A stretch of DNA of 64,000 bases, from the sequence record MG748547. The stretch is one strand, 5' to 3'. Source of the DNA: Escherichia phage EP75. Each line of letters begins with the position of its first letter. Positions within the stretch are counted from its first letter, which is position 1. Positions 1 through 64,000 of the stretch are shown here, piece after piece. The notes under the pieces are model-generated. The model was not told where the DNA came from. It was given only the letters and a program-made list of their open reading frames with translations, and made no database searches. The position numbers and the translations under genes are program-made.

Positions 1-42
1 TAGCATTCATCTTGTAGTTCTCACTGTGGGGTAATGGGGCTA

Positions 43-2784
43 TTATGCCCCGAGAATACGTTTTGAAATAGCCTTCACAAATCTAGTGGCATCTTCAATC
101 GCGTTGTGTGCCGAAGGCTGATATGTTGACATCATGAATTTCACCAAACGATGACATTCAACTCGGTATCGGTTTTTGGCCTTTTGCTTTTGAGATATAG
201 TGCTAGTGACCTTTATCTCATCAAATCCTTCAGCAGTTAATTTTTCATTCAATAAATCAACAACTTGAGTTAACTGGTTACAGGCGCGGAAAAATCTCGT
301 AGTTGAGAAAGGCATTTCTATATGATAATGTAATTCCTCAACAGCCTTGCGGAAATAACCGTACCCCGATCCAGACGGATTTCGTTTGGCCAGCATACGA
401 ACAATCTTCCATTCTTCTTCAGTGATTTGTTGTTTCGCATAACCGATGATTGCTTTTGCCCTGTGTTGATGATGGGCATAGCCATCCGTAACTTTTCCAT
501 GGGAATCAATCAACAGCTTGGCACCATAATCAATGCGATGAGACATGATGTTTATGCCCTTGCGAAGTTTCAGGAGTTTCTTAGATTCAAGCGCCTGAAA
601 TTCATCTTTATAATGCTCAAGCAACATATCAAACACTGCGTCAATGGGGATGAATACTTCAGGAAATTTCTTCATCATCGGAACAGATTTACGACGCGCA
701 AGAACGATTGTTGGATGTGCTCCCAGCAAATCAAACAGGTTTTCGTTTCCATTCTCGCCGAACTTCGTTCTTTCCATCGCTTCACGCAAATGTCCAGCCG
801 TGGATTGTCGTAAGGTATTACCATGAATTTTATGGATACCTTCTCGGCCAGATACTTCGATATATACGATCTTTTTGCCCGAATCAATAATATCTGAAAC
901 GGTTTTTCCATCTAATTCATAAACGCTGTCGAAGTTAAATGAATTGTAATGGAAACTAAACATCCCAGGATCTTTTTCAACGGTCGGGCGAACATATTCC
1001 ATTTCATGCATGAAATAGACTTCATCCGGATTGAATAAATCGCCAAAGACCTCGATCAGTTTATCGGCAAAGACCAGGTAGTCCGGCGTTGTTTCTTGTA
1101 CACCGATCCATGATTCAAAATAAGACTTCAATTCCTCATGGTTGGTAAATGATTCTTTATGTGCCGCCAGCTGATTCCGATTACTGAAATAATTTTCATT
1201 CGGTTTGACGACGATAACGACATTGAAGTTATTGCGTGCTGTTTGTATCTTCAGGTTTCGAGCACGATTCGAGTTATCAATAATAACAGCAATTTTTGAT
1301 TTAGATTTCAACCAATTTCCGACAGAGTTCACATAAATGCTGTCGTGTACTACACCGTTGTCGTGTACTTCAATTTCGTAAGGACTACCAATAGACCGGA
1401 AAGGTGCATCCAAAGAGTAATCGCGCACGACGTCCGGCGCTCCGATATAACGGAACGTGCCTTTGTAGAAACGGTTATCTGCAGGAAATTCTCGCTCCAC
1501 TAATTTACGGAAACCGCTACCGAACATATCAGTCAGCTGAGTCTTTTTCATATACAACATAAGAGGACCCATTGACTCCGCTTGGCGAAGTTCATACATC
1601 TTCGCTTGCATGATATTTTCGGCCACATGCTTGAACACGCGGTTCAGGCTTTCACGAGTGAATTCGTCGTATGACAAGTCTTCGCGTGACGGCGGTACAT
1701 TCAGTTCTCCAAGTTCGAAGAAGGTATAGGAACTCGGGAATTTTTCCAGCACGGTGCATATTTCAGAGTCCAATTGGTCGAGATCTATCGGGTAAGAAAC
1801 CCCGCCCATGACAGCATAGTGGATGTTGTCGGAATCTGACTTCGGTTGGATATATGTGTTGCCTACACGGTTTTCGAAGTTGATGTCAGACCAACGGAAA
1901 GAATAACTGGCGTTTTCAACCTTCGGTCGCATTGAAGGTCGCATCACTCGACCCAAACGGACCAACTCTTGTTCAAAGGCGGTAAAACGCTGATTCTTTA
2001 CAGGAACTTTAACAGTCAGGCCGTTGAACTCATCAGTGTCTTCCGGTTTAGGATCACGGGTATCTAAATCCTTGGTAATGAGATCTACAGTTGGGATTCT
2101 GTCCGCATTCAGATACATCAGGAAGCGATACAGTTTCCCTTCATAGCGACTTTCTACTGTAAATGAATCAGATACCGCAAATGGGGATTTAGAACCTAGC
2201 CCAAACGCCCCTATTTGCCCGTCGTCGTCCTCTTTTGTACTATGGAAGAGTGTTGTATACAAACCAGGACCACGAATGATCTCGCCATCCTCAGCGCGGA
2301 ATACCAGTACCCCATTATAATAACCAGGTGTACCAATAACAGCAGTGCTATCAGGGATTTCGTCTTCCTTCACGACGATATTACCTTCAACCAGCACTTC
2401 ATCTTCACGCGCTGTAATAGGCTCGCCGATGATCATTTCTAATGGAAGACCAACCCCATAATCTTTAATTTCCAGCCAGGGTTCCATAACATCCGGTAAA
2501 TGTACAACAACAGGAGTTCCCTTGGGGGCAAGATGTTTGCTGTATCGTTGAGGCATAGGAGTGAGAGGAGCATAATGCGATGGCATCCAGCGTTGTTGGC
2601 GATCACGCATATTATGTGAGTCTATACCATTACACAACGTCTCACGCAAAGACGCCGCCTCTTTATATTTGTAGAGACTTGAAAATAATGTTTCAAATAA
2701 TTTATCCGTCATCTTGACATTGAATGTCTGTCCGACGATGGTAGAAGAAGAGCGCACGAAATGCTCGGACTTGCGCATTTTCAT
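43..2784 (-). CDS. rIIA: rIIA-like protein (lysis-inhibition / membrane-associated, GHKL-ATPase-like G-x-G-x-G segment GAFGLGSKSPFAV)
   Basis: 913-aa ORF; GHKL-type glycine-rich motif; size and position typical of rIIA in T4-like phages; rIIB would lie left of the window. Confidence 0.6.
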   Translation of the reverse strand: MKMRKSEHFVRSSSTIVGQTFNVKMTDKLFETLFSSLYKYKEAASLRETLCNGIDSHNMRDRQQRWMPSHYAPLTPMPQRYSKHLAPKGTPVVVHLPDVMEPWLEIKDYGVGLPLEMIIGEPITAREDEVLVEGNIVVKEDEIPDSTAVIGTPGYYNGVLVFRAEDGEIIRGPGLYTTLFHSTKEDDDGQIGAFGLGSKSPFAVSDSFTVESRYEGKLYRFLMYLNADRIPTVDLITKDLDTRDPKPEDTDEFNGLTVKVPVKNQRFTAFEQELVRLGRVMRPSMRPKVENASYSFRWSDINFENRVGNTYIQPKSDSDNIHYAVMGGVSYPIDLDQLDSEICTVLEKFPSSYTFFELGELNVPPSREDLSYDEFTRESLNRVFKHVAENIMQAKMYELRQAESMGPLMLYMKKTQLTDMFGSGFRKLVEREFPADNRFYKGTFRYIGAPDVVRDYSLDAPFRSIGSPYEIEVHDNGVVHDSIYVNSVGNWLKSKSKIAVIIDNSNRARNLKIQTARNNFNVVIVVKPNENYFSNRNQLAAHKESFTNHEELKSYFESWIGVQETTPDYLVFADKLIEVFGDLFNPDEVYFMHEMEYVRPTVEKDPGMFSFHYNSFNFDSVYELDGKTVSDIIDSGKKIVYIEVSGREGIHKIHGNTLRQSTAGHLREAMERTKFGENGNENLFDLLGAHPTIVLARRKSVPMMKKFPEVFIPIDAVFDMLLEHYKDEFQALESKKLLKLRKGINIMSHRIDYGAKLLIDSHGKVTDGYAHHQHRAKAIIGYAKQQITEEEWKIVRMLAKRNPSGSGYGYFRKAVEELHYHIEMPFSTTRFFRACNQLTQVVDLLNEKLTAEGFDEIKVTSTISQKQKAKNRYRVECHRLVKFMMSTYQPSAHNAIEDATRFVKAISKRILGA

Positions 2785-2859
2785 AGTATAGAATTCCTGT
2801 TCAGATCAAAGAAGAACACATTATTGGGTAAGGTTATGATACTGGCGGGTGGTTCAATA

Positions 2860-2886
2860 GAAAAGCCTCCAATCGGAGGCTTTAAT
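2860..2886 (-). terminator. GC-rich hairpin AAAGCCTCC-AATC-GGAGGCTTT between minus-strand genes
   Basis: perfect 9-bp stem read directly; intergenic position. Confidence 0.4.
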
Positions 2887-2891
2887 CAGGA

Positions 2892-3245
2892 TTAACTTCC
2901 CTGAACGTTTACAACGGTGGCGTTGAAATTGAATATCGGGTGGGTGGCACCTGGCTCTAACGTCTCTTCCAGATAACCCACAATATTGCGTGTCACAGAT
3001 TTCGGCTCTGCGCGGGAAGGCTTCGTTGCGCCGAGGTCAATAATGCTCGAAGTGACTTGTTCAACCTGAGTGTGATTGACAACAAAATGATAACGACTAC
3101 CGAAGGCCGCAACTTCAACTTCTGTTATTTCTAAACCACTCAATTCAGAGCTGTTCAACTGCTTCACATTCAATTGAGAGCGGAGGTGCTCTACAATATT
3201 GCTGTAAACATATTGTGGTGTGATCAGCTGTTCAATAGAACTCAT
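2892..3245 (-). CDS. hypothetical protein
   Basis: 117-aa ORF co-oriented with neighbours. Confidence 0.5.
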   Translation of the reverse strand: MSSIEQLITPQYVYSNIVEHLRSQLNVKQLNSSELSGLEITEVEVAAFGSRYHFVVNHTQVEQVTSSIIDLGATKPSRAEPKSVTRNIVGYLEETLEPGATHPIFNFNATVVNVQGS

Positions 3246-3254
3246 GACATATCC

Positions 3255-3446
3255 TCATTTCTTTGGGGGTTTATTGTTACTTAAACGGATCACCTCTGCT
3301 CGAAGGAAGAGGATTTCATCGGCCATCATTTTACCTTCTTGAAACATAACATGACATCGTGATGATCTGGGTTCACCTTCCGATAATGCGTAAAGGCGAT
3401 ATTCGGGGATGACATCATTTACGGCGTTTCTTTTTGTTCTTTCCAT
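3255..3446 (-). CDS. hypothetical small protein (start uncertain)
   Basis: ORF 3255..3548 trimmed to an internal Met to limit overlap with the 3415..3621 gene; weak RBS. Confidence 0.25.
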   Translation of the reverse strand: MERTKRNAVNDVIPEYRLYALSEGEPRSSRCHVMFQEGKMMADEILFLRAEVIRLSNNKPPKK

Positions 3447-3621
3447 GGGTCTTGGCCTTTTTAGGACGACTGACGGAAGGACGAGCATGCCCAGGTTCCC
3501 CAGGGGTACACCCTTGTGCATAACGATGATCATCCCAGAGACGACCATTATGCGTCATATCTTCAGCCATGGCGGACAAAGCAAGGGTTGCTACAGCCGC
3601 AGCAGATAATGGTTTAGACAT
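3415..3621 (-). CDS. small secreted protein with signal peptide and lysine/arginine-rich C-terminal tail
   Basis: AAGGAG RBS 7 nt upstream of internal ATG (MSKPLSAAAVATLALSAMA...); signal-peptide-like N-terminus; KKKRRK tail. Confidence 0.4.
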   Translation of the reverse strand: MSKPLSAAAVATLALSAMAEDMTHNGRLWDDHRYAQGCTPGEPGHARPSVSRPKKAKTHGKNKKKRRK

Positions 3622-4060
3622 TTGTTTCTCCTTTTGCTGCATACGACAGAGCTTTTACGATCATAACAGCCAAACCGATAGGATCGTATGCATTGTCGAA
3701 TTCTTGTTCTATGTTCTGACGAATTTCATCAGAAGATTGTACTTCAGAGCAGTTCTTACTCTGTCTGCGTTGCTCTTGCTCGACTAGATCTTTGAACAGA
3801 AGGTCTTTGAAAGAATACTCATCGAAGTTTTCAAGATACCGTTGGATGCTTGGTTGTTTTACATCCATCGTTTGACGCAAATTGCTAATAGTTGAACTTG
3901 CCTGTTCGCGGTGTTTGTTCATAACAGCAAAGTTAACGGGCTTGCCCCAAGCATTCATCACTGGATTAGAGCATACTTGGCCAAAGAGATCTTGGAAGGC
4001 ATCATCCATGTGGATCAACGCAGTGGCCAATTCCTCATAAGTCGGTTTTTGAGTAGTCAT
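3614..4060 (-). CDS. hypothetical protein
   Basis: 148-aa ORF. Confidence 0.5.
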   Translation of the reverse strand: MTTQKPTYEELATALIHMDDAFQDLFGQVCSNPVMNAWGKPVNFAVMNKHREQASSTISNLRQTMDVKQPSIQRYLENFDEYSFKDLLFKDLVEQEQRRQSKNCSEVQSSDEIRQNIEQEFDNAYDPIGLAVMIVKALSYAAKGETNV

Positions 4061-4434
4061 TTTCGTTTACTCCGATTTTTATATTTCTTAGCCTGACGTT
4101 TATGTTGGGCGGCTCCATATAGGCGCGGCGGCTTTTGATAACGTTGTGACGCAATTATGTCTCTGTCATCGGCTTCACAATACGAAATATCTGCCTTCCG
4201 TAACTGAGCCACCGCTTGAGATACCAAGGTTTTGCGTTCACTTTCTACCAGATCATCACAAATTATCATGCGTTCACCTGGTTCACAACGACGTTTAGGA
4301 ATATCGTCTACACTGATACATTCTACTTCAACGCCTTTCAACTTTTCTTGAAGGATAAAGGCCATAGCACGAGCGCCCACCCCTCCTCCAATAATTGCAA
4401 TCTTTCTTGGCTTGTCAGACATAATACATTCCAT
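4057..4434 (-). CDS. hypothetical protein with Rossmann-like GxGxxG N-terminus (IAIIGGGVGARA) and basic tail
   Basis: 125-aa ORF; glycine-rich dinucleotide-binding-like motif seen in translation. Confidence 0.45.
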   Translation of the reverse strand: MECIMSDKPRKIAIIGGGVGARAMAFILQEKLKGVEVECISVDDIPKRRCEPGERMIICDDLVESERKTLVSQAVAQLRKADISYCEADDRDIIASQRYQKPPRLYGAAQHKRQAKKYKNRSKRK

Positions 4435-4452
4435 AAAAAGGAGGATAGAGCA

Positions 4453-4482
4453 ATAATACCCTATCCCCCTTTATTGAAGAAC
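4453..4482 (-). promoter_or_regulatory. sigma70-like promoter candidate (GTTCTT-N18-TATTAT) with TTCAATAAA element and hairpin; -10 lies in the hairpin loop
   Basis: minus-strand reading CGTTCTTCAATAAAGGGGGATAGGGTATTATTGCTCTATCC; same architecture at 7577..7606 and 12194..12223. Confidence 0.35.
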
Positions 4483-4484
4483 GA

Positions 4485-4910
4485 TTAGTCTTTGGATTCT
4501 ACTTTATCACCGCGCAGATCCTGGACGGGTTTGCCATCCGGCGACATGATGTAGATGGTGTTAATTGTCTCAAACCAGGATAGTTCATCAACTCCTTCAG
4601 TGTATGGAGTTACCGGAACTGAAGTTTTGATATGATCACCATCGTTATTTGGGGTGCCATCAGACTTCAGCACTGGCACCAGGAAGGCGAAACGACCATT
4701 TGGATAAATCACCCCGCCTTTAAACATCCGGATCTTCTTGCGAGGGTTGTTGGCCTCGCCAAGGCACACGACCAGATGATGGATCATCTCCGGACGGGTA
4801 AGCAACGTGTCGTCACGGATGATACCCTGTTTAATAGCGGAGATCACCACTTCGTCCAACAGCGCCTGCTGCTGGTCCAGCGTCAGTGATTCAGTAAGTT
4901 TCAGAGCCAT
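4485..4910 (-). CDS. hypothetical protein
   Basis: ORF trimmed to MALKL start. Confidence 0.45.
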   Translation of the reverse strand: MALKLTESLTLDQQQALLDEVVISAIKQGIIRDDTLLTRPEMIHHLVVCLGEANNPRKKIRMFKGGVIYPNGRFAFLVPVLKSDGTPNNDGDHIKTSVPVTPYTEGVDELSWFETINTIYIMSPDGKPVQDLRGDKVESKD

Positions 4911-5042
4911 TATTCGTACCCCAAACATTTGTTTAAGAAAGTCAGGACATCGTCCATGGTCTTGACCTCAATTTCAATGCCGAGTTGTTCCGCCAACTTG
5001 TTGGTGTTCTCGACGATCTCTTTGTCTCGCGCTGACATGATG

Positions 5043-5612
5043 TCAGCCTTTGAAGTTGATCGGTTTCTGAACCCCAGCGTCAAACGCGGCCTGGGTGCGG
5101 GTATCGCTCACCACCTGGCAGGTCTTGTCAAGATCGATGCGCGGGTAGCCAAACACACCAGCAATCAACGAACCAGGGAACTGAGCCAGCTTGGTTTCGT
5201 ACATCGCGCAGATGTCAAGCTTCTTGGTCTGACTGATACGGAACTCATCGCGGCCTGAGCTGATGACAACCTGGATCTCTTTGTACAGGCTGGAATCGAA
5301 CTGAATGTTCTGTTCCTGGATCCACTGCATCACAGCCTTGGAACCATCAGCGCCATAACGCCCTTCGAATGTACCTTTGATCACTTCCTTCAGGCCGTCT
5401 TTGTACATGTCAGGAATCTGCGCCGTCTCCTGAACTTTGAGCGTGTAGTTGCTCAGGTAGTTCTCGGAGTCTTTGTTGAACTTCTTGACCTGCTGCTCAG
5501 TGCGGTTGAAGTCGTTGAAATAACTGACGAAACTACCAACACCGATTACAACAAAAGCCAGAATCGCCAAACCGATGATCCAACCAATTGAAATACCTTT
5601 ACGCTGCGACAT
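5043..5612 (-). CDS. LemA-family-like membrane protein (N-terminal TM helix; C-terminal FPGSLIAGVFGY motif)
   Basis: N-terminal hydrophobic helix plus RDEF...AMYETKLAQFPGSLIAGVFGYP resembling the LemA C-terminal signature (recalled, not searched). Confidence 0.45.
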   Translation of the reverse strand: MSQRKGISIGWIIGLAILAFVVIGVGSFVSYFNDFNRTEQQVKKFNKDSENYLSNYTLKVQETAQIPDMYKDGLKEVIKGTFEGRYGADGSKAVMQWIQEQNIQFDSSLYKEIQVVISSGRDEFRISQTKKLDICAMYETKLAQFPGSLIAGVFGYPRIDLDKTCQVVSDTRTQAAFDAGVQKPINFKG

Positions 5613-5627
5613 CTTTACTTCCTCTTG

Positions 5628-6737
5628 TTAAAACAAACGTTTGTAAGTGCGACCATTGTACTGCATATGGCCTAATATGAAAATTGCGGTAAACGGAACA
5701 CAACCTAATAAAACGACGATAATCACTTCCCATGTCTTGAGGTCACGCCATTTCAGATACTCCATTTCCTTCATTTCAACGCGGTTATAGCCTTTGCTTA
5801 TATTGACTGCAACTTCTTGGAATACTGATATCCCCATGGGTTTGCCAGTCAATGAAAGACCGTTTCGGGAATGAAGTTCCATGTTATTCATCCCATCAGC
5901 AAATGACGTGGATTTACCCCAATTGATTTTCATATCCTTCGATATGTCAGTAACCACAATGACATCGTTCTTTTTACCACCAGACCATGCATATAGCAGC
6001 CCCTGAAAATATTCCACAGGCTGGCCAGAAGTCACTACCCACACGATATTGACCTGACGTGATGCCCCCAATGTTTTCAAAGTGTTGTTCAGATAATCAT
6101 TCCAATAATCAACGGGAATATCCATCCCTGACATATTCAAAACACGGGTTACTCGGTAATAATCATACACCCTCGGATATGACGGGATATGATCTTTGAA
6201 CTTCTCAGCGAATTGCTGGTCAGATTTAGAGAATAATGAATCTTTGTTGCCCAGCACATAATTCATATATGAATGTTCACGTGCCGCAGGTTCCCCGATT
6301 TTAACTTGTGCCCAACGCGGAGGCTCTGTAGTACCCTGACGATCAATACGGTCAATGCTCAGATCACCGACGGTTGTTAATACGTCCCAATCAACGTCAT
6401 AAGAGTGCTCATAGCACGTGCTGCAATGACGCGTTTGTGTACAAGATCGGTTATTTCCTGAACCAGAGCAAGAAGTTGTGTAATAGCACATACATTCATA
6501 AGAATGGCTACAACCCACCTTATTTCGTTGCTTGTCAGTAACGTACCCATTCAAAATTTCAACATCTCCCGAACTACCCAGGGAAAATGCAGCGTATGCT
6601 CCCGACTGGATAAGGCAAGACAATACGATAACAATGGCCGTGGCGATCAAAGTCTCCTTTGGCTCATGAGTCTTGCGGTGATATATCACAAACAAGATGG
6701 CCAAAATTACAGGAACCACAAACAGAAGGTAAATCAT
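5628..6737 (-). CDS. membrane protein with cysteine-rich ectodomain (two N-terminal and one C-terminal TM helices)
   Basis: 369-aa ORF; hydrophobic segments at both ends; CSHSYECMCYYTTSCSGSGNNRSCTQTRHCSTCYEH cluster. Confidence 0.5.
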   Translation of the reverse strand: MIYLLFVVPVILAILFVIYHRKTHEPKETLIATAIVIVLSCLIQSGAYAAFSLGSSGDVEILNGYVTDKQRNKVGCSHSYECMCYYTTSCSGSGNNRSCTQTRHCSTCYEHSYDVDWDVLTTVGDLSIDRIDRQGTTEPPRWAQVKIGEPAAREHSYMNYVLGNKDSLFSKSDQQFAEKFKDHIPSYPRVYDYYRVTRVLNMSGMDIPVDYWNDYLNNTLKTLGASRQVNIVWVVTSGQPVEYFQGLLYAWSGGKKNDVIVVTDISKDMKINWGKSTSFADGMNNMELHSRNGLSLTGKPMGISVFQEVAVNISKGYNRVEMKEMEYLKWRDLKTWEVIIVVLLGCVPFTAIFILGHMQYNGRTYKRLF

Positions 6738-7120
6738 AACACACCATCCACGAGTTGTTCCTTCGTCATACCAAGAAGTTGATTTTTATGAGAACTGTGC
6801 GCCCCGTTCAATTTGAGCAATTCCCAGCGTTCTTCATGATACTGTGGAGTTATTGCATCGTCAAAAGAAACATGGTGGCGATGCATAATTGTTGCAACGG
6901 TGTGAAGAACGATTGCTGTTGCTCTTTTTAAAGCACGTGTATCCGTGATGTGGTCTTCGTATTCGATTCCCATCAAATCGAGTTCTTTTCGGATATATGC
7001 TATAGACAAATCACCTTCAGAATGCAATTTAACGATAGTCGCTTTCTTAGGATGTAACACGCCGTCTGTTTCTTTCATGAACAGATCGTACAAATATTGT
7101 TTGTATTCGGGGCGCTTCAT
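6734..7120 (-). CDS. hypothetical protein
   Basis: 128-aa ORF, 4-nt overlap with upstream gene. Confidence 0.45.
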   Translation of the reverse strand: MKRPEYKQYLYDLFMKETDGVLHPKKATIVKLHSEGDLSIAYIRKELDLMGIEYEDHITDTRALKRATAIVLHTVATIMHRHHVSFDDAITPQYHEERWELLKLNGAHSSHKNQLLGMTKEQLVDGVL

Positions 7121-7338
7121 CTCGTAATCCCTCCGGCACAGATAATATTCAGTTCACCGCGACGGAAACCGCCTTGCCCACCGTTCAATTTAGTCGGAAG
7201 CGTATCTTGAACTTTTTGTGCGAACCCTTCCGACACTACCAGATGACCCTTTTCTTGTTTCGGGGTAGATTCAAAATAATCGCCAAATGTCGCTTCCATA
7301 TCGAGCACAGACATGTCTTCAATTCGTTGCATTGCCAT
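7117..7338 (-). CDS. hypothetical protein
   Basis: 73-aa ORF translationally coupled. Confidence 0.4.
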   Translation of the reverse strand: MAMQRIEDMSVLDMEATFGDYFESTPKQEKGHLVVSEGFAQKVQDTLPTKLNGGQGGFRRGELNIICAGGITR

Positions 7339-7349
7339 GATATAGGACC

Positions 7350-7541
7350 TCAGTATAATTTCGTATAAACTTGTTTAACGCCAATATCGGCAGGAGCTGT
7401 GCTCTGCTGCATATTATAGAATGCCAAATCTGCTTGTTCTTTGTTTTCAAAATCAACTACAACTGTGTGTACTGATATTGCTTCACCCTGTCCATAAGCA
7501 TAACAACGGCTGGTGACCAATATTTTGTATTGAGGTGTCAT
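7350..7541 (-). CDS. hypothetical small protein
   Basis: 63-aa ORF preceded by AAGGA RBS and hairpin promoter element. Confidence 0.35.
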   Translation of the reverse strand: MTPQYKILVTSRCYAYGQGEAISVHTVVVDFENKEQADLAFYNMQQSTAPADIGVKQVYTKLY

Positions 7542-7576
7542 AAATCAATCCTTGCAAAAGAAAGGGGAACGGGCTA

Positions 7577-7606
7577 ATAATAACCCATTCCCCTTTATTG
7601 AAGAAC
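7577..7606 (-). promoter_or_regulatory. sigma70-like promoter candidate (GTTCTT-N18-TATTAT) inside TTCAATAAA + near-perfect 10-bp hairpin followed by TTTTCTTTT
   Basis: minus strand CGTTCTTCAATAAAGGGGAATGGGTTATTATTAGCCCGTTCCCCTTTTCTTTTG; may also act as terminator. Confidence 0.35.
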
Positions 7607-7621
7607 GCAATCGCAGTCAGA

Positions 7622-7789
7622 TTACTTTTTCTTCAGCTCTTCCAGCTTGGCTTCAATTTGGTCCAGAATCTCTTTACCTTTCTGGACGATGGCTTCACCG
7701 TCTTGCGCGTGTTTACGAAAAACCAGAGCGCCAGCTACGAAGCCGACAACAACGCCAGGAAGCGCATACACCAACAGATCTTGTAACAT
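7622..7789 (-). CDS. small membrane protein (55 aa, one TM helix), below ORF-track size cutoff
   Basis: minus-strand ORF MLQDLLVYALPGVVVGFVAGALVF... with GAGGAAATAAATC-ATG RBS; co-oriented with neighbours while listed plus-strand ORFs here are antisense. Confidence 0.35.
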   Translation of the reverse strand: MLQDLLVYALPGVVVGFVAGALVFRKHAQDGEAIVQKGKEILDQIEAKLEELKKK

Positions 7790-7827
7790 GATTTATTTCC
7801 TCACTTTTATAAGCAAGGATATTTATA

Positions 7828-9063
7828 TCATCGTTTCAACAAAGACATGAGGTTTACACTGGTCGACTTCGGATTGTCCTCTATATTCCGGACGGGCATT
7901 TTCAGATTAGTGTAAACCTCAGATGGTTCCCAACGCGTACCCTGCTGCAGGTGCCATATATGTAGAGGAACACCCGTTTCAAAGAACACAGGCATCTTCC
8001 ACTTCTGGACGCCAGGAACGTGCCCTGCAGGAGCTTTTTCGCACAACAGGGTATCTGGTAGCCAGAGGGAACGGGCTTCCCATAATGCCTTACAGGAGTA
8101 CTCAGGCCAGATGCGTTCCATGTAGTCGATCTCATCCCAAGTACGCTCGGCATCCCACCCGATGTAACGGGTATTCTTCAGACGGAAGAATTTCTTAAGC
8201 CAACAAGCACCGGAGGTCTCAAAGTTCAGACGATTGATGAACGTGATGTGGCCGAACTCTTCAACGCATTCCTGAAACGCTTTCTCAAGGTCGTTTTCGA
8301 GTATATCACATTCTTCGTCTGTAATAGGACAACCGTTGATCTTTTTCTTCCCGTGCTTGGTCACCCAATCATCACGGTTGGATAAGAACGCCGCGCCGTT
8401 ACGATTGGATTCGCTACCATCACGGTCACGCAACATGAAACCAGGGACGTCTATATCCCATATGTTACCGAAGACCATGTTCAGGGCTTCCAGGAAGTTC
8501 CATGCGCTCAGGCGACCGAAGTATTTCCATGACATCGCCGTATTCCACAGTTCAGTGAACTGGTCTTCCTTGGTAGTGCATTCCAACATCCAACGAAAAG
8601 AATCCATTTGGGTTTTACCACCCAACCAATCGATATAGGACTGAACGCACGGAATCATCTTCGACTTACGATAACGACAATCTGTATCGAAGCGCATACG
8701 ATCAAAGTTCAGGTTATACCAATCAGAAAATCGCTGAAACTCTTTCGGAGATTGTGGGGGTACAGGAAATTCACTGTAAATTGTCCATGGTCCAATCCCA
8801 TTATAGCAACAACCCCACAAAAAGGCCATCCAAATCTTGCGCTCGATCTTCTCGAGCTGTGTGATGCCTTCTGTAACCTCTATGGCATAATCCATCAGAC
8901 GGACTTGCTGGTTATGCTCTTCAGTGTAGGATAGCGCCTCCACCCATGCCTTGAGCAGGTACATGCGATTTTCTGGCTTACGATAATCTACTGCCAGATC
9001 AATCGGGTATTTCCATTTTTCAGGGGCTTTATACCCCTGCGGCATTTTAGAAATGTGTATCAT
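7828..9063 (-). CDS. 411-aa enzyme of unknown fold; candidate DNA-base hypermodification enzyme (possibly thymine pyrophosphorylase-type aminotransferase)
   Basis: large Trp/Cys-rich ORF in the same tightly packed minus-strand operon as a P-loop kinase and HAD phosphatase; function is inference from context. Confidence 0.3.
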   Translation of the reverse strand: MIHISKMPQGYKAPEKWKYPIDLAVDYRKPENRMYLLKAWVEALSYTEEHNQQVRLMDYAIEVTEGITQLEKIERKIWMAFLWGCCYNGIGPWTIYSEFPVPPQSPKEFQRFSDWYNLNFDRMRFDTDCRYRKSKMIPCVQSYIDWLGGKTQMDSFRWMLECTTKEDQFTELWNTAMSWKYFGRLSAWNFLEALNMVFGNIWDIDVPGFMLRDRDGSESNRNGAAFLSNRDDWVTKHGKKKINGCPITDEECDILENDLEKAFQECVEEFGHITFINRLNFETSGACWLKKFFRLKNTRYIGWDAERTWDEIDYMERIWPEYSCKALWEARSLWLPDTLLCEKAPAGHVPGVQKWKMPVFFETGVPLHIWHLQQGTRWEPSEVYTNLKMPVRNIEDNPKSTSVNLMSLLKR

Positions 9064-9245
9064 CCGATTTTACTCCCGAGTTCAACACGGAACGCCAGAT
9101 AGAAGAAAGTGGCGATCGATACTGGACAGATCACCAAGAATGGGCGCTGTTGCACCCCTTCTGTGACCATGACGCCGACCAGCGAAACCGTAAAGATAAC
9201 GAACATCAGCATCATGAAGATAAAATCAACATGCTTGATTTTCAT
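9060..9245 (-). CDS. small membrane protein
   Basis: 61-aa ORF with two hydrophobic helices; overlaps neighbours by 4 nt. Confidence 0.4.
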   Translation of the reverse strand: MKIKHVDFIFMMLMFVIFTVSLVGVMVTEGVQQRPFLVICPVSIATFFYLAFRVELGSKIG

Positions 9246-9612
9246 CTTTCACTTCCTCTACAGGAGAAACAACTTCAGGCTCAGCTTCGGGAGCCAGCTG
9301 AATTTCTTCGGGGCTTACTACGGGCTGTCCCAGAGACCAGATAGGCAGGAAACGACGATCATTCGTCACCAACCAAATTTGCTTGGCGGTTTTCGTCTTT
9401 TCGGAAATAAAATGCTGGGCATTGACCTGGGTACGAGCCAAACCCACCTGACGCCAAGAACCGAAATCCTTAGAAGAAGGATTGGTATTCAGTTGAAATT
9501 GTGGGACGATTTTATTCTGTTCCGGATAGTAACGGACAGCGTTAATCATCTTCGCATCACCACGGTAATCAATAGCAACAGCGACAACGTTGCGTGGAAT
9601 GAGGATTTTCAT
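9226..9612 (-). CDS. hypothetical protein
   Basis: 128-aa ORF. Confidence 0.45.
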   Translation of the reverse strand: MKILIPRNVVAVAIDYRGDAKMINAVRYYPEQNKIVPQFQLNTNPSSKDFGSWRQVGLARTQVNAQHFISEKTKTAKQIWLVTNDRRFLPIWSLGQPVVSPEEIQLAPEAEPEVVSPVEEVKDENQAC

Positions 9613-9613
9613 T

Positions 9614-9817
9614 TTAATTCCTTTTGAAACTCTGAATTATGTTATAGACGAAAGGCGTTAATAAGATAGCACCCCCCAAATAATATAACGCGTAAACGTT
9701 CAATATTTCGGTTGAATCCAACTCAACGATGCCCAAATATTTCATGACACCGACAAGCACAGCTGTGATACACATCACCAATCCGACGAACACAAAATAT
9801 TTAGACATCTGTTTCAT
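9614..9817 (-). CDS. small membrane protein
   Basis: 67-aa ORF, two TM helices. Confidence 0.4.
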   Translation of the reverse strand: MKQMSKYFVFVGLVMCITAVLVGVMKYLGIVELDSTEILNVYALYYLGGAILLTPFVYNIIQSFKRN

Positions 9818-9819
9818 TT

Positions 9820-18388: not shown

Positions 18389-19714
18389 TCAATCAGGGGT
18401 AAACTCGTTCACAGGAACTTGTTCCGGCATAGACAATTCGGGGCATGCTGCCTTCATTGACTCAATATATGGCTTGCTACCCACAATCCAGAACAGAGTA
18501 TTTTCGTTGAGCAGTTCTGGCTTATGCTGTTGGATCCAGGTCATGACCTTGCCTTCATAGCGTGGATGCAGCTCAATATCGCCCCACTGATAATCCATCA
18601 GGTCATTATAGCGAACCCAATTCGTTGTGTGTAAATCCCAATGGTGTACTGCAAAGCGTGGGAGCGTTATCTCCGGCTCTCCCTTCTCGCGGATACCCAT
18701 CAGGAGGCCAGCCAGCGAAACGCTCTTAGAGGCATGCTGAAGATCCTTCTTGCCGTACACATAATCTGGGTTGTCGTGATAGCAACGAGTGAAATCCGTT
18801 ATGTGTGGAAGATTAGCTTGTTTTCCAATAACACGCAAACGGCTTTCAATAAAGTCCAGACGGTTGGGACCAATCCCGATCAGATATACATTTTTCAGAT
18901 TCGGTTTCGGGTGCATAGCCAGCCCTGTCAAAATGCTGGTACAAGAATTACATGAACCCGCAGGAATGATCAGATCTGTGATATGGTCCGGAATGTTAGC
19001 AACCTGCTCGCCGCCCAGCATATGGAATCCTGCAATTCGCTCCGGAGAATGCAACGTATGATCCAAAGTGATCCCATATTCTAGATAATATGCTTTTGGA
19101 TTCTGCTGCTCAATCAATTTCTTGCAGCGCGGTTGGATAGTGCTGTTGTAACCCGAACCGACGAAGTTGAATTCGCTGCCGAACCATGCACTCATCTTAA
19201 CCATATCGTGGTTCATACAGGTGGTTGGTTTGGTCGCGCCCAGGACTGTAGTTGTCTTGCCGCCAAAATGCCGAGAGACTGCCGTCGCCATAGGGGACTG
19301 CGGACTACCAACAACAGTGCCATGGATAAGGTCGGGGGAGCCTCCGACCTTGAGGTGCTCAACCATCAGCCAGATGGCCTGACGCAATTTACTACCATTG
19401 ATCCCCTGCTTACCATTCATATAACAAGACAGCGGCGCGAAGTAATCTTCACGTTTGAACCAGACCTGCTGATTGGTTTCGGGGTTGGCAACGAGTTCGC
19501 ACGGGGTGTGTTTGTAGAGGTAGTCTTCCCAGTGAATGATATTTCTATCAAGTGAGAGAGCATTGAAGATTGTTTTACGCCCTGCCATAAGGGCGTCAGG
19601 GGTATATGGGGCAAAGATGATACCTTCTTTCGCCATCTCTTCTTTTAGAGTAGTGGCCAAGAGTTCTTCCACTTCTTCACCGTGTAAAATTTCTTGTTCG
19701 GATGTAGGCTTCAT
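18389..19714 (-). CDS. PLP-dependent enzyme, fold-type II-like (ACC-deaminase/D-cysteine desulfhydrase-like motif)
   Basis: VWFKREDYF...GSKLRQAIWL resembles IKRDD...GGNKxRKL of ACC deaminase family (recalled). Confidence 0.4.
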   Translation of the reverse strand: MKPTSEQEILHGEEVEELLATTLKEEMAKEGIIFAPYTPDALMAGRKTIFNALSLDRNIIHWEDYLYKHTPCELVANPETNQQVWFKREDYFAPLSCYMNGKQGINGSKLRQAIWLMVEHLKVGGSPDLIHGTVVGSPQSPMATAVSRHFGGKTTTVLGATKPTTCMNHDMVKMSAWFGSEFNFVGSGYNSTIQPRCKKLIEQQNPKAYYLEYGITLDHTLHSPERIAGFHMLGGEQVANIPDHITDLIIPAGSCNSCTSILTGLAMHPKPNLKNVYLIGIGPNRLDFIESRLRVIGKQANLPHITDFTRCYHDNPDYVYGKKDLQHASKSVSLAGLLMGIREKGEPEITLPRFAVHHWDLHTTNWVRYNDLMDYQWGDIELHPRYEGKVMTWIQQHKPELLNENTLFWIVGSKPYIESMKAACPELSMPEQVPVNEFTPD

Positions 19715-19783
19715 TCTATTTCTCCTGTAGACATTGGCTTATCATAGCGTATCTACAGGAGTATAGAAAAGGAGAATCTGAGA

Positions 19784-20461
19784 TTACTTGGTCAGAAAAT
19801 CCATCAGGCGGCGGAAAAACGATTTGCGTTCTACTGGTTTCTTAGATTCAGGGACCGGAATAGAACTATCATATTTAACAACCGGAGCACCCTGATCGTT
19901 CAGAACACGACTGGCTGGTGGAGTCGGTGGAGTCGGCTTCAAAGATTTGATCGCCTGATTCAGATCGGAATTGTCCACAACACTCGCTTCTTCAGCCACA
20001 GAAACACACGGCTTGATTAAAACAGATTTCTTGGACTGCTCATACTGATGAGCGATATCTAGATATTTCTTGCGCTCAGCGTAGAAATCTACGTTCTTAA
20101 CTTTACGGCGGCGAGCAGTAGAACTCTCTTCACCATAAAAGTCATATCCATTTTTGAACATCCAATTCACTGCTTGCTCAAATGAATTGAATACCATATA
20201 CAGGCCGCGCCGCCCGTTGACCATATCGTCTTCGCTGGAATAACCGATGAACACCGCTTGGCCTTTCTTGTTCAGATCAAATGGGGTGCAGACGCCCGTA
20301 TCATCTAGGGAACGCGGTGCGAGGTGCCCGTCTCTGTAAATGTAAGCCGGATACAAGAACTCATTCAGAGTGCGCTTGTTGCCTTTATATGTGTACAGAC
20401 GAGCAAATGGAGGCAGATCACAAACAACATCATTGTAATCCCAAATTGTTACATTGCGCAT
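19784..20461 (-). CDS. hypothetical protein
   Basis: 225-aa ORF. Confidence 0.5.
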   Translation of the reverse strand: MRNVTIWDYNDVVCDLPPFARLYTYKGNKRTLNEFLYPAYIYRDGHLAPRSLDDTGVCTPFDLNKKGQAVFIGYSSEDDMVNGRRGLYMVFNSFEQAVNWMFKNGYDFYGEESSTARRRKVKNVDFYAERKKYLDIAHQYEQSKKSVLIKPCVSVAEEASVVDNSDLNQAIKSLKPTPPTPPASRVLNDQGAPVVKYDSSIPVPESKKPVERKSFFRRLMDFLTK

Positions 20462-20532
20462 GGTGTTTCCTCAAATCAATGAAGGGGTTTATAAACGGTT
20501 AAATTTTAAACCCCTTATTGTCATTGAACAAA

Positions 20533-21048
20533 TCAAATACTGGTCATATAGAGTGGGACAACCTGCTCAGCGATGAAGATGGCTTCCGTAATGGTAAAAT
20601 CATTTCCATAAGATCTGGCAATAATTTGACTACCGTTTGTTGCTAAATTACCGTCCTTGTCCACACTGAAGAATGTAGGAAATGACAAGATATCTTGTCC
20701 CGTTAACGCAGCGTCTCGACTTTTCGTTAATTGGTTCCCCGCAGACCCAACAAAATTCAGTTCTAATGTTCGGTTATTGGTGGATCCTTGCCATGCGCCT
20801 ATCAAATTTATTTTCAGCGTTACAGTTGAGTCATTATTAAAAACTTTGAATTTATTAGTTGCTAAATCAAAGAATGGTGTCATCGCCGTAGAACCAGCGA
20901 CAGGAGTTTTATCAACAAACAACGACAATAAATCTACGCCAGTTGCACCAGTAGGAATATTGAGAGACAATCCGGAAAATCTGACTTCTGTTTTGATGCG
21001 ATGGGTCTGAAGCATATTCCCCAAATAGGGAGATGTCAAAATGGCCAT
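20533..21048 (-). CDS. hypothetical protein
   Basis: 171-aa ORF. Confidence 0.5.
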   Translation of the reverse strand: MAILTSPYLGNMLQTHRIKTEVRFSGLSLNIPTGATGVDLLSLFVDKTPVAGSTAMTPFFDLATNKFKVFNNDSTVTLKINLIGAWQGSTNNRTLELNFVGSAGNQLTKSRDAALTGQDILSFPTFFSVDKDGNLATNGSQIIARSYGNDFTITEAIFIAEQVVPLYMTSI

Positions 21049-21057
21049 ACTCCCTCC

Positions 21058-21291
21058 TTAAGAAACGATAACCGTCGCATCAGAATTAATTGCCTTAACC
21101 CATCCCACCGTCGGCGGGGTTAAAACGACCATATTTCCTTGATATATGATATGCGCGTTGTTACCCGTTGGAGTGCTGGGGCTATCACACAGATACACAG
21201 AACCGTGAGTCACTTGAAGAGTTTTCAAAGATGTGCCGTCTGAGACTTGCGTCCATGTACTTGCGTTTGGTGTGATCTTAGCAGTTGCCAT
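21058..21291 (-). CDS. hypothetical small protein
   Basis: 77-aa ORF with AAGGAGG RBS. Confidence 0.45.
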   Translation of the reverse strand: MATAKITPNASTWTQVSDGTSLKTLQVTHGSVYLCDSPSTPTGNNAHIIYQGNMVVLTPPTVGWVKAINSDATVIVS

Positions 21292-21329
21292 AATAGACCT
21301 CCTTTACAAGTCAGATCTATTTATTACAG

Positions 21330-21360
21330 ACAAAAAGAAACCCGATCATCCTGATCGGGC
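21330..21360 (-). terminator. terminator hairpin CCCGATCA-GG-TGATCGGG followed by TTTCTTTTT, closing the tRNA-region transcript
   Basis: read on minus strand. Confidence 0.5.
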
Positions 21361-21774
21361 TATGTTAAACCATCGTGGGGATGGAAAGACTACTCACAGC
21401 AATTTCTGATAATGGGCGTTGGGAGAGTGCGTCGGGAATCGAACCCGAAATCGTCAGGACGCTGAAAGCTATTTGCATTTCACTTGCATATCCTGCGACT
21501 TTCTTAACTTCCTTAACCCCAGATTGTTATGAAGTCGGCATGCACACCTTCTTCATCTTCAGGAAGTCACACTCATAATTTGATTTGCGATGATGAACCC
21601 ATTTCATCTGGGGTTGGGTGAGTGGGAGTTGAACCCACAACGCTTGGCTCGCTTTCCCTACCATTCAGGCCACCCAATTCCAGGAGGTAGAGCACCTTTG
21701 CCGTCGGTGCCCATATGCCAGTCTTCCGCCCTGGCCTCCACTCGCGTCTGGGATTTCCGCGATGATCGCAAATT

Positions 21775-21858
21775 TGGTGTGAGTGGATGGATTTGAACCA
21801 CCGCGCTGTTACGGGGAGATTTACAGTCTCCTGCATTCGACCGCTCTGCCACACTCAC
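21775..21858 (-). tRNA. tRNA-Tyr (anticodon GTA), class II with long variable arm, CCA encoded
   Basis: hand-folded cloverleaf: acceptor GTGAGTG/CACTCAC perfect, anticodon loop CTGTAAA, T-arm GGTGG-TTCAAAT-CCATC. Confidence 0.8.
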
Positions 21859-22253
21859 ATTTAGTCTACCGCCGCGTGCTGGGCCACGCTTGAGGACATC
21901 GGCCATCCTTCCTCAGCTAATCCACGCGGCGGTAGATTTGGATCAGAGTGTACGGTGTAGCATTCCGCAGGGGTGCACCTACTGTAGCCCTTCCACTCTG
22001 AAATTGGTGGGTGTTACTTCCGTCGGGTTCAGATTCCGTTCGGCTATTGGACTTCGCTTCAAGAGCTTGTCGTTCGCGTACTTCGTGCTTACTTGCTTTC
22101 GTTCACACCCATTGTTTGTCGTCGGGTGGGGGATTCAAACCCCAATCTTTAGTTTGCGTTTCTTCAAAGCTATCATATGTTCACTTTGAATAATAAACTC
22201 CCCTGGACATCATAACAGGATCTCTATTTCATCCTGCAAGACCCGACATAATA

Positions 22254-22329
22254 TGGCGACGATGACAGGACTTGAACCTGCGACATATGGATTAACAGTC
22301 CACCGTTCTACCGACTGAACTACATCGTC
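22254..22329 (-). tRNA. tRNA-Asn (anticodon GTT), CCA encoded
   Basis: hand-folded: acceptor GACGATG/CATCGTC perfect, D-arm GTTC-AGTCGGTA-GAAC, anticodon loop CTGTTAA, T-loop TTCAAGT. Confidence 0.85.
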
Positions 22330-22471
22330 AAATTTTGTGAAGACCAAACGCCGGATCGTAACGGTCGTATGTCTTCGGGTGGCTGTCGTTCTTGATGCTT
22401 ACCATGCGCAGATCATAAGACTGATTCTGCAGGACATACACCAACCACAGCTGTTTTATAAATTCCATCAT
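22328..22471 (-). CDS. small ORF (47 aa) between tRNA-Met and tRNA-Asn
   Basis: minus-strand ATG with GGTGAGG RBS; stop overlaps tRNA-Asn 5' end by 2 nt. Confidence 0.25.
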   Translation of the reverse strand: MMEFIKQLWLVYVLQNQSYDLRMVSIKNDSHPKTYDRYDPAFGLHKI

Positions 22472-22514
22472 AAAGATACCTCACCAAATTTTATTGAACA
22501 ACTGGTTTATTTAG

Positions 22515-22590
22515 TGGTGACCCTGGCTGGACTTGAACCAGCGACCAATCGATTATGAGTCGACTGCTCTAACCACTGAGCTACGGGGCC
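22515..22590 (-). tRNA. tRNA-Met/Ile2-type (anticodon CAT), CCA encoded
   Basis: hand-folded: D-arm GCTC-AGTGGTTA-GAGC, anticodon loop CTCATAA, T-arm GCTGG-TTCAAGT-CCAGC; one C-A mismatch in acceptor stem. Confidence 0.7.
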
Positions 22591-24784
22591 AAAATTGGCG
22601 GGGTCTGAGGCTTTTCACCTCACCTGCTGGATTGGCCTCCAGCTGTTCTCTCTGGGGACTCGCTGTCCGGACAGCTATCCCTTAAACTATCGCCCCATAT
22701 TCAATTGCACCAGAGCATAATTACCGCTATACGACCACCCTCTCGGGCAGGTTGGTTCTGACCCAACGTCTCTCTGATGCGTTTTATTGTGTGCCCAATC
22801 AAGGACTGTCAACCTTTTATCCCGTTTGTGCATGATCAGTTCATGCATGCCTCTTGTGCGCCTCACGGCAACGCGCTTCTGTAGGTCATCGACTTGCACT
22901 GTAGTCTCACCACAGGCGTTTATTTTTCCAGGGCTTTCCACTTACAAGTCTTAACCAGATCGGGATACGGGCTTGTAAGATCGGATTGGACACAACTTTG
23001 ATGGCTCTAGGACTAAAGATCCCGCGTCACCCATAGACTTGGTTTATAAAATCTAGAGCCATCAAAGTTGCAACCAATGTCGCAACTCGCACTTCAGCGT
23101 CTTCGTCTCGCTTCAGCACTTGTCCTCTACGTTCGGACCAAACGAGGCTGGCCGACAGAAACATAACACCACTCATCACTAGAGCGAGGATGTGGTTGAT
23201 AGCCACGATGTTACGTCTCTGTCGTAGAGTGATCACACTTGTCAGGATGATCACTGTTTTGCGAACTTGAAAATACTGCGCCTGTCTCGGGTTTCCCCTT
23301 AGTTCGGCCTCTCATTGTTCGTCTGGTCAGGGAGCTACCCTTGATGACCAGCTTATTTTGAGATCTTCGCCAGCACCCACTAGTGTCTAGAATATGTAGG
23401 TGTCGAGGTCTGCAAGGCATTGCCCTATTTCATACAACGCTCTCTCAAGTGCGCAAATCGAAGTTCTCTGGGCTTAACAGGTTCGACCCAACATGTTGTA
23501 TATCGCCTAACTTGCTCATGGGACGGACACATCTGTGTACAGACCTTGAGGGTTAAAAGATATACCCAGAGAACTTCGATTTGCGTAGCCCTTCACTTGC
23601 CAAAGATCAGGGCTAATAACAAGACTTCGCTCACATCTTTGAGGACACTGCGCGGGACTCGAACCCGCCATGAACATCTGGCGCCAAATGCTTCCACCTG
23701 TCAATGTCCTCAAAGATGTGGAGCCGTTTTAGGGAGTCGAACCCAAATGATTGGCCAGCGCTGACCTCACATCCCATCTGACTTAGGCAACCCACCTCTG
23801 CTACTCAGGAGCTTATCCCCTTTGGACAGTCAGATATAACGGCTTTGGGATTGGAGGAAGGACTCGAACCTTCTCATGTACGCTCCTGATTTCTCAGAAG
23901 TAGCCTGCTCCCATCGACCTATTAAGTACACGCTCCGCTCATTGTTCGGCGGGAGCTTATTAATCACACCCTCCCACCTATTGTTAGTGCGCCGAATTTT
24001 GTTATGAGGAATCGGAAGACCTCACTGACTTATAGGCTATTACGCCGCCATCAGAACTTCGGAATCATTAGCAGTTATTTGCTTGGTCAGTTTCTAAAAA
24101 CCCGCAAAGTCACGCACAACGAAAACGAAAACCTGTTTGAGTCCTAAACCTACCTGTCTTGGTCTCACATCGATATGAGTGGCCAGGACTCAAACAGCTT
24201 GCCGTTCAGTGAGTTAACTATACTTTGTAACCCGTTATTGATAAAACCTTTTATTTTGTTGGCGAGGGTGCGGAATCGAACCACACTTCTGAGCGCTACC
24301 CCGTGTCACCAATGCACCACCTCACCATCGATTTGCCGGAACTTACGCATCCGGCCTCGTCCTGTCGGTGTTCTTCTGAATCCGGGAAGATCAGCAGGAA
24401 CTATGAATCAAGTTAATTCAACCAACAGGAATCCTCTTGTTGCCCTTTGACGCAACATTATGAACCCTCTATGAAGACTCATAATGTTGTCGGCGTGATG
24501 GAGATTAGCGCCCCCGACCTCCCCTTATATGTTGGTGTCGACTTGCCAACAGGGTGCTCTCTGATTCTGAGCTAATCACGCTACAACAGGGAGTTTCGTT
24601 CTCCGACGGTCAAGTGCGTCCACTGACACCAGCGAGGTGGCTATTACGCCTCTATTCACACAAGCCCCTGAGACTAGGGGTTAACTGGTTTTGGGCTGCA
24701 AACCCGACTCCCACTGTGTTATTTCCCTCATGTTTAATACTTTACCGCAGCCCAGCTAATTTGAAAAGTCCTCTCCCCTTTGAG

Positions 24785-24931
24785 CTACACTGCCCACAGC
24801 AGTGCGGACGAACCTTCACTCAAAACCGGATGCGCCGAAGTGGGCAACTGTTTACCGGACTGATCGGGTAGACCCAGGAGAGAGCAGGTAATCCCGATCA
24901 GGAGGATGAGGAGTAACATCATGTAAAACAT
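24785..24931 (-). CDS. small hydrophobic protein (48 aa, one TM helix)
   Basis: minus-strand ORF MFYMMLLLILLIGITCSLLG... with GGAAGGGAGGG RBS. Confidence 0.3.
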   Translation of the reverse strand: MFYMMLLLILLIGITCSLLGLPDQSGKQLPTSAHPVLSEGSSALLWAV

Positions 24932-24988
24932 AGTGTTCCCTCCCTTCCATGCAACTAACTTTACTACAATTATTTATTGAATAAAGCG

Positions 24989-25558
24989 TTATTTTAACAC
25001 TTCTAACTTCACAACACGACGCAGAAGGTAAACATATTCGCCAGCAGCTTCATGCGTCATATAATGGGTAGAAGGTGTGGAATGATTGTTCTGGGTTTCT
25101 TTTAATCCAACACGTTCTGCCCAACCATTAATAGAGTTCCCATAGAAACCGATAATCGCGCCAAAATAAATGCGCTGGCTTTCTGGCTCTAAAACATAGT
25201 TGACAGTGAAGCAAATATCAGAACGAATAGACTCCAGTTTCATACCAACACGACCTTCGGAGAATTCGTTACGAACATATAAATGACGGAAACGATCGCG
25301 CCGCGCTTGTGATGATTCTTCCAATTCTTGTCGGAGTGAAGAAGTTACGTCAATATTAAATGAAAATGTTGGATTCTGTAAATCGGAACGGGCCAACTCT
25401 AACGCAGATTCAACAACGCGACGGAAATTGATACTTTTACCTGTCAGGCGTTTCACTTCATCTGTGATTGTTCCAAAAGGGATTTTCGTGGCGCGTTCCC
25501 CTTCGTATTTTGCCAATAAAGGAATAATGTGTTTCATGATTGCTGTGTTAATGTGCAT
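24989..25558 (-). CDS. hypothetical protein
   Basis: 189-aa ORF; upstream TTCAATAAA + TATAAT hairpin element. Confidence 0.5.
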   Translation of the reverse strand: MHINTAIMKHIIPLLAKYEGERATKIPFGTITDEVKRLTGKSINFRRVVESALELARSDLQNPTFSFNIDVTSSLRQELEESSQARRDRFRHLYVRNEFSEGRVGMKLESIRSDICFTVNYVLEPESQRIYFGAIIGFYGNSINGWAERVGLKETQNNHSTPSTHYMTHEAAGEYVYLLRRVVKLEVLK

Positions 25559-25873
25559 TCCGGAGCCTCACCGAATTGATTAAATGTCTCCATTATTATA
25601 TTGGAGATACGTTTATTGAATATAAACACAGGAATGGCCAATAAAATAATGACAGTGATTATTAATAGGTAAAAACTACTTTTCTACAACATCAAGAAAC
25701 TGTATCTTAACGCGGTGCCCTTCGAGTTGTGAGTGTTAACGAACAACGAGAAGCAGCCTCCATGGCTGCGGAATGGGACTGCCTGTCAAGGCGGTGTTAC
25801 GAGCGAGGGCTTTAGCCCCCTCGCGAGTATATTCGAATAAATTAACGCGCGAGAGCGTTTTGATTCCCTTTGG

Positions 25874-25880
25874 CTAAATA
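25874..25880 (+). promoter_or_regulatory. late-promoter-like motif CTAAATA
   Basis: one of 9 copies of (A)CTAAATA 20-45 nt upstream of structural gene starts; resembles T4 late TATAAATA. Confidence 0.4.
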
Positions 25881-25920
25881 TCTTCAACACCATATTCAAA
25901 CTCAGGTGATGGAGATTATC

Positions 25921-27702
25921 ATGGCCACGCAAACAGTTCCTTCACTCGACGTCAGAGCATTTGAATACATTATTAAACAGCGAATGAAAGCTGATCCCAC
26001 CTTTAAAGATTATGACTTTGAAGGTTCTGGTCTTAGTGCGATTATTCGTTTGTTGGCATCTGACGCGAACGCCATAGCCTTTATGCAAAACATGCTTAAT
26101 GGTGAAGGCCATTTGAAGACAGCAAATCAACGTTCAAACGTCGGTTTATCTGCTGCATTTCTTTCCTACACGCCTGACAACTATCGGGCAGCATACATGT
26201 ATGTCAACATCAAAGTTACGCCTTATGACGCCAGCACAGCCCCCAATGAGATCATCATGGATCGGCGCGTAATGTTCGTTGGGGCAAAAGACGGCAGTTC
26301 CTACAACTTTACTGTTGAGAAACCAGTGTCAGCAACGTTGACTGCAGACGGTTATTACATGTTCAACAATGTAAAGTTGGTACAGGGGAATTGGTTGTAC
26401 AAGACATATGATGTTGAAGGAAGCGCGATTTCAACATATACGATTCCTTCTGGGAATGTCGATATCAATCATATGGTCGTGCAAGTACAAGAATCAGAGT
26501 CTTCCGACGTTTCGACGACATATCAACGTTACAACAGTCCATTTGATCTGAGCCAATATGCTTACCTGTATTTCGTAGAATTGGGTATTGACGGTCTGTA
26601 TGTGTTTGAATTCGGTGATGGTTATCTGTCTCGCCGAGTAGAAGACGGAAACGTTATTTTCCTCCAGTATTTAGAAACTTCTGGTGCAGAAGGTAACGAC
26701 ATCACCAGCTTGTCTTCCGCGTCTTCGATAGGCGGGTTTAACCAGGTTGACGTGGAATTGGTTTCTGAACGCAGCGCGGGCGGCGGGGATCCAGAATCTA
26801 TTGAAGACATCAAACGTCTGGCTCCTTTAGCTTATCAGGCCGATGGCGCTGCCGTTACGGAAACGGATTATGGTGTGTTGACAGAAAGGCTGTTCTCTAA
26901 CGTTGCCCGTGCCAAATCTTATGGTGGTGACACGCTTTCTCCACCGGATTCCGGCTACGTTTATATTGCTGTGATACCATCTGTTGGTGAGACTCTTTCA
27001 GACGCGGAGAAGGCTGATATCGTTGCTTCTTTGGACAAATATAATGTGGGGTCTATCACTCCCAAAGTGGTGGACTCAGACATAACATATATCCAAGTTG
27101 CGACAACAATATTTTGGGATCCGACTTCGACAGTTTATGTTGAAGAACAGATGAAAGTCGTGGTTGGCAACAGTATTGTCAAATGGGGCGAAAACAATCT
27201 CGGCGGGTTTGATCAGTTGTTCGACAAAGAGATATTGCAGGAAGCAATTACGAAAATGGAACGTTCCATTAACTCAAATATCACGTCTGTCGGTTATAAA
27301 CGTCATTTCAAACCTGATTATGGTGTGTTGGATAGCTTTACTTTCAGTTATGGCAGAAGCATTAAACCTGGTTCTGTAAAAATAACAGGGTTTAAACCAC
27401 TTCCGGCCGAAGTTGATTTCACTTATTACATGCGTGATGAAAATGGAAATTTGAACATGTATAAGGTGAATAACAATGACACAACCAAAGAATTTTTGGT
27501 TCAGAAAACAGGCGTTGTGGATTACACCAACGGTGTCGTCGACCTTCAGCAGATTACGGTTTCAAATTATAATCCTGAAGGGATAACGATTGTCGTGCTA
27601 CCAGATGGACTGAATCAAAATATACAGGCTTCACAGAACCAAGTATTCAAAATTGGTGATGTGGTTGTTACGCCAGAGGTGCGCTATGTCCAAAGATCTT
27701 AA
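25921..27702 (+). CDS. baseplate wedge subunit (T4 gp6-like)
   Basis: N-terminal DYDFEGSGLS...RLLASD...KTANQRSNV matches remembered T4 gp6 N-terminal motifs; start trimmed to MATQTVP with GGAG RBS. Confidence 0.6.
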   Translation: MATQTVPSLDVRAFEYIIKQRMKADPTFKDYDFEGSGLSAIIRLLASDANAIAFMQNMLNGEGHLKTANQRSNVGLSAAFLSYTPDNYRAAYMYVNIKVTPYDASTAPNEIIMDRRVMFVGAKDGSSYNFTVEKPVSATLTADGYYMFNNVKLVQGNWLYKTYDVEGSAISTYTIPSGNVDINHMVVQVQESESSDVSTTYQRYNSPFDLSQYAYLYFVELGIDGLYVFEFGDGYLSRRVEDGNVIFLQYLETSGAEGNDITSLSSASSIGGFNQVDVELVSERSAGGGDPESIEDIKRLAPLAYQADGAAVTETDYGVLTERLFSNVARAKSYGGDTLSPPDSGYVYIAVIPSVGETLSDAEKADIVASLDKYNVGSITPKVVDSDITYIQVATTIFWDPTSTVYVEEQMKVVVGNSIVKWGENNLGGFDQLFDKEILQEAITKMERSINSNITSVGYKRHFKPDYGVLDSFTFSYGRSIKPGSVKITGFKPLPAEVDFTYYMRDENGNLNMYKVNNNDTTKEFLVQKTGVVDYTNGVVDLQQITVSNYNPEGITIVVLPDGLNQNIQASQNQVFKIGDVVVTPEVRYVQRS

Positions 27703-28540
27703 TAATGGACACAATGGGGTTAAGTATGAAACCCCATTGTTCTATCAGAACGATTTTCCTCTGTTCATAGAGTTCATGGACACGTTCTTTAATTGGCTGT
27801 ATCGGCAGCAGGGCTTCACTCAAGAAGAAATTTTGGCATATCTGGCAGACACTTCGAGTTGGATGAACCCTGAAAGTGAAGATTCTCCTGTTAAACAACT
27901 CATAGATTTGAAGGCCGACAAAACGCCAGGCTCTGAAGCCAAAGATTATCTGTCAGATAAATTTTTGGTCAGAACATTTGAGAACATGATGGCACTTGAT
28001 GCTGAGACGTTGTTGGATGCTGATGGAAGACCATTATTTTCTATTGAAGATAAGAATAAGCAGATAGACGACTGGTATAATGATTTTGGGTTTCAACGAA
28101 CTGTCGATAAATCATTTCAAGAATTTGGACATTTTATCCCAGTCGGTTCGGATTCGTTGTTGACGGCCACGGGCGATACGTTCTCTGTCTATATTGAAGG
28201 AACTAACCGAAGAACTCTGGATCATCCGCGTTGGCTTAAATTGTTGAAGCACATCTATAAAATACGTGGAACAAAGAAAGCGATTGAATTGTTCTTTTGG
28301 ATATATTTCGGTTGTCCAGTCAGCGTCTATTTTACGAAAGAAGACATAGGCGGTCTGGACGGAAATTTTGAATGTGACGGCACGACAGGGATGCGTGATG
28401 ATTACTATTATGATGAATACACTTATGTTATAGGAGTCCCAGGCGACGTATCTGATTTTGAAGGTGTGTTTGAACGCGTCTTCCGTCAGCATTTCCATCC
28501 TGCTGGATTTACTGTATTCCTAGAAAGCACAAGGAGCTAA
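27686..28540 (+). CDS. baseplate-associated structural protein
   Basis: 284-aa ORF coupled to gp6-like gene. Confidence 0.45.
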   Translation: MSKDLNNGHNGVKYETPLFYQNDFPLFIEFMDTFFNWLYRQQGFTQEEILAYLADTSSWMNPESEDSPVKQLIDLKADKTPGSEAKDYLSDKFLVRTFENMMALDAETLLDADGRPLFSIEDKNKQIDDWYNDFGFQRTVDKSFQEFGHFIPVGSDSLLTATGDTFSVYIEGTNRRTLDHPRWLKLLKHIYKIRGTKKAIELFFWIYFGCPVSVYFTKEDIGGLDGNFECDGTTGMRDDYYYDEYTYVIGVPGDVSDFEGVFERVFRQHFHPAGFTVFLESTRS

Positions 28541-28542
28541 AA

Positions 28543-29733
28543 ATGGCCGATTTCCTGAGTCAATATACAGGTCAGCAGATAGATCAGATATTAGGTTCTG
28601 TTGATGACAAAGTAAGTAAAAACGACGTCATTGATGATTTTGAAGTCAGTGACCCATTGTTTCCGCCTTCTGCTCGCCTGACTTATGAGTTGAAAAGGTC
28701 TGTGGATACGATTAATGACACCCTGACCAACAAAGTTATAAGAACGGATAGTGGTGAACAGACAATCAACGGTAAGAAGACATTTAATGCGCTGTTGGTG
28801 ACCAATGGGGGCATACAAGTCCCCGCTGGGAAATCTGTTTCAATCGCGGACGAACCAACCAACTCAACAGACGGTGTCAACCTGAGTATGTTGAGGAAAC
28901 ATGGTGTCAGTGAAGACACTACCCCGCCTGGTTCTGGTTTGGCTGGGGAGTTGTTGACATCCGGATATTACAAATTCAATTTGGATTTCACCAGATTGTC
29001 TGCGTATACCGGACCAACGTTGCCGACTTCAGTTCCTGTGCAGACAGATTCTGGAGCGCGTTATTGGACAATGACTGCATTTTTTGATGCGTTGTTTGCA
29101 GACAACCGATTTAATGGATATGTGACAACGACAGCGTATGACGCAGATATGCTGAGTCTAGAGTCTCAGATTAATAACATCAACACGTCGTTGAACGGGA
29201 AAGTCAACACCTCGACTTACAACACTAAGATGGCGTCGTTGGATTTGAGTATCTCCAATATCAACACGTCTCTGGGTAATAAAGTCGAGGTCAGCACGTA
29301 CAACACGAAGATGACATCTCTGGATAACAGCATCAGTTCTCTTTCCAGTGATAAAGTTAGTGTATCAACGTATAATGCCAAGATGACCTCTATCGACAAC
29401 AGTTTGGGGAACGCCGTTTATCGTACCAAAACGAATTTGTCGTCATACACGGTTTCGGCTTCGGGAACGACGGCTCTTCCAGATTTTGATTTGGTGAACC
29501 TTTGTCAAATACTGGTAACTGCGCAATGGGGGACAGGTAACGTTGTTGACACATATCGAGTAACCATAACTCGTGACGGAACGATCAAATCAGAGTTGTT
29601 GGTTCAGAAAAGTACGAGCGGTACAGTGACGTTCACAGGGGCTGTGGTGGGTGGTAAATTGAGAATTTCCGTTGTTAATGCAAATACAACAACCGCTTGT
29701 TCTGTCGATTATTCTATTACAGCTTCTTTCTAA
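28543..29733 (+). CDS. tail fiber-like structural protein with tandem ~20-aa repeats
   Basis: repeats ...STYNTKM(A/T)SLD(N)SIS... x3-4; coupled to baseplate genes. Confidence 0.5.
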   Translation: MADFLSQYTGQQIDQILGSVDDKVSKNDVIDDFEVSDPLFPPSARLTYELKRSVDTINDTLTNKVIRTDSGEQTINGKKTFNALLVTNGGIQVPAGKSVSIADEPTNSTDGVNLSMLRKHGVSEDTTPPGSGLAGELLTSGYYKFNLDFTRLSAYTGPTLPTSVPVQTDSGARYWTMTAFFDALFADNRFNGYVTTTAYDADMLSLESQINNINTSLNGKVNTSTYNTKMASLDLSISNINTSLGNKVEVSTYNTKMTSLDNSISSLSSDKVSVSTYNAKMTSIDNSLGNAVYRTKTNLSSYTVSASGTTALPDFDLVNLCQILVTAQWGTGNVVDTYRVTITRDGTIKSELLVQKSTSGTVTFTGAVVGGKLRISVVNANTTTACSVDYSITASF

Positions 29734-29735
29734 AA

Positions 29736-29742
29736 CTAAATA
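29736..29742 (+). promoter_or_regulatory. late-promoter-like motif CTAAATA followed by hairpin
   Basis: AACTAAATACCCCTAGATGACATGAATACATTTAGGGGTATT upstream of tail spike gene. Confidence 0.4.
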
Positions 29743-29779
29743 CCCCTAGATGACATGAATACATTTAGGGGTATTACAA

Positions 29780-32700
29780 ATGGCCAACAAACCAACACAG
29801 CCTCTTTTCCCTTTGGGTTTAGAAACTTCTGAGTCTTCGAACATAAAAGGCTTCAACAACTCCGGCACTATTGAGCATTCCCCTGGTGCCGTAATGACAT
29901 TCCCTGAAGATACTGAAGTTGCAGGTCTTCCATCTTCTGTGCGTTACAATCCCGATAGCGATGAATTTGAAGGTTATTACGAAAACGGTGGTTGGTTGTC
30001 TTTGGGGGGCGGCGGAATACGCTGGGAAACGCTCCCTCACGCTCCCTCTAGCAATTTGTTAGAAGGTCGCGGCTATCTCATTAATAACACCACAGGGGCA
30101 TCTACAGTGGTTCTCCCTTCCCCTACGCGTGTTGGGGATTCCGTTACTATTTGTGATGCCTATGGGAAATTCGCGACGTATCCATTGACCGTATCTCCAG
30201 CGGGAAATAACCTGTATGGTTCCACTGAAGACATGGCTATAACAACTGATAACGTATCAGCAACGTTCACTTGGTCTGGACCTGAACAAGGTTGGGTTAT
30301 CACATCCGGCGTCGGCCTTGGCCAAGGCCGTGTCTACAGTCGTGAAATCTTTACACAAATTTTGGCGTCTGAAACAAGTGCTGTCACTCTCAATACTCCA
30401 CCAACAATCGTGGACGTGTACGCTGACGGAAAACGTCTTGCGGAATCCAAATATTCACTAGATGGGAATGTGATCACTTTCAGTCCTTCTTTGCCAGCCA
30501 GCACAGAACTTCAGGTGATTGAATATACTCCTATTCAATTGGGTAATGGCGGTGGTTCTGGTTCTTCTACGATTACCTGGGTCTATAATGGGGGTTCAGC
30601 GGTTGGCGGTGAAACCGAAATCACGTTAGACATCGTTGTCGATGATGTTCCAGCCATTGATATAAACGGAAGTCGCCAGTATAAAAATCTGGGGTTCACA
30701 TTCGATTCATTAACCAGTAAAATCACTCTTGCGCAAGAACTGGATGCAGAGGATGAAGTTGTTGTAATTATCAATGGAACGCCAAACATCTATAATCAAA
30801 TTGATTATACTTTGCGGGAAGTGGCTCGTGTAACCAATGTTAAAGATACAGAGGTCATTTATTTTAGTGTTGGTGCTGTGTTAAGTGGGTATAAAGTTAT
30901 CTATGATAAAGTAACACAGAGATCATATTTTATTCCAGAGCTACCGACTGGAACCACGGCAGTCAGCCTTAGTTCTTCGGCTGTACTTGTGCATTCAGCT
31001 GGTAGTGTTGATCTGGGCGCATTAGCTGTATCTCGCGAAGAGTATGTTACCTTGTCTGGGACATTTGATTCTGGTGCTGTCATCAATACTAAAAATGAAT
31101 TACTCACCCATACGAACGGTAAGTATCGCTGGGATGGTTCACTTCCTAAAACTGTCGATGCTGGATCAACACCTGAAACATCTGGTGGAGTTGGTATTGG
31201 TGAATGGGTAAGTGTTGGTGATGCTTCTTTAAGATCTGATTTGAATTCGACAAATGGAGCTGGAATTGTAAAAACTGGAAATGGGAATACTGTACAAGAA
31301 ACATTTGATTTTATAAAAAATGTTCAACAAACAAATCTACATCCTTTTGTTCCTTCAGGCAATTTCGGTTCTGGACTTCCTTTTGATTCTTCGTTACAGG
31401 TATTCAAGTATAATGATGAATATTACTCATACAAAGGACCTATTGTCCCAGGTTCGACAGTTCCGGCAACCCCATCCGTTGACTCAAACTGGAAAAAAGA
31501 ACCTATTTCTGATTACATAGAAAATTACGGTGGTGGTGTGCATGTAGCTGATCAGACACCTGCAATTATGGCGGCTATATCTGCTGGTGTTCGCCGTATC
31601 ATATTTCCTAAAGGTGAACTTAGAATGTCTCAGTGTGATATCCCAGAGTACACACAAGGCCTCACGTTTGAAGGGCAAGGTGCCAATCAGGCGTACACTG
31701 GAACAACAGTGATCAAACCGTTAAATGATAATCAAAATTGTTTATTTAATTCTGGCGTAAACCAGCACGGACAGGATTCTATAAAATTTAAAAACATTCA
31801 ATTTGACGGAGAATGGCGTTGCAATCATGCAATATTGCATGAGTCTGGAGCTGGTTGGTACTATGAAAAACTGACAGGTAAAAATTTCAATACATGGGTT
31901 ATCTACGATGATCAGGGTTTGACTGTAATGCGTGACGTTTATACCGAAGCAACCAGTTCAGATCTGACGAAAAGAGCTACAGGTGGGTGTATCCGTATAT
32001 ACTCAGATTCTGTAATGGACACCGTAAACTGTTATGGTGGAAGTGTTCCGCTATTGCTCGCTGCTGGTGGAAACCGAATTACGAATATCTGGGCAAATGG
32101 TGGGTATGATGTTGGCGCAATAATGTTGATGCCAAAAAATGACAGTACTAACCATATCAATACCGCTATGAGCAATATCTATATCGGAGAAAGCACAAAT
32201 ACATCTGCAACTGCAATTCCAGTTCTTCACATACAAGGTAACTCAATTCGTCGCGTATCTGGTGTTCAGATTTCAAATGCACATTTTGTGCATGCTGACT
32301 TGACTCTCAATACAAACATGGTGATGATACGAACCGATAAAGTTGATGGTTTTGTGATGTCATCTTTTGATGTTCTTGGACGAGGCGAGTACAGTTCTGC
32401 AAGCAGTCGCACATATAATTTCTTAAATGCGACAGATTCTACCGGAATGGCTTTTTCTGCCGGAAGTGTAAGAGGTATTAATAATAACCCAATAGTTTTA
32501 TCATCAGGGTCTAGGTTAGCTATTGATGCCGTTGAATTCGATGGGTGGAGTACGAACTCTGATTCAGGTATAGAGAATAAAGCTGCTATACGTTCATCTG
32601 GTGCTGGAACAAGGTGCTGCATTGGTAGCTCATGTACTTTCAATGCTTCGCAAGCGGATGCTTACGCTGTGTATGCAGGGGATGAATTTGCAGTTGATAT

Positions 32701-32821
32701 TTCTATTCTTAATCTTAACTATCCTAGTAGCAATATAATAATTCCTGCAAATACAAATTACAGTTACATGTATAAGCGACCAGGCGGAAAATTAACCTTA
32801 GTCAACACATTGACAATTTGA
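29780..32821 (+). CDS. tail spike protein (longest N-terminal extension; shared spike module at aa ~340-480)
   Basis: contains module EVIYFSVGAVLSGYKVIYDKVTQRSY...SVDLGALAVSREEYVTL...GKYRWDGSLPKTVDAGS shared with three downstream genes. Confidence 0.7.
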   Translation: MANKPTQPLFPLGLETSESSNIKGFNNSGTIEHSPGAVMTFPEDTEVAGLPSSVRYNPDSDEFEGYYENGGWLSLGGGGIRWETLPHAPSSNLLEGRGYLINNTTGASTVVLPSPTRVGDSVTICDAYGKFATYPLTVSPAGNNLYGSTEDMAITTDNVSATFTWSGPEQGWVITSGVGLGQGRVYSREIFTQILASETSAVTLNTPPTIVDVYADGKRLAESKYSLDGNVITFSPSLPASTELQVIEYTPIQLGNGGGSGSSTITWVYNGGSAVGGETEITLDIVVDDVPAIDINGSRQYKNLGFTFDSLTSKITLAQELDAEDEVVVIINGTPNIYNQIDYTLREVARVTNVKDTEVIYFSVGAVLSGYKVIYDKVTQRSYFIPELPTGTTAVSLSSSAVLVHSAGSVDLGALAVSREEYVTLSGTFDSGAVINTKNELLTHTNGKYRWDGSLPKTVDAGSTPETSGGVGIGEWVSVGDASLRSDLNSTNGAGIVKTGNGNTVQETFDFIKNVQQTNLHPFVPSGNFGSGLPFDSSLQVFKYNDEYYSYKGPIVPGSTVPATPSVDSNWKKEPISDYIENYGGGVHVADQTPAIMAAISAGVRRIIFPKGELRMSQCDIPEYTQGLTFEGQGANQAYTGTTVIKPLNDNQNCLFNSGVNQHGQDSIKFKNIQFDGEWRCNHAILHESGAGWYYEKLTGKNFNTWVIYDDQGLTVMRDVYTEATSSDLTKRATGGCIRIYSDSVMDTVNCYGGSVPLLLAAGGNRITNIWANGGYDVGAIMLMPKNDSTNHINTAMSNIYIGESTNTSATAIPVLHIQGNSIRRVSGVQISNAHFVHADLTLNTNMVMIRTDKVDGFVMSSFDVLGRGEYSSASSRTYNFLNATDSTGMAFSAGSVRGINNNPIVLSSGSRLAIDAVEFDGWSTNSDSGIENKAAIRSSGAGTRCCIGSSCTFNASQADAYAVYAGDEFAVDISILNLNYPSSNIIIPANTNYSYMYKRPGGKLTLVNTLTI

Positions 32822-32860
32822 TAACAAGAACCCATGATTCATAAATTTTATTAGTTCAGA

Positions 32861-32867
32861 CTAAATA
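32861..32867 (+). promoter_or_regulatory. late-promoter-like motif CTAAATA + conserved hairpin
   Basis: AGTTCAGACTAAATACCCCATATTGG...TATGGGGTAT; near-identical ~60-bp block at 35072..35134. Confidence 0.4.
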
Positions 32868-32900
32868 CCCCATATTGGTCATCCTTTATGGGGTATTATC

Positions 32901-35027
32901 ATGATTTCTCAATTCAATCAACCACGCGGCTCCACTTCTATAGAAGTTAACAAACAATCTATCGCTCGAAATTTCGGTGTCAAAGAAGACGAAGTCATTT
33001 ATTTCACTGCTGGTATTGATCTCAGTGGATTTAAAGTAATTTATGATGAGTCTACCCAACGGGCTTATTCTCTTCCTTCAGGTATTGTTTCAGGAACGAC
33101 TGCGATAAGTCTGAACGAACAAGCCATCCTTACTCATTCTTCTGGCTCTGTTGACCTTGGGGAATTAGCAGTAAGTCGCGAAGAATATGTGACTTTACCT
33201 GGTTCTTTTAATTTCGGCCATACCATTAATGTGAAAAATGAACTTCTTGTTCACGATGATAAAAAATATCGATGGGATGGTTCACTTCCTAAAACTGTCG
33301 ATGCTGGCTCAACACCTGAAACATCTGGTGGCGTTGGTTTAGGTGCATGGTTGAGTGTTGGTGACGCAGCATTTAGACAGGAAGCCAACAAAAAATTCAA
33401 ATATTCAGTAAAGTTATCTGATTATTCTACATTACAGGATGCAGCGACAGCAGCCGTAGATGGATTGCTTATTGATATCAATTACAACTTCACAGATGGT
33501 GAGTCTGTAGATTTTGGTGGTAAGACTTTAACCATTAACTGTAAGGCTAAGTTTATTGGAGATGGGGCTTTAATCTTTAATAATATGGGGCCAGGCTCGG
33601 TAATTAATCAACCATTCATGGAGAGCAAGACTACTCCATGGGTCATTTTCCCGTGGGATGCTGATGGTAAATGGATTACAGATGCTGCCCTTGTTGCTGC
33701 AACGCTGAAGCAATCAAAGATTGAAGGCTATCAACCTGGGGTAAATGACTGGGTTAAATTCCCTGGATTAGAGGCATTACTCCCACAGAACGTTAAAGAC
33801 CAACATATTACAGCCACTCTAGATATTCGCAGTGCCAGCCGAGTAGAAATAAGAAATGCTGGTGGTCTTATGGCTGCTTACCTTTTCCGTAGTTGTCATC
33901 ACTGCAAGGTAATTGATTCAGATAGCATCATTGGTGGTAAAGATGGAATCATTACCTTTGAGAACCTTAGTGGTGATTGGGGATTAGGTAATTATGTTAT
34001 TGGTGGACGTGTTCATTATGGTTCTGGTAGTGGTGTTCAGTTCCTGAGAAATAATGGTGGTGAATCCCACAATGGTGGAGTTATTGGTGTTACATCATGG
34101 CGAGCTGGTGAGTCTGGTTTCAAGACTTATCAGGGTTCCGTTGGTGGTGGTACTGCACGTAACTATAATCTACAGTTCAGGGATTCTGTTGCATTGTCTC
34201 CTGTTTGGGATGGTTTTGACTTGGGTTCTGACCCAGGTATGGCACCAGAACCGGATAGACCTGGGGATTTACCTGTATCTGAATATCCATTCCACCAACT
34301 GCCTAATAACCATTTGGTTGATAATATTCTTGTTATGAACTCACTTGGTGTTGGTTTAGGTATGGATGGTCGTGGTGGGTATGTTTCTAACGTTACCGTA
34401 CAGGATTGTGCTGGTGCAGGTATGCTTGCACATACTTACAACCGTGTATTTTCTAACATTACAGTTATTGATTGTAACTACCTTAATTTTGATTCTGACC
34501 AAATTATCATTATAGGTGATTGTATTGTTAATGGGATTAAGGCTGCTGGGATTAAACCACAACCATCAAATGGCCTGGTTATCAGTGCACCAAACTCCAC
34601 AATAAGTGGGTTGGTCGGTAATGTTCCTCCAGATAAAATTCTTGTTGGTAACTTACTTGACCCAGTATTAGGTCAGTCTAGAGTCATCGGGTTCAATAGT
34701 GATACTGCTGAGTTGGCTCTACGTATTAACAAGCTGTCAGCTACTCTGGATAGTGGTGCTTTACGTTCCCATCTGAACGGTTCTGCTGGTTCTGGTTCAG
34801 CATGGACTGAGTTAACTGCACTCTCTGGTTCAACCCCTAATGCTGTATCTCTCAAGGTTAACCGAGGAGATTATAAGACAACTGAGCTACCTATTTCTGG
34901 TACAGTATTACCGGATGAAGGTGTGTTGGATATTAATACAATGTCCTTGTACTTAGATGCGGGTGCACTGTGGGCTTTGATACGACTCCCTGATGGAAGT
35001 AAAACACGTATGAAGTTATCTGTGTAA
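32901..35027 (+). CDS. tail spike protein
   Basis: shared spike module at N-terminus; divergent C-terminal region. Confidence 0.7.
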   Translation: MISQFNQPRGSTSIEVNKQSIARNFGVKEDEVIYFTAGIDLSGFKVIYDESTQRAYSLPSGIVSGTTAISLNEQAILTHSSGSVDLGELAVSREEYVTLPGSFNFGHTINVKNELLVHDDKKYRWDGSLPKTVDAGSTPETSGGVGLGAWLSVGDAAFRQEANKKFKYSVKLSDYSTLQDAATAAVDGLLIDINYNFTDGESVDFGGKTLTINCKAKFIGDGALIFNNMGPGSVINQPFMESKTTPWVIFPWDADGKWITDAALVAATLKQSKIEGYQPGVNDWVKFPGLEALLPQNVKDQHITATLDIRSASRVEIRNAGGLMAAYLFRSCHHCKVIDSDSIIGGKDGIITFENLSGDWGLGNYVIGGRVHYGSGSGVQFLRNNGGESHNGGVIGVTSWRAGESGFKTYQGSVGGGTARNYNLQFRDSVALSPVWDGFDLGSDPGMAPEPDRPGDLPVSEYPFHQLPNNHLVDNILVMNSLGVGLGMDGRGGYVSNVTVQDCAGAGMLAHTYNRVFSNITVIDCNYLNFDSDQIIIIGDCIVNGIKAAGIKPQPSNGLVISAPNSTISGLVGNVPPDKILVGNLLDPVLGQSRVIGFNSDTAELALRINKLSATLDSGALRSHLNGSAGSGSAWTELTALSGSTPNAVSLKVNRGDYKTTELPISGTVLPDEGVLDINTMSLYLDAGALWALIRLPDGSKTRMKLSV

Positions 35028-35040
35028 TAAGTAACTTATG

Positions 35041-35066
35041 CCCCGCTTTGGCGGGGTTCTTATTAT
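35041..35066 (+). terminator. rho-independent terminator CCCCGC-TTTG-GCGGGG + T-rich
   Basis: read directly. Confidence 0.55.
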
Positions 35067-35096
35067 ACCTTTGTTCATAAATTTTATTAGTTCAGA

Positions 35097-35103
35097 CTAA
35101 ATA
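35097..35103 (+). promoter_or_regulatory. late-promoter-like motif CTAAATA + conserved hairpin
   Basis: duplicate of 32846..32898 block. Confidence 0.4.
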
Positions 35104-35124
35104 CCCCATATTGGCAAATCCTTT

Positions 35125-37905
35125 ATGGGGTATTTTCAAATGACTAGAAATGTAGAAGAATTATTCGGCGGCGTAATCACAGCTCCCCACCAGATTCCTT
35201 TCACGTATAAATCAAATGTCGGTGGAGAAACTTTCCTTTCCTTGCCGTTCTATCCTGTCACTGGCGTAGTCACAATCAACGGTGGTATGCAAGTTCCGTT
35301 AGACAACTTTGAAATCGAAGGAAATACGTTGAATCTCGGGCGCGCATTGTCCAAAGGCGATGTTGTGTATTGCTTATTCGATAAAATTCTTTCGCCAGAA
35401 GATACAGCCAAAGGTATCCGCATATACAAATTTCAAGCCGTAGGAGGTGAAACCGAGTTCACTCCTGATTTCACATCTTATGGAGTCCAATCTCTTTATA
35501 TCGGTGGCGAGTACAAAACACCCGAAATTGAATATTCCTATAACAGCATGACAGGGAAAGTATCTTTGCAAACTGCACTGACTGCAGGCGTTTGGGTAGT
35601 CGCTGAAATGTCTGTTAGACAACCGAATATCAGTCCGGCATTTGATCGAAGTATTCAAGAAATCGCCCGTTCTGCTAATGTAAAAGACTCTGAAGTCATC
35701 GTTAGTACGGACACCATATCTTTGTTGGATGGGAAGAAAGTTGTTTATGATATAGCGACGCAAACCAGTTATGGTTTACCAACCATACCTGATGGTTCTG
35801 TCATTTCTTCTGTATCTGCTGGGAAATTGAATTACAACCCAGGTGATGTGCAGGTTGATTTGTTGCCTTTAGAAGATTCATTTATTAATGTGATAAACAC
35901 TCTGGGGCGCAATGATGGTGCCAAGTATATTGGAGAATGCCATTCTGTTGCTGATCTCAGGAATACTGAACCCACTATGGATGGACAACGCATTATTCTT
36001 AAGCAACACACTGCGGGTACTCTTCTTGGTGGAGGGGTATTCCGTGCGTTAATTGATGGTACAGGAAAGACTGATAATAACGGTACTGTGATCAAAACTG
36101 TTGGCGGCGCAGCATGGTTACGTGTTAATGCTGATAGAGTTAACCCATTCATGTTTGGTGCTTTGGGTGGTTCTAATGATGATACTATTCCAGTACAATC
36201 TTGTGTGGATAGTGGTAAGGCCACACAATTAACTGATGCACATTACGTTAGCAATATCCAGTTAAAATATAATACGTCGTCTATTTATGGGTCTGGATTA
36301 CATTACTCAAGGTTGCATCAGTTGCCTTCTGCTACTGGGAATTGTATTACCATAAAAGATACATGCTCCCTTATTGTATTAGACGCCTTTGGGGTATATG
36401 GCACAGGTGCACAACAAGGCACGTCATTTACTGCGGGCACAACAGGTATCTATGTAGAAACTCCTTCAGGTCTCTCAGCCGATTATCCGTTCCACACTAC
36501 CGCAGACCCAAGACGCGACTTGTGTATTTCTAAAGTCCATATAGCAGGTTTTGATGAATATGGGTTAAATATTGATAGTGGTAACTTTAGTGTTACTACA
36601 GATTCTCTTTTAGTCAACCACATCAATCAGGTGGGTGTCCGTTGTGCTACTACTGATTGGACTTGGACAAATATCCAGGTTAATACCTGCGGTAAACAAT
36701 GTCTGGTTCTTGATGGTTGTGGTAATGGTCGTATTATTGGCGGTAAATTCATTTGGGCTAACTGGCAACCTTATGGTACAGTAGGACAGTTCCCAGGCAT
36801 TACTATTAATAACAGCCAGAATATGGTTATTAATGGTATTGAGGTACAAGATTGTGGTGGGAATGGCATTGAGATTAGCGATTCATATTCAATTTCCATG
36901 AACGGATTGAACACCAATCGTAACGGCATCAATGCTAACAACACTTTCTACAACATCGTATTTAACAAAAGTGATGCAGTTATCAACGGATTCGTAGGAC
37001 TCAATTATGCCGCGAATAGTGGTTCAGGTGCTAACTCTAGTGCAGGCAATTTTCAGTTCCTGTCTAATGATTGTAGTGTCACCATTAATGGTGTGGTTGA
37101 GACTGGTTATATGGGCATTAACTTTATTGGTGATAACAATATTATCAACCCCACCAATTCCGACCTGAGCATTAACGGATTGGTTAATTATTCCAAGACT
37201 GGTTTGCAAACCATGAACGAGACCCCTACATTTGATGGTGTTAGCACTACACCTGTTTATGTAAGTGTCCCATCTTCTGTAGGGCAAGTAAATGGTCTGA
37301 GACTATCACAAGCCAACAAAGATAAATTACTGTACTCAAGAACAGCAGGTCCAGAAGGTATTACCATGGCTGCTGTTATAGTACCTACTATATCTGGAGC
37401 TGAAGTATTTAACTTCATGGCCATTGGTTCAGGGTTTAGTGATACATCCAACAGTCTTCATCTTCAATTAGTTATAGACGCTTCTGGAAAACAAACAATT
37501 GCTTTGCTATTGGGGGGCGATGGTACAACCCAAATTTTATCTGGGGATTTACCTAACGACCTTAAACTACAAAGTGGTGTGCCATATCATATAGCTATTG
37601 GTGCTAAACCTGGATATTTCTGGTGGAGTATTCTTAATATTCAGACGGGTAAGAGAATCAGACGGTCATTCCGAGGCGCTTATTTAGCCGTACCATTTAA
37701 TTCTATATTCGGATTAACTTCCTCATTAACATTCTTCTCGGATAGCAATGCTGGTGGGGATGCTTGTTCTGGGGTGGGCGCTAAAGTGTATGTTGGTATG
37801 TTCTCTTCTGAGAACGATTATGTAGCTTCACGATACTACAACCTGATTAATCCTGTAGACCCTACTAAGTTAATTAGTTACCGTATATTGGATTCTTCTA
37901 TTTAA
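35125..37905 (+). CDS. tail spike protein with distinct N-terminal baseplate-attachment-like domain
   Basis: weaker copy of the shared module (SEVIVSTDTISLLDGKKVVYDIATQTSYGLP); glycine/serine-rich beta-rich remainder. Confidence 0.6.
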   Translation: MGYFQMTRNVEELFGGVITAPHQIPFTYKSNVGGETFLSLPFYPVTGVVTINGGMQVPLDNFEIEGNTLNLGRALSKGDVVYCLFDKILSPEDTAKGIRIYKFQAVGGETEFTPDFTSYGVQSLYIGGEYKTPEIEYSYNSMTGKVSLQTALTAGVWVVAEMSVRQPNISPAFDRSIQEIARSANVKDSEVIVSTDTISLLDGKKVVYDIATQTSYGLPTIPDGSVISSVSAGKLNYNPGDVQVDLLPLEDSFINVINTLGRNDGAKYIGECHSVADLRNTEPTMDGQRIILKQHTAGTLLGGGVFRALIDGTGKTDNNGTVIKTVGGAAWLRVNADRVNPFMFGALGGSNDDTIPVQSCVDSGKATQLTDAHYVSNIQLKYNTSSIYGSGLHYSRLHQLPSATGNCITIKDTCSLIVLDAFGVYGTGAQQGTSFTAGTTGIYVETPSGLSADYPFHTTADPRRDLCISKVHIAGFDEYGLNIDSGNFSVTTDSLLVNHINQVGVRCATTDWTWTNIQVNTCGKQCLVLDGCGNGRIIGGKFIWANWQPYGTVGQFPGITINNSQNMVINGIEVQDCGGNGIEISDSYSISMNGLNTNRNGINANNTFYNIVFNKSDAVINGFVGLNYAANSGSGANSSAGNFQFLSNDCSVTINGVVETGYMGINFIGDNNIINPTNSDLSINGLVNYSKTGLQTMNETPTFDGVSTTPVYVSVPSSVGQVNGLRLSQANKDKLLYSRTAGPEGITMAAVIVPTISGAEVFNFMAIGSGFSDTSNSLHLQLVIDASGKQTIALLLGGDGTTQILSGDLPNDLKLQSGVPYHIAIGAKPGYFWWSILNIQTGKRIRRSFRGAYLAVPFNSIFGLTSSLTFFSDSNAGGDACSGVGAKVYVGMFSSENDYVASRYYNLINPVDPTKLISYRILDSSI

Positions 37906-37957
37906 AAAATATACCCCTCTTCGGAGGGGTCTTTACTAGAAAAACAATGAGGTACTT

Positions 37958-40222
37958 ATGAACGAAATGTTTAGTCAAGGTGGTAAAGGTTCAACTGGAA
38001 TCTTAACCAATAAACAAGCAGTAGCCAGACACTTTGGAGTTAAACAATCTGAGGTTGTTTATTTCTCAGTTGGTGTAGATTTAGGTGGGTATAAAGTTAT
38101 CTATGACAAGGAAACGCAAAGAGCTTATTCCTTACCTGTTGGTATTGCTTCTGGTACTACTGCCGTCAGTCTTAGTACTGCTGCTGTACTTGTACATTCA
38201 GCAGGTTCTGTAGACTTAGGTGCATTAGCTGTATCTCGTGAAGAATATGTTACCTTGGCTGGGACATTTGATTCTGGCTCTACGCTTAACGTTAAAAATG
38301 AATTACTTACTTATACAGATGGTAAGTATCGCTGGGATGGGGCATTACCTAAAACTGTCGATGCTGGTTCTGCCCCAGCTTCAAGCGGTGGAGAAGGTCC
38401 TGGTGGATGGATTAGTGTTGGTGATGCTTCTCTTCGATCTTATTTAGCAACGAACTCAGGTTCTGGCGCTGTTGGCTATAGCTTCAAAGGTCTTGTGAAT
38501 GCATCCCATAGAAAAGTAAACGAGAAATTGGATGAGTATGCTAGCCTTTGGGATTTCCACTGTGACTCAAGTGGTAACGTCATCCAACCTGGGTTATCCA
38601 CAGATAGCAGGCAGTATATTCAGAACGCGGTTGACGCTATTTCTGATGCTGGCGGTGGCACATTAGTTATTCCCGTTGGTTATACATGGTATCTAAACAG
38701 CACAGACCCTGCATCTGGGCACAGCGGTATTATTCAGCTCAAGAGTAATGTCAATATCCAGATTGAAGGAACCATAAAGATAGGTCCTGCATTAGCTTCT
38801 TCATCATTTCAGATATTCGTAGGGTTCGATAATGGAAGCCCGGCTGCATCAGGCAACCTGAATAACTGTCATATCTACACTAATGGCAATGGTACAATAG
38901 ACTTTGGTGGATACGATTTTGATAACACTTCTCAATTAAGGAACGGTATTGCCTTTGGTAAGAGCTATAACTGTTCCGTGTCTCGTATTATCTTCCAAAA
39001 TGGTGATATTACATGGGCCGTAACTACAGGCTGGAATGGGTACGGTAGTGATTGTGTGGTGCGGAAGTGCCGTTTCATTAACCTCATCCAGAGCAATAAC
39101 AACGCAGACCACAGTACTGTTTACATCAACTGCCCCTACAGTGGTGTTGAGGGTTGTACATTCCGTGCCTCATCTACTCGTGCACAGATGATTGCTTGCA
39201 CTGTAGAACTACACCAGCATGATACTTGGTACAGGGATTCTTTCATCGAAGGGTATGTACGTGGGTGCTACATTGCCCTGCATGGTGTAGAGGCGGCTGG
39301 GGCTGGTACTTATATCTACAATGCTGTTGTATCAGGCGTTACTGGTGACATCTCAGGTCAGGCTATTATATTAGCAGCAGGACCTGACTCCGTGACAACT
39401 ACACACATCAATGGTGTTTCTGTGGAGAATTGCAGAATTACTGCTGGCAACCAAGCTGGAATGTGTAGCTTTATTGACTTCTTCCAGGATAGTAACTCTG
39501 ACTCAAGCCAGTACCTTATTAACCACGTTACGGTTAAGGGGTGTAGTTTTATTGTAGACCGTAATCGTGCACTCAGTGCAGCAATAACAATTAACGGCAG
39601 CATACAGGGTATTACGTTCCAAGATAACTTCTTTGACGTTAAACAAGCCATGGTGTCTGAATTGCCTTCAGGAAAAACAGTGCAGTTAGTACGGTTTAAC
39701 TGGGATGAAAGTAATATCATTGGTGATGATAACACTGGTACGCGTAATGCCCTCAATCTGTTCGAGACTCGGCGTGTCTCCAGTATGACCAAATGCAATA
39801 TATCTTTGCGTATGCGTCAGCCAAGCCCAGAGTTATTTAGCCTTATGTATTTTAGACCAAATGAAACCACTTTCAGTGACTGTACATTTGAGGTACTGCC
39901 ATACAACTGGTCGTGCACATCAGGAAACCCTATAGTTTTTGAAACTACAGATACCCCACCATCTGGAATGCGTGTTCGTTTTCCTAAGTCAATTTCATTT
40001 ACGTTGCCTGCTGGTTCGAACGCCCAACGTGCTACAGGGGGTTCTGGTTATTCTTGGGTGGCTAGAGCAGATGCTCTTGATAGGCGTAGCATTTCTGGGC
40101 AATTTGACGCTCCGGCATCTTACTCCGGATCTAGTGATGGTAAATTGATTGGAATAGGGTGGCAGTTAGACGGAGTACAGCATACCTACGACCATAATGT
40201 GTATTTGCAAAACTTTACATAA
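37958..40222 (+). CDS. tail spike protein
   Basis: shared spike module at N-terminus (VVYFSVGVDLGGYKVIYDKETQRAYSLP...GKYRWDGALPKTVDAGS). Confidence 0.7.
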   Translation: MNEMFSQGGKGSTGILTNKQAVARHFGVKQSEVVYFSVGVDLGGYKVIYDKETQRAYSLPVGIASGTTAVSLSTAAVLVHSAGSVDLGALAVSREEYVTLAGTFDSGSTLNVKNELLTYTDGKYRWDGALPKTVDAGSAPASSGGEGPGGWISVGDASLRSYLATNSGSGAVGYSFKGLVNASHRKVNEKLDEYASLWDFHCDSSGNVIQPGLSTDSRQYIQNAVDAISDAGGGTLVIPVGYTWYLNSTDPASGHSGIIQLKSNVNIQIEGTIKIGPALASSSFQIFVGFDNGSPAASGNLNNCHIYTNGNGTIDFGGYDFDNTSQLRNGIAFGKSYNCSVSRIIFQNGDITWAVTTGWNGYGSDCVVRKCRFINLIQSNNNADHSTVYINCPYSGVEGCTFRASSTRAQMIACTVELHQHDTWYRDSFIEGYVRGCYIALHGVEAAGAGTYIYNAVVSGVTGDISGQAIILAAGPDSVTTTHINGVSVENCRITAGNQAGMCSFIDFFQDSNSDSSQYLINHVTVKGCSFIVDRNRALSAAITINGSIQGITFQDNFFDVKQAMVSELPSGKTVQLVRFNWDESNIIGDDNTGTRNALNLFETRRVSSMTKCNISLRMRQPSPELFSLMYFRPNETTFSDCTFEVLPYNWSCTSGNPIVFETTDTPPSGMRVRFPKSISFTLPAGSNAQRATGGSGYSWVARADALDRRSISGQFDAPASYSGSSDGKLIGIGWQLDGVQHTYDHNVYLQNFT

Positions 40223-40235
40223 TAGATTAATTAAC

Positions 40236-40265
40236 AAAAACCCCGCTTCGGCGGGGTTTTTATTT
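40236..40265 (+). terminator. rho-independent terminator CCCCGC-TTCG-GCGGGG-TTTTTATTT
   Basis: read directly; identical core at 53781..53805. Confidence 0.65.
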
Positions 40266-40288
40266 CTATCCTGTTTGTTGGCTGTATA

Positions 40289-40295
40289 CTAAATA
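40289..40295 (+). promoter_or_regulatory. late-promoter-like motif CTAAATA
   Basis: GTATACTAAATATCTC ~35 nt upstream of the 1612-aa gene. Confidence 0.4.
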
Positions 40296-40328
40296 TCTCT
40301 ATAAAATGGCACTCTATGGAGCATCAAA

Positions 40329-43300
40329 ATGCAATCTACAAATTTAAACCGTCGCCCGTATTGGGATGACTGGAATCCTGGGAAACGTTTTTCACGGATT
40401 CTTTTTCGTCCGATGCCTATCAAGGTTCAGACTCGCGAACTGAACCAGATGCAGACTATTCTTCAGGATCAAATTGAAAAACTGGGCAACCATTTGTTCA
40501 AAGATGGTTCTATGGTTATCCCTGGTGGTCTGACGATTACCAATGCCGCAGTCTCTTTGAAATTCACTTTGGCTGGTGGTACTGAATTCACTGATCTGGA
40601 AGGTATTTCTGAACTCTACGTTTTGGGGAAGGACAATAATGCCAAAGCGCGTGTGTTGTCTCTTGAACGTGATCTGTCTGCTCCTGATACGATGCTGGCT
40701 ATCCTTGAGATGACTGAAGCGGGTAATGCTGACGGATTCCATGTTAACGATAATCTGTATTTCCAGACTTACGACGTGAATGATAATTTCATTCGTATTG
40801 GTTATGGTATCGCAGCTGCAGTGACTGGTTCTATCGTCGCTCGTATGACAAAAGGCGTTTACTTCATTCGTGGGATGTTCCTAGACGTTGATGACGCAAC
40901 TCTTATCGTTGATAAAACTTCTAACATCACTTCCCACCGCATCGGATTTAAAGTCACCGAAACTATTGTCACCGAAACAGAAGATGAATCCCTTTATTCA
41001 AATGCTCAGGGAACGATTAACTCTAAAGCCCCAGGCGCTCATCGTCTTCGAATAGATCTGGTCTTATCTCGATTTGATTATGATGCTGTGGTTGAAGACT
41101 TTGTTGAACTGGCCAAAGTTCGTGAAGGTAAAATCCAGTCTATGGTGACTCAGTCCACCTATAATATTCTGGAAGACACGTTAGCCCAACGGACTTATGA
41201 AACCAATGGCGATTACAACGTTTCAACCCACCAGATCGATATTCGTGAACACCTGAAAGTCAATAACAATGGCGGGGTATTCAATGCCGCTGATGGCGGT
41301 GACGAGAGCAAATTTGTTTCTGTGATGAAACCAGGCATATCCTATGTTCGCGGTCGACGTATCGAAAACGTCGGGGAAGAGTTGGTGATCGTTGATAAGG
41401 CGCGGGATACCGATGTCCTGAACAACACCCCTGTTGCGGTGGCCACAGGCAATTATCTGGTCACTAAGAATTCTAAAGGTGTGCCAGTGATATCCCGCAC
41501 CGTTCGATACAAATTACTGAATGCTTCAGGCGTTACCCAGGCTACAGCACTTTGTATATCAGCTGAACGTAATTCAACAGAATTTCGTCTGTATATGCGC
41601 GACCTGGTCGTTACTGGCGATGCATCCACTATCACCAAAGTGTCTTACGAAGAAAGCGGTATCACCATGTTCTCTGCTGAACTGGAATCCAATCAGTTTA
41701 ACCAGAGTTCTATGATAGATCTGATCTTCTCTCTTCCGGTATTCGGTGTCAAGACTTTAGCACCAACTGGCTCCGTGGATATCAACTACACTGTTCTCAG
41801 AACGTATAAAGTGACGTTGGACAACAGCGGCGCGGGTTCTATTTCTGCTCCATTGGGATATAGTTTTTCCCCAGAATTTTCGTTATACTCTGCAGCGAAA
41901 TCAGATGGTTCGGAAGCGCAGTTCGATATCTCTGGTTCTTTGTCTTTGACTGGTTCTCCGGTCGGTTCGGCGCTGCAGATTTCTCTGGGCAGTGGTAATG
42001 CTAACCAGTCAATCAATTTGCTGGCGCTGATGATTCGTACCACGGCCACAATCAAAACGAAGACCATCACTGAAACAACTGAAACAGTGACGTTCACCTC
42101 GCAGACTAGCCGCCCTTTGGCGAATCACGATGGTTGGAAATTGGTGTCGGTCAAAAACGATACTGGCGCAGACGTGACCTCCAGCTTCGTCCTAGATGGC
42201 GGACAGCGTGATGCAGGGTATTACAAGTCTAACTTGTTATCCAGCGCTGGAGCAATCTCAGGGACGTATACAGTGGTGTATCAATACTTCGCCCACAGTT
42301 CCGGTGATTTCTTCTCTGCTGATTCGTATACTTCGATGGATTATAAAGATATCCCGAATTATACATCTTCTACATCAGGCGCGGTGTACGGCCTGGCAGA
42401 TAGTTTGGATTTCCGTCCGAAAATCACCAACGGAACTTCTGACACAGATATGGTTCGTCCAAACACTGCAGTTATTCTGGACACAGAATATTATCTGCCG
42501 CGTATTGACGCGATTTATCTGGCAGACAACGGCGTGTTCGGAGTGGCTCGTGGCATCAGTTCGAACAATCTGGCTTCTCCAGCAATCCCAGCGAACGCCA
42601 TGCGTTTGTATGAATTGTTGATCCCGCCGTATACACCGAATATTGATGATATTCAAATTCGAACTATTGATAATCGTCGTTATACGATGCGCGATATCGG
42701 TAAACTGGAAACCCGTATTTCCAATGTTGAATACTATACCTCTCTGTCACAGCTGGAATCTTCAGCGATGACACAGCAAGTGTTCGACCCCATCACGGGT
42801 AATCCCCGTTTCAAAAATGGTATTGCGGCTGATCCGTTCAAAGACTTCCGGTTGATTGATGACTTGTCTGAAGATTGGATGGGTTCTATCGATACCGAAA
42901 ACGGACGTCTGCGCCCGTTTGTACAACAAAACGTTGTTGACATGACTCCTGTTGGCTGGAACAAAGTGATGGATGGGATGGTGGTTTGCAATTACACGCC
43001 TGAAATCTCAGTGAACCAAGAATATGCGACGACGACGATCAACGTTAACCCGTATGCAGTATTCAATTGGGAAGGTTTCTTGAAGATTAACCCGACCACA
43101 GACTACTGGTTCGAAAACTATTATGTTGCGCCGCGTATTATCAATGAAACGATCAACACCCGTGGTACTGTACAAGAAGGTTCAGTGTACGGAACATGGC
43201 GTACTGTTTCTGTTTCTGATCGTGTTTGGGAACCGCATGGCGCTGGTGGTGTGTGGTGGGGATATCGTTACCGCACGACTGTTTCTGCCCGTGATGTCAC

Positions 43301-45167
43301 CACATATACATACACGGACAAAACAACCACGACCATGACTGGTGAACAGATTGTGGAGACGCAAGTTATCCCATACATGCGCGAGATCGATATTTCTTTC
43401 GACGCATCTGGGCTGCGACCTTTCACTCGTATGTATGCGTTTTTCTCTGGTCGTGACGTTAATCTGTATTGCAAACCGAATGGTGGTAATTTCGGAGACC
43501 CAATCACCACTGATGCCAATGGTGCTGTTAAAGGTGTATTCCGCGTTCCACAGAACGATACAATCAAGTTCAACACAGGCGACAACGTGTTCCGCTTAAC
43601 GGATAGCCCTGTTGACAGTAAATCTGCGGATGATACACTGACCAATGCAGAAATTGTTCATAAATCTTTCGGTAAGAAACAAGGTATTCAAAAGACCTTT
43701 GTCAACACTCGTGTCCTGGGTTACACTGCTAGTACTCGCACCGAAACTTCTACTTCTGAAGTGGTTGTTGATCAATGGCGTGATCCGATTGCCCAATCGT
43801 TTATGGTGGCGACTAAGAATGGCGGCGAGTATATCGAAGGCGTGGAAGTATTCTTCTCTACCAAGTCACGTGATGTTCCGATCACTCTGGAAATTCGCGA
43901 GATGGAGAATGGCTTACCTTCTCATACAGTCATTACTCGTAAAACTTTGAACCCGTCTGAAGTAACGATCTCTACAGACTCTTCCGGCGGTACGAAGTTC
44001 ACCTTTGATTATCCGGTGTATCTGCAAGCATCGACTGAGTTTGCTATCGTTTTGTTGGCGAATACTCAGGATTACAACGCGTATATCGCGGAAATGGGCA
44101 AGAAAAACCTTCTGTCCAACGAATATATCGCCAAACAACCGTATACGGGGGTGTTCTTCACTTCTTCAAACGGTTCAACTTGGTCTCCGAACCAAATGGC
44201 CGATATGAAATTCCGCATATATCGTTGCAACTTTGCGGCTGGTCAGAACGTTGTAACATTTGATCCGAAGCTCGGGCCAAAACAACGTCCGTTGGGATTG
44301 AACACTCTGAACTGCGTAAGCGGGTCTTCTGTTGTGACTGTGTTTGCACCTGGTCATGGTTTGGTTGCTGGGAACAATGTCACGCTTTCTGAATTGACAG
44401 GCGGTTGTGGCTTTACTCCTGAACAACTTAACAAAACGTTTACTGTGACAGATGCGAGCTATACTTCATTCAAGATTGACGTCGGTACGGCAGCAGACAG
44501 CAATGGACAAATCGGTGGAGATAATGCTTCTTTCTTGGGCAATTATCTGGTTGATATGTTCTATGCCAGCGTTACCAATTCGGCTCTGGAAGGTTCAATT
44601 CTGAAATTGGAATACCGTTATCGCGATGCCACTTCAAATTCTATGTCTGATTGGGCTGAGTTTGAAACTGACACTGACGTGGCATTGCCGACTGAAGGTA
44701 TCTATCGTCAGGTCGGGGATTTCCAAATCCGAGCCACCATGACGCGTAGTGAAAACAACGTGTACACTGCTCCAATGATTGATGGTGATGACCTAAGTGT
44801 GATCTTCAACTCTTATGGCGTAGATCCTTTTGAAGACGTTTTCAAATATGTCACAAAGGACATTGGTTTCGATAACCCATGTTCGACTGTGAAACTGTTC
44901 TTCGGGGCGATGCTGCCTTCTCAATCCTCCATGAAGGTGCAGGTGAAACTTCTAAGAGCAGGGCAAGAGATGGATAGTGTGGCTTGGGAAGACGTCACCC
45001 CAACTTCGCCTCTGGTTAACGACGGTTCCACATTCTTTGAATATGAGTATGACAAGACTGTGGCGAGCAATAACCCGTTTGTTGGCCTGAAAGTCCGAGC
45101 GCTTGTACGGGGGAACCGCGTTGCTCCTCCATCATTCAAAGACTTCCGTCTTATTGCTCTGGCATAA
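40329..45167 (+). CDS. large virion structural protein (1612 aa; baseplate/tail-fibre class, possibly gp7-like)
   Basis: size and position between tail spikes and neck genes; no catalytic motifs recognised. Confidence 0.5.
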   Translation: MQSTNLNRRPYWDDWNPGKRFSRILFRPMPIKVQTRELNQMQTILQDQIEKLGNHLFKDGSMVIPGGLTITNAAVSLKFTLAGGTEFTDLEGISELYVLGKDNNAKARVLSLERDLSAPDTMLAILEMTEAGNADGFHVNDNLYFQTYDVNDNFIRIGYGIAAAVTGSIVARMTKGVYFIRGMFLDVDDATLIVDKTSNITSHRIGFKVTETIVTETEDESLYSNAQGTINSKAPGAHRLRIDLVLSRFDYDAVVEDFVELAKVREGKIQSMVTQSTYNILEDTLAQRTYETNGDYNVSTHQIDIREHLKVNNNGGVFNAADGGDESKFVSVMKPGISYVRGRRIENVGEELVIVDKARDTDVLNNTPVAVATGNYLVTKNSKGVPVISRTVRYKLLNASGVTQATALCISAERNSTEFRLYMRDLVVTGDASTITKVSYEESGITMFSAELESNQFNQSSMIDLIFSLPVFGVKTLAPTGSVDINYTVLRTYKVTLDNSGAGSISAPLGYSFSPEFSLYSAAKSDGSEAQFDISGSLSLTGSPVGSALQISLGSGNANQSINLLALMIRTTATIKTKTITETTETVTFTSQTSRPLANHDGWKLVSVKNDTGADVTSSFVLDGGQRDAGYYKSNLLSSAGAISGTYTVVYQYFAHSSGDFFSADSYTSMDYKDIPNYTSSTSGAVYGLADSLDFRPKITNGTSDTDMVRPNTAVILDTEYYLPRIDAIYLADNGVFGVARGISSNNLASPAIPANAMRLYELLIPPYTPNIDDIQIRTIDNRRYTMRDIGKLETRISNVEYYTSLSQLESSAMTQQVFDPITGNPRFKNGIAADPFKDFRLIDDLSEDWMGSIDTENGRLRPFVQQNVVDMTPVGWNKVMDGMVVCNYTPEISVNQEYATTTINVNPYAVFNWEGFLKINPTTDYWFENYYVAPRIINETINTRGTVQEGSVYGTWRTVSVSDRVWEPHGAGGVWWGYRYRTTVSARDVTTYTYTDKTTTTMTGEQIVETQVIPYMREIDISFDASGLRPFTRMYAFFSGRDVNLYCKPNGGNFGDPITTDANGAVKGVFRVPQNDTIKFNTGDNVFRLTDSPVDSKSADDTLTNAEIVHKSFGKKQGIQKTFVNTRVLGYTASTRTETSTSEVVVDQWRDPIAQSFMVATKNGGEYIEGVEVFFSTKSRDVPITLEIREMENGLPSHTVITRKTLNPSEVTISTDSSGGTKFTFDYPVYLQASTEFAIVLLANTQDYNAYIAEMGKKNLLSNEYIAKQPYTGVFFTSSNGSTWSPNQMADMKFRIYRCNFAAGQNVVTFDPKLGPKQRPLGLNTLNCVSGSSVVTVFAPGHGLVAGNNVTLSELTGGCGFTPEQLNKTFTVTDASYTSFKIDVGTAADSNGQIGGDNASFLGNYLVDMFYASVTNSALEGSILKLEYRYRDATSNSMSDWAEFETDTDVALPTEGIYRQVGDFQIRATMTRSENNVYTAPMIDGDDLSVIFNSYGVDPFEDVFKYVTKDIGFDNPCSTVKLFFGAMLPSQSSMKVQVKLLRAGQEMDSVAWEDVTPTSPLVNDGSTFFEYEYDKTVASNNPFVGLKVRALVRGNRVAPPSFKDFRLIALA

Positions 45168-45219
45168 ATAATGTTGAAAGGTGGGCGTAAAGCCCACCAA
45201 ACCAATAGAGGATAAAGAT

Positions 45220-45468
45220 ATGCGTGGAATGAAAGTACAGGGGCACGCATCCATGTTGAGAAGCAGTTCTTGCCCTGGCGCGATTATTTGCACCGATCAC
45301 GCCGCTGGTATGGCTGCATTGCAAGCCCGTCAACGCAATGAAACCCGTGAAGCCACCATTGTTGAACAATCAAACCAGATATCTAATCTGGAGGCAACAA
45401 TCAAAATGATGGCCGAAAAGTTGGGGATTGAAATCCCCGAAGGAGGTCAGAATGGCGACGCAAGCTGA
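45220..45468 (+). CDS. hypothetical small protein
   Basis: trimmed to ATG with AGAGGA RBS (ORF track starts at GTG). Confidence 0.35.
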   Translation: MRGMKVQGHASMLRSSSCPGAIICTDHAAGMAALQARQRNETREATIVEQSNQISNLEATIKMMAEKLGIEIPEGGQNGDAS

Positions 45469-45793
45469 AAGAACGGGGCTTGACATCCGTGGTATCTTAA
45501 CCGCTGTCGTGGCTTCTGCATTGGTCTCGGCAGCATCGTTCCTTTGGTTCATGGGCGGGATGGAAACGCGCGTGAATGTATTGGAACGAGATTCCAACAA
45601 GATGGATCAAGTTCTTCAGAAAGTGAATGACATGAGTGAACGTATGGCGATCATGAATACTGACCTCGCATATGTCAAACAAAACATGGCTGAGTTAAAA
45701 CTCAATAGCAGCAGTCTTTCAGATGATGTTCGCACACTGCGGATTACTGTATCTGATTTGCAGCAAAAGGGGAATAACAATGGCCGTCAATAA
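45452..45793 (+). CDS. membrane-anchored coiled-coil protein
   Basis: trimmed to MATQAERTG with GAAGGAGG RBS; one TM helix then heptad-like region. Confidence 0.4.
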   Translation: MATQAERTGLDIRGILTAVVASALVSAASFLWFMGGMETRVNVLERDSNKMDQVLQKVNDMSERMAIMNTDLAYVKQNMAELKLNSSSLSDDVRTLRITVSDLQQKGNNNGRQ

Positions 45794-46532
45794 GATTCGA
45801 GACAAAAAATCTTTTATGAATTATGTCTTGCGTAAATTGGGCGCTCCTGTGATCCAAATTAACCTTGACAGTTCACAAGTCGAAGATGCAGTCGATGATG
45901 CTCTGCAGAAATTTTGGGAATATCATCGTGATGGTAGCCAAGATGCGTTCTTCCTGTACCAAGTTAAACAAGAAGATATCGACAAGGGATATATAGAATT
46001 CCCCGATGATATTGACGATGTGATTGAAGTTATCCCTGGACCTCCTATTGAGTCAATCGGAAACTGGGCAACTCCTCAATGGCAAATGGCTCAAGCAATG
46101 CTTGTCCCCAAAGCAGCGCTGGTTTCTATTCGTCTCATTGATTATGTTTCCATGCAACAACGTCTGTCGGATATCACAAGCGTCTTAAATGTTCGCCGTA
46201 ATTTTGTGTACAAGAAGTTCCAGCGACGCCTTTACCCGCAGTTTGCTGCCATTGTTGATGAAACCCTGGCTTTTCGTTGTTATCAAAATATCGACCCCGA
46301 ATCGGAAGAAAACGCTGAAGCATGGAATGATATGTGGTTGAAAGCGTATGCGACTGCATTGGTCAAGCGCCGTTGGGCAGAGGTGCTTAAGAAGGCAAGA
46401 GGCATCCGTCTCCCTGGTGGTATCGAACTGGATGGTGATAGTATGTTCAGTGAGGCCGAGACCGAGATAGAGCGGCTGGAGGAAGAATTGCGTACTGGTC
46501 AGCAATACCCTATCGATTTTATGATGGGATAA
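45780..46532 (+). CDS. neck protein (T4 gp13-like)
   Basis: position immediately upstream of gp14-like gene in T4 order; start trimmed to MAVNKIR. Confidence 0.45.
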   Translation: MAVNKIRDKKSFMNYVLRKLGAPVIQINLDSSQVEDAVDDALQKFWEYHRDGSQDAFFLYQVKQEDIDKGYIEFPDDIDDVIEVIPGPPIESIGNWATPQWQMAQAMLVPKAALVSIRLIDYVSMQQRLSDITSVLNVRRNFVYKKFQRRLYPQFAAIVDETLAFRCYQNIDPESEENAEAWNDMWLKAYATALVKRRWAEVLKKARGIRLPGGIELDGDSMFSEAETEIERLEEELRTGQQYPIDFMMG

Positions 46533-46535
46533 GAG

Positions 46536-46565
46536 AAGGCGGGTTATCCCGCCTTTCTTTTTATA
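46536..46565. terminator. bidirectional terminator AAGGCGGG-TTAT-CCCGCCTT + TCTTTTTAT
   Basis: between convergent genes. Confidence 0.55.
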
Positions 46566-46773
46566 ACTTGATGTCGCGTCCGGAAGGATCTGAATTTGCT
46601 AGAATATAACCATCAACCACGTTCTTTTCGTCCCACCATTCAATAAAATCATTACCCTTTTCGCCTTTGATAAGACCCACAATGTTATATGAACCATCGG
46701 CGATTTTAGCATCTACACAGATAATTCTCACACGCCTTCCGTCACGAGTTTCTTTAATATCTTCAACCTTCAT
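46561..46773 (-). CDS. hypothetical small protein
   Basis: 70-aa ORF adjacent to endonuclease cassette. Confidence 0.4.
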   Translation of the reverse strand: MKVEDIKETRDGRRVRIICVDAKIADGSYNIVGLIKGEKGNDFIEWWDEKNVVDGYILANSDPSGRDIKL

Positions 46774-46800
46774 TTATCAATTCCTCAAAAGAATTAATGA

Positions 46801-46857
46801 TTGACTAAATACCTTCAAAATTGAGGGTAAAGTCATGGCTACTTCAAAATATTTCTG
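46801..46857 (+). repeat. 57-bp degenerate direct repeat of the gp14 promoter/5' end (copy 1, truncated after 7 codons)
   Basis: ACTAAATAccTTcAAAaTTGAGGgtAAAgTcATGGCTACTTC vs 47577..47633. Confidence 0.6.
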
Positions 46858-47549
46858 ATAAAATCTACGACTGATCCATCGTATACAAACCATTCGGTAG
46901 CACCGTCAAAATCCTTATACCCCGCGCTCTTACACATTCTATGGGCAATTCTTTCCAACCTGGAAACAAATAATCCGTCGGTTGAATTAAATATTTCTAG
47001 AACGTTGAAGTAAAACGGGGTGGTGCTTCTCAAACAATTTATACGTTTCTTAGGCGAGTTGGTTATTCCCACTTTCATACAACCTTCGTCGTTGACTAGA
47101 ATATATAAGAAACCTTCCTTAGAATAATTGTAACCCGATTCTGCGCAATACGGACACCAACTTCGGCTGTTGACTAAATTACCGTACCTGGATTCCCACC
47201 TGTGCGTTTCAGAACATTCCATGACACAAATTGTCACGTTGTCTTTGTACTTCCCGCCAATGAAATTTATGAATTTACCACCGTTGCTTACGGCGTACTC
47301 CGATATCCTGATTTTAGCTTCTTCATTTGAGATCTTCTTGTTTCCACGACACGAAGGACACCAACTTCCTTTATTTATCAAATTCGCATAAGTTGCTGAG
47401 TTCCATTCATGACCAAATTCGCAAGACAAAATGCACTTAGTTTGGTTGGTGACAAATTTACCACCGACAAATCCGTGAAATATTCCACCTCTAGAAGAAG
47501 CATATGATTTGATTCTTTTAGAAGCAATTCCTTCTGTCAGGACGATCAT
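46839..47549 (-). mobile_element. free-standing endonuclease-like gene: two zinc-ribbon repeats (CxxC...WCPxC) + C-terminal T5orf172/GIY-YIG-like domain
   Basis: 236-aa ORF opposite to flanking late genes; repeated GGKF...GHEW...NL(I/V)N.GSWCP(S/Y)C; C-terminal GFLYILVN...KVGIT...R; flanked by direct repeats. Confidence 0.5.
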
Positions 47550-47576
47550 ATTGATTCACCTTAAAAACAAATTCAA

Positions 47577-47583
47577 CTAAATA
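47577..47583 (+). promoter_or_regulatory. late-promoter-like motif CTAAATA
   Basis: 24 nt upstream of gp14-like ATG; part of repeat copy 2. Confidence 0.4.
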
Positions 47584-47607
47584 TATTTAAATCTTGAGGA
47601 AAATATT

Positions 47608-48249
47608 ATGGCTACTTCTCGATACTTCAATTACACTGCACACCAAGGTACTCAAAAATTAATTGATGACTTGGTGGTCGAGATGATACAATTGCGTGGG
47701 ATTGACGTCAAGTATATCCCACGTTCTATTGTTGAAAAATACCCAATTTTAAACGAGGCTGAACACAAATTCGACCAAGCGTTTGACATCGAAGTGTACA
47801 TGCAGGATTATCAAGGCTTCAACACACAGATGTGGGAAAAGTTCGGCGGTATCCAATTACAAGATGAAGTGACCTTCACTATTGCTCGTCGTCGTTTTTC
47901 AGAAGTTATTGGTAATGGTCCAGGCCTTGAACAAATGCCTCAAGAAGGTGATTTGATATATCTGCCTATGGCTAACAAAATATTTAAAGTGAATAACCCG
48001 AACAACGATGAAGAATTCATGCAATTTGGGAAATGGTACACATATTCCCTACCATGTACGTTGTTCCAATACGGTAACGAAGATTTCGATACAGGTGTAT
48101 CTGAAATAGACGATATCGATAAACGATTGCAGGATCTGGAAGGAGACGGTGTGTACAAAGACGCCAGCCTGCAAACGGATAACCAATTTGCGGACGAAAT
48201 AGAGAAAGATCTTTCGCCCAATAAAATGAAGATAGACTTCGGGGAATAA
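47608..48249 (+). CDS. neck protein (T4 gp14-like)
   Basis: IQLRGIDVKYIPR and EGDLIYLPMANKIFKVNNP resemble remembered T4 gp14 segments. Confidence 0.55.
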   Translation: MATSRYFNYTAHQGTQKLIDDLVVEMIQLRGIDVKYIPRSIVEKYPILNEAEHKFDQAFDIEVYMQDYQGFNTQMWEKFGGIQLQDEVTFTIARRRFSEVIGNGPGLEQMPQEGDLIYLPMANKIFKVNNPNNDEEFMQFGKWYTYSLPCTLFQYGNEDFDTGVSEIDDIDKRLQDLEGDGVYKDASLQTDNQFADEIEKDLSPNKMKIDFGE

Positions 48250-48251
48250 TC

Positions 48252-48950
48252 ATGGCCAGACCATTTGAAAAATATTTCTATCATGAATCATTGTTGAAAT
48301 ACATACATGTGTTCAACGCTATCATGTCAGATTTAAAAGTCAAAACCGAACGTGGCTTGATGGAAATCCCGCTGCATATGGCCATTGGCCGCCGTAATGA
48401 CCTCAACAGGAACGTGCCAGCCAATATGCTGCCATTTGCAACAATGTCCTTTGGTCAGTTCGAAATCAATAAACAGGTGACGAAGTCATACCACAACCAA
48501 ATATCGACCGCTACGGCACGGTCCAAACAACGCATTCCGATCATTATAGATTTTGAATACAATATCAGAACTAAAAAATTGGTCGAAATGTTGCAAGTAT
48601 TAGAACAAATTTATTCTGTGTTCACTCCTTCTATTGATTGTCAGATAAAAGACAACGATACGCTATCTCAAGATCAGAACGTGAAGATAATGTTGGTAAA
48701 TCACACGATTTCTGACAACTGGGAAGGAGACGCAACAGAATCACCACACATAGATTGTTCATTCAATTTTCAATTACATGGTCACATCTATGGAGAAGAT
48801 TATTGGGTTGATGATGGTTCGGGCGGTGGGGATCCAAACGTCATCAAAGAGATAATTATTGAAATGTCTAATGATTTGAACATGCCATGGTCGGAACTTC
48901 CTGAATGGTTCCGAGTTGATAAAGACGGCATACATCATCCGGAGGATTGA
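48252..48950 (+). CDS. tail completion / sheath stabiliser (T4 gp15-like)
   Basis: synteny gp14-gp15-terminase; weak motif similarity. Confidence 0.45.
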   Translation: MARPFEKYFYHESLLKYIHVFNAIMSDLKVKTERGLMEIPLHMAIGRRNDLNRNVPANMLPFATMSFGQFEINKQVTKSYHNQISTATARSKQRIPIIIDFEYNIRTKKLVEMLQVLEQIYSVFTPSIDCQIKDNDTLSQDQNVKIMLVNHTISDNWEGDATESPHIDCSFNFQLHGHIYGEDYWVDDGSGGGDPNVIKEIIIEMSNDLNMPWSELPEWFRVDKDGIHHPED

Positions 48951-49633
48951 TCATGAGCAATATGTCAGAAAGGTTACTCGCCACACTTGATGCGGTGACT
49001 GCCCGAGACGAAGTTGGGAAGGAGGCAATGGAGGCTGTCGCCCCTCGTCCAGGTATTGACTTCGATGAAAATACAGGTGAATGGTTTGGTGAACGTCCGG
49101 AAGGGTATCAGCCGATTCCTGAACCGCCTTCATTGGAGGATATTGCTTCCAAGGAATCCAAAGTACCTGAGTTTGCGGACACTGATGCTACAACGGATTA
49201 CAAACGGATACGCGACACAACATATGCCATGCAAGAAGCCACAATGTTCATGATGGGACAAGCCGCTAAATTGGCTGCATCCACAGAAGCTCCGCGAGCA
49301 TTTTCTGTTTTCCGTGAATTGGGTGAACTCATGCGCGGTCTGAATAAAGACCTGATGGAAAACCAGAAAACCATCAAGGCGGTGACAGGTGATAAAGAAC
49401 CACCTGTTGATGACACGACAGTGGATGTTACAACTTCACCAGACGGAACAACAACAGTATCGGTTGGGAAAAAGGCGCGATCTTCTCGCGATTTATTGAA
49501 GACGATTGAAGATGCCCGTCGTCGCGCTGAAGAAAGAGCACAAGCAAAGGCCGCACAACAACCAGAAGATGAAATCATTGATGGTGAAACAGTTGATGTG
49601 AAGGAAGAAGACGATGGCGTATCAGAAGCGTGA
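48947..49633 (+). CDS. terminase small subunit (gp16-like)
   Basis: immediately upstream of and overlapping terminase large subunit. Confidence 0.5.
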   Translation: MIMSNMSERLLATLDAVTARDEVGKEAMEAVAPRPGIDFDENTGEWFGERPEGYQPIPEPPSLEDIASKESKVPEFADTDATTDYKRIRDTTYAMQEATMFMMGQAAKLAASTEAPRAFSVFRELGELMRGLNKDLMENQKTIKAVTGDKEPPVDDTTVDVTTSPDGTTTVSVGKKARSSRDLLKTIEDARRRAEERAQAKAAQQPEDEIIDGETVDVKEEDDGVSEA

Positions 49634-51824
49634 TATAGAATATGCCCCAATTAAAACGGGGTTCAAAATAGACGATGTGAAATTGCGTATGGACCAAACG
49701 TTCATGCGCAAACCTTCTGTGCGTGCTCCCCGAGTCGAGTTAATGCTGACAGATGAACAAGAAGACGAATTCGTTGAATGTTCTATGGATGCACACTACT
49801 TCGCCGCCAACTATTACAAGATAACCACGATCGATAAAGGCTTTATCCTTTTCGATATGCATGATTATCAGAAGCAGTTGTTCCACGACTTTCAGGACTA
49901 TCGATTCAATGCGGTCGTCCAGGCTCGTCAGTCCGGAAAATGTGTAAAAGGCGACACGCTTGTCACAGTTTACGATACTCTCAGCCAAGAGGAGTTGCTC
50001 CTGACTATAGGGGAGCTTCACAGTCGCTTCGAGGACGTCAACCACGCTGTGCCGCTGAATACCATTGGCAACCATGACAAGTTCGTGGACAGCCGCTTCG
50101 GCAAACGTTACTTTGTACAATCCGATAGTGGCTGGGTTCCGGTTATCGCAGCGCATAAGACGAAGAAATATGCGGAATTCGTTATTGTCACCGTTACCGG
50201 AAGGCGAATTAACGTGGCCGATGAACATATGTTCTTCACTCCGGACATGAAGGAGATATTTGCCAAAGACCTGAATGCTGGGTCATACATCATGACGACA
50301 GAAGGTCCAGAAGAAATCCGTGAGATTTGGCAGACTGGTGAATATCACCATATGTACGATCTGCAGGTCAAATCTAGTGATCAACGTTATTACACGAATG
50401 GCTTTCTCAGTCATAACACGACCGTGGTGGCGGCGTTTCTTCTTTGGTACGCGATGTTCCATTCTGATAAGGAAATCGCAGTACTGGCAAACAAAGAGAA
50501 ACAAGCGATAGAAATTCTTGACCGTATCAGAAAGGCATACCAAGACCTTCCATTCTTCCTTCAGCAGGGTTGTGAGAAGTTTGGTTCTACCCTGATAGAG
50601 TTTGAGAATGGTTCTAAGATATACGCTTATGCCACGTCTTCGGACTCCATCCGTGGTCGTTCTGTATCGCTCTTGTACGTTGACGAAGTCGCGTTTATCG
50701 AAAACGACTTTGAATTTTGGGAATCAACTTTCCCAGCCATTGCATCTGCCGATACATCACGCTGTATTTTGACAAGTACTCCGAAAGGCCAGCGAGGGTT
50801 GTTCTATGATATTGTCACCAAAGCAGATCCGCGCCATCCACAATACAACGACTTCCACCTAACTGAAGTCCCATGGTATAAGGTTCCGGCATATACCAAA
50901 GATCCAGATTGGGAAACCAAACAACGTGCCCGTCTGGGGGATGCTCGTTTCGATCAAGAATTTGGCATTAAGTTCCGTGGTTCCGTGGGTTCATTGATTC
51001 CGGCCAAATGCTTAGATAAAATGACGTCCAAGTTGTATCGGGAACCTAATGAATTCACCAAGATTTATAAGGAATACGACCCACAACGTCTCTACTTTGG
51101 GATTGCGGACACTGGGAAGGGGGTGGAAGGAGATTATTCCGTCTTAACAATTCTGGATATAACTGAATATCCGCATGTTATAGCAGCCAAGTACAGGAAT
51201 AACACGATACCTCCTATGATGTATGCATACACGATAGCTGATATGTGCACCGAATACGGGGAATGCCCTGTCCTTGTTGAAACAAACAACGACGTCGGCG
51301 GTCAGGTTATTACAATTCTTTATCAAGAGATAGAATATCCAGAAATCATATTCACATCAACAGATAACAAAGGGACGGGGAAACGGATTGGTGGACGTAA
51401 ACCGGAACCTGGTATCAATACCAACAGAAAAGTCCGATCTATCGGTTGTGCTAACCTGAAAGCGCTCATTGAGAAAGAAATGTTGGTGATAGAAGACCAG
51501 GACACGATAGATGAACTCAGTACATTTGTGTTCAAAGGCGCTCGGTATGAAGCCGATGACGGTTGTCACGATGACTGTGTCATGCCGTTGGTCTTATATT
51601 CATGGGCGGTAAAACAAGAATGGTTCAGTGATTTGACATCTACAAGTATTTCTCAGGACATGAGAAACCGAATGTCTTCAACTGAATCTCAGCAGGTATT
51701 CCCATTTGGTGGTTTAGTCGTTGGAGACACCCCATCCGAAACTGAGCATTTGCCTGGTTTCGGGGGTATTCAAGTTTTCAACGAAATGTCAGGGATGACC
51801 ATGGATGAGTGGTTTAAGAATTGA
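49614..51824 (+). CDS. terminase large subunit (gp17-like), intein-containing precursor
   Basis: Walker A QARQSGK|TTVVAAFLLWY split by insertion; 736 aa precursor, about 574 aa after splicing. Confidence 0.9.
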   Translation: MAYQKRDIEYAPIKTGFKIDDVKLRMDQTFMRKPSVRAPRVELMLTDEQEDEFVECSMDAHYFAANYYKITTIDKGFILFDMHDYQKQLFHDFQDYRFNAVVQARQSGKCVKGDTLVTVYDTLSQEELLLTIGELHSRFEDVNHAVPLNTIGNHDKFVDSRFGKRYFVQSDSGWVPVIAAHKTKKYAEFVIVTVTGRRINVADEHMFFTPDMKEIFAKDLNAGSYIMTTEGPEEIREIWQTGEYHHMYDLQVKSSDQRYYTNGFLSHNTTVVAAFLLWYAMFHSDKEIAVLANKEKQAIEILDRIRKAYQDLPFFLQQGCEKFGSTLIEFENGSKIYAYATSSDSIRGRSVSLLYVDEVAFIENDFEFWESTFPAIASADTSRCILTSTPKGQRGLFYDIVTKADPRHPQYNDFHLTEVPWYKVPAYTKDPDWETKQRARLGDARFDQEFGIKFRGSVGSLIPAKCLDKMTSKLYREPNEFTKIYKEYDPQRLYFGIADTGKGVEGDYSVLTILDITEYPHVIAAKYRNNTIPPMMYAYTIADMCTEYGECPVLVETNNDVGGQVITILYQEIEYPEIIFTSTDNKGTGKRIGGRKPEPGINTNRKVRSIGCANLKALIEKEMLVIEDQDTIDELSTFVFKGARYEADDGCHDDCVMPLVLYSWAVKQEWFSDLTSTSISQDMRNRMSSTESQQVFPFGGLVVGDTPSETEHLPGFGGIQVFNEMSGMTMDEWFKN
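49941..50426 (+). other. mini-intein (162 aa, Hint domain only) inserted in terminase Walker A P-loop
   Basis: begins Cys (CVKGDTLVTV), block B GRRINVADEHMFFT, block F/G MYDLQV...NGFLSHN, +1 Thr restores GKT. Confidence 0.75.
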
Positions 51825-51826
51825 TC

Positions 51827-51833
51827 ACTAAAT
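51827..51833 (+). promoter_or_regulatory. late-promoter-like motif CTAAATA
   Basis: upstream of tail sheath gene. Confidence 0.4.
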
Positions 51834-51876
51834 ATCTTTCAAATTGAGCGAAACTCTACCGAGAAGGAATGATATT

Positions 51877-53772
51877 ATGGCAACTCAAAGCTTCAGCGTT
51901 GCGCCGTCCGTTCAGTGGACTGAGCGTGATGCCACGCTTCAGACGTCCCCGTCCGTTGTTGTTCAGGGCGCGACCGTCGGCAAATTTCAATGGGGTGAAG
52001 TTGAACTTCCAGTGCTGGTGACTGGTGGTGAGACAGGTTTGGTGAAGAAATTCTTCAAACCCAACGACAGTACTGCGACCGATTTTCTCGTAATCGCGGA
52101 CTTTTTGTCTTACAGCTCTATGGCATGGGTGACCCGTGTTGTTGGTCCTCTGGCCAAGAACTCTGTTACCAAAGGTCAGACAGCGATTGCGATCAAAAAC
52201 AAACTGGATTTTGAAACAGCAAGTCCTTCGGCGTCCATCACTTGGACTGGTCGTTATCCAGGTTCCCTGGGTAATGATATTGCTATCAATGTTTGTGATG
52301 CTGCTGGATTCTCAACTTGGGAATTCCGTAATAACTTTGCATACGCACCTCAGTCTGGTGAATTCCATGTAGTTGTCGTAGACAAAGTTGGTCGCATTAC
52401 CGACTCTGCTGGCGCGGTCGGTCAGGTTGACCGTATCTCCGTTTCTGGTACGGCTACTGCTGCTGGCACCATCAGTGTGGCAGGTGAAGATATCGCATAT
52501 CTGGATACTGATACTCCAGCCACTTTGGCAACCAAAATCGGTACAGCGCTAACTTCCCTGACAAGTGTTTATTCTTCTGTTGTCGTGAAGTCCAACACTG
52601 TCATCGTGACCCATAAAGCTATCGGTCCTCAGGCCGTTACAGCTATCGTTCCTGATGATAAAGGACTGACTGCAACAGCCGTAATCACTACTGTTGGCGC
52701 TTCTGGTTCCATCATTGAAAAATACGAACTGATGCAGAACACCCAGGGTTCTAAAAAATCCGATGGCGCGAATGCGTACTTCAAAGACGTGATCAACGAT
52801 ACTTCAAATTGGGTGTATACCTTCGCGGGCGAACTGGTTGCAGGTGTCGTTGAATTAGAAGGCGGCGTAGACGATTATAACATCAACCGCGTGGCAGCTA
52901 TCCAAGTCTTGAACAATGCTGAAGCATATGATGCGAAGCCAGTATTTGCGTACTGTGAAGAACTGATTGAGCAACAAGCATTGATCGACTTATCTACTGA
53001 GCGAAAAGATACCGTATCTTTCGTATCCCCGCTCCGTGATACGGTTGTTGGCAACCGTGGTCGTGAAATGGATGATGTCGTTGCTTGGCGTGAAAGCCTT
53101 GTTCGCGACTCTTCTTATTTCTTCATGGATGATAACTGGGCATACGTGTACGACAAGTACAACGACAAAATGCGTTGGATTCCGGCTTGTGGTGGCACCG
53201 CAGGTGTTTGGGCGCGAAGCATTGAAATCGCGGGTATCTACAAATCTCCTGCGTTCCACAACCGTGGCAAATACAACAACTACAATCGAATGGCGTGGTC
53301 TGCGTCTTCCGATGAACGTGCCGTGTTGTACCGCAACCAGATTAACAGCATTGTGACCTTCTCCAATGAAGGTATCGTGTTGTATGGTGACAAAACTGGC
53401 CTGACTCGTCCGTCTGCTTTCGATCGTATCAATGTTCGCGGTCTGTTTATTATGGCAGAACAGAACATCGCTGCAATCGCCAAATATTACCTTGGTGAGA
53501 ACAATGATGCGTTCACTCGCAGTCTGTTCAGCAACGCTGTTCGTCCTTATATTCGCCAGCTGGCAAATATGGGTGCGATTTACGATGGTAAAGTCAAGTG
53601 TGATGAAGATAACAACACTGCTGATGTTATCGCAGCAAATCAGCTTGTAGCGGGCATTTGGTTGAAGCCTGAGTACAGCATTAACTGGATTTATTTGGAT
53701 TTTGCTGCAGTTAGACCAGACATGGAGTTCTCGGAAATCGAATCGGGCGGTGGCATCGTTGCTGCATCCTAA
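51877..53772 (+). CDS. tail sheath protein (gp18-like)
   Basis: GKFQWGE near N-terminus and C-terminal YGDKTG...PSAFDRINVRGLF match T4 gp18 motifs; start trimmed to MATQSF. Confidence 0.85.
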   Translation: MATQSFSVAPSVQWTERDATLQTSPSVVVQGATVGKFQWGEVELPVLVTGGETGLVKKFFKPNDSTATDFLVIADFLSYSSMAWVTRVVGPLAKNSVTKGQTAIAIKNKLDFETASPSASITWTGRYPGSLGNDIAINVCDAAGFSTWEFRNNFAYAPQSGEFHVVVVDKVGRITDSAGAVGQVDRISVSGTATAAGTISVAGEDIAYLDTDTPATLATKIGTALTSLTSVYSSVVVKSNTVIVTHKAIGPQAVTAIVPDDKGLTATAVITTVGASGSIIEKYELMQNTQGSKKSDGANAYFKDVINDTSNWVYTFAGELVAGVVELEGGVDDYNINRVAAIQVLNNAEAYDAKPVFAYCEELIEQQALIDLSTERKDTVSFVSPLRDTVVGNRGREMDDVVAWRESLVRDSSYFFMDDNWAYVYDKYNDKMRWIPACGGTAGVWARSIEIAGIYKSPAFHNRGKYNNYNRMAWSASSDERAVLYRNQINSIVTFSNEGIVLYGDKTGLTRPSAFDRINVRGLFIMAEQNIAAIAKYYLGENNDAFTRSLFSNAVRPYIRQLANMGAIYDGKVKCDEDNNTADVIAANQLVAGIWLKPEYSINWIYLDFAAVRPDMEFSEIESGGGIVAAS

Positions 53773-53780
53773 GACAACAA

Positions 53781-53805
53781 CCCCGCTTCGGCGGGGTTTT
53801 TATTT
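53781..53805 (+). terminator. rho-independent terminator CCCCGC-TTCG-GCGGGG-TTTTTATTT
   Basis: identical to 40241..40265. Confidence 0.65.
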
Positions 53806-54588
53806 CCTGCTGATATGCCATCCTGTAGTGTTTGTTCTCTTCAGTGAAGATTTCCTGTAAGGTTTAGGGATGGGATTCTGCATCCTTCCAGCTAATGCCA
53901 TGTTGAAAGATTCTATACACAAACATTGTTCTTGACAAAATTTGTTTAGATTCTTGATTTCATATTTTTCACCATCTGGTGAAAGAAGTGTAAACCATCT
54001 TCCGAGAGATCGTTTTATTTTCTCTTGGTATTCAGGATTCATGCGCACTTTGTTCATAGCGGCACGGAGATTTTCTTTACATTTTGGATTTTCGTACGCT
54101 TTCTTCAAACATTGTGAATGTATATGGCGTTTGTTTTTGTCCCAAGCCTTGGTTTGAGATTCAGACATTTTCGTTTTTGTTTCTTCGGAAAGTTTAATGC
54201 CTGTCATTGAATGAACAAACAAAACATTCCAACCAGCATCTTTAACTGGTTTCATCCCGATGAATTCTCTGGTTTCTATATCATATGCTGCTGCCATACC
54301 CGATATGTCTATTTGACCACCATGACTGATGTTCAGTCCACCTTCAGAGATATGAGTCTTATGTAATTTTATGAGTTCAATTTCTTTAGAATTTAGTTCA
54401 TCGACTTGGCATTCCAGCAATATCTCTTGGTCAGTAATTCCATATTTTCGGATATAATTGTAGAGGATAGTTTTATTTCCTCTTCTGGCCTCACCCAGAT
54501 GCTCCTTTATTCGGTGTTCAACCCCATTTCTTGTTTGTCCAATATACTTCTTTCCACCAACGATTAACATGTAAATGTGACCGATCAT
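53800..54588 (-). mobile_element. GIY-YIG homing endonuclease (Seg/I-TevI-like) with NUMOD-like C-terminal repeats
   Basis: MIGHIYMLIVGGKKYIGQTRNGVEHRIKEH; start trimmed to MIGH with GGAGGTG RBS; opposite strand to flanking sheath/tube genes. Confidence 0.7.
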
Positions 54589-54655
54589 ACAACACCTCCA
54601 AGAACATGATACCCCGAAATTGTTCAACACTAAATAAAATAGAGGTGAATTTGAA

Positions 54656-55114
54656 ATGATATACGCATACAAAATTGAAACGATAACTAATGGAAAGGTC
54701 TACATCGGTGTGACCAATCACCCACAACGAAGATATGATCAGCATTTTGCGAATGCTTTTCATCATGGAGTCCAAAGTGAATTGTATGATGCCATGCGTA
54801 AGTATGGAACATCTGGATTTACTTTCGTTGTAATTGCTCAGACCGATGAAGTCCATAAATGGGAATTAGAGAAGCAACTCATCGCTCAATATAATTCTTA
54901 TGAGATGGGTTACAACATGAATAAAGGCGGTAATGATGGAAGTCATATGCTGGGTAAAACTGCAGCAAAATTGACATCTACAGGTGAACACATTGGTCTT
55001 GTTTCTCTCATAGATCCCCGTTGGGAATTGTGTGAAATCGAACCCGTTTTAAGCAATGTTGACCACGGATTTGATTTTTCTTCCATGAAGATTAAAAGAT
55101 TGACGACTAATTAG
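54656..55114 (+). mobile_element. GIY-YIG homing endonuclease-like protein
   Basis: MIYAYKIETITNGKVYIGVTNHPQRRYDQH. Confidence 0.6.
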
Positions 55115-55144
55115 AATTGTGTACTCTTATTTGGAGATATAAAA

Positions 55145-55678
55145 ATGGCGACAGTCAATGAGTTTCGCGCAGCCATGTCACGAGGGGGCGGCGTACAACG
55201 CCAACACCGCTGGCGTGTGACTGTAAACTTTCCTTCTTTTGTTGCTGGTTCCGACACAATTCGCGACGTGTCCTTGCTAGCTGTAACTACCAACACCCCG
55301 ACAGGTCAGCTGGGTGAAATTCTGGTGCCCTGGGGTGGTCGTGAACTTCCATTCCCAGGCGACCGTCGTTTCGAAGCACTGCCTGTAACATTCATTAACG
55401 TTGTGAACAACGCGCCGTACAACGCATTTGAAGTGTGGCAGCAATTCATCAATGGTAGTGAAAACAACCGCGCCAGCGCGAATCCAGATGATTATTTCCG
55501 TGATATCATCATGGATCTTCTGGATGCGAATGACAATGTCACCAAGACATGGACTTTGCAGGGCGGCTGGCCTCAAAACCTCGGCCAATTGGAACTCGAT
55601 ATGTCTGCTATGGACTCTTATACACAGTTCACCGTCGATCTGCGTTATTTCCAAGCCGTGTCAGACAAATCTTTATAA
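55145..55678 (+). CDS. tail tube protein (gp19-like)
   Basis: C-terminal QGGWPQNLGQLELDMSAMDSYTQFTVDLRY resembles T4 gp19 KGLWPTNVGELQLDWDS...FEVTLALDY. Confidence 0.8.
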   Translation: MATVNEFRAAMSRGGGVQRQHRWRVTVNFPSFVAGSDTIRDVSLLAVTTNTPTGQLGEILVPWGGRELPFPGDRRFEALPVTFINVVNNAPYNAFEVWQQFINGSENNRASANPDDYFRDIIMDLLDANDNVTKTWTLQGGWPQNLGQLELDMSAMDSYTQFTVDLRYFQAVSDKSL

Positions 55679-55745
55679 TGTCCTCAGTGCTGGGGGAATC
55701 ATATTCCCCCTCACTAATTACAAGAAAATGTTGAGGACTTAGATC

Positions 55746-57428
55746 ATGGCTGGATACGGCAGAGGGTTCTTCGGTTTGTTTGGCGGCGGCGGTTTGGTGA
55801 ACGCTAAAGTCGACACCGATAAGTTAGCCCAAAAACAAGATGAACGGTTGCTAACCAAAGCGACAGTTGTTGCTCTGGACGACGCTCAAGACGGTTCTAT
55901 AATCCTTCAGGGTGGTGCGAACACCTACAACTATGTTGGCGTTGAAAGTGAACTTCTCAGCGTTAAAACTGTTGTAGAAGAATATCAGTCCATGGCCCAG
56001 CAGCCTGAAATTCGCAAAGCGGTGGACATTATTGTCAACGATGTTGTCACATGTGAGGAAGATGAAACTCCAGTGACAGTAAATCTTGACAAAGTTGAAG
56101 GGATATCTGATACTGTTAAAGAATCTATCACCGAATGCTTCAAAGAAGTTATGCACTTGATGGACTTTGACAATACGGCATACCAGAAGATCCGGAAATG
56201 GTATGTTGACGGTAGACAAGCATATCATGTCATCGTTGACCCCACGAATAAAAAAGGCGGGATCAAGAAATTGGTCATGTTGGATTCCCGTTGTATTCGC
56301 CCTGTGTACATCGTAGAAAAGGTGATGCGAGAAGGTGGTATCGAAGCCATCGAATCTGTAACGCTGAAATATTATTACAACCCGAATTACAACCGGAACC
56401 AATTCACTGGTCAGTCAGGGACTTCTCAAAACTTCCAGCCTTCACAACAAGAACTCGTATTCGATGACGAAAGTATTGTTTACATCGATAGTGGTGAAGA
56501 GCCATTGGCCAACGGTATTGTTCCAGGGCTTTTAAACCCTGCTATCCGTCCGTTGAATAACCTGGTCACAACTGAAGATGCGACTGTAATTTATGCCATC
56601 ACTCGCGCCCCCGAAAAACGCGCATTCTATCTTGACGTCGGTACTCTTGGTAAGAAATCTGCTGAAGAATACATGACCATGATGATGGGCAAATTCAAAA
56701 ACCGTAACGCATATGACCGCACCACTGGTAAAATCACAGGCAACGCCCATCTTATGGGTATTGCAGAAGATTATTGGTTGCCGCGCCGCGAAGGTCAGAA
56801 TGCTACAGAGATCGCGACTGTTGGTGGTGGGAATCAATTGGGCGAAATGGATCACGTGAACTATTTCCGTGAAAAACTCTATGATGCTCTAATGATCCCT
56901 AAGAGCCGCCTCCAAGAGGAAGGATCTATTAACATTGGGGGTTCTAACCTTGCGGAGATTACACAGGAAGAGCTGCGTTTCAGCAAGTTCTGTGCTGGGT
57001 TGCGTCGCCGTTACTCCCATTTCTTTATGGAGTTTTTACGTCGTCAATTAATTTTGAAAGGCGTAACGGATGAAAAGGATTGGAATGAGAAGATCAAACC
57101 ATTTATCAAGTTTGAATTCACTTCCGACAGTTATATCCGTGAGCAACAAGAAAACGCAATCCTAAATGATCGCCTGGCTTCTCTGAACACTGTTGAGCCT
57201 TTTGTTGGTTCTATATTCTCCATCGATTATGTCATGCGGAATGTTCTGCGTATGTCAGACGAAGAAGTTAAAGAACAACAGGCTAAGATCGCGGAAGAGA
57301 AGAAGAAAGGTCTCTATCCGAAGGTTCAAGCAGATGAAACTGGCAATTATAGTGGTTCAGATGTTAGTCCGTTGAAGTTTAAACCTGAGACTATCCCATT
57401 CTCCGGTTCAACAGACGATAGTATTTAA
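55746..57428 (+). CDS. portal vertex protein (gp20-like)
   Basis: 560 aa, position between tube and prohead genes. Confidence 0.75.
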   Translation: MAGYGRGFFGLFGGGGLVNAKVDTDKLAQKQDERLLTKATVVALDDAQDGSIILQGGANTYNYVGVESELLSVKTVVEEYQSMAQQPEIRKAVDIIVNDVVTCEEDETPVTVNLDKVEGISDTVKESITECFKEVMHLMDFDNTAYQKIRKWYVDGRQAYHVIVDPTNKKGGIKKLVMLDSRCIRPVYIVEKVMREGGIEAIESVTLKYYYNPNYNRNQFTGQSGTSQNFQPSQQELVFDDESIVYIDSGEEPLANGIVPGLLNPAIRPLNNLVTTEDATVIYAITRAPEKRAFYLDVGTLGKKSAEEYMTMMMGKFKNRNAYDRTTGKITGNAHLMGIAEDYWLPRREGQNATEIATVGGGNQLGEMDHVNYFREKLYDALMIPKSRLQEEGSINIGGSNLAEITQEELRFSKFCAGLRRRYSHFFMEFLRRQLILKGVTDEKDWNEKIKPFIKFEFTSDSYIREQQENAILNDRLASLNTVEPFVGSIFSIDYVMRNVLRMSDEEVKEQQAKIAEEKKKGLYPKVQADETGNYSGSDVSPLKFKPETIPFSGSTDDSI

Positions 57429-57434
57429 AGTTCA

Positions 57435-57441
57435 ACTAAAT
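57435..57441 (+). promoter_or_regulatory. late-promoter-like motif CTAAATA
   Basis: upstream of small prohead gene. Confidence 0.4.
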
Positions 57442-57469
57442 ATAGAAAATTAATTCGGAGATCAAAATC

Positions 57470-57640
57470 ATGAGCGCAATTGATATCGTTCGTGCAGTAA
57501 TTGATGGCGACACAGATACTGCTGTTGCAGAATGCAACATGGAACTTGATGCACGTAGTCAAGAACTATTGAACCAAGGTACAGCATATGTTTTGGATTC
57601 TATCGCGGCTGATATGAATTCAAATAACGACGGTCAGTAA
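57470..57640 (+). CDS. small acidic prohead core protein candidate (56 aa), below ORF-track cutoff
   Basis: ORF MSAIDIVRAVIDGDTDTAVAECNMELD... with GGAG RBS in the gp67/68-equivalent position. Confidence 0.3.
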   Translation: MSAIDIVRAVIDGDTDTAVAECNMELDARSQELLNQGTAYVLDSIAADMNSNNDGQ

Positions 57641-57648
57641 GGAGACGC

Positions 57649-57966
57649 ATGATGGAAATCACAGAGATCGCCACGTTCGCTGATTTCCTGGCCTCTCGTA
57701 TGGACGAGCAGCGAGTCATCGATAAAGTGAACGCTCGTGGTAAACGCCGCCGCCGACTGAAATGTGCCCCTGGGTTCAAATTGTCGGCTGATGGTTCACG
57801 TTGTGAAGTTATGGACGCCAGCGAACGTCGTGTTCGCAAGATCGGCAACCGCAAAGCCCTCCGCTCTAAAAAGCGTATGGGAATGGGCTATCAACGTAAA
57901 ATCGAGCGCCGCAAGAAAAAGGCTATGAAGTTCCGCAAAATGATGGGACTGAGTAAGAACAAGTAA
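57649..57966 (+). CDS. basic prohead core / internal protein candidate
   Basis: 105 aa, K/R-rich, AAGGAG RBS, between portal and protease. Confidence 0.4.
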   Translation: MMEITEIATFADFLASRMDEQRVIDKVNARGKRRRRLKCAPGFKLSADGSRCEVMDASERRVRKIGNRKALRSKKRMGMGYQRKIERRKKKAMKFRKMMGLSKNK

Positions 57967-57973
57967 GGAGTTT

Positions 57974-58642
57974 ATGATGAAACTGTTGCGTGAGATCACA
58001 GCGATAGGGAAGGATCTTCAAATCGGTGAGGCCACAACCTCAACTGGTGGGAAGGCCATGTTCATCGAAGGTCCGTTTGTGATGTGTAACCAAGTCAACC
58101 GTAACGGGCGTAACTATGATCTGCAGAAAGTGGGTATTCCTGCTGTCGAAGCATACGACAAAGAGTATATCCAAGATCGTCGCGCAATCGGTGAAGTCAC
58201 ACATCCTGACTATCCTTTCCCTAATTTAGTGGAAGCTGCACTCAAAACCGAATCCCTTCGTTGGGAAGGCACTAATGCCATCGGACGGGCGCGAATTTTA
58301 AACACACCGAAAGGCCAAATCATTCGTGCACTGGCCGAAGCAGACTTCAATCTGGCCGTGTCTACTCGTGGCCTGGGTGAGACTAAGTCGGTAAACGGTT
58401 ATGATGACGTTCAGCCTGGCTTTATGCTTACCGCCGTTGATGCAGTTGACCGTCCTTCTGGACAAGTTTGTTATGTTAAGGCTGTGAGTGAATCTGTTGA
58501 ATGGCAGCTGGACGAGGCTTCTGGTATTTGGATGCCTCGTGATGTTAAAGGGAAAGTTGTAGACCAGTTGGTGAAAGCCAATATCCAGGTTGAAGACGAT
58601 TTCCTGCGCCGCCTTGATGCAGCATTGAATCATCTGGGCTGA
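57974..58642 (+). CDS. prohead core protease (gp21-like)
   Basis: NRNGRNYDL and VSTRGLGETKS resemble T4 gp21 SRNGRIYP / MSSRGSGS. Confidence 0.7.
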   Translation: MMKLLREITAIGKDLQIGEATTSTGGKAMFIEGPFVMCNQVNRNGRNYDLQKVGIPAVEAYDKEYIQDRRAIGEVTHPDYPFPNLVEAALKTESLRWEGTNAIGRARILNTPKGQIIRALAEADFNLAVSTRGLGETKSVNGYDDVQPGFMLTAVDAVDRPSGQVCYVKAVSESVEWQLDEASGIWMPRDVKGKVVDQLVKANIQVEDDFLRRLDAALNHLG

Positions 58643-58653
58643 AATTCAGCTCA

Positions 58654-58660
58654 CTAAATA
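58654..58660 (+). promoter_or_regulatory. late-promoter-like motif CTAAATA
   Basis: upstream of scaffold gene. Confidence 0.4.
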
Positions 58661-58688
58661 CTGAAAAATCGTTCAGAAGGAAACTATC

Positions 58689-59525
58689 ATGAAACCTGAA
58701 TTGCAAAACCTGTTTGAAGGCGTTAACGGCATCAGCCCAGATTTCCTGGATAAAGTATCCAATCTGCTGGAATCTAAAGTTGAAGCGGCTCGTCTGAAAG
58801 CTATCCAAGAAACCGAAGCAGCTGGCAACGCCGAGCGCCTGAATCTGGTCGAATCCCACCAGAAAGAAATCGCCGACCTGAAAGAAAATTTCATTCTGCA
58901 ATTGGCTGGGAAAGTTGACTCATTCCTCAATGCGGTAGTTGAAGAATGGGCTAACAAAAATGCCCCAGCTATTGACGCTCAGATCAAAACTGAAGCTGCT
59001 GAACGCTTCCTCACTGGTTTCTCCAACGTTCTGAAAGAAGCAGGTGTGAATTTCGCTACTGACCCAGACGGTCAGATCGCTGCTCTTACCAGTCGCCTTG
59101 CTGAAGCAGAACAACGCGCCAACATGGCTAATACCGAATTGAACCAACTCAAAGAAAGCGAAACTAAACGCCAGCGCACTGACGTGATTGATCGCATCTG
59201 TGAAGGTATGGTTGACACCAAGAAAGACACTGTCGTCAACCTGCTGGAAGGTATTGAATTCCAGACCGAATCTGAATTCGAATCACGTGTTCGCACCTTC
59301 CGCAATCTGGTAGAAGGCAAAGATGACTTCTCTGACAAAGTCGGCAAAGACAATGAAAAGGGTAAGCCAAATGGCGACAAAGATGAAAAGGACATCAAAG
59401 AAGGCAAAAAACCGAAAAAAGAAGGCGATGACAAAGACGACGATGATGACGATGACAAAGACGAAGTTGGTAAAGAAGTCAACGAATCCGTCCGTCGCCA
59501 GATCAGCGCCTTGCTGAACGGCTAA
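58689..59525 (+). CDS. prohead scaffolding protein (gp22-like)
   Basis: helical, highly charged, KDDDDDDDKDE tract near C-terminus. Confidence 0.65.
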   Translation: MKPELQNLFEGVNGISPDFLDKVSNLLESKVEAARLKAIQETEAAGNAERLNLVESHQKEIADLKENFILQLAGKVDSFLNAVVEEWANKNAPAIDAQIKTEAAERFLTGFSNVLKEAGVNFATDPDGQIAALTSRLAEAEQRANMANTELNQLKESETKRQRTDVIDRICEGMVDTKKDTVVNLLEGIEFQTESEFESRVRTFRNLVEGKDDFSDKVGKDNEKGKPNGDKDEKDIKEGKKPKKEGDDKDDDDDDDKDEVGKEVNESVRRQISALLNG

Positions 59526-59616
59526 TTTTAGCAGCCACAGCCCTCGAAAGGGGGCTTGATTTTGAACTACTAAGTAATTTCAACTTAACTGAATATCAAT
59601 GTAAGGAACGAGCATC

Positions 59617-60939
59617 ATGACTAAGAAACTTGTAACCGAAGAAATGCGCAAACAGTGGCTGCCAGTTCTCCAAAAAGAATCTGAAGCCATCCAACCTCTG
59701 TCTGCCGAAAACGTAACCATCCGTCTGATGCAAAACCAGGCCGAGTGGAACGCTAAAAACCTGGGCGAATCCGACGCTCCTGGTTCTGTAAACAGCACTG
59801 TCGGTAAATGGCAGCCAGTCCTGATCGACATGGCAAAACGTCTGGCGCCGATCAACATCGCAATGGACTTCTTCGGAGTTCAGCCGCTGTCTGGTCCTGA
59901 CGGTCAGATCTTTGCGCTGCGTGCTCGCCAAGGTATTGGTGACGGTTCCACCACCGCACAGGCGCGTAAAGAACTGTTCATGAACGAAGCCGATTCTGGC
60001 TACTCTGGTGATGGCACTGTACAGGCTGGTGACCCGTCAGGCTTCAGTCAGGCTGAGATCGAAGGTTCTGGCTCTGCTGTGACCACTATCGGTAAAGGTA
60101 TGCCGTCATCCGACGCGGAACTGCTGGGTACTACCACCAATCCGTGGGCGCGTGTTGGTATCACCGTTCAGAAAGCGACCGTTACTGCCAAGTCTCGTGG
60201 TCTGTATGCTGATTACAGCCATGAACTGCGTCAGGATATGATGGCAATTCACGGCGAAGACGTGGATAATATCCTGTCTGACGTGATGGTAACTGAAATT
60301 CAGGCGGAAATGAACCGTGAATTCATCCGTACCATGAACTTCAGTGCTGTTCGCTTCAAAAAATTCGGCACCAACGGTGTTGTTGATATCGCGCAGGACA
60401 TCTCTGGTCGTTGGGCGCTGGAAAAATGGAAGTTCCTGACTTTCATGCTGGAAGTTGAAGCGAACGGTATCGGTGTTGACACCCGTCGTGGTAAAGGCAA
60501 CCGTGTTCTGTGTTCTCCGAACGTGGCATCCGCTCTGGCGATGTCTGGCATGCTGGACTATGCTCCGGTTCTGCAGGAAAACACCAAGCTGGCTGTTGAT
60601 CCGACCGGCCAGACCTTCGCGGGTGTTCTGTCCAACGGTATGCGCGTCTATGTTGACCCGTATGCTGTAGCAGAATATATCACCCTGGCGTACAAAGGCG
60701 CGACCGCGCTGGATGCTGGTATCTTCTTCGCGCCGTATGTGCCGCTGGAAATGTACCGCACCCAGGGTGAAACCACCTTCGCTCCGCGTATGGCGTTCAA
60801 AACCCGTTACGGCATCTGTGCTAACCCGTTCGTTCAGATTCCGGCTAACCAAGACCCGCAGGTTTACGTGACTGCTGACGGTATTGCTCAAGACAGCAAC
60901 CCGTATTTCAGGAAAGGTCTGATAAAGTCGCTGTTTTAA
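59617..60939 (+). CDS. major capsid protein (gp23-like)
   Basis: extensive motif agreement with T4 gp23 (FGVQPLSGPDGQIFALRA, AKSRGL, AGVLSNGMRVYVDPYA, FKTRYGICANPF). Confidence 0.9.
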   Translation: MTKKLVTEEMRKQWLPVLQKESEAIQPLSAENVTIRLMQNQAEWNAKNLGESDAPGSVNSTVGKWQPVLIDMAKRLAPINIAMDFFGVQPLSGPDGQIFALRARQGIGDGSTTAQARKELFMNEADSGYSGDGTVQAGDPSGFSQAEIEGSGSAVTTIGKGMPSSDAELLGTTTNPWARVGITVQKATVTAKSRGLYADYSHELRQDMMAIHGEDVDNILSDVMVTEIQAEMNREFIRTMNFSAVRFKKFGTNGVVDIAQDISGRWALEKWKFLTFMLEVEANGIGVDTRRGKGNRVLCSPNVASALAMSGMLDYAPVLQENTKLAVDPTGQTFAGVLSNGMRVYVDPYAVAEYITLAYKGATALDAGIFFAPYVPLEMYRTQGETTFAPRMAFKTRYGICANPFVQIPANQDPQVYVTADGIAQDSNPYFRKGLIKSLF

Positions 60940-60968
60940 TAGCTAAAACAAAGACTTACGCTATAATC

Positions 60969-60998
60969 AAACCCCGCCATATGCGGGGTTTTCTTTTC
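60969..60998 (+). terminator. rho-independent terminator CCCCGC-CATAT-GCGGGG-TTTTCTTTT
   Basis: read directly after capsid gene. Confidence 0.6.
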
Positions 60999-61036
60999 TA
61001 AGATATGGGGTTATATTACTCAGAAAGGAGATCATT

Positions 61037-61882
61037 ATGACCCCGTATGTGTACAGAATAAAATCTAAACAAGGACATTTCTATTACGGATGTCGTTATT
61101 CCAAAGATTGCCATCCCGATGATTTGTGGGCAACATATTTCACTTCTTCCTCCCTGGTTAAATCTTTAATAGAAGAAAATGGGTTAGAATTCTTTGACAC
61201 CAAGATTGTTATGGTATGTGAAACTCCAGAAGATGCTCTGCGCGTAGAAGGATTATTAATATCAAAGACTCATAAGTTTCCTGGCTGTTTGAATCAATTC
61301 CTTTGTCGTAAAGATGGGACGCCTGTCCACCTGGGTACATATGGCACTCCTTCTGAAAAGGTACGACAGAAAATTTCTTCGTCAAACAAAGGTAAAAAGA
61401 GGACAAAGGAGACAAGAGAAAGAATTAAGTTAGGGAAAACAGGAACCACTTGGTCTGAAGCACAAAGGGATGGTGTCAAGGCTTTCCAACAAACAGAAGC
61501 GTACCAACAATTAAGAAACAAAATCAATACAACCAATAAGAATAGAACAAAAACTCCCGAAGAGTTGGCTTCCATTTCAGCTTCCCTGAGAGGACGTAAG
61601 AAGCCCGCTGGATTTGGGGAAAAGGTATCAGCCACCAATAAAGTAAGAAACTCTTCTCTGAGCATTTGGCAAACGAATAGAGCCAAACCATTACAACACG
61701 TTTGGGCTATGGCCGACCAATTCTATCAATTATGGAAGAATGAAGGTTGGGGGCATGAACGATTTTGTAACCGGATGAACGACGGGAATAATATTCGAGT
61801 GTTCTATAACATGTACAAAATGTTCAAATACGAAAATTGGGTTCCTATGGAAGACCCTGAATGGGTAAAAGATTTCATGTAG
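61037..61882 (+). mobile_element. GIY-YIG-like homing endonuclease (Seg-like) with NUMOD-type repeats
   Basis: YVYRIKSKQGHFYYGCRY at N-terminus; repeated basic motifs (TKETRERIKLGKTG; TPEELASISASLRGRK). Confidence 0.5.
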
Positions 61883-61942
61883 TTTTTCTTTATCTACCCT
61901 CAGTGCTATCATGATATTGTCTATCACTGAGAGATCTATATT

Positions 61943-62383
61943 ATGTCAAAAGAAAAATACATATTCATCAGCCCCGCTACGAAAGAGTTCTTCATCTCTG
62001 ACGTGAAAGATCGTGTTGAGAAGTTCCGCTACATGCGCAGCTATGGTCTGGCATCCGGTGATATTGATTATCAGTCACTGGACAATGATCGCCAAGATCT
62101 GATCGACGACGGTTGGCGTTTAGTTCCGTCCCCTCAGTACATTCATATCACGTTGTACTATATGAAGGACAGCGGGAAGTTCTATTCCGAAGGTGAACTC
62201 GTACTCAATCGAGGAGAAGCAGAAGCCGAACCTGCCAAAACCTGGATGTTGGCGATGGATCAGATCCGTGAATTGCTGGACTCCGGTAATCTGCCTGGCC
62301 TGATCAAGGGTTCAAAATTCGACGTGTTCGTTACTGGCCAGGGTCATCCTGGTGGATACCCACATCTGTTCCGTATTAACTGA
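61943..62383 (+). CDS. hypothetical protein
   Basis: 146-aa ORF. Confidence 0.45.
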   Translation: MSKEKYIFISPATKEFFISDVKDRVEKFRYMRSYGLASGDIDYQSLDNDRQDLIDDGWRLVPSPQYIHITLYYMKDSGKFYSEGELVLNRGEAEAEPAKTWMLAMDQIRELLDSGNLPGLIKGSKFDVFVTGQGHPGGYPHLFRIN

Positions 62384-62391
62384 GGTCAATT

Positions 62392-62766
62392 ATGAGCAAT
62401 TTACCACTGCTTCAAGTCGGTGACGTATTCATTCTCACAGAAGAAATGACCATTGAAACTCAGGTGCCTAAGCATTTCTTGTATTCTAATTGCAAGGGAG
62501 ATTGGCAAACGGACTCTGGTTATATCACCCCTGAGGGATTCTTCGGTTACATGCAAGGGCATTATGTCGTTACCAAAACAGCCCTACAAGGCGGTAGCAC
62601 TGGTCATGATCCATACCCTGACGGCCATCATGTTTGGGCACAGCATACCGAAAATGAACGCATCAGAATCTGTTTCTATCAGACAGGTAGTTTCAGGAAT
62701 ATGCACCGGAATGTTCCAGTAGTCGGAAAGGCTAAGGCGCAAACATGGACTTGGGAGAAATTATGA
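62392..62766 (+). CDS. hypothetical protein
   Basis: 124-aa ORF. Confidence 0.45.
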   Translation: MSNLPLLQVGDVFILTEEMTIETQVPKHFLYSNCKGDWQTDSGYITPEGFFGYMQGHYVVTKTALQGGSTGHDPYPDGHHVWAQHTENERIRICFYQTGSFRNMHRNVPVVGKAKAQTWTWEKL

Positions 62767-62999
62767 AAATCAAAAAGATAGGTGCAAGCCCATTGACGGG
62801 AACAATCTTCCAGGGTACTTTGAACACCAAGACCAGTATGTGGGTCGGTGAGAAGACTGATGTGACCGAGGACTGTGTAGCGGCCACGGCCGAACACTTG
62901 CGCCACATTAAAAAGAAATACTGCTGGCCGACAACCGACGGCAAGTTCTTAGTGTTGTCTGCTCAGGTGTATGACACCCTCCCTGACGAATTCAAATAG
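62763..62999 (+). CDS. hypothetical small protein
   Basis: trimmed to MKIKKIG with GGAGAAATT RBS overlapping upstream stop. Confidence 0.35.
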   Translation: MKIKKIGASPLTGTIFQGTLNTKTSMWVGEKTDVTEDCVAATAEHLRHIKKKYCWPTTDGKFLVLSAQVYDTLPDEFK

Positions 63000-63021
63000 T
63001 TAAAAGAATTCAATAAACGGG

Positions 63022-63050
63022 GTTTACTTCTTCAATAAACCCCGTATACT
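63022..63050 (+). promoter_or_regulatory. T4-early-like sigma70 promoter GTTTAC-N17-TATACT overlapping hairpin CGGGGTTTA/TAAACCCCG
   Basis: GTTTACTTCTTCAATAAACCCCGTATACT; same as 16141..16169. Confidence 0.5.
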
Positions 63051-63099
63051 TCATTCCATAAGCAGCACAACACTGACTCTGAAATGAAGGAACTACACC

Positions 63100-63537
63100 A
63101 TGACCACAGCAAAAGTTACCATCTACGCTTTCGACGCTTTCTCTAAATTCGACGCATTCGTCTCCTCCGCATTTGGTATCAAAGAAGTTGAAGCAGAGAA
63201 AACTTTCTGTGGTGGACTCGGCAAGTTTGCCAACCTGAGTTTATCCCTGACAGAGTTCATGAAATCTCTTGAAGGTCACTTTGACGCCGAAACCATTCGC
63301 ACTTCCTTACTCAAGAAAGACGGCACCCCTCGCAAACTGTCTGGCAAGACTAGAATTTACGATGCTGACGGCTTTACTGTGTCTGTGCATTTTACTGAAG
63401 AACCTGTGTACGAACTTTTCAGCGGGTCTGAAGACCTCACTCACTATGTGGTCAGGAAAGGCGATTCCCGCCCTGTGTTCGAATCTGGCGACATCCTCGC
63501 CGCTATCAAAGAACTTGCGCGTCTGAATAGCCTCTAA
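63100..63537 (+). CDS. hypothetical protein
   Basis: 145-aa ORF downstream of early-like promoter. Confidence 0.5.
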   Translation: MTTAKVTIYAFDAFSKFDAFVSSAFGIKEVEAEKTFCGGLGKFANLSLSLTEFMKSLEGHFDAETIRTSLLKKDGTPRKLSGKTRIYDADGFTVSVHFTEEPVYELFSGSEDLTHYVVRKGDSRPVFESGDILAAIKELARLNSL

Positions 63538-63612
63538 CAGACGTTTGTTCTAAACCTTTGAACGGGGTATGGTTAATCCATACCCTATCCCATACAAATA
63601 GAGGACTTTATC

Positions 63613-63957
63613 ATGACTACAAGAATCCCACCGCAGTCGATTGAAATCTCGAAGGTCGTCAATATCGAACCTCGTCGCGGAACCCGTAAACCCCGCACGG
63701 GGCGTCATTTGACAACCAAGCTGGATCTTCTGAAACAGAAGTTTAGCGACCACAGTGTGTTTACCCGTATCCGCAACGCATTAAAGGAAGGGCGAACCGA
63801 GTTGGAGCTATATCGCCCAAACGGTTCGACTCGTGCGTATCAGACCACCGACGGTTTGCTGGAACTGATCCGCCTCTCGGGAATGAGCATAGAACCTCGT
63901 TCATCAGGGACTCCCTTGTGCAGCCTGTACGTCATCAGCAATCTTGGGGCACTGTGA
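63613..63957 (+). CDS. hypothetical protein
   Basis: 114-aa ORF. Confidence 0.45.
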   Translation: MTTRIPPQSIEISKVVNIEPRRGTRKPRTGRHLTTKLDLLKQKFSDHSVFTRIRNALKEGRTELELYRPNGSTRAYQTTDGLLELIRLSGMSIEPRSSGTPLCSLYVISNLGAL

Positions 63958-64000
63958 GTTCTATGAAGAAATATGTCGTGCTCATCACAGGTTCCCGCTC

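Follow-up and report, generated by a model that had tools for sequence, protein, structure and literature searches.

Results

The stretch of DNA analysed here (the window) comprises 64,000 nucleotides of Escherichia phage EP75 (MG748547), a Vi01-like Kuttervirus of the Ackermannviridae. In its intergenic regions the 8-mer TTCAATAA, the box, recurs together with hairpins and -10-like hexamers in two arrangements. In class B (sites 4478, 7602, 12219 and 25620, with 20528 and 24242 as further members) a hairpin has a near-consensus -10 hexamer at its apex, and the box precedes this hexamer by 12 (11-14) bp. In class A (16150 and 63031) a candidate GTTTAC-N17-TATACT promoter has the box within the spacer and another copy ahead of the -35. 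The features are as follows.

4432..4478, minus strand: class B cassette 1, box TTCAATAA 4471-4478, TATTAT 4453-4458, hairpin 4437-4472, U-run 4435-4439; after the TAA stop of ORF 4485-4928, before ORF 4057-4434
7552..7602, minus strand: class B cassette 2, box 7595-7602, TATTAT 7577-7582, hairpin 7561-7596, tail CUUUUG; between ORF 7622-7789 and ORF 7350-7541
12187..12219, minus strand: class B cassette 3, box 12212-12219, TATAAT 12194-12199 as the loop of AGGGGGA/TCCCCCT 12187-12206; directly downstream of the DNA polymerase gene (12220-15318, stop TGA), next ORF ATG at 12162
16129..16169, plus strand: class A putative early-type promoter, inverted box TTATTGAA 16129-16136, GTTTAC 16141-16146 (extended form GTTTAC(T) 16141-16147), box 16150-16157, TATACT 16164-16169; ahead of an ORF that begins at 16219
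20477..20528, minus strand: class B cassette 4, one-mismatch box TTCAATGA 20521-20528, N12, TAAAAT 20503-20508, hairpin 20477-20520; between ORF 20533-21048 and ORF 19784-20461
22491..22498, minus strand: box copy just after tRNA-Met, with a late-type ACTAAATA 9 nt before it and a Shine-Dalgarno 10 nt after it
24217..24242, minus strand: class B-like site, one-mismatch box ATCAATAA 24235-24242, N12, TATAGT 24217-24222; just downstream of a tRNA-like remnant
24958..24981, minus strand: box copy in the palindromic context ACGCTTTATTCAATAAAT, box 24974-24981, weak -10-like TAAAGT 24958-24963
25587..25620, minus strand: class B cassette 5, box 25613-25620, 6-bp hairpin 25587-25607 whose loop holds TATAAT 25595-25600; between divergent genes, where a minus-strand unit begins, ahead of ORF 24989-25558
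63009..63050, plus strand: class A putative promoter within a hairpin, upstream box 63009-63016, GTTTAC 63022-63027, spacer box 63031-63038, TATACT 63045-63050; upstream of ORF 63100-63537

All six sites named in an earlier note on this DNA are present where it had placed them, but it missed the one-mismatch sites 20528 and 24242 and the box copies at 63009, 16136, 24981 and 22498. A motif search of the kind that it had proposed bears out the recurrence, with 15 matches to TTCAATAA in the window against 4.29 +/- 2.36 expected and 15 or more reached in none of 100 shuffles. Equal frequency inside coding regions, which it had named as evidence against its reading, is not what we find: ten of the 15 matches fall in the ~4.6 kb (~7%) of intergenic sequence and five in the ~59 kb of coding sequence, a density about 26-fold higher between genes. 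The combination TTCAATAA-N12-TATWAT occurs four times exactly and once with one mismatch, where 0.10 would be expected. TTCAATAA also ranks first among intergenic 8-mers in two whole genomes that belong to different genera. In the genome of a relative (GOT), 20 of the 23 intergenic copies face a gene start at most 132 nt downstream; the offset from box start to hexamer start is 20 at 7 of these 23 sites, and at 6 of 19 in Bullseye.

Among the class B sites, 4478 and 7602 have hairpins that are predicted to be strong intrinsic terminators with U-runs. Each has 16 bp in its stem and the four nucleotides UUAU as its loop (dG -24.7 kcal/mol, z about -5.2, and dG -29.7 kcal/mol, z about -6.2, respectively). 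The hexamer had been described as lying in the hairpin loop; it does lie within the hairpin, but at these two sites it forms the apex of a long stem and there is no large loop. The orthologs of 4478 in Maynard, MK-13, EspM4VN, LIMEstone1 and Bullseye all retain box, N12 and TATTAT, and the LIMEstone1 record annotates both a terminator and, at the apex hexamer, a minus_10_signal. The ortholog of 7602 is annotated as a terminator in Maynard, and its apex reads TATTAT, TAATAT, TATATT, AATAAT or GATAAT depending on the lineage, with A2 and T6 invariant. The G-rich hairpin reported for the minus-strand sites is seen at 12219 (GGGGGA/TCCCCC) but not at 25620, whose TCTCCA/TGGAGA stem is weak (z about -1.3); in GOT it has changed to TTCCCA/TGGGGA, a compensatory change that retains the pairing. 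With a weak U-run at 12219 and none at 25620, the hairpins of these two sites may only attenuate, or act otherwise. Site 20528 (dG -15.9) encloses its hexamer by 15 pairs and has variants at at least seven related loci, while 24242 has a weak or imperfect hairpin and an ortholog at GOT 135877, GTCAATAA-N12-TATAGT.

The spacing within these sites bears on what the box belongs to. From box to hexamer it is nearly constant at 12 bp, from box to stem it varies between 0 and 5 nt, and box-N12-hexamer is kept at two sites with no hairpin (GOT 86320 and 25804). The box therefore goes with the -10, and hence with a promoter, rather than with the hairpin. This weighs against the idea that the sites are bidirectional intrinsic terminators, with the box as no more than their A-rich 5' flank, its complement UUUAUUGAA as the antisense U-tract and the apex hexamers incidental, in which case there would be no promoter. 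Such terminators would account for the pairing of the box AAA with the U-run, which lengthens the stem at 4478, 7602, 63009 and GOT 63210, and for a plus-strand scan that calls a terminator at the 12187-12206 hairpin, with TTGTTTTATT behind it. The TTC/GAA portion of the box would, however, be useless in a U-tract, ordinary terminators of the same genome have loops of 3-5 nt and no box, and no lineage has lost A2 or T6 from the hexamer. We consider this explanation improbable.

Among 152 intergenic hairpin entries, loops are mostly of 3-5 nt; a -10-like apex is found in 16, and in 8 of these 16 a box lies 19-22 nt upstream. As an observation that counts against a promoter reading, A/T-only palindromic apexes could be favoured by folding alone.

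The class A sites had been described as T4-early-like promoters overlapping a hairpin. The promoter part of this description is supported: 16150 scores as TTTACT-16-TATACT, a type (TTTACT-N16-TATACT) with eight intergenic examples in the relative's genome. The hairpin part holds at 63031, where a 10-bp stem (63017-63045, dG -14.6, z -4.6) has the -35 GTTTAC and the spacer box in its loop, and fails at 16141-16169, where we find a mere A/T inverted repeat of the box (TTATTGAA 16129-16136 and TTCAATAA 16150-16157; dG -5, z -0.2). The 16150 arrangement also exists in Bullseye and Serratia 2050H1, and the 63009..63050 putative promoter is identical in Bullseye. The box is thus used beyond a -30 element: it adjoins a hairpin without an offset-20 -10 (63009), sits in class A spacers and lies beside a ribosome-binding site (22498). 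This last copy fits neither promoter class. The copy at 24981 has TAAAGT 18 nt downstream and no hairpin, and its 16-mer context is found again at GOT 73223 and Bullseye 91609, in both cases ahead of the HU/IHF-like gene.

Motif, fixed register and hairpins are conserved, with covariation, across enterobacterial Ackermannviridae. Behind the DNA polymerase gene, the box, N11-14 and (T/G)ATAAT or TATACT in the loop are retained in six genera and an uncultured lineage, on four unrelated stems (GGGGGA/TCCCCC, GGGGGC/GCCCCC, GTGAGGC/GCCTCAC and GTGGGG/CCCCAC), and at least 17 independent hairpins match the class B plan. The conservation of this hairpin despite its weak U-run could also suggest a site of RNA binding or processing (a RegA-like repressor or RegB-like nuclease, both of which have relatives encoded in the family) or a 3' stabiliser, with the UAUAAU apex as the recognised loop. 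Yet the linear distance from box to apex stays constant whatever the length of the 5' arm (6-16 nt), which fits recognition of duplex DNA and not of folded RNA, and no match was found among curated RNA families; we regard an RNA-level role as very improbable. The location of the cassettes beside ORFs of unknown function, and about 4 of 18 Kuttervirus indel breakpoints within 65 nt of one (ORF 7350-7541 is missing in L011 and L019), would suit recombination substrates, whether for modular shuffling of the PeSL type (discussed below) or as cruciform hot spots, with regulation secondary. Most breakpoints, however, are hundreds of nt from any cassette, and the cassettes keep orthologous positions across genera, which indicates selection on function in place. 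This makes recombination highly doubtful as their main role.

Discussion

We think it probable that these sites are compact cassettes, lying between many of the early genes, in which the intrinsic terminator of the upstream gene and a promoter of the downstream gene, read by a factor at a -30 box, share the same ~50 bp. A combined terminator-promoter unit had been proposed before. Its terminator half is supported by the strong hairpins of 4478 and 7602 and the annotated terminators of their orthologs, and the spacing of box to hexamer argues for the promoter half, for which we infer both activity and start sites. In class B the box TTCAATAA(A) would occupy about -32 to -25, and the terminator hairpin would present TATAAT or TATTAT at its apex. 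A polymerase arriving from upstream would transcribe both arms, and the hairpin would fold and cause a stop or attenuation at the U-run. The embedded promoter would start ~7 nt past the hexamer, within the 3' arm; its RNA would have no 5' arm, so that the hairpin could not form and transcription would continue into the gene downstream. Class A would apply the same principle to a strong sigma70 promoter of early type (GTTTAC-N17-TATAMT), which surrounds a hairpin or directly follows one and has a box inside its spacer and a further copy just upstream of the -35. The other proposal, a promoter occluded or activated by RNA or DNA structure, found no specific support; compaction that places the start in the 3' arm is simpler. 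A search for mapped transcription starts or ends turned up none from any phage of the Ackermannviridae.

The geometry of class B is that of a -30-box (middle-type) promoter, and the box probably substitutes for the -35 and would be read by a phage-encoded (or phage-modified) factor, like a MotA box. Ordinary sigma70 promoters would leave the cassette otherwise the same and need no phage factor, the box being an A/T-rich UP-like element or -35 surrogate for unmodified host polymerase. The hexamers are indeed near the -10 consensus, 12219 also scores as TTGATT-18-TATAAT (10/12), its counterpart in phage AG3 is the predicted sigma70 promoter Porf237, and no phage activator was found. On the other hand, three of the four class B sites named earlier fail the sigma70 test, having no -35 with at least 4/6 matches at a spacing of 16-18 bp. 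TTCAAT is ruled out as a normal -35 by the 14-bp spacer that it would imply, the TGn of an extended -10 is missing, and an invariant 8-mer in fixed register is unlike reading by sigma70 region 4 or the alpha C-terminal domain (PMC2988021 and established knowledge). Host polymerase unaided therefore seems rather unlikely to us. The late genes have a different motif, ACTAAATA, 10 of its 11 copies being on the plus strand of the structural block, a point in favour of the box promoters as a putative separate temporal class.

Homologs of MotA, AsiA or an extra sigma factor were found neither in the annotation nor by tblastn with hand-entered MotA and AsiA query sequences, which leaves the proposed reader of the box hypothetical. 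These phages encode an HU/IHF-family protein, and PDB 1exe and 1wtu match the HU-like protein. In its fullest form the box is palindromic and would thus be a suitable target for a dimer, and the box does not match the IHF consensus WATCAANNNNTTR. TF1 of SPO1 is an HU-family protein that binds hydroxymethyluracil (hmU) DNA at early promoters, and the present phages reportedly carry a hypermodified thymidine derived from hmU. They would resemble SPO1 in both respects; binding of the box by the phage protein would be conjecture.

The cassette design is known from T4-like phages, whereas the box and its putative reader are undescribed. The closest systems are the PeSLs and PmSLs of phi1/RB49, PST/T4 and nt-1/KVP40 (PMC2839356, PMC4122927). 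In the PeSLs of phi1/RB49, stem-loops overlap the -10, and reporters showed both terminator and promoter activity (Arbiol et al. 2010, PMC2839356); PmSLs pair a Mot box (-30) with a TATTAT -10 (Comeau et al. 2014, PMC4122927). Here too the intergenic unit runs from stop codon through A/T-rich stretch, promoter and stable stem-loop to Shine-Dalgarno and ATG, the stem-loop overlaps the -10 or -35 or sits between them, and there are many copies per genome beside ORFs of unknown function. The present cassettes, predicted from sequence, differ in belonging to Ackermannviridae. Their common element is TTCAATAA instead of a TTGACA/GTTTAC -35 or a TGCTT Mot box, it recurs in the spacer and upstream of early-type promoters, and the association with indels is weak.

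T4 middle promoters have no -35 and a 9-10 bp box near -30, 12 +/- 1 bp from an excellent -10, and depend on sigma appropriation by AsiA and MotA (Hinton 2010, PMC2988021). Class B has the same box-to-(-10) geometry and likewise no -35, and its sites precede non-structural genes of unknown function or of nucleotide and DNA metabolism, but its box is unrelated (TTCAATAA versus TGCTTtA), and a homolog of MotA or AsiA was not found. The 4478 and 7602 hairpins share a GC-rich stem, an upstream A-tract and a downstream U-tract with bidirectional Rho-independent terminators, from which they differ in that an invariant 8-mer, registered to the apex hexamer and not to the stem, includes the A-tract, and in that the apex is a -10 consensus. 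The late promoters of T4 e, soc, 49 and I-TevI are embedded in hairpins that sequester the ribosome-binding site. As there, the promoter's own transcript would have no 5' arm and would escape the effect of the hairpin. The T4 hairpins act on translation, whereas class B has a U-run after the 3' arm and a Shine-Dalgarno outside the stem, pointing to a transcriptional effect; the T4-like version, hiding the ribosome-binding site, seems to be present at the late ACTAAATA promoters of the window.

Distribution of the box

Judged by its sequence, the window belongs to the Vi01-like phages of the genus Kuttervirus, family Ackermannviridae. A megablast search with positions 4000-12500 returned 274 phage records, with Salmonella phage GEC_vB_GOT (GOT) as the best match at 97.4% identity. 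In our gene map, which is a simple ORF map, rIIA is followed by the DNA polymerase gene on the minus strand (12220-15318), then by a tRNA region and, at about 26-61 kb on the plus strand, by the structural genes. Genome-wide counts were made on the complete sequences, each concatenated, of GOT and of the Klebsiella phage Bullseye, which belongs to another genus.

The conserved 8-mer TTCAATAA, which we call the box, occurs 15 times in the window against an expected 4.29 +/- 2.36. The motif search proposed in the earlier note shows that in the window it is concentrated between genes, as 10 of the 15 copies fall in the intergenic DNA that makes up roughly 7% of the stretch. It is the commonest intergenic 8-mer both in GOT (23 intergenic and 22 coding copies) and in Bullseye (19 and 7), and 20 of the 23 intergenic GOT copies are oriented towards a gene start at most 132 nt downstream. 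The combination TTCAATAA-N12-TATWAT has four exact matches and one with a single mismatch in the window, where 0.10 are expected. Two contexts recur: class B, with the box about 12 bp upstream of a -10 hexamer at a hairpin apex, and class A, with the box in the spacer of GTTTAC-N17-TATACT. Sites with shared sequence are repeated many times in the GOT genome, where about 13 are class B-like and 8 belong to class A. The sites of the window are named by their box coordinate, and the sequences at all six that the earlier note had listed (4478, 7602, 12219, 25620, 16150 and 63031) were confirmed. Separately, box copies at 22498 and 24981 match neither context.

Box sites of the window by class
4478, minus strand, class B: box, N12, near-consensus -10
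7602, minus strand, class B: box, N12, near-consensus -10
12219, minus strand, class B: box, N12, near-consensus -10
25620, minus strand, class B: box, N12, near-consensus -10
20528, minus strand, class B with a one-mismatch box: box, N12, near-consensus -10
24242, minus strand, class B with a one-mismatch box: box, N12, near-consensus -10
16150 (16141-16169), plus strand, class A: GTTTAC-N17-TATACT
63031 (63022-63050), plus strand, class A: GTTTAC-N17-TATACT

Architecture of the sites

The class B hexamers are TATAAT, TATTAT, TATGAT or GATAAT, excellent matches to the sigma70 -10 element (TAnnnT) at all sites of the class. The spacing between box and hexamer is most often N12 and ranges from 11 to 14; the offset between their first bases is 20 at 7 of the 23 intergenic sites in GOT and at 6 of the 19 in Bullseye, and 19, 21 or 22 at a few class B sites. 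Pairing begins at variable distances from the box: at once (0 nt) at 4478 and 7602, whose stems take in the AAA of the box, and after 5 nt at 12219 and 25620. Two GOT sites have no hairpin yet keep the register. Because the hexamer register is fixed while the distance to the stem varies, and because the hairpin-less sites keep that register, the box is tied to the hexamer and not to the stem. Reading the box as the mere A-tract of a bidirectional terminator gives a partial account: it covers the AAA/UUU pairing, but leaves unexplained the fixed hexamer register, the hairpin-less sites and the conserved TTC. The possibility that the hairpins are RNA-protein sites does not fit the constancy of the linear spacing, which is kept although the 5' arms range from 6 to 16 nt; Rfam returned three tRNAs and no other curated RNA family.

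At 4478 and 7602 the RNA forms a stem of 16 bp that is closed by a UUAU loop and followed by a U-run (dG -24.7 and -29.7 kcal/mol, z -5.2 and -6.2), and the stem at 25620 is weak. The suggestion that the hexamer occupies the hairpin loop is borne out at 12219, where it fills the 6-nt loop of GGGGGA/TCCCCC, but not at 4478 and 7602, where it forms the apex and there is no large loop. Stop codon, cassette (the overlapping unit of terminator and promoter) and start codon follow in series, from TAA 4485-4487 to ATG 4434 and from TGA 12220-12222 to ATG 12162. Directly past the hairpin at 12187-12206 lies a second conserved stem-loop, CTGTT...AACAG (12164-12186, minus strand), which takes in part of the Shine-Dalgarno sequence of the downstream gene and would form the extreme 5' end of an RNA from the embedded 12219 promoter. 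A further observation near the 24242 site is a tRNA-like remnant at about 24258-24324 (minus strand), called by neither ARAGORN nor Rfam. It has an intact acceptor stem (GGTGAGG/CCTCGCC) and an intact T arm (TGTGG-TTCGATT-CCGCA) and lacks an anticodon stem. At the same place the window has an 80-nt insertion relative to GOT.

The class A sites agree with the earlier description of a T4-early-like promoter: GTTTAC, a 17-bp spacer, a TATAAT-like -10 and A/T-rich upstream DNA, the marks of T4-type early sigma70 promoters, are all present at 16141-16169 and 63022-63050. GOT has eight intergenic class A sites (TTTACT-N16/17-TATAMT), of which seven carry at least one box and five carry it in the spacer; in six of the eight a box in either orientation lies directly upstream of the -35. 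Between class A orthologs TTTACT and the box stay constant and the remaining spacer is variable. The hairpins reported for the plus-strand sites stand at 63017-63045 (10 bp around the -35 and spacer, z -4.6) but not at 16129-16157, which is a mere inverted repeat of the box (z -0.2). Stem-loops that adjoin or overlap promoter parts are found in both classes, with the -10 at the apex in class B and the -35 and spacer in the loop at 63017-63045.

Proposed overlap of terminator and promoter

A GC-rich hairpin followed immediately by a U-run after a stop codon, as in Rho-independent terminators, was found at 4478 and 7602, and these hairpins read as textbook intrinsic terminators. Weak U-runs follow the hairpins at 12219, 20528 and 25620. 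In the annotations of related phages, Maynard has a terminator at the 7602 ortholog, and LIMEstone1 has terminators at the 4478 and 7602 orthologs, with the apex hexamer of the former annotated as a minus_10_signal within the terminator. In the AG3 genome paper the 12219 ortholog and one class A site are predicted sigma70 promoters, and the shared box and the hairpin pass unremarked. We found no paper that names the TTCAATAA motif, and our literature search returned no transcriptome, start-site, 3'-end or reporter data for the Ackermannviridae.

The predicted start, about 7 nt past the hexamer, is a purine in the 3' arm (A4446 in the 4478 cassette, G7570 in the 7602 cassette), and it is followed by a leader of 25-35 nt with a Shine-Dalgarno sequence. 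A transcript from the embedded promoter would not contain the 5' arm, so that the terminator could not fold, whereas read-through RNA from upstream would carry both arms and could fold it. Such an overlap is the concept of the PeSLs described below. The proposal of a combined terminator-promoter unit fits these observations, with terminator hairpins at 4478 and 7602 that are annotated in relatives and a promoter half that is predicted from the -10 and its register.

Conservation across the Ackermannviridae

Immediately behind the stop codon of the DNA polymerase gene, one plan recurs in Kuttervirus, Agtrevirus, Limestonevirus, the Klebsiella phages, Miltonvirus, Erwinia phage Bue1 and one uncultured lineage: a box, 11-14 nt, and then (T/G)ATAAT or TATACT as the hairpin apex. 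Its stem exists in four versions, each fully complementary (GGGGGA/TCCCCC, GGGGGC/GCCCCC, GTGAGGC/GCCTCAC and GTGGGG/CCCCAC); the pairing register moves with loop size from lineage to lineage, which leaves no single consensus structure for a formal covariation count. Cassettes of the 4478 and 7602 types are also conserved at orthologous positions. At 7602 the apex varies between TATTAT, TAATAT, TATATT, AATAAT and GATAAT, whereas A2 and T6, the two key positions of a -10 element, are invariant. At least 17 unrelated hairpins are built on the same plan. As a control we used the 152 intergenic hairpin entries of GOT, whose loops are mostly 3-5 nt: 16 have a -10-like apex, and in 8 of these 16 a box lies 19-22 nt upstream.

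The box was not found in the intergenic DNA of the more distant Vibrio phage D504, and for this reason we regard it as a trait of the enterobacterial clade. The intergenic regions of D504 have GAGTATAAT-type motifs after terminators, and its genome encodes a 600-aa protein of the sigma70 family (7393-9195, plus strand; Pfam regions 2 and 4) beside an HU-like gene. By sequence comparison the Vibrio relatives have another regulatory solution on a similar genome backbone, and the pattern described here is real and family-wide among the enterobacterial members.

Probable late promoters

A second motif, ACTAAATA, has 11 matches in the window against 1.7 expected, and 10 of the 11 lie on the plus strand upstream of structural genes.

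Matches to ACTAAATA
29735, 32860, 35096, 40288, 46804, 47576, 51827, 54629, 57435 and 58653, plus strand
22508-22515, minus strand

Since each plus-strand match is followed by a structural-gene ATG 20-50 nt downstream, ACTAAATA is probably the gp55-type late promoter core of the phage; the late promoter core of T4 is TATAAATA. A late promoter role for the box itself was rejected, as late genes have ACTAAATA instead. Three late motifs upstream of tailspike genes (29739-29775, 32864-32897 and 35099-35135, plus strand) overlap strong hairpins (dG -19 to -20), in which the 3' part of the motif (AATACCCC...) forms the 5' arm and the 3' arm (...GGGGTATT) has a Shine-Dalgarno sequence. At least six more hairpins of this type were found in GOT. 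By analogy, this looks like the arrangement of T4 genes e and soc, in which translatable RNA would come only from the late promoter.

Neighbouring genes and use of the grammar

Domain searches on 16 ORFs beside cassettes gave unknown function for all but two. One is a 149-aa protein (17903-18349, minus strand) with an ADP-ribosyltransferase domain (Pfam ART-PolyVal, E = 1.6e-10). The Alt and Mod enzymes of T4 modify RNA polymerase, and this protein could be their counterpart and hence bear on promoter-class switching. The other is a 441-aa protein (18392-19714, minus strand) with a weak, below-cut-off Pfam match to a PLP-dependent enzyme family (PALP, E = 4e-7). A thymidine hypermodification pathway is known for ViI-like phages, and this protein may belong to it.

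There is weak support for a mainly recombinational role of the cassettes. Among Kutterviruses, about 4 of 18 indel breakpoints fall within 65 nt of a cassette. The 63-aa ORF at 7350-7541 (minus strand), directly downstream of the 7602 cassette, is missing in two close relatives (L011 and L019) that retain the cassette, a case in which a cassette bounds the gain or loss of an ORF. The remaining breakpoints, however, lie hundreds of nt from any cassette.

Taken as regulatory elements, the sites yield a grammar of three classes: early GTTTAC-N17-TATAMT, the -30 box TTCAATAA-N12-TATAAT and late ACTAAATA. Vi01, CBA120, Det7, LIMEstone and their relatives in the Ackermannviridae are common biocontrol and therapy phages, and this promoter and terminator grammar can be used directly for annotation throughout the family. 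At about 45-50 bp, the cassettes would also be very compact transcriptional insulators and possible parts for synthetic biology.

Comparison with known systems

An acceptable -35 is missing at three of the four named class B sites, and a TGn motif is missing at all. TTCAAT was rejected as a sigma70 -35, as its spacer would be 14 bp, and at 16-18 bp most sites have at most three of six matches. In T4 middle promoters the Mot box lies 12 bp +/- 1 from a stringent -10 (PMC2988021), and the class B box has exactly this geometry, being centred at about -30, some 12 bp from an excellent -10, in place of a -35. The box TTCAATAA(A) is, however, unrelated to the MotA consensus (a/t)(a/t)(a/t)TGCTTtA, and neither the box as a T4 MotA box nor the ACGCTTTA context as a Mot box agrees in sequence and spacing. 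MotA, AsiA and an additional sigma factor were not found in the PHROG-based annotation of Bullseye. In tblastn searches of GOT, Bullseye and the window, no homolog of T4 MotA, T4 AsiA or the Vibrio-phage sigma70-family protein scored below E = 0.03; the MotA and AsiA queries were the T4 sequences, and remote homologs may escape such a search. A weak MotA match on the ORF after the 63031 promoter was unsupported by Pfam and PDB sequence searches. The geometry of sigma appropriation, yet with no MotA or AsiA found, points to a missing trans-acting factor.

Other candidate systems were set aside. The TTR part of the host IHF site (WATCAANNNNTTR) is missing from the box context when checked by eye. 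An N4-type hairpin promoter for a phage RNA polymerase was rejected, as the 'RNA polymerase' label of GOT gp120c, the only annotation of this kind, has no Pfam support. This protein (L002, the GOT record, 34238-36253, minus strand) is a 'putative DNA-directed RNA polymerase' in GenBank, matches PHROGs of unknown function and has no similarity to the Vibrio-phage sigma factor. Its gene has a hairpin-less class B promoter 85 nt upstream.

The lack of a -35, the MotA-box geometry and the separate late motif suggest that class B comprises factor-dependent promoters of a non-late type, although for the factor itself the chances seem well short of even. One lead to a reader of the box, which we do not count as evidence, is its fullest form, TTTATT-C-AATAAA, a palindrome upstream of an HU/IHF-family gene in GOT and Bullseye. 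Both genera conserve this palindromic box, (A/G)CGCTTTATTCAATAA, some 70-90 nt upstream of the gene.

HU/IHF-family genes and their boxes
GOT (L002) 22877-23155, minus strand: HU/IHF-family gene (gp100c), box at GOT 73223
Bullseye 91696-91974: HU/IHF-family gene, box at 91609

The encoded protein has a Pfam E-value of 1e-29 and its PDB matches include SPO1 TF1, which acts on hmU-type DNA. It seems unlikely that TTCAATAA is the operator of an early-to-middle switch in enterobacterial Ackermannviridae, read by a phage protein unrelated to MotA and AsiA. If it were, the candidate readers would be the TF1-like HU/IHF-family protein or the phrog_639 'regulator'. Bound at -30, such a reader would activate the -35-less class B promoters, and on two copies flanking the class A -35 it would silence early promoters, so that one factor and one 8-mer in different registers would replace the AsiA/MotA system of T4.

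The closest known arrangement is that of the promoter-early and promoter-middle stem-loops (PeSLs and PmSLs) of T4-like phages. The cassettes share with them the order of stop codon, cassette and ATG, a stem-loop on promoter elements and many copies per genome. As to promoter elements, class A has both a -35 and a -10, whereas class B has neither a -35 nor a TGCTT Mot box and carries another box at the Mot-box position; the PmSLs of Vibrio phage nt-1 combine a Mot box with TATTAT (PMC4122927). From their layout, the cassettes would be best filed as a variant of this known type of overlapping terminator and promoter, with an undescribed -30 box, which would extend the PeSL idea of overlapping cassettes outside the T4-like phages.

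Follow-up and report, generated by a model that had tools for sequence, protein, structure and literature searches.

A conserved two-gene locus in a Kuttervirus genome probably encodes a strongly diverged phage version of the LemA–TPM membrane module

Two adjacent genes on the minus strand of a Kuttervirus (ViI-like Salmonella phage) genome probably constitute a strongly diverged phage version of the prokaryotic LemA–TPM module, acting at the periplasmic face of the inner membrane; we give this reading a probability of about 0.55. The window is the 64,000-nucleotide stretch of Escherichia phage EP75 (record MG748547) that was analysed, and the two genes occupy its positions 5043–6737. The identity and architecture of the pair as a diverged LemA–TPM module are very likely, and the functional reading is tentative. 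Few two-gene membrane modules are as common in bacteria as LemA–TPM, whose cellular function is unexplained, so that the functional step for the phage pair is taken by analogy only.

The upstream gene (5628–6737, minus strand) encodes a TPM-like inner-membrane protein of 369 aa, and the downstream gene (5043–5612, minus strand) a LemA-like type II membrane protein of 189 aa. Both are real genes rather than chance ORFs, because 500 phage records contain homologs of the 189-aa protein and 485 contain homologs of the 369-aa protein, and both match PHROG families strongly (phrog_1383, E = 1.2e-86, for the 189-aa protein; phrog_2087, E = 1.4e-166, with more than 500 homologs, for the 369-aa protein). 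Named counterparts are Sajous1 gp97 and AR2819 gp10 for the longer protein, and Sajous1 gp96, AR2819 gp9 and Guerrero gp210 ('LemA') for the shorter one; the Sajous1 locus is 97.8% identical to the locus described here. The adjacency of the two genes claimed in the earlier note was confirmed, as they are separated by a 15-nt spacer (5613–5627, minus strand) that holds a Shine-Dalgarno-like AGAGGAAG before the LemA-like start codon. The start codon of the 369-aa gene overlaps the stop codon of a 128-aa gene upstream (ATGA), and the surroundings are a non-structural region near rIIA/rIIB and DNA-modification genes. Promoter and terminator scans stayed at chance level. The T4 late motif TATAAATA occurs once in 64 kb, and no ViI late consensus is known (PMC3184105).

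The assignment of the 189-aa protein as a remote LemA homolog, with an N-terminal TM helix that runs on into a long helix, the first of an all-helical domain, is strongly supported. Hydropathy indicated a single N-terminal TM helix at about residues 9–31 (5520–5588, minus strand), behind an N-terminal tail that is basic family-wide. This segment opens a 55-residue first helix (residues 9–63) in the AF2 model, which is followed by helices at residues 68–82, 87–100 and 107–143. The same layout, one long helix followed by shorter ones, has been described for LemA-like domains (bioRxiv 10.64898/2026.07.15.738315), and the 189-aa protein agrees with the LemA architecture in its length (approximately 185–200 aa in LemA), its single N-terminal TM helix and its all-helical domain, of which the first helix is long. 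Towards the C terminus, FPGSLIAGVFGY (residues 145–156; 5145–5180, minus strand) aligned with the LemA motif FPxxxxAxxFGF in both HMMER and hhalign alignments, with G155 and P157 nearly invariant in the family. The helix and the motif had both been pointed out from the sequence beforehand, and both stood.

The LemA likeness itself held as remote homology but not as a single-sequence match. LemA (PF04011) was absent from the Pfam results for the 189-aa sequence even at E ≤ 1; neither phage protein reached Pfam or NCBIfam thresholds, and single-sequence scans of both against Pfam, NCBIfam and PADLOC yielded no meaningful match. Because this sequence on its own finds no LemA match in Pfam, a plain HMM scan wrongly points to the absence of any LemA family match, the outcome that the earlier note had named as its refutation. 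By contrast, hhalign comparison of the 50-sequence phage family with 34 PF04011 proteins returned a probability of 96.4% (E = 1.2e-9) over 144 columns that span the TM helix to the C-terminal motif, whereas reversed, column-shuffled and unrelated controls gave 1.8% or less. A search of the PDB with the family HMM had LemA 2ETD as its top match (E = 0.0011, nearly full length), LemA was the commonest sub-threshold Pfam match in the phage family (6 of 50 members, best E = 0.0016), and a Lak phage homolog scored on the bacterial LemA HMM too. Absent from the phage family consensus are the near-invariant LemA motifs QLQRRxDLIPNLV, ENYP (ENYPxLKA) and GTENRI, and an 18-residue stretch including ENYP is deleted; the only LemA positions that still align are the C-terminal FPG..A..FGY, Y-N after the TM helix, R85 and Y138. 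A weak LeoBC match to the TM and first helix (E = 2.9e-4) was treated as noise.

For the 369-aa partner, a three-TM protein with a central region combining a family-specific Cys-rich β-domain and a TPM-fold α/β domain is strongly supported. Hydropathy revealed three hydrophobic segments, at residues 1–23, 28–54 and 333–359. The first two make up an N-terminal TM hairpin (6576–6737, minus strand; model helices 2–20 and 26–54) with a short basic loop that is predicted to be cytoplasmic (family loop charge +0.5). The third is a C-terminal TM anchor (5661–5741, minus strand; helix 335–358), after which comes a short basic tail, likewise predicted to be cytoplasmic (family C-tail net charge +2.3). 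TM helices at both ends had been anticipated, but the N terminus carries two rather than one. Holin matches in Pfam within the 369-aa family were set aside as noise from the TM helices.

The TPM α/β fold is present in the AF2 model of the 369-aa protein (pLDDT 89), at about residues 195–320 (5778–6155, minus strand), with the core motif LG..KQVNI..V...Y..aL...W.GGKKNDV.VV. No PF04536 match of the protein itself was found in Pfam, and PF04536 is the commonest sub-threshold match in its family (9 of 52 members, best E = 1.8e-4). Aligned by hhalign to 61 LemA-linked bacterial TPM proteins, the phage family scored 30% (P = 5.5e-4), or 7% once trimmed, and landed on the β1-α1-β2 core of the bacterial proteins; controls had P values of 0.2–0.5. 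The family profile had no match in a PDB sequence search. The RIEVGYGLEG loop, which hardly varies among the bacterial partners, is absent from the phage family, whose counterpart segment reads as a loosely similar I-x-W....SF. A TPM link, which had been suggested as a check, is backed by the fold of the partner and by the operons of cellular LemA with TPM; the PF04536 threshold is not reached, and the hhalign probability is weak.

Between the hairpin and the TPM fold lies the family-specific Cys-rich β-domain (residues 55–165; 6243–6575, minus strand), delineated by model β-strands at residues 57–128, by Cys and His conservation and by pairwise co-loss of Cys. It contains the dense Cys cluster noticed earlier, with seven Cys within residues 76–108. 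Across the family, C84/C105 and C90/C99 are each lost as pairs, a pattern suggesting that C84–C105 and C90–C99 are disulfides, and C76-x-H78-x3-C82 ... C108-x2-H111 is a candidate metal site, probably for Zn. The domain had no Pfam or PDB sequence match and did not occur in other architectures among the best 150 of 510 representative clusters. With its two putative disulfides and its CxHx3C…CxxH arrangement, it appears to be new, very conserved and specific to the phage version.

Both globular regions are predicted to be periplasmic and anchored in the host inner membrane, because the covarying Cys pairs look like disulfides and the basic tails fall on the opposite side of the membrane; the membrane setting assumed by the earlier note is in line with this topology. 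In the LemA-like family, two Cys are both present in 27 sequences, both missing in 23 and found one without the other in none, so that this pair, too, looks like a disulfide. The charge bias fits the predicted topology across the family, and TM3 (333–359) follows the TPM domain, as in a predicted extracytoplasmic domain tethered by a TM helix.

That the two phage genes are an obligate pair in fixed order is strongly supported, with an exception in Lak megaphages, where the LemA-like gene has no TPM-like gene nearby. In each of 80 IMG/VR viral contigs, the two genes share a strand and the TPM-like gene comes first, with a gap of less than 200 nt in 73 of the 80 loci, and the genus distributions of the two genes among GenBank phages are near-identical. 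Carriers are large virulent phages, both myo- and siphoviruses and including T4-like Aeromonas phages and T5-like phages; the pair was found in ICP1, PhiW-14, GAP32, an Acinetobacter phage and Lu11, and the hosts include Vibrio, Acinetobacter, Sinorhizobium and Xanthomonas. A third conserved gene was considered and rejected, as the genes upstream are unrelated (a Rv2179c-like exonuclease in GAP32, a PinA-like protein in the Acinetobacter phage and no match in ICP1). In Thermotoga and Neobacillus, the TPM gene directly follows cellular LemA, and PF04536 was detected in 58 of 61 ORFs downstream of cellular LemA genes, so that at least 56 species out of a sample of 80 show this arrangement. The LemA–TPM operonic linkage is therefore verified in cells, and the phage partner has the TPM fold and is adjacent at all 80 IMG/VR loci, upstream rather than downstream.

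The phage pair shares with the bacterial LemA (PF04011)–TPM_phosphatase (PF04536) operon (for example Thermotoga TM0961, PDB 2ETD, with the TPM gene downstream of it) a protein of approximately 190 aa with an N-terminal TM helix and a helical domain that ends in FPxxxxAxxFG[FY]. In both, the gene for this protein is translationally coupled with that of a TPM-fold protein fixed in the membrane by a C-terminal TM anchor, and the proteins of both are predicted to be extracytoplasmic. Unlike in the bacterial operon, the gene order is reversed, with the TPM-like gene first; neither phage protein reaches its family threshold, and hallmark motifs are missing from both. The phage TPM-like protein also has a TM hairpin where the bacterial partner has a signal peptide, an extra 110-aa Cys-rich β-domain, and a short basic tail instead of a Gly-rich one. 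The reversed order, the missed Pfam thresholds and the missing LemA and TPM hallmarks would also suit a convergent or spurious resemblance, in which case the membrane pair would be specific to phages and evolutionarily unrelated to the cellular module. Searches with the LemA-like fold lack specificity, and the TPM profile–profile scores are weak (7–30% by hhalign) even when trimmed to domains. We regard this reading as very unlikely.

Among the roles proposed in the earlier note, envelope or membrane remodelling would fit the family relationships of the diverged LemA–TPM module best, with no specific support for exclusion or lysis timing. The LemA-like and TPM-like proteins probably form one complex. 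During infection, this complex may serve as an assembly factor or membrane scaffold at the periplasmic face, where it would remodel or stabilise either the inner membrane itself or a membrane complex of host or phage. The LemA-like helix bundle would act as the scaffold at the membrane, a role that has been put forward for MamQ and ML0451c. MamQ is a single-pass magnetosome membrane biogenesis protein of the LemA family with its helical domain on the non-cytoplasmic side. It has been described as the sole member of that family with a link to a cellular process, namely the formation of membrane compartments (PMC4902198, PMC3905215). MamQ works with Mam proteins and without a TPM partner, whereas the phage protein has a TPM-like partner, and the two are likened by description, not by sequence. 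The TPM-like domain could contribute chaperone-like docking, as proposed for TLP18.3, Psb32 and AscF and in keeping with TPM as a chaperone-like assembly factor (PMC11237479, PMC12419801). Sequence identity to these TPM-domain assembly/repair factors is 10–17%, and the phage protein differs from them in lacking their conserved EVGYGLEG loop, in its Cys-rich fusion and in its LemA-like partner. Target recognition may fall to the Cys-rich domain, which is specific to the phage version and more conserved than any other part. By such analogy, the most likely role of the pair would be to scaffold, remodel or maintain inner-membrane complexes in infection.

A more far-reaching version, which we consider unlikely, is that the pair is a dedicated viral device for membrane remodelling, which would reshape or compartmentalise the inner membrane of the host or else capture a particular respiratory or transport complex of the host. 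A LemA-like scaffold related to MamQ would then act with a TPM-like partner, guided by a phage-only, periplasmic, metal-binding Cys-rich domain. Such a device, if real, would sustain the energy supply or make assembly platforms in large virulent phages, and its study would also expose the function of the widespread bacterial LemA–TPM module. The phages offer a tractable system, a strictly conserved and streamlined pair in about 500 sequenced large virulent phages, among them genetically tractable ones such as ICP1, CBA120-like Kutterviruses and T5-like vibriophages, in which knock-outs with simple readouts could show what LemA–TPM does. A literature search turned up no experiments on LemA or TPM proteins of phages, and several of its 'LemA' matches were author names.

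Small phage inner-membrane proteins with periplasmic parts, as in this pair, are also known in T4 Imm and Sp and in the Rz-type i-spanins; sequence or profile similarity to any of these was not found, and the pair is spread across phage groups that already possess such functions. A periplasm-facing complex could, like Imm and Sp, block DNA injection or cell-wall penetration by later phages, and such superinfection exclusion or envelope immunity would suit two predicted inner-membrane proteins with periplasmic domains that are encoded in a non-structural region near rIIA/rIIB and found exclusively in large virulent phages, a group in which exclusion genes are common. Exclusion genes are, however, usually lineage-specific and fast-evolving, whereas the same pair occurs across differing injection machineries and hosts, its Cys-rich domain is unusually conserved (50–70% identity between 50%-cluster representatives) and neither protein resembles known exclusion proteins; we therefore consider this role unlikely. 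Control of lysis is improbable in our view, whether the pair were to set the timing in the manner of a holin and antiholin or the 189-aa protein were to act like an i-spanin. The LemA-like protein does share the i-spanin topology (N-terminal TM helix, periplasmic helices, disulfides), and T4 holin T likewise has a large periplasmic domain containing a disulfide. The PhiW-14 endolysin gene lies four genes upstream of the pair, and lysis-inhibition-like behaviour was reported for CBA120 at a time when ViI-like phages had no identified holin (PMC3184105). Yet the locus has no o-spanin lipoprotein partner, as the overlapping 57-aa ORF (4910–5083) is devoid of a signal peptide or lipobox, and the conserved partner is instead a 3-TM TPM-fold inner-membrane protein. 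T4-like Aeromonas phages and T5-like phages, which have their own holins and spanins, carry the pair as well, and it is not consistently linked to endolysin genes.

Many RefSeq records, among them those of STML-13-1, PhiW-14, GAP32 and pVp-1, label the 189-aa protein a virion structural component, as does phrog_1383. This label is unreliable, because other records call homologs 'major capsid protein' or 'cell puncturing device', and it sits poorly with a protein that has a TM helix, a conserved membrane partner and homology to a cellular membrane protein family, and whose gene lies among non-structural genes beside rIIA and DNA-modification genes. In the LC–MS/MS analysis of CsCl-purified Sajous1 virions, gp96 and gp97 are absent from Table 6, which lists the identified proteins in the main text (PMC10892097). 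A structural role in the virion is thus highly improbable, and the widely propagated database annotations as 'virion structural protein', 'major capsid protein' or 'lipoprotein' are likely to be mistaken. With the pair read as a diverged LemA–TPM module, two of about a dozen conserved unexplained membrane proteins of ViI-like phages are now accounted for.

Both members of the pair are clearly real genes, given the strong PHROG matches of their products and the homologues present in 500 (189-aa protein) and 485 (369-aa protein) GenBank phage records. They lie on the minus strand at the positions given in the earlier note, the 369-aa gene at 5628–6737 and the 189-aa gene at 5043–5612. The start of the 369-aa gene overlaps the stop of the gene upstream (ATGA), and a 15-nt spacer containing AGAGGAAG separates it from the 189-aa gene.

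The likeness of the 189-aa protein to bacterial LemA, proposed in the earlier note, holds for the family profile but not for the single sequence, scans of which matched neither PF04011 (LemA) in Pfam nor any NCBIfam entry. An HMM built from 50 diverse homologues found 2ETD, the Thermotoga LemA structure, as its best PDB match (E = 0.0011), in an alignment spanning nearly the whole chain, C-terminal motif included. Comparison by hhalign of the phage family with 34 aligned, bona fide PF04011 proteins yielded 96.4% probability (E = 1.2e-9) over 144 columns, the TM helix at one end and the FP…FG motif at the other, whereas reversed, column-shuffled and unrelated-family controls gave 1.8% at most. 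Scanned one at a time, the 50 members hit LemA below threshold more often than any other Pfam family (6/50). The AF2 model (pLDDT 84) is all-helical, with a first helix of 55 residues, and agrees with LemA-like bundles as described in print (bioRxiv 10.64898/2026.07.15.738315); FPGSLIAGVFGY occupies residues 145–156. On alignment, the LemA hallmark motifs QLQRRxDLIPNLV, ENYP and GTENRI are missing from the phage family, and a phage-specific motif, GRYGADGSKAVMQWIQEQN, stands where they would be. From these sequence comparisons, we judge the 189-aa protein to be a remote LemA homologue in a subfamily of its own, not a Pfam-level member. The name 'LemA' is already attached to it in a few GenBank and UniRef records.

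More than 500 homologues of the 369-aa protein were found, none with a Pfam domain. A confident AF2 model (52 sequences, pLDDT 89) comprises an N-terminal TM hairpin (hydrophobic segments 1–23 and 28–54), a β-rich domain (residues ~57–158), an α/β domain (residues ~199–316) and a C-terminal TM helix (hydrophobic segment 333–359). TM helices at both ends had been expected, but the hydrophobic segments number three. Among sub-threshold Pfam matches in the family, TPM_phosphatase (PF04536) is the commonest (9/52, best E = 1.8e-4). Profile–profile comparison with bacterial TPM proteins gave a weak signal (7–30% probability; P = 5e-3 to 5.5e-4, against 0.2–0.5 in controls) that falls on the expected β1-α1-β2 core, LG..KQVNI..V…W.GGKKNDV.VV; the EVGYGLEG loop conserved in TPM domains is absent from the family. 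Our verdict is that the α/β domain is a highly diverged TPM-fold domain.

The dense Cys cluster of the 369-aa protein was also borne out, as seven Cys within residues 76–108. Conservation in the protein peaks in the β-domain that contains them (50–70% identity between 50%-cluster representatives), and an exhaustive phmmer search across 1.84 billion representatives detected no relatives outside the 369-aa family; it returned 510 clusters, of which essentially all the best 150 share one architecture and length. C84 and C105 are lost jointly in 7 sequences, and C90 and C99 in 4, which implies two predicted disulfides, C84/C105 and C90/C99. C76, C82, C108, H78 and H111 show little or no variation, suggesting a candidate metal site, CxHx3C…CxxH.

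In the LemA-like family, C135 and C165 occur together in 27 sequences, are both missing from 23 and never occur singly; with the two covarying Cys pairs of the TPM-like partner, this points to an oxidising compartment for the large domains. The LemA-like protein has a single N-terminal hydrophobic helix, as the earlier note held. Family-wide charge counts place its basic N-tail and the TM1–TM2 loop and C-tail of the TPM-like protein in the cytoplasm. Based on the Cys covariation and charge counts, both proteins are predicted to be anchored in the inner membrane with their large domains in the periplasm, where TPM domains and the LemA domain of MamQ are also known or predicted to lie (PMC3905215).

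In cells, LemA followed by TPM is a real operon, and a widespread one. Thermotoga, from which 2ETD comes, and Neobacillus each have a PF04536 gene directly after LemA, the stop codon of the first overlapping the start codon of the second. Scanning a single genome per species gave 80 LemA loci, 71 with a co-directional ORF right downstream; 58 of the 61 such ORFs aligned contained TPM_phosphatase (E ≤ 1e-5), so that LemA then TPM occurs in at least 56 of the 80 species sampled. The phage pairing is even tighter: among 80 IMG/VR loci located with the LemA-like profile (32–100% identity), all 80 carry a TPM-like gene on the same strand, in the order TPM-like then LemA-like, and the gap is below 200 nt in 73. 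An insert of 180–540 nt or a small ORF splits the pair in the other seven and in Lu11 (3285–3470). Compared with the bacterial operon, the phage pair has the reverse gene order, lacks the hallmark motifs, and has a TPM-like protein with an added Cys-rich domain and a TM hairpin in place of a signal peptide.

In GenBank phages, genus counts for the two proteins are almost identical, and carriers include Ackermannviridae, T5-like vibriophages, ICP1, T4-like Aeromonas phages, PhiW-14, Acinetobacter myoviruses, phiM12 and jumbo phages such as GAP32, RaK2 and Lu11. Comparison across phage loci found no conserved third gene beside the pair. Lak megaphages are an exception, with a LemA-like gene alone: that of the Prevotella phage Lak-B5 (3327–3878) scores on the phage profile at E = 1.6e-33 and on the bacterial LemA HMM at E = 3e-5, has no TPM-like gene within ±3.5 kb, and is a possible bridge between the two families.

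Together, these results make it highly probable (about 0.85) that the pair is, in identity and architecture, a viral version of LemA–TPM. A spurious resemblance is improbable, since two independent signals fall on the very two families that share an operon in cells. We found no paper that likens the partner to TPM or treats the two genes as a LemA–TPM module of viruses. We regard this finding as solid, and the pair as a practical way into a bacterial module that is ubiquitous yet uncharacterised, although the mechanism can so far only be inferred.

MamQ, essential for magnetosome membrane formation, has been described as the sole LemA member tied to a process (PMC4902198), and a membrane-associated scaffold role was recently proposed for a LemA-like domain (bioRxiv 10.64898/2026.07.15.738315). 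TPM domains have links to PSII assembly or repair and to a respiratory supercomplex; the case has been made that they are not phosphatases but help membrane complexes assemble in the manner of chaperones (PMC11237479, PMC12419801, PMC13456599). By analogy, we tentatively propose that the two phage proteins may form one periplasm-facing inner-membrane complex, whose task during infection would be to scaffold, remodel or stabilise either the membrane or a complex within it, with the phage-specific Cys-rich domain as its putative recognition element. Superinfection exclusion, with which the topology is compatible, seems unlikely for a pair conserved too strongly and spread too widely for a typical exclusion gene. 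Less likely again is lysis control or a spanin-like role: the pair has neither an o-spanin partner nor endolysin linkage, and is found too in T4-like and T5-like phages, groups with lysis genes of their own. Its appeal is that the holin of ViI-like phages had not been identified as of 2011 (PMC3184105). Least probable is that the 189-aa protein belongs to the virion, a label widespread among its homologues, as other records call it 'major capsid protein', 'lipoprotein' or 'cell puncturing device', and the homologues of both proteins in Sajous1, a 97.8% relative, gp96 and gp97, are not listed in Table 6 of the paper on its CsCl-virion proteome (PMC10892097).

The region shares up to 97.8% DNA identity with Kuttervirus genomes (Ackermannviridae, ViI-like Salmonella phages). 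The pair sits in a long minus-strand gene run between an amino acid:DNA transferase gene (ADDT; 411 aa, 7828–9063 (−); PF18724, E = 2.5e-57, and a weak aGPT-Pplase3 match), encoding the enzyme that hypermodifies thymidine, as is typical in ViI-like phages, and rIIA (913-aa ORF, 43–2784 (−); synteny with AR2819 gp1 and STML-13-1 gp170), which lies ~2.3 kb downstream of the pair in the same direction. The T4 late-promoter consensus, TATAAATA, occurs once in the 64-kb window (7820–7827 (−)), where it closely follows the ADDT stop codon and precedes the small-gene run leading to the pair; one copy against 2.3 expected is not above chance. The genes flanking the pair (6734–7120 (−) and 4485–4928 (−)) match only PHROGs of unknown function, and a Pfam scan gave no support for the dubious labels that Guerrero gives them, 'ATP dependent DNA ligase domain protein' and 'rIIB lysis inhibitor'. 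The same run holds two genes conserved in phages, for DUF7181 (3614–4060 (−), E = 4e-85) and DUF7231 (4057–4434 (−), E = 3e-65; weak N-terminal dinucleotide-binding Pyr_redox_2 match); the Guerrero label 'cytochrome c maturation protein' for the latter looks unfounded. A 55-aa ORF (7622–7789 (−)) whose N-terminal segment is hydrophobic, and which Guerrero calls 'putative membrane protein', adds a further small membrane protein.

OR844942.1, an unannotated 111-kb record named 'Enterococcus phage Efm 3-10', contains a 100% identical copy of the Kuttervirus 189-aa protein (76469–77035), which suggests mislabelling or contamination. Finally, the Cronobacter phage GAP32 encodes TelA (PF05816; 557–1705) three genes upstream of its pair, and Sajous1 gp200 is an SPFH/band-7 lipoprotein detected in virion preparations; these genes of a membrane-stress type hint that large phages carry a wider complement for membrane homeostasis.

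What the first reader, a model, noticed from the sequence alone, without database searches (positions are those of the whole stretch)
18389..19714. PLP-dependent fold-type-II enzyme, possible partner of the hypermodification pathway
The 441-aa ORF has FKREDYF...GSKLRQAIWL, resembling the lysine-bearing N-terminal motif of ACC-deaminase/D-cysteine-desulfhydrase-type PLP enzymes. A PLP enzyme is not expected in a core phage replication module. It could decarboxylate or rearrange an amino-acid moiety attached to a DNA base.
Basis: inference. Interest (0 to 1): 0.55.

Follow-up and report, generated by a model that had tools for sequence, protein, structure and literature searches.

The report
Known phage DNA-base PLP decarboxylase

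Summary
The 441-aa ORF at 18389-19714 (minus strand) is real. It is 98% identical over residues 47-441 to Salmonella phage ViI gp226 (YP_004327553). Purified gp226 was shown to be a PLP-dependent decarboxylase that converts O-serinyl-thymidine in DNA to 5-(2-aminoethoxy)methyl-dU (Lee et al., NAR 2022, PMC8989533).

One feature appears unreported. A disordered, hypervariable insertion loop (aa 321-350) carries KSVSLAGLL. This copies the C-terminal tail shared by the phage DNA polymerase, the kinase, the transferase and gp160. The tails co-vary between phage lineages and elsewhere resemble T4 gp45-binding or beta-clamp-binding peptides. T4 ligase binds its clamp through just such an internal loop. 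I infer that the pathway enzymes dock on the sliding clamp (about 50% for this enzyme). No binding data exist.

The parts
18389..19714 (-). ORF of 441 aa. Orthologue of ViI gp226, the PLP-dependent (fold-type II) decarboxylase that converts O-serinyl-thymidine in DNA to 5-NeOmdU.
   Evidence: PMC8989533.
19722..19726 (-). AGGAG ribosome-binding site, 7 nt upstream of the ATG at 19714.
   Evidence: read directly from the sequence.
19577..19714 (-). N-terminal extension, aa 1-46. It is lineage-variable, lies outside the PHROG profile, has low to moderate pLDDT, and differs from the 29-aa N-terminus of Vi01 gp226.
19445..19459 (-). FKRED motif, aa 86-90. F86, K87, R88 and D90 are invariant. It aligns to AKRED of ACC deaminases.
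19367..19396 (-). GSKLRQAIWL, aa 107-116. K109 (codon 19388-19390) is the predicted Schiff-base lysine and equals K92 of gp226.
   Evidence: PMC8989533.
19298..19306 (-). S137-P138-Q139, all invariant. It aligns to S78-N79-Q80 of ACC deaminase, the loop that binds the substrate carboxylate.
   Evidence: PMC3344862.
18944..18961 (-). AGSCNS, aa 252-257. Predicted PLP phosphate-binding loop; G253 and N256 are invariant.
   Evidence: PMC3344862 for the equivalent Gly-rich loop.
18548..18559 (-). Y386-E387-G388-K389; Y, E and K are invariant. It aligns to Y294-E295-G-K of Pseudomonas ACC deaminase. The Tyr stacks on PLP, and the Glu is the predicted hydrogen-bond partner of the pyridine N1.
   Evidence: PMC3344862.
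18665..18754 (-). Insertion loop, aa 321-350. It is absent from ACC deaminase-type cores, has low pLDDT (58-67), and is hypervariable in sequence and length.
18695..18727 (-). KSVSLAGLLMG, aa 330-340. An internal copy of the tail motif shared with the polymerase, kinase and AADT; a candidate sliding-clamp docking peptide.
7828..9063 (-). Amino acid:DNA transferase (PF18724), 91% identical to ViI gp247, the serine:DNA transferase. It makes the O-SerT substrate. Its C-terminal tail TSVNLMSLLKR lies at 7831-7863.
9820..10725 (-). 5-hmdU DNA kinase 2 (PF18747), 86% identical to ViI gp243. Its C-terminal tail SSVSLLGLLSK lies at 9826-9858.
12220..15318 (-). Family B (T4 gp43-like) DNA polymerase. 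Its C-terminal tail RRVNLLSMMGK lies at 12229-12261.

Best explanation
The ORF encodes the Kuttervirus orthologue of ViI gp226. This is a pyridoxal-phosphate enzyme of fold type II (ACC-deaminase-like) that performs the last step of thymidine hypermodification on polymeric DNA.

Pathway, as shown for the ViI proteins. 5-hmdU is incorporated at replication. The 5-hmdU DNA kinase (9820-10725) phosphorylates the hydroxymethyl group. The amino acid:DNA transferase (7828-9063) displaces the phosphate with the side-chain oxygen of free serine, giving O-serinyl-thymidine. This enzyme then removes the serine carboxylate, leaving 5-(2-aminoethoxy)methyl-dU.

Chemistry, inferred. K109 holds PLP as an internal aldimine. 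The free alpha-amine of the DNA-bound serine transiminates. CO2 leaves through a quinonoid intermediate, stabilised by the Glu387 carboxylate at the pyridine N1. Protonation and transimination then release the product.

Added inference. The flexible insertion loop (aa 321-350) presents a copy of the DNA polymerase's C-terminal tail, and may tether the enzyme to the phage gp45-like sliding clamp behind the fork.
For: Identity and function:
- 98% identity over 395 aa to Vi01_182 / YP_004327553.
- gp226 was purified, was yellow with 410-425 nm absorbance, and converted O-SerT DNA to the 301 u nucleoside. It lost one labelled carbon in isotope experiments, and leaving it out accumulated the +44 u species (PMC8989533; PMC5889632).

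Fold:
- AF2 model with pLDDT 88.8.
- The profile hits the same PDB families.

Catalytic residues:
- K109, S137, Q139, G253, N256, Y386, E387 and K389 are invariant in 52 homologues down to about 41% identity.
- The Glu-N1 role in ACC deaminase comes from PMC3344862.

Context:
- The AADT and kinase orthologues are in the window.
- The gene is present in 346 phage records, essentially all Ackermannviridae and Vibrio relatives.

Loop motif:
- The strict motif SV[SN]L[ALM][GS]LL occurs only three times in six frames of the window, in exactly these three enzymes.
- The polymerase and gp160 carry it at their C-termini.
- The tails co-vary in Vibrio phage D503: KLW* on the polymerase, kinase, AADT and gp160 orthologue, and KTRRLF in the PLP loop.
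- The window's best 8-mer match lies in the loop, and 5 of 3000 shuffles reach its score.
- The motif is a conserved island in a variable loop.
- A PSSM trained on tails ranks the loop 10th of 64,249 positions.
- The identical residues use different codons.
- Precedent: T4 ligase binds gp45 through an internal loop (PMC6212786).
Against: - No experiment was done on this particular phage; function is transferred from a 98%-identical orthologue.
- Pfam PALP is 5 bits below its gathering score, and NCBIfam has no hit.
- The YEGK alignment to ACC deaminase is a low-scoring HMMER segment. I could not measure distances in the model.
- For the clamp idea there is no binding evidence.
- The loop motif is degenerate in phiMAM1, Bue1 and Dickeya-type phages, where 7-8-mer matching does not pick the loop. 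A naive 6-mer test was underpowered.
- Many distant homologues have short loops and partners without tails.
- The clamp gene lies outside the window, so no complex could be modelled.
Confidence: 0.9

Rival explanations
1. It is a threonine ammonia-lyase / threonine (or serine) dehydratase acting on free amino acids, as many public records name it.
Confidence: 0.02
2. It is an ACC deaminase / D-cysteine desulfhydrase-type auxiliary metabolic enzyme working on small molecules, unrelated to DNA.
For: These are the closest solved structures. The GxK, SxQ and YEGK motifs are shared. JGI names several homologues this way.
Against: Sequence identity is only 12-18%. The Asn79 equivalent is an invariant Pro138. 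The protein has an extra N-terminal region and a 30-aa insertion loop. NCBIfam gives no hit. The orthologue has direct biochemistry on DNA.
Confidence: 0.03
3. The enzyme is the gp226-type decarboxylase, but the loop motif is not a clamp-docking peptide. It may be chance similarity, or serve another purpose such as contacting DNA, contacting another pathway enzyme, membrane association, or binding some other hub shared with the polymerase tail.
For: The tails are basic and hydrophobic, and such peptides can bind membranes or DNA (own knowledge). The loop motif is weak in several lineages. Short-motif matches are common by chance. A baseplate protein and a tail protein also score fairly well with the PSSM.
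Against: The motif equals the C-terminal tail of a T4-type family B polymerase, the element that binds gp45 in T4 (PMC6212786). In T4-like contigs that encode gp45, the partner tails are acidic and of the SLEDFF type, like T4 SLDFLF. In other contigs they are of the QxxLF type, like beta-clamp motifs, and one of these contigs (L010) encodes a DnaN homologue. So charge and sequence change with lineage in a way that tracks clamp type. The motif is a conserved island in a hypervariable loop.
Confidence: 0.45

Closest known systems
Salmonella phage ViI gp226 (YP_004327553, Vi01_182), a PLP-dependent decarboxylase of O-serinyl-thymidine in DNA (Lee et al. 2018 PNAS; Lee et al. 2022 NAR)
   Same: 98% identical over aa 47-441. 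It shares the catalytic lysine (K92 = K109), the insertion loop and its motif, and the neighbouring genes.
   Different: The first 46 residues differ from the 29-residue N-terminus of gp226. There are eight substitutions elsewhere. No experiment has been done on this allele.
Pseudomonas phage M6 gp52, a PLP-dependent decarboxylase of C-alpha-glycinyl-thymidine that gives 5-NedU
   Same: The same enzyme class and reaction type on DNA-bound amino acids. The authors describe it as homologous to gp226 (PMC8989533).
   Different: It uses a different substrate, C-linked glycine, which must first be unmasked by a radical SAM isomerase. I did not compare the sequences here.
ACC deaminase / D-cysteine desulfhydrase subfamily of fold-type II PLP enzymes (PDB 1j0a, 4d97, 1rqx, 1f2d)
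T4 DNA ligase gp45-binding loop (residues 222-247, EPEGLDFLFD) (Shi et al. 2018 NAR, PMC6212786)
   Same: A flexible loop is inserted into a conserved catalytic domain. It carries a copy of the phage polymerase's C-terminal clamp-binding tail. The window enzyme has the same architecture.
   Different: The motif sequence differs: basic and VNLLSMM-like here, acidic and LDFLF-like in T4. Binding is proven for T4 ligase and only inferred here. T4's own DNA-modifying glucosyltransferases lack such a tail.

Membership tests
gp226-type DNA-base amino-acid decarboxylase (phrog_3650) | Full-length sequence orthology to ViI gp226. | tested here: met
   98% identity over 395 aa. phrog_3650 E = 1e-239 over profile positions 2-392 of 392. 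Syntenic position.
gp226-type DNA-base amino-acid decarboxylase (phrog_3650) | Fold-type II PLP fold with the Schiff-base lysine equivalent to gp226 K92. | tested here: met
gp226-type DNA-base amino-acid decarboxylase (phrog_3650) | Co-occurrence with a 5-hmdU DNA kinase and an amino acid:DNA transferase. | tested here: met
   PF18747 at 9820-10725 and PF18724 at 7828-9063, 86% and 91% identical to gp243 and gp247. The same holds in distant loci.
gp226-type DNA-base amino-acid decarboxylase (phrog_3650) | PLP-dependent decarboxylation of O-serinyl-thymidine in DNA. | not testable with these tools
   Shown for ViI gp226 in PMC8989533. Transferred here by 98% identity.
gp226-type DNA-base amino-acid decarboxylase (phrog_3650) | A source of 5-hmdU in the same genome (dUMP hydroxymethylase). 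| not tested
   The thyA-like gene of Vi01 (Vi01_060c) lies outside the region covered by this window. No such gene was found among the window ORFs scanned.
ACC deaminase / D-cysteine desulfhydrase | Curated family models (Pfam PALP gathering score; NCBIfam equivalogs). | tested here: not met
   PALP scores 30 bits against a cut-off of 35. NCBIfam has no family at E <= 1.
ACC deaminase / D-cysteine desulfhydrase | Active-site set: Lys51, Ser78, Asn79, Tyr294 and Glu295 (ACC deaminase), or Thr288/Thr315 (D-Cys desulfhydrase). | tested here: inconclusive
   The Lys, Ser, Tyr and Glu equivalents are present and invariant, but Asn79 is replaced by an invariant Pro138. The Leu322/Thr315 equivalent was not mapped.
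ACC deaminase / D-cysteine desulfhydrase | Deamination or desulfhydration of free ACC or D-Cys. | not testable with these tools
   The only biochemistry on the orthologue shows decarboxylation on DNA.
Threonine ammonia-lyase / dehydratase (public annotation) | Match to curated dehydratase models, and closest structural similarity to dehydratases. | tested here: not met
Sliding-clamp client with an internal clamp-binding loop (T4 ligase type) | A short motif matching the cognate polymerase's C-terminal tail. | tested here: met
   SVSLAGLL matches kinase SVSLLGLL, AADT SVNLMSLL and polymerase VNLLSMM. It is the best 8-mer match in the protein, and 5 of 3000 shuffles reach it. PSSM rank 10 of 64,249. 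The direct match to the polymerase tail alone is weak.
Sliding-clamp client with an internal clamp-binding loop (T4 ligase type) | The motif lies in a flexible, exposed segment and is conserved while its flanks vary. | tested here: met
   pLDDT 58-67 for aa 321-350. A conserved '+...h..hh' island across 24 distinct Ackermannviridae loops.
Sliding-clamp client with an internal clamp-binding loop (T4 ligase type) | The motif co-varies with the partner and polymerase tails across lineages. | tested here: inconclusive
   Clear for Kuttervirus, Klebsiella phages and Vibrio D503, and visible in L013, L045 and L078. Not detected by 7-8-mer scoring in phiMAM1, Bue1 and Dickeya-type phages.
Sliding-clamp client with an internal clamp-binding loop (T4 ligase type) | Physical binding to the clamp. 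| not testable with these tools
   The clamp gene (Vi01_135c orthologue) is outside the window, and complex prediction was not possible.

The most novel reading that the evidence does not exclude
All enzymes of the ViI-type thymidine hypermodification pathway carry a copy of the phage DNA polymerase's C-terminal clamp-binding-type peptide. Kinase 2, the serine:DNA transferase and gp160 carry it at their C-termini, this PLP decarboxylase carries it in an internal disordered loop (aa 330-340), and kinase 1 possibly carries it at its N-terminus.

Post-replicative base hypermodification would then be carried out by enzymes riding the phage sliding clamp behind the fork, a 'tool-belt' analogous to DNMT1 on PCNA (own knowledge). 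The peptide changes with clamp type across phage lineages: VNLLSMM or KLW in Ackermannviridae, SLEDFF in T4-like phages with gp45, and QxxLF where a beta-clamp is used. I found no report of this in the searchable literature.
Probability: 0.5. Interest if true: 0.65.

Novelty: already known. Interest (0 to 1): 0.3.

Why it matters
As submitted, the finding re-discovers a published enzyme. Its practical value is corrective. Most database records still call this gene 'hypothetical' or 'threonine ammonia-lyase', call the kinase 'guanylate kinase', and call gp67 'terminase small subunit'.

The chemistry, which is already published, is unusual: a fold-type II PLP enzyme acting as a decarboxylase on a residue attached to duplex DNA.

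The new lead is the shared polymerase-tail motif. If it is real, it would explain how a multi-step, post-replicative modification pathway finds newly made DNA and works processively. It might also bear on why only about 40% of thymines are modified. It gives a simple sequence signature (pathway enzymes ending in the cognate polymerase tail) for finding new DNA-modification enzymes and clamp clients in phage genomes. And it is directly testable with peptides and the clamp.

Tried and rejected
- **Single-sequence PDB search.** It gave only a spurious Cdc25 hit at E = 0.44. The profile search was needed.
- **NCBIfam.** No hit, so no curated equivalog could be assigned.
- **Naive loop test.** I asked whether the best 6-mer match of the partner tails within the PLP protein falls in the loop, across 26 loci. 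The first run timed out. The vectorised run was underpowered: regex anchors failed for several sequences, and chance matches to the conserved KDYFYLEYGIT core outscored the loop in T4-like lineages. I therefore do not claim loop/tail co-variation outside Kuttervirus, Klebsiella and Vibrio-type phages.
- **7-8-mer test.** It did not pick the loop in phiMAM1, Bue1 or the Dickeya type.
- **DNA repeat.** I considered that the shared motif could be a repeated DNA element, and rejected this. Identical residues use different codons and nucleotide identity is 33-48%.
- **T4 glucosyltransferases.** T4 alpha- and beta-glucosyltransferases have no such tail.
- **gp67 N-terminal copy.** I looked for conservation in other lineages, but only one uninformative orthologue was in hand.
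- **Polymerase tails of the T4-like metagenomic lineages (L012, L013).** These could not be obtained because the polymerase lies beyond the 10-kb flanks.
- **Clamp-peptide complex prediction.** Not possible, because the clamp lies outside the window.

Full report
**1. The observation**

An ATG-to-stop ORF of 441 aa lies at 18389-19714 on the minus strand. An AGGAG sequence sits 7 nt upstream of its ATG.

Pfam PALP (PF00291) matches aa 68-293 at E = 4.4e-7, 30 bits, just below the 35-bit gathering score. PHROGs places the protein in phrog_3650, 'unknown function', at E = 1e-239.

**2. What the window is**

The gene has megablast matches in 269 phage records, all ViI-like myoviruses (Ackermannviridae, mostly Kuttervirus). 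The protein is 100% identical to that of Salmonella phage Se-H.

The two proteins are 98% identical over aa 47-441, and only the first 46 residues differ.

**3. What is known about it**

YP_004327553 is 'ViI gp226' of Lee et al.

- In 2018, five ViI lysates (gp67, gp160, gp226, gp243 and gp247) reconstituted 5-(2-aminoethoxy)methyl-dU (5-NeOmdU) on 5-hmdU DNA (PMC5889632).
- In the 2021/22 NAR paper, leaving out gp226 accumulated a nucleoside 44 u heavier.
- Purified gp226 was yellow with a 410-425 nm absorbance band. It converted O-serinyl-thymidine (O-SerT) DNA to the 301 u product, and isotope-labelled O-SerT lost exactly one carbon.
- K92 was proposed as the Schiff-base lysine from a Phyre2 match to 1j0a (PMC8989533).

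**4. Independent checks made here**

I aligned 52 homologues down to about 41% identity. K109 (equal to gp226 K92) is invariant, as are F86, K87, R88, D90, N106, G107, R111, S137, P138, Q139, G253, N256, Y386, E387 and K389.

A profile of this alignment hits ACC deaminases (1rqx, 1f2d; E about 1e-5) and D-cysteine desulfhydrase (4d8t; E = 2e-3). It aligns GinGsK onto GGNK and HPtYEgK onto DPVYEGK.

NCBIfam has no hit at all. The public names 'threonine ammonia-lyase / dehydratase / deaminase' are therefore unsupported.

**5. Context**

The window encodes these genes on the same strand within 12 kb:

| Coordinates | Gene | Evidence |
|---|---|---|
| 7828-9063 | Amino acid:DNA transferase (PF18724), 91% identical to gp247 | |
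| 9820-10725 | 5-hmdU DNA kinase 2 (PF18747), 86% identical to gp243 | |
| 12220-15318 | Family B DNA polymerase | |

gp67, gp160, the thyA-like hydroxymethylase and the sliding clamp lie outside the window. The remainder of the window is tRNAs plus tail and head genes.

**6. Mechanism**

Shown for the orthologue: PLP dependence, decarboxylation of O-SerT in DNA, and the position of this step after the kinase and transferase.

Inferred here: K109 carries the internal aldimine. S137 and Q139 correspond to the carboxylate-binding loop of ACC deaminase. AGSCNS (aa 252-257) is the phosphate loop. Y386 stacks on the cofactor.

E387 occupies the position of Glu295 of ACC deaminase, which hydrogen-bonds the pyridine N1. 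[quoted passage not shown] This fits a decarboxylase that needs a good electron sink.

The YEGK alignment is a weak HMMER segment, so this step is inference.

**7. An unexpected feature**

Relative to ACC deaminase-type cores, the enzyme has a variable N-terminus and an insertion at aa 321-350. The insertion has low confidence (pLDDT 58-67) and is poorly conserved. Inside it lies KSVSLAGLL.

The kinase ends in KSSVSLLGLLSKG and the transferase ends in KSTSVNLMSLLKR. The strict pattern SV[SN]L[ALM][GS]LL occurs exactly three times in all six frames of the 64-kb window, in these three proteins.

In the whole Vi01 genome the same tail ends three further proteins:

- the DNA polymerase (HKRRVNLLSMMGKKG)
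- gp160 (KRGSVNLLDRLKKPE)
- a 70-aa protein, Vi01_049c (DKVNLLSLMRK)

I then used only the polymerase tail as a query against 65,077 positions. Four C-terminal tails (Vi01_049c, AADT, kinase 2, gp160) are among the ten best.

A PSSM built only from C-terminal tails ranks the PLP loop 10th of 64,249 positions. It ranks the N-terminus of gp67 (MSYSLKGLLK) 11th.

Identical residues are encoded by different codons, so this is not a DNA repeat.

**8. Co-variation between lineages**

| Lineage | Tails and PLP loop |
|---|---|
| Vibrio phage D503 | The polymerase, kinase, transferase and gp160 orthologue all end in [KR][KR]LW. They are the only 4 of 371 ORFs in the locus with that ending. The PLP loop has KTRRLF. 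|
| Serratia, Erwinia, Klebsiella and Dickeya phages | Lineage-specific variants of the VNLLSMM type. |
| T4-like metagenomic contigs with the PLP-transferase-kinase cluster and a Tet/JBP dioxygenase next to gp45 and its loader | Partner tails are acidic: SLEDFFS, SLERFFE, NLESFFQ, TLERFFG, NMDSFFV, INNFFQ. Several PLP loops carry NVLDFSG, SILDFFQ or GLTSFFT. |
| Other contigs, one of which encodes a DnaN homologue | Tails are QASLF, QTTLF, TQSLF, VQSLF. |

**9. Interpretation of the motif**

In T4 the gp43 C-terminus EKASLDFLFG binds the gp45 clamp. T4 ligase binds gp45 through EPEGLDFLFD, which lies in a flexible loop inserted in its catalytic domain (PMC6212786). I verified the gp43 and gp55 tails in the T4 sequence.

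The acidic tails above resemble this T4 motif. The QxxLF tails resemble the bacterial beta-clamp motif QL[SD]LF (own knowledge). The Ackermannviridae tails equal their own polymerase tail.

The simplest reading is that the pathway enzymes are sliding-clamp clients, and that this PLP enzyme presents the peptide from an internal loop, as T4 ligase does.

**10. Limits of that reading**

- For the window protein, the best 8-mer match to the partner tails is in the loop, which is 11% of the protein, and 5 of 3000 shuffles reach its score. The Klebsiella-phage lineage behaves alike.
- The motif is a conserved '+...h..hh' island in 24 distinct, otherwise hypervariable Ackermannviridae loops.
- However, 7-8-mer scoring does not select the loop in phiMAM1, Bue1 or Dickeya-type phages.
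- A 6-mer test over many loci was underpowered.
- Many small contigs have short loops and partners without tails.
- Nothing shows binding.
- I found no paper linking these enzymes to a clamp. The library is incomplete, though.

I put the clamp-docking reading at about 0.5 for this enzyme. It is somewhat higher for the C-terminal tails of the kinase, the transferase and gp160.

**11. Verdict**

Observation confirmed. Interpretation supported. The gene is the already characterised gp226-type DNA-base decarboxylase, so novelty is 'already known' and interest in the finding as submitted is low. The polymerase-tail motif shared by the pathway enzymes is the one lead worth following.

Noticed in passing
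window 12229-12261, 9826-9858, 7831-7863 (all minus strand): The C-terminal tails of the family B DNA polymerase (RRVNLLSMMGKKG), 5-hmdU DNA kinase 2 (SSVSLLGLLSKG) and the amino acid:DNA transferase (TSVNLMSLLKR) share one motif. It co-varies across phage lineages and resembles clamp-binding peptides.
   Followed up: yes
L004 30355-30567 (Vi01_049c) and L004 38203-38865 (Vi01_061c = gp67), both outside the window: A 70-aa protein of unknown function ends in DKVNLLSLMRK, the second-best match to the polymerase tail in the whole Vi01 genome. gp67 (kinase 1) starts with MSYSLKGLLK, a possible N-terminal copy of the motif.
   Followed up: partly
L012 8631-17925 and L013 7873-16859 (metagenomic T4-like contigs): A Tet/JBP dioxygenase, the PLP enzyme, an AADT and a P-loop kinase form a cluster next to the gp45 clamp and its loader. 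This looks like a thymidine hypermodification route that starts from T oxidation. Its enzymes end in T4-like SLEDFF-type tails.
   Followed up: partly
L010 11082-12233 and 20311-21092; L050, L057, L069: Some AADT and kinase homologues end in QSLF, QTTLF, QASLF or QIEVF, like bacterial beta-clamp-binding motifs. L010 encodes a DnaN-type clamp (PF02767). I did not check whether the other contigs encode DnaN.
   Followed up: partly
window 17900-18349 (minus strand): The gene immediately downstream of the PLP enzyme matches ART-PolyVal (ADP-ribosyltransferase in polyvalent proteins, E = 1.6e-10) and DUF3990. In relatives it is annotated only as a 'structural protein'.
   Followed up: no
window 9820-10725; Vi01 records (L003, L004): Public annotation lags the literature. 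The 5-hmdU DNA kinases are labelled 'guanylate kinase' (gp243) and 'terminase small subunit' (gp67), the PLP decarboxylase is labelled 'threonine ammonia lyase', and the transferase is labelled 'hypothetical'.
   Followed up: yes
window 10725-11030 and 11040-11882 (minus strand): A thioredoxin-like ORF (named so in phage bering) and an NT5C-type 5'(3')-deoxyribonucleotidase (PF06941, E = 2e-7) sit between the polymerase and the kinase. They may help shape the dTTP and 5-hmdUTP pools.
   Followed up: no
window 49614-51824 (plus strand): The large terminase (736 aa) has a sub-threshold Intein_splicing match at aa 125-228 (E = 7e-7, 29.6 bits against a cut-off of 35.8). Vi01 TerL has the same length.
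   Followed up: no
window 46839-47549 (-), 53800-54672 (-), 54656-55114 (+): Homing-endonuclease-like ORFs sit among the structural genes. One has CapR plus T5orf172/MUG113 domains. A GIY-YIG pair lies between the tail sheath and tail tube genes; Vi01 has only the 152-aa GIY-YIG gene there.
   Followed up: no
window 21775-21858, 22254-22329, 22515-22590 (minus strand): tRNA-Tyr, tRNA-Asn and tRNA-Met genes lie in the ORF-poor stretch upstream of the PLP gene region.
   Followed up: no
P0089 (747 aa): A homologue about twice the normal length. It is possibly one of the kinase / PLP / transferase fusions mentioned in PMC8989533. I did not examine it.
   Followed up: no

Follow-up and report, generated by a model that had tools for sequence, protein, structure and literature searches.

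The tRNA cluster of phage T4 contains, at its distal end, two stable non-decoding RNAs of 119–139 nt, species 1 RNA (rnaC) and species 2 RNA (rnaD), and it also carries a homing endonuclease. In rnaC, a T arm (CCGGG-TTCGAAT-CCCGG) is followed by the strand that closes a 7-position acceptor-like stem. The tRNA-like domain of tmRNA (RF00023, RF04321), with its G3:U70 pair and ACCA end, is likewise without an anticodon, and mycobacteriophage DS6A encodes a CDS-less mini-tmRNA of ∼65 nt that is reported to inhibit the tmRNA of the host on expression in E. coli (PMC11915505). Plant-mitochondrial t-elements mimic an acceptor stem and T arm, serve as recognition sites for RNase P and RNase Z, and determine where RNAs end (PMC1920247); they and MALAT1 mascRNA are eukaryotic or organellar and are embedded in longer transcripts. 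Prokaryotic tRNA gene fragments are partial tRNA-like sequences that are mishandled by annotation pipelines (PMC9897764).

We analysed a window of 64,000 nt from Escherichia phage EP75 (MG748547), which is a Kuttervirus (ViI-like, Ackermannviridae). An island of ∼3.4 kb on the minus strand (about 21365–24785), nearly devoid of ORFs, holds three true tRNAs, seven tRNA-like RNAs designated A through G, a further element H, a structured leader and a tmRNA-like tag module (Table 1). Elements A–G share with T4 species 1 RNA its non-decoding nature, its location in a phage tRNA cluster and its combination of an acceptor-like stem with a T arm, and a homing endonuclease likewise occurs in this cluster in relatives. 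Whereas T4 has one or two such RNAs, EP75 has seven of several architectures together with a tag-coding module. The model of element F, R1, scored T4 rnaC at 24.1 bits, a marginal excess over the 20–22 bits of ordinary tRNAs, and no specific sequence homology to rnaC was shown. Elements A, B, D and E (62–66 nt, with neither anticodon nor tag) compare by description with the tRNA-sized, tag-less DS6A RNA; unlike a tmRNA-type domain, they lack G3:U70. The phage elements differ from t-elements and mascRNA, to which A–G have no homology, in having conserved interiors, and from tRNA fragments, which lack a matching 5′ acceptor strand and a conserved structure, in retaining both strands with covariation. 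The tRNA-like module of bacterial Y RNA (YrlA) was considered and rejected, because its Rfam model gave no match at E ≤ 10 and the strand order is tRNA-like rather than permuted. We found no paper on this locus.

Table 1. Features of the EP75 RNA island, listed in the direction of the minus strand (positions are those of the window).
Feature	Position	Strand	Basis and remarks	Acceptor strands	T arm	3′ tail
Element H, 89-nt tRNA-like RNA without canonical T loop	24493..24581	−	Conservation and folding	GCGTGAT/ATCACGC		
Element A, 66-nt tRNA-like RNA	24261..24326	−	T-arm/acceptor scan	GGTGAGG/CCTCGCC	TGTGG-TTCGATT-CCGCA	A-ACA
tmRNA-like 'headless' coding module (MLD)	23947..24134	−	Between A and B; RF04321, 21.5 bits			
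Tag ORF	24040-24072	−	GCU AAU GAU UCC GAA GUU CUG AUG GCG GCG UAA(UAG), ANDSEVLMAA and two stops			
Element B, 65-nt tRNA-like RNA	23846..23914	−	Scan and folding	ATGGGAG/CTCCAAT (G3.A70 mismatch)	GAAGG-TTCGAGT-CCTTC	C-CCA, encoded
Element C, 121-nt branched tRNA-like RNA	23719..23843	−	Scan, folding and comparison	GCCGTTA/AAACGGC	TTGGG-TTCGACT-CCCTA	U-CCA, encoded
Element D, tRNA-like three-way junction (23644-23708) in 19-bp stem	23632..23720	−	Scan and folding		GCGGG-TTCGAGT-CCCGC	
Structured leader	22596..22696	−	Immediately 5′ of CAU tRNA; conserved, three hairpins			
tRNA with anticodon CAT	22515..22590	−	ARAGORN and Rfam; ARAGORN label Met			
tRNA-Asn (GTT)	22254..22329	−	ARAGORN and Rfam, 75.2 bits			
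Element G, 127-nt expanded cloverleaf-like RNA	22121..22247	−	Scan and folding; starts 7 nt after tRNA-Asn	GTCGGGT/ACCCGAC	4-bp stem; T loop GGTTTGA	G-ACA
tRNA-Tyr (GTA)	21775..21858	−	ARAGORN and Rfam, 57.3 bits			
Element E, 62-nt tRNA-like RNA	21615..21676	−	Scan	TGGGTGG/TCACCCA	GTGGG-TTCAACT-CCCAC	A-CCC
Element F, 150-nt expanded cloverleaf-like RNA	21425..21574	−	Covariation and folding; last gene before terminator	GAGTGTG/CGCACTC	TCGGG-TTCGATT-CCCGA	U-CCC
Intrinsic terminator at island end	21339..21361	−	10-bp stem, then T run			

The packing of the island is that of a tRNA operon, in which B, C and D abut, G closely follows tRNA-Asn and F ends at the terminator. The tRNA with anticodon CAT shares 93% identity with E. 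coli genes that bear a tRNA-Ile annotation and is of the tRNA-Ile2 (ileX) type rather than Met. The leader upstream of it begins with GGGG and ends with CCCC-G-CCA; it is 94–97% identical in Klebsiella and Dickeya phages, and its hairpins display one compensatory change and one paired insertion.

The preliminary description of this DNA had listed T-arm signatures (GGTTCGA or GGTTCAA) beyond those of the three tRNAs. These signatures are real and enriched, at coordinates 2–16 nt away from those first given. On the minus strand, GGTTCRA occurs outside tRNAs at 21439–21445, 21629–21635, 23659–23665, 23737–23743, 23864–23870 and 24276–24282, and inside the three real tRNAs at 21793, 22272 and 22533. 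One strand of 21380–24960 has nine matches against 0.57 expected (P ∼1e-8), six of which lie outside tRNAs (P ∼3e-5). The site placed near 22128 actually reads GGTTTGA (22135–22141) and is not a GGTTCRA match. The whole window contains 35 matches compared with 20.5 ± 4.6 in shuffled sequences, none of 100 of which reached 35. Under a strict definition of the T arm (5-bp stem, G53-C61, 7-nt T loop), there are 16 in the whole window, with 14 on the minus strand and 10 within 21425–24326; shuffles gave 4.7 ± 2.2 per 128 kb. A T-arm match at 36648–36786, antisense within a 926-aa ORF, is evidently due to chance.

The suggestion that the cluster contains more than three tRNAs was not borne out, as ARAGORN, and Rfam at its gathering thresholds, recover no tRNAs besides Tyr, Asn and 'Met'. 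Such a scanner result had been put forward as the test of a larger cluster, and formally it goes against one; the test is too strict because elements A–G are in no library. At E ≤ 10, the Rfam tRNA model was negative at the extra sites, which gave only 17–18 bits with tRNA-Sec or mascRNA models. All of the extra elements score below the 29-bit gathering score of RF00005, the best related-model scores being 17.4–17.7 bits (tRNA-Sec, 17.4 bits each for B and E; mascRNA, 17.7 bits for D). Every extra motif is nonetheless part of a structured RNA with an acceptor-type stem and a T arm. Among the possibilities first raised (atypical tRNAs, pseudogenes or other structured RNAs), structured RNAs are what was found, and conservation contradicts pseudogenes.

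Elements A–G are RNAs of 62–150 nt that retain from the tRNA fold its upper half alone, an acceptor-type stem stacked on a T arm, with the D and anticodon half replaced. Immediately after the T arm in all seven comes a 7-nt strand that pairs upstream, forming an acceptor/T-arm minihelix in which, as in tRNA, the acceptor stem (7 bp) adjoins a T stem of 5 bp whose 7-nt loop has the form TTCRANY (in G, a 4-bp stem and TTTGAAT). An anticodon arm with a 7-nt loop, and hence a full cloverleaf, was found in none of the seven, which accounts for the earlier failure to complete standard cloverleaves at these sites. In place of the anticodon arm, B has a 7-bp stem capped by GAAA, D has a hairpin with a GCGC loop, C, F and G have long branched arms, and A and E have 16–18 unstructured nt. 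Four of the seven end in an NCC tail, and the G3:U70 pair and ACCA end of the tmRNA tRNA-like domain occur in no element of the island.

The acceptor criterion alone is lax, since a partner within 220 nt is found in 23–47% of shuffled upstream sequences. The four short elements have their partner at the spacing expected of a tRNA, with chance probabilities of 0.035–0.057 each (0.057 for A, at 58–70 nt; 0.047 for B; 0.035 for E) and ∼5e-6 jointly. Minimum free energy (MFE) folds include the full acceptor stem in all elements except B, where four of the seven pairs form, and the T arm in B, C, D, F and G; in B, the T arm and these four pairs also appear in the centroid fold. The folding z-scores of A, B, C and E (−0.3 to −0.9) are no better than those of shuffles, and the values for D, H, G and F are −1.5, −1.9, −2.2 and −3.8. 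Substitutions that keep the pairing occur in A, D and G. Homologues of A, B, D and E are >93% identical and so offer little covariation.

Element F covaries strongly. An alignment of F (A1) contains 36 pairs that are 96% paired, with 11 compensatory pairs as against 0–3 in slid controls; its loops GUGCAU and GUGAAAUGCAAAUAGCUUUC are invariant. Model R1 finds matches in three genera, and an F-family RNA in a Klebsiella phage-plasmid (70 bits) is situated ∼90 nt from a tag module. Element G contains a hairpin with a 14-nt loop, UGAACAUAUGAUAG, a motif common to F, and comparison with Dickeya LIMEstone1 (91% identity) reveals a compensatory G-C to A-T change in its T stem. Among the shorter elements, A has a D-loop-like ATTGGTGA; in relatives, U3.G70 becomes C-G and a T-stem U.G becomes U-A, so that the pairs are kept, and A is missing from Klebsiella May and EspM4VN. 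In the long stem of D, a T-A pair has become A-T by a compensatory change, and the arms of this stem enclose different inserts or none in other phages; the stem, which closes D with 19 bp, is a plausible RNase III site. Element E has a D-arm-like CCTGAATGGTAGG. Element H, which sits within an outer TGTTGT/ACAACA helix, has a canonical D arm (TAGCTCAG...GAGC) and is kept across genera, with variation mostly in the D loop.

The tag module encodes a ten-codon ssrA-type tag, preceded by a resume context, AAAUAACU, that has U-5 and A-4. Its likeness to tmRNA extends to the resume codon, the AND...AA tag with its stops, the hairpin that follows the tag, and a P2a-like helix (CGGGUUUU/AAAAUUCG) nearly identical to that of E. 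coli tmRNA (CGGGAUUU/GAAUUUCG). At the position of the T arm is a hairpin with a conserved 14-nt loop, GGUGUGAUUAAUAA. Unlike tmRNA, the module has no acceptor stem, canonical T arm or CCA and is closed by a plain helix; a G3:U70 acceptor stem, T arm and 3′ ACCA were found neither on the same piece nor on a paired one, and no element with G3:U70 and an ACCA end lies nearby. The window has a single tag ORF, as does nearly every relative, and 60 shuffles gave no match. The ORF always has 10 codons of the pattern AND-xxx-L-[AM][AV]A-stop, with synonymous changes; five variants were found in the scanned loci, and Erwinia phage Pistou has a sixth (ANDAQFLAVA). The module structure is 92% paired with four compensatory pairs. 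The tmRNA models align over the resume codon and tag with 21.5 bits in the window, 26.3 bits in a prophage and 34.1 bits in the plasmid, all below the 47-bit gathering score. ARAGORN makes no tmRNA call for the module at default settings; at lowered thresholds it does, with tRNA domains chosen inconsistently between genomes. Plain local alignment of F or the module with E. coli ssrA gave no significant similarity. Homologues of the module are present in at least 403 phage records, 553 of 5426 E. coli genomes (∼10% of complete genomes) and 34 Klebsiella plasmids, and no record examined carries a tmRNA annotation for it.

The T-arm motifs, the minihelices with their conservation and covariation, and the tag ORF with its distribution are direct observations, and from them we conclude that the motifs probably mark real genes for non-decoding tRNA-like RNAs, co-transcribed with a tmRNA mimic. 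The transcription, processing, aminoacylation and function of these RNAs can be outlined as a model. The island and its tRNAs would be transcribed together. An acceptor/T-arm minihelix is the minimal substrate of RNase P, which would cleave at the 5′ end of each acceptor stem. RNase III would cut the perfect 18–21-bp stems, and 3′ trimming and CCA repair would complete the ends. Phage RNAs other than tRNAs are among the known substrates of RNase P (PMC11143913). The small, stable products of the island, possibly aminoacylated, would then offer a tRNA- or tmRNA-type domain to the host machinery that handles tRNA and tmRNA. The most likely target of at least F and the tag module would be ribosome rescue (trans-translation), in which they would either form a split tmRNA of the phage or inhibit that of the host; the adjacency of F to the module in the unrelated phage-plasmid favours this role.

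A broader and more tentative proposal is that a split trans-translation device could be carried by many families of enterobacterial phage, among them Ackermannviridae, T1-like, N4-like and Felix O1-like phages, lambdoid prophages and SSU5-like phage-plasmids. Its headless tmRNA gene would retain the P2, resume and tag regions without an acceptor arm, and the anticodon-less F family and its analogues would be separate RNAs, some of which might supply the aminoacyl-acceptor function. Such a device might place a phage degron on the proteins of stalled ribosomes or jam host tmRNA-SmpB during infection. In EP75, F lies 2.5 kb from the module, the adjoining partner of which varies by phage group, and the analysis brought out no pairing of the module with a tRNA-like piece.

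The elements might instead serve purely as processing punctuation: RNase P and 3′ nucleases would cut the precursor, thereby releasing or stabilising neighbouring RNAs and small-ORF mRNAs, and the excised pieces would have no function of their own. The minihelix would suffice for such cleavage, the elements do flank other conserved RNAs and two small ORFs (24785–24931 and 22328–22471), and the long RNase III-like stems suggest heavy processing. Plant-mitochondrial t-elements provide a precedent (PMC1920247). Punctuation would require only an acceptor stem and T arm, yet the interiors of F, G and C are conserved, with invariant loops, and nothing lies between the abutting B, C and D to be released. 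We therefore regard this explanation as unlikely.

Less is to be said for the elements as relics, that is, tRNA pseudogenes and recombination scars of a once larger cluster, left by T-loop crossovers driven by homing endonucleases. The tRNA content of the cluster is highly variable in relatives (Ser, Gln, Trp, Ile, Leu, Arg and a second Tyr), HNH endonucleases are inserted there, and the elements come and go in cassette fashion. One A homologue has a pair-breaking change, and in a Dickeya chimera the 3′ half of E is fused, at the T loop, with another element, and the acceptor partner has been lost. A pseudogene would, however, be expected to undergo neutral decay with pairing-blind substitutions, which the conservation and compensatory changes contradict. 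Across genera, C is 94% (Klebsiella phage May), G 91% and E 100% (Agtrevirus EspM4VN) identical, the level of true tRNAs, compared with 63–74% for flanking ORFs (69.5% in May); being more conserved than their flanking genes, these three are not decaying pseudogenes, although recent cassette exchange in this mosaic region could account for part of the identity. Element F has diverged at the background rate, yet by way of its 11 compensatory pairs, and it recurs in the unrelated phage-plasmid. Stable tetraloop hairpins replace the anticodon arms, with no sign of degradation. A relic origin is accordingly quite improbable.

Genuine atypical decoding tRNAs (armless, intron-containing or permuted) that escaped the scanners would explain the acceptor stems, the T arms, the encoded NCCA tails of B and C, and the 'tRNA-OTHER' or 'tRNA-Undet' annotations in the cluster of relatives. 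This possibility is very hard to sustain: the hairpin loops of B and D have 4 nt where a 7-nt anticodon loop is needed, neither ARAGORN nor, even at E ≤ 10, the Rfam tRNA model recognises the elements, the 50–80-nt inserts fall short of the size of group I introns and have a conserved structure, and the 'tRNA-OTHER' records describe a different element that is absent from the window. Chance occurrence of the motifs in a GC-balanced non-coding stretch, for which the lax acceptor criterion and the match inside the 926-aa ORF might be cited, is effectively refuted by the nine same-strand GGTTCRA matches, the joint probability of the acceptor distances, and conservation with covariation.

Kuttervirus and other Ackermannviridae are widely used in biocontrol and therapy, and ∼2% of their genome is a conserved island of RNA genes. 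The 50-year-old puzzle of the T4 species 1 and 2 RNAs is widened to a family of anticodon-less tRNA mimics, with a testable entry point. Should the action on ribosome rescue prove true, it would constitute a new phage route to exploit or disable trans-translation, and possibly tRNA-targeting defences. The tag module, which is unannotated in the records examined, offers covariance models and tmRNA databases a new target. Elements A–G are likewise without annotation in any record examined, and some pipelines place spurious small ORFs across the island.

The minus-strand T-arm signatures at 21380-24960 belong to genes for tRNA-like RNAs that are conserved, structured, and non-decoding, and the island that they form also contains a tmRNA-derived tag-coding module. 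The signatures pointed out in the preliminary description are real, with nine GGTTCRA motifs on the same strand compared with 0.57 expected; the positions listed there are offset from the true coordinates, and the site near 22128 reads GGTTTGA rather than GGTTCRA. The larger tRNA cluster that they were taken to mark was not recovered: ARAGORN and Rfam (gathering thresholds) give three tRNAs only, for Tyr, for Asn and with a CAT anticodon. Of the readings offered for the remaining motifs, tRNAs and tRNA pseudogenes fail, and other structured RNAs stand. The sole other T arm with an acceptor match in the window (36648-36786, minus strand) lies antisense within a 926-aa ORF (35125-37905, plus strand) and is ascribed to chance.

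Every non-tRNA T arm is continued, at offset 0 or 1 from its T stem, by 7 nt that pair with an upstream segment, so that an acceptor-type stem forms and stacks on it. Seven elements, A through G, are so defined, all of them devoid of an anticodon arm. An acceptor partner anywhere within 220 nt is found by chance in 23-47% of trials, and the criterion alone is thus little proof; with their partners included, the four short elements are of tRNA-like length, for which chance accounts in 3.5-5.7% of trials each and ~5e-6 jointly. The full acceptor stem is present in the MFE folds of all elements except B (4/7 pairs), and the T arm in those of B, C, D, F, and G. B carries a GAAA loop on a 7-bp stem and D a GCGC-loop hairpin, A and E have 16-18 nt without a convincing hairpin, and C, F, and G bear long branched arms. 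The folding z score is significant for F only (-3.8; G, -2.2) and unremarkable for A, B, C, and E. Packing resembles that of tRNA genes, as B, C, and D abut and G starts 7 nt past tRNA-Asn.

Features of the RNA island and related elements in other phages
Feature	Coordinates	Strand	Length	Remarks
A	24326-24261	-	66 nt	3' tail A-ACA
B	23914-23850	-	65 nt	3' tail C-CCA
C	23843-23723	-	121 nt	3' tail U-CCA
D	23708-23644	-	65 nt	no 3' tail; within 19-bp stem 23720-23632
G	22247-22121	-	127 nt	3' tail G-ACA
E	21676-21615	-	62 nt	3' tail A-CCC
F	21574-21425	-	150 nt	3' tail U-CCC
Terminator	21361-21339			strong; follows F
Tag module	23947-24134	-		between A and B
H	24581-24493	-		perfect 7-bp acceptor stem, canonical TAGCTCAG...GAGC D arm, aberrant T arm
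Leader	22696-22596	-	101 nt	directly ahead of CAU tRNA; three hairpins; 3' end CCCC-G-CCA
CAT-anticodon tRNA	22515-22590	-		'Met' per ARAGORN; 93% identity to E. coli genes annotated tRNA-Ile
Stretch with Shine-Dalgarno and start codon	22480-22514	-	35 nt	just downstream of CAU tRNA; 89-94% conserved across genera
Non-coding block	22785-23002	-		upstream of leader; identity of 80-89% in phages of Dickeya and Serratia, well beyond that of flanking genes
Perfect 18-21-bp inverted repeats	22985-23078; 23452-23585; 23632-23720	-		enclose 42-90 nt
Flanking ORF	24989-25558	-	189 aa	phrog_3788
Flanking ORF, other side	21058-21291	-	77 aa
Small ORF	24785-24931	-	48 aa	plausibly real
Small ORF	22328-22471	-	47 aa	plausibly real
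TGCTTCA...TGAAGCA-ACCA element	L001 5352-5440; L003 4725-4810; L009 5191-5279		85 nt	relatives; adjoins tRNA-Ser; absent from window
Acceptor/T-arm RNAs, GTTCCCG...AGGGAAC	L024 7766-7954; L006 3919-4107; L005 2983-3173		185-187 nt	NCCA tails; conserved in Dickeya, Klebsiella and Agtrevirus phages
Acceptor/T-arm RNA, Serratia	L022 8418-8585		164 nt

In an alignment of F from 12 phages of three genera, 96% of the cells of its 36 pairs are paired, with 11 compensatory pairs versus 0-3 when partners are slid; its acceptor stem and T arm are both 100% paired and both covary. Pair-preserving changes also occur in the long stem of D (T-A to A-T), the third pair of A (U.G to C-G), and the T stem of G in Dickeya phages (G-C to A-T). 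Across genera, C, G, and E are 94%, 91%, and 100% identical, as against 63-74% for the nucleotides of the flanking ORFs; F is 73-77% identical with its structure kept, and true tRNAs 74-93%. Identity above that of the flanking ORFs (C, G, and E) and retention of structure (F) run opposite to the pattern of decaying pseudogenes. Cross-genus identity could be inflated by recent cassette exchange, given a plainly mosaic region: elements are gained or missing among close relatives, relatives have tRNAs of other kinds and additional acceptor/T-arm elements (80-187 nt) that are not tRNAs, and Dickeya phages carry a two-element chimera with its junction at the T loop. F and G have in common a 19-nt motif, GTGAA-N6-ATAGCTTT (zero expected by chance), which forms a 14-nt loop on a hairpin at the anticodon-arm position. 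A scan of viral contigs for this motif, with only 14 specified bases, returned chance matches, and the covariance model of F, run over the first 80 of the 120 motif loci, recovered only the G of Dickeya phage LIMEstone1.

H and the leader ahead of the CAU tRNA are further tRNA-like RNAs, but lack the T-loop signature. H is conserved as far as Klebsiella phages, with changes mostly in the D loop, and the leader reaches 94-97% identity in phages of Klebsiella and Dickeya, with compensatory changes in its hairpins. The 85-nt element of relatives is annotated as tRNA-OTHER or tRNA-Leu(aag), and ARAGORN gives it a 2-nt anticodon and the label tRNA-???; it too is a non-canonical tRNA-like gene of the family. 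The 185-187-nt and 164-nt RNAs of other phages have no counterpart in the window.

The elements are not tRNAs, as the anticodon arm is missing and scanners do not accept them. The family definition of tmRNA excludes them as well, since the tRNA-like domain that it calls for, bearing G3:U70 and ACCA, is lacking (G3:U70 occurs in none of the elements) and the model score is below gathering. Homology of F to T4 species 1 RNA (rnaC) could not be demonstrated, with a score no better than that of generic tRNAs; the two have the same acceptor/T-arm design and the same place in a tRNA cluster, and by analogy may also work alike. On local alignment to E. coli ssrA, the tmRNA gene, F, G, the tag module, and the other elements remained within shuffle range, T-loop matches excepted. 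A collinear 11-mer, GTGCATGCCGA, falls at positions 39-50 of the F query (21415-21584, including 10 nt of 5' flank) and 40-51 of ssrA (L148), and F also contains AAAUAGCU, similar to the tmRNA resume context AAUAGUC. These sequence likenesses hint that F may be a reduced, tag-less tmRNA derivative, the 11-mer being only a lead that is not significant by plain alignment.

The block between A and B first stood out as a match to the N4-like phage Pollock. At 24072-24037 it reads GCU AAU GAU UCC GAA GUU CUG AUG GCG GCG UAA UAG, which encodes ANDSEVLMAA followed by two stops, an ssrA-type tag (the E. coli tag is ANDENYALAA). Immediately 5' of the tag lies AAAUAACU, with U at -5 and A at -4, the same as in E. 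coli tmRNA; as read from the sequence, the frame has no start codon and an in-frame UAG nine codons upstream. The tag regular expression has one match in six frames of the entire window (0 in 60 shuffles), one per Ackermannviridae locus, Dickeya excepted, and one in Pollock. Each of the variants (ANDNTFLAVA, ANDDVVLMAA, ANDNAYLAVA, ANDNAYLMVA, and ANDAQFLAVA) has ten codons. Synonymous differences among them, at the AND codons and at the Ala codons of the end, suggest that the peptide is under selection. The alignment to the Rfam permuted-tmRNA model spans the resume codon and tag, at 21.5 bits in the window, 26.3 in a prophage, and 34.1 in a plasmid (gathering score, 47). Three tag-flanking structures are 92% paired across ten diverse sequences, with 4 compensatory pairs versus 0-1 in controls. 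They are a P2a-like helix (CGGGUUUU/AAAAUUCG; CGGGAUUU/GAAUUUCG in E. coli), a covarying hairpin after the tag, and, where the T arm would be, a hairpin with the invariant loop GGUGUGAUUAAUAA. It has no acceptor stem and no CCA, and we therefore named it a 'headless' tmRNA. ARAGORN does not detect it at default settings; at 80-90% thresholds, permuted tmRNAs with these tags are reported among many false positives, with a tRNA domain that differs between genomes, and were discarded. A scan for a one-piece ancestor, in which a canonical T arm would come after the 3' strand of the module, gave no candidate: the matches listed are at chance level, and none of them has a tag.

Phage records with the module number 403, from Ackermannviridae, T1-like, N4-like, G7C-like, Felix O1-like, and other phages. 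Of 5426 complete E. coli genomes, 553 have it, at 150 places on chromosomes and 438 on plasmids, and so do 34 Klebsiella plasmids of ~110 kb, all non-mobilizable; none of the examined records annotates it as tmRNA. In the lambdoid prophage of E. coli 55989 it lies between the antiterminator Q and holin genes with long hairpins on either side; the acceptor/T-arm element that comes next spans ~126-135 nt, has the tail A-CCC, and scores 20.2 bits against Rfam tmRNA. Shigella phage DS8 has the same layout directly behind a promoter. In phage St11Ph5 a 72-nt tRNA-like gene precedes the module and two elements with ACCA tails follow, and in Erwinia phage Pistou the module breaks a 22-tRNA array and comes after a 165-nt element whose tail is G-CCA. 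In a Klebsiella phage-plasmid, the RNA ~90 nt after the module clearly belongs to the F family, at 70 bits (E 7e-20) and with compensatory changes in each of its helices; BLAST of this homologue against phage records gave no match, so that its link to F is through the covariance model only. The co-occurrence of F and the module in Kuttervirus, Agtrevirus, and Taipeivirus therefore reaches an unrelated phage-plasmid, and Dickeya phages are without both. The type of partner varies in other phage groups: the Pistou and prophage elements are unsupported as F-family members (10 and 22 bits). Nor is another neighbor an obligate partner, A being absent from Klebsiella phage May and EspM4VN, C from Agtrevirus, KN2-1, and Serratia phages, and the hairpin just upstream of the module having GCCA in some genomes only. 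Base pairing between the module and a tRNA-like RNA was not demonstrated for any, and duplex prediction for A and the module was uninformative. A hairpin ACAACAGGTAAGAGCA... around the module is common to the prophages, DS8, Pollock, and St11Ph5 and differs from the inverted repeats of the window.

RNase P and the CCA-adding enzyme need no more than the acceptor/T-arm minihelix as a substrate, and RNase III substrates include perfect stems of ~20 bp. Bacterial RNase P also matures phage and other non-tRNA RNAs (PMC11143913). Because of these activities, we propose that the elements would be co-transcribed with the tRNAs and released by excision as small RNAs that are stable, like T4 species 1 RNA. 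The best lead to a downstream role is ribosome rescue, to which the linkage of F and the tag module may point, together with the analogy of phage DS6A, whose tag-less tmRNA of ~65 nt is reported to inhibit host tmRNA (PMC11915505). That the module and a tRNA-like partner might constitute a split tmRNA is a much more novel possibility and a less certain one. Literature searches on Ackermannviridae tRNA-like RNAs, Kuttervirus transcriptomes, and prophage tmRNA-like RNAs retrieved nothing relevant, and we found no publication that describes these elements.

The genome is a Kuttervirus (ViI-like, Ackermannviridae), and 21300-25000 is 97.5% identical to Salmonella phage Se-J, with matches in 320 phage records. 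Kuttervirus, Agtrevirus, Taipeivirus, Limestonevirus, and Miltonvirus have a common gene order, in which a leftward baseplate wedge gene and a 190-aa gene are followed by a multi-kb, almost unannotated segment and then small structural genes. Besides the two plausible small ORFs, the region contains no minus-strand ORF >93 aa. Automatic annotation of Salmonella phage KE28 (L002 1130-4513) places 17 tiny 'hypothetical protein' CDS on both strands of the island, almost certainly spurious calls on top of RNA genes. An 84-aa GTG ORF (22687-22941) without a PHROG match overlaps the non-coding block and is probably not coding. The perfect inverted repeats, at which Rfam matches to miRNA precursors are spurious, resemble RNase III sites or the borders of cassettes; the two arms of the D stem have, in other phages, different inserts between them or none. 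The CAT-anticodon tRNA, by its identity to E. coli tRNA-Ile genes, is therefore an ileX-type tRNA-Ile2 that would decode AUA once lysidine-modified; GenBank relatives are split over its label, Met in some and Ile in others. Plus-strand Rfam matches to Plastid-ycf2 5'UTR (22517-22590, 37.5 bits; 21613-21676, 19.3 bits) are antisense images of this tRNA and of E, reflecting model cross-talk. The conserved 35-nt stretch downstream of the tRNA sits ahead of small ORFs that differ from phage to phage, in the manner of a portable translation-initiation cassette.
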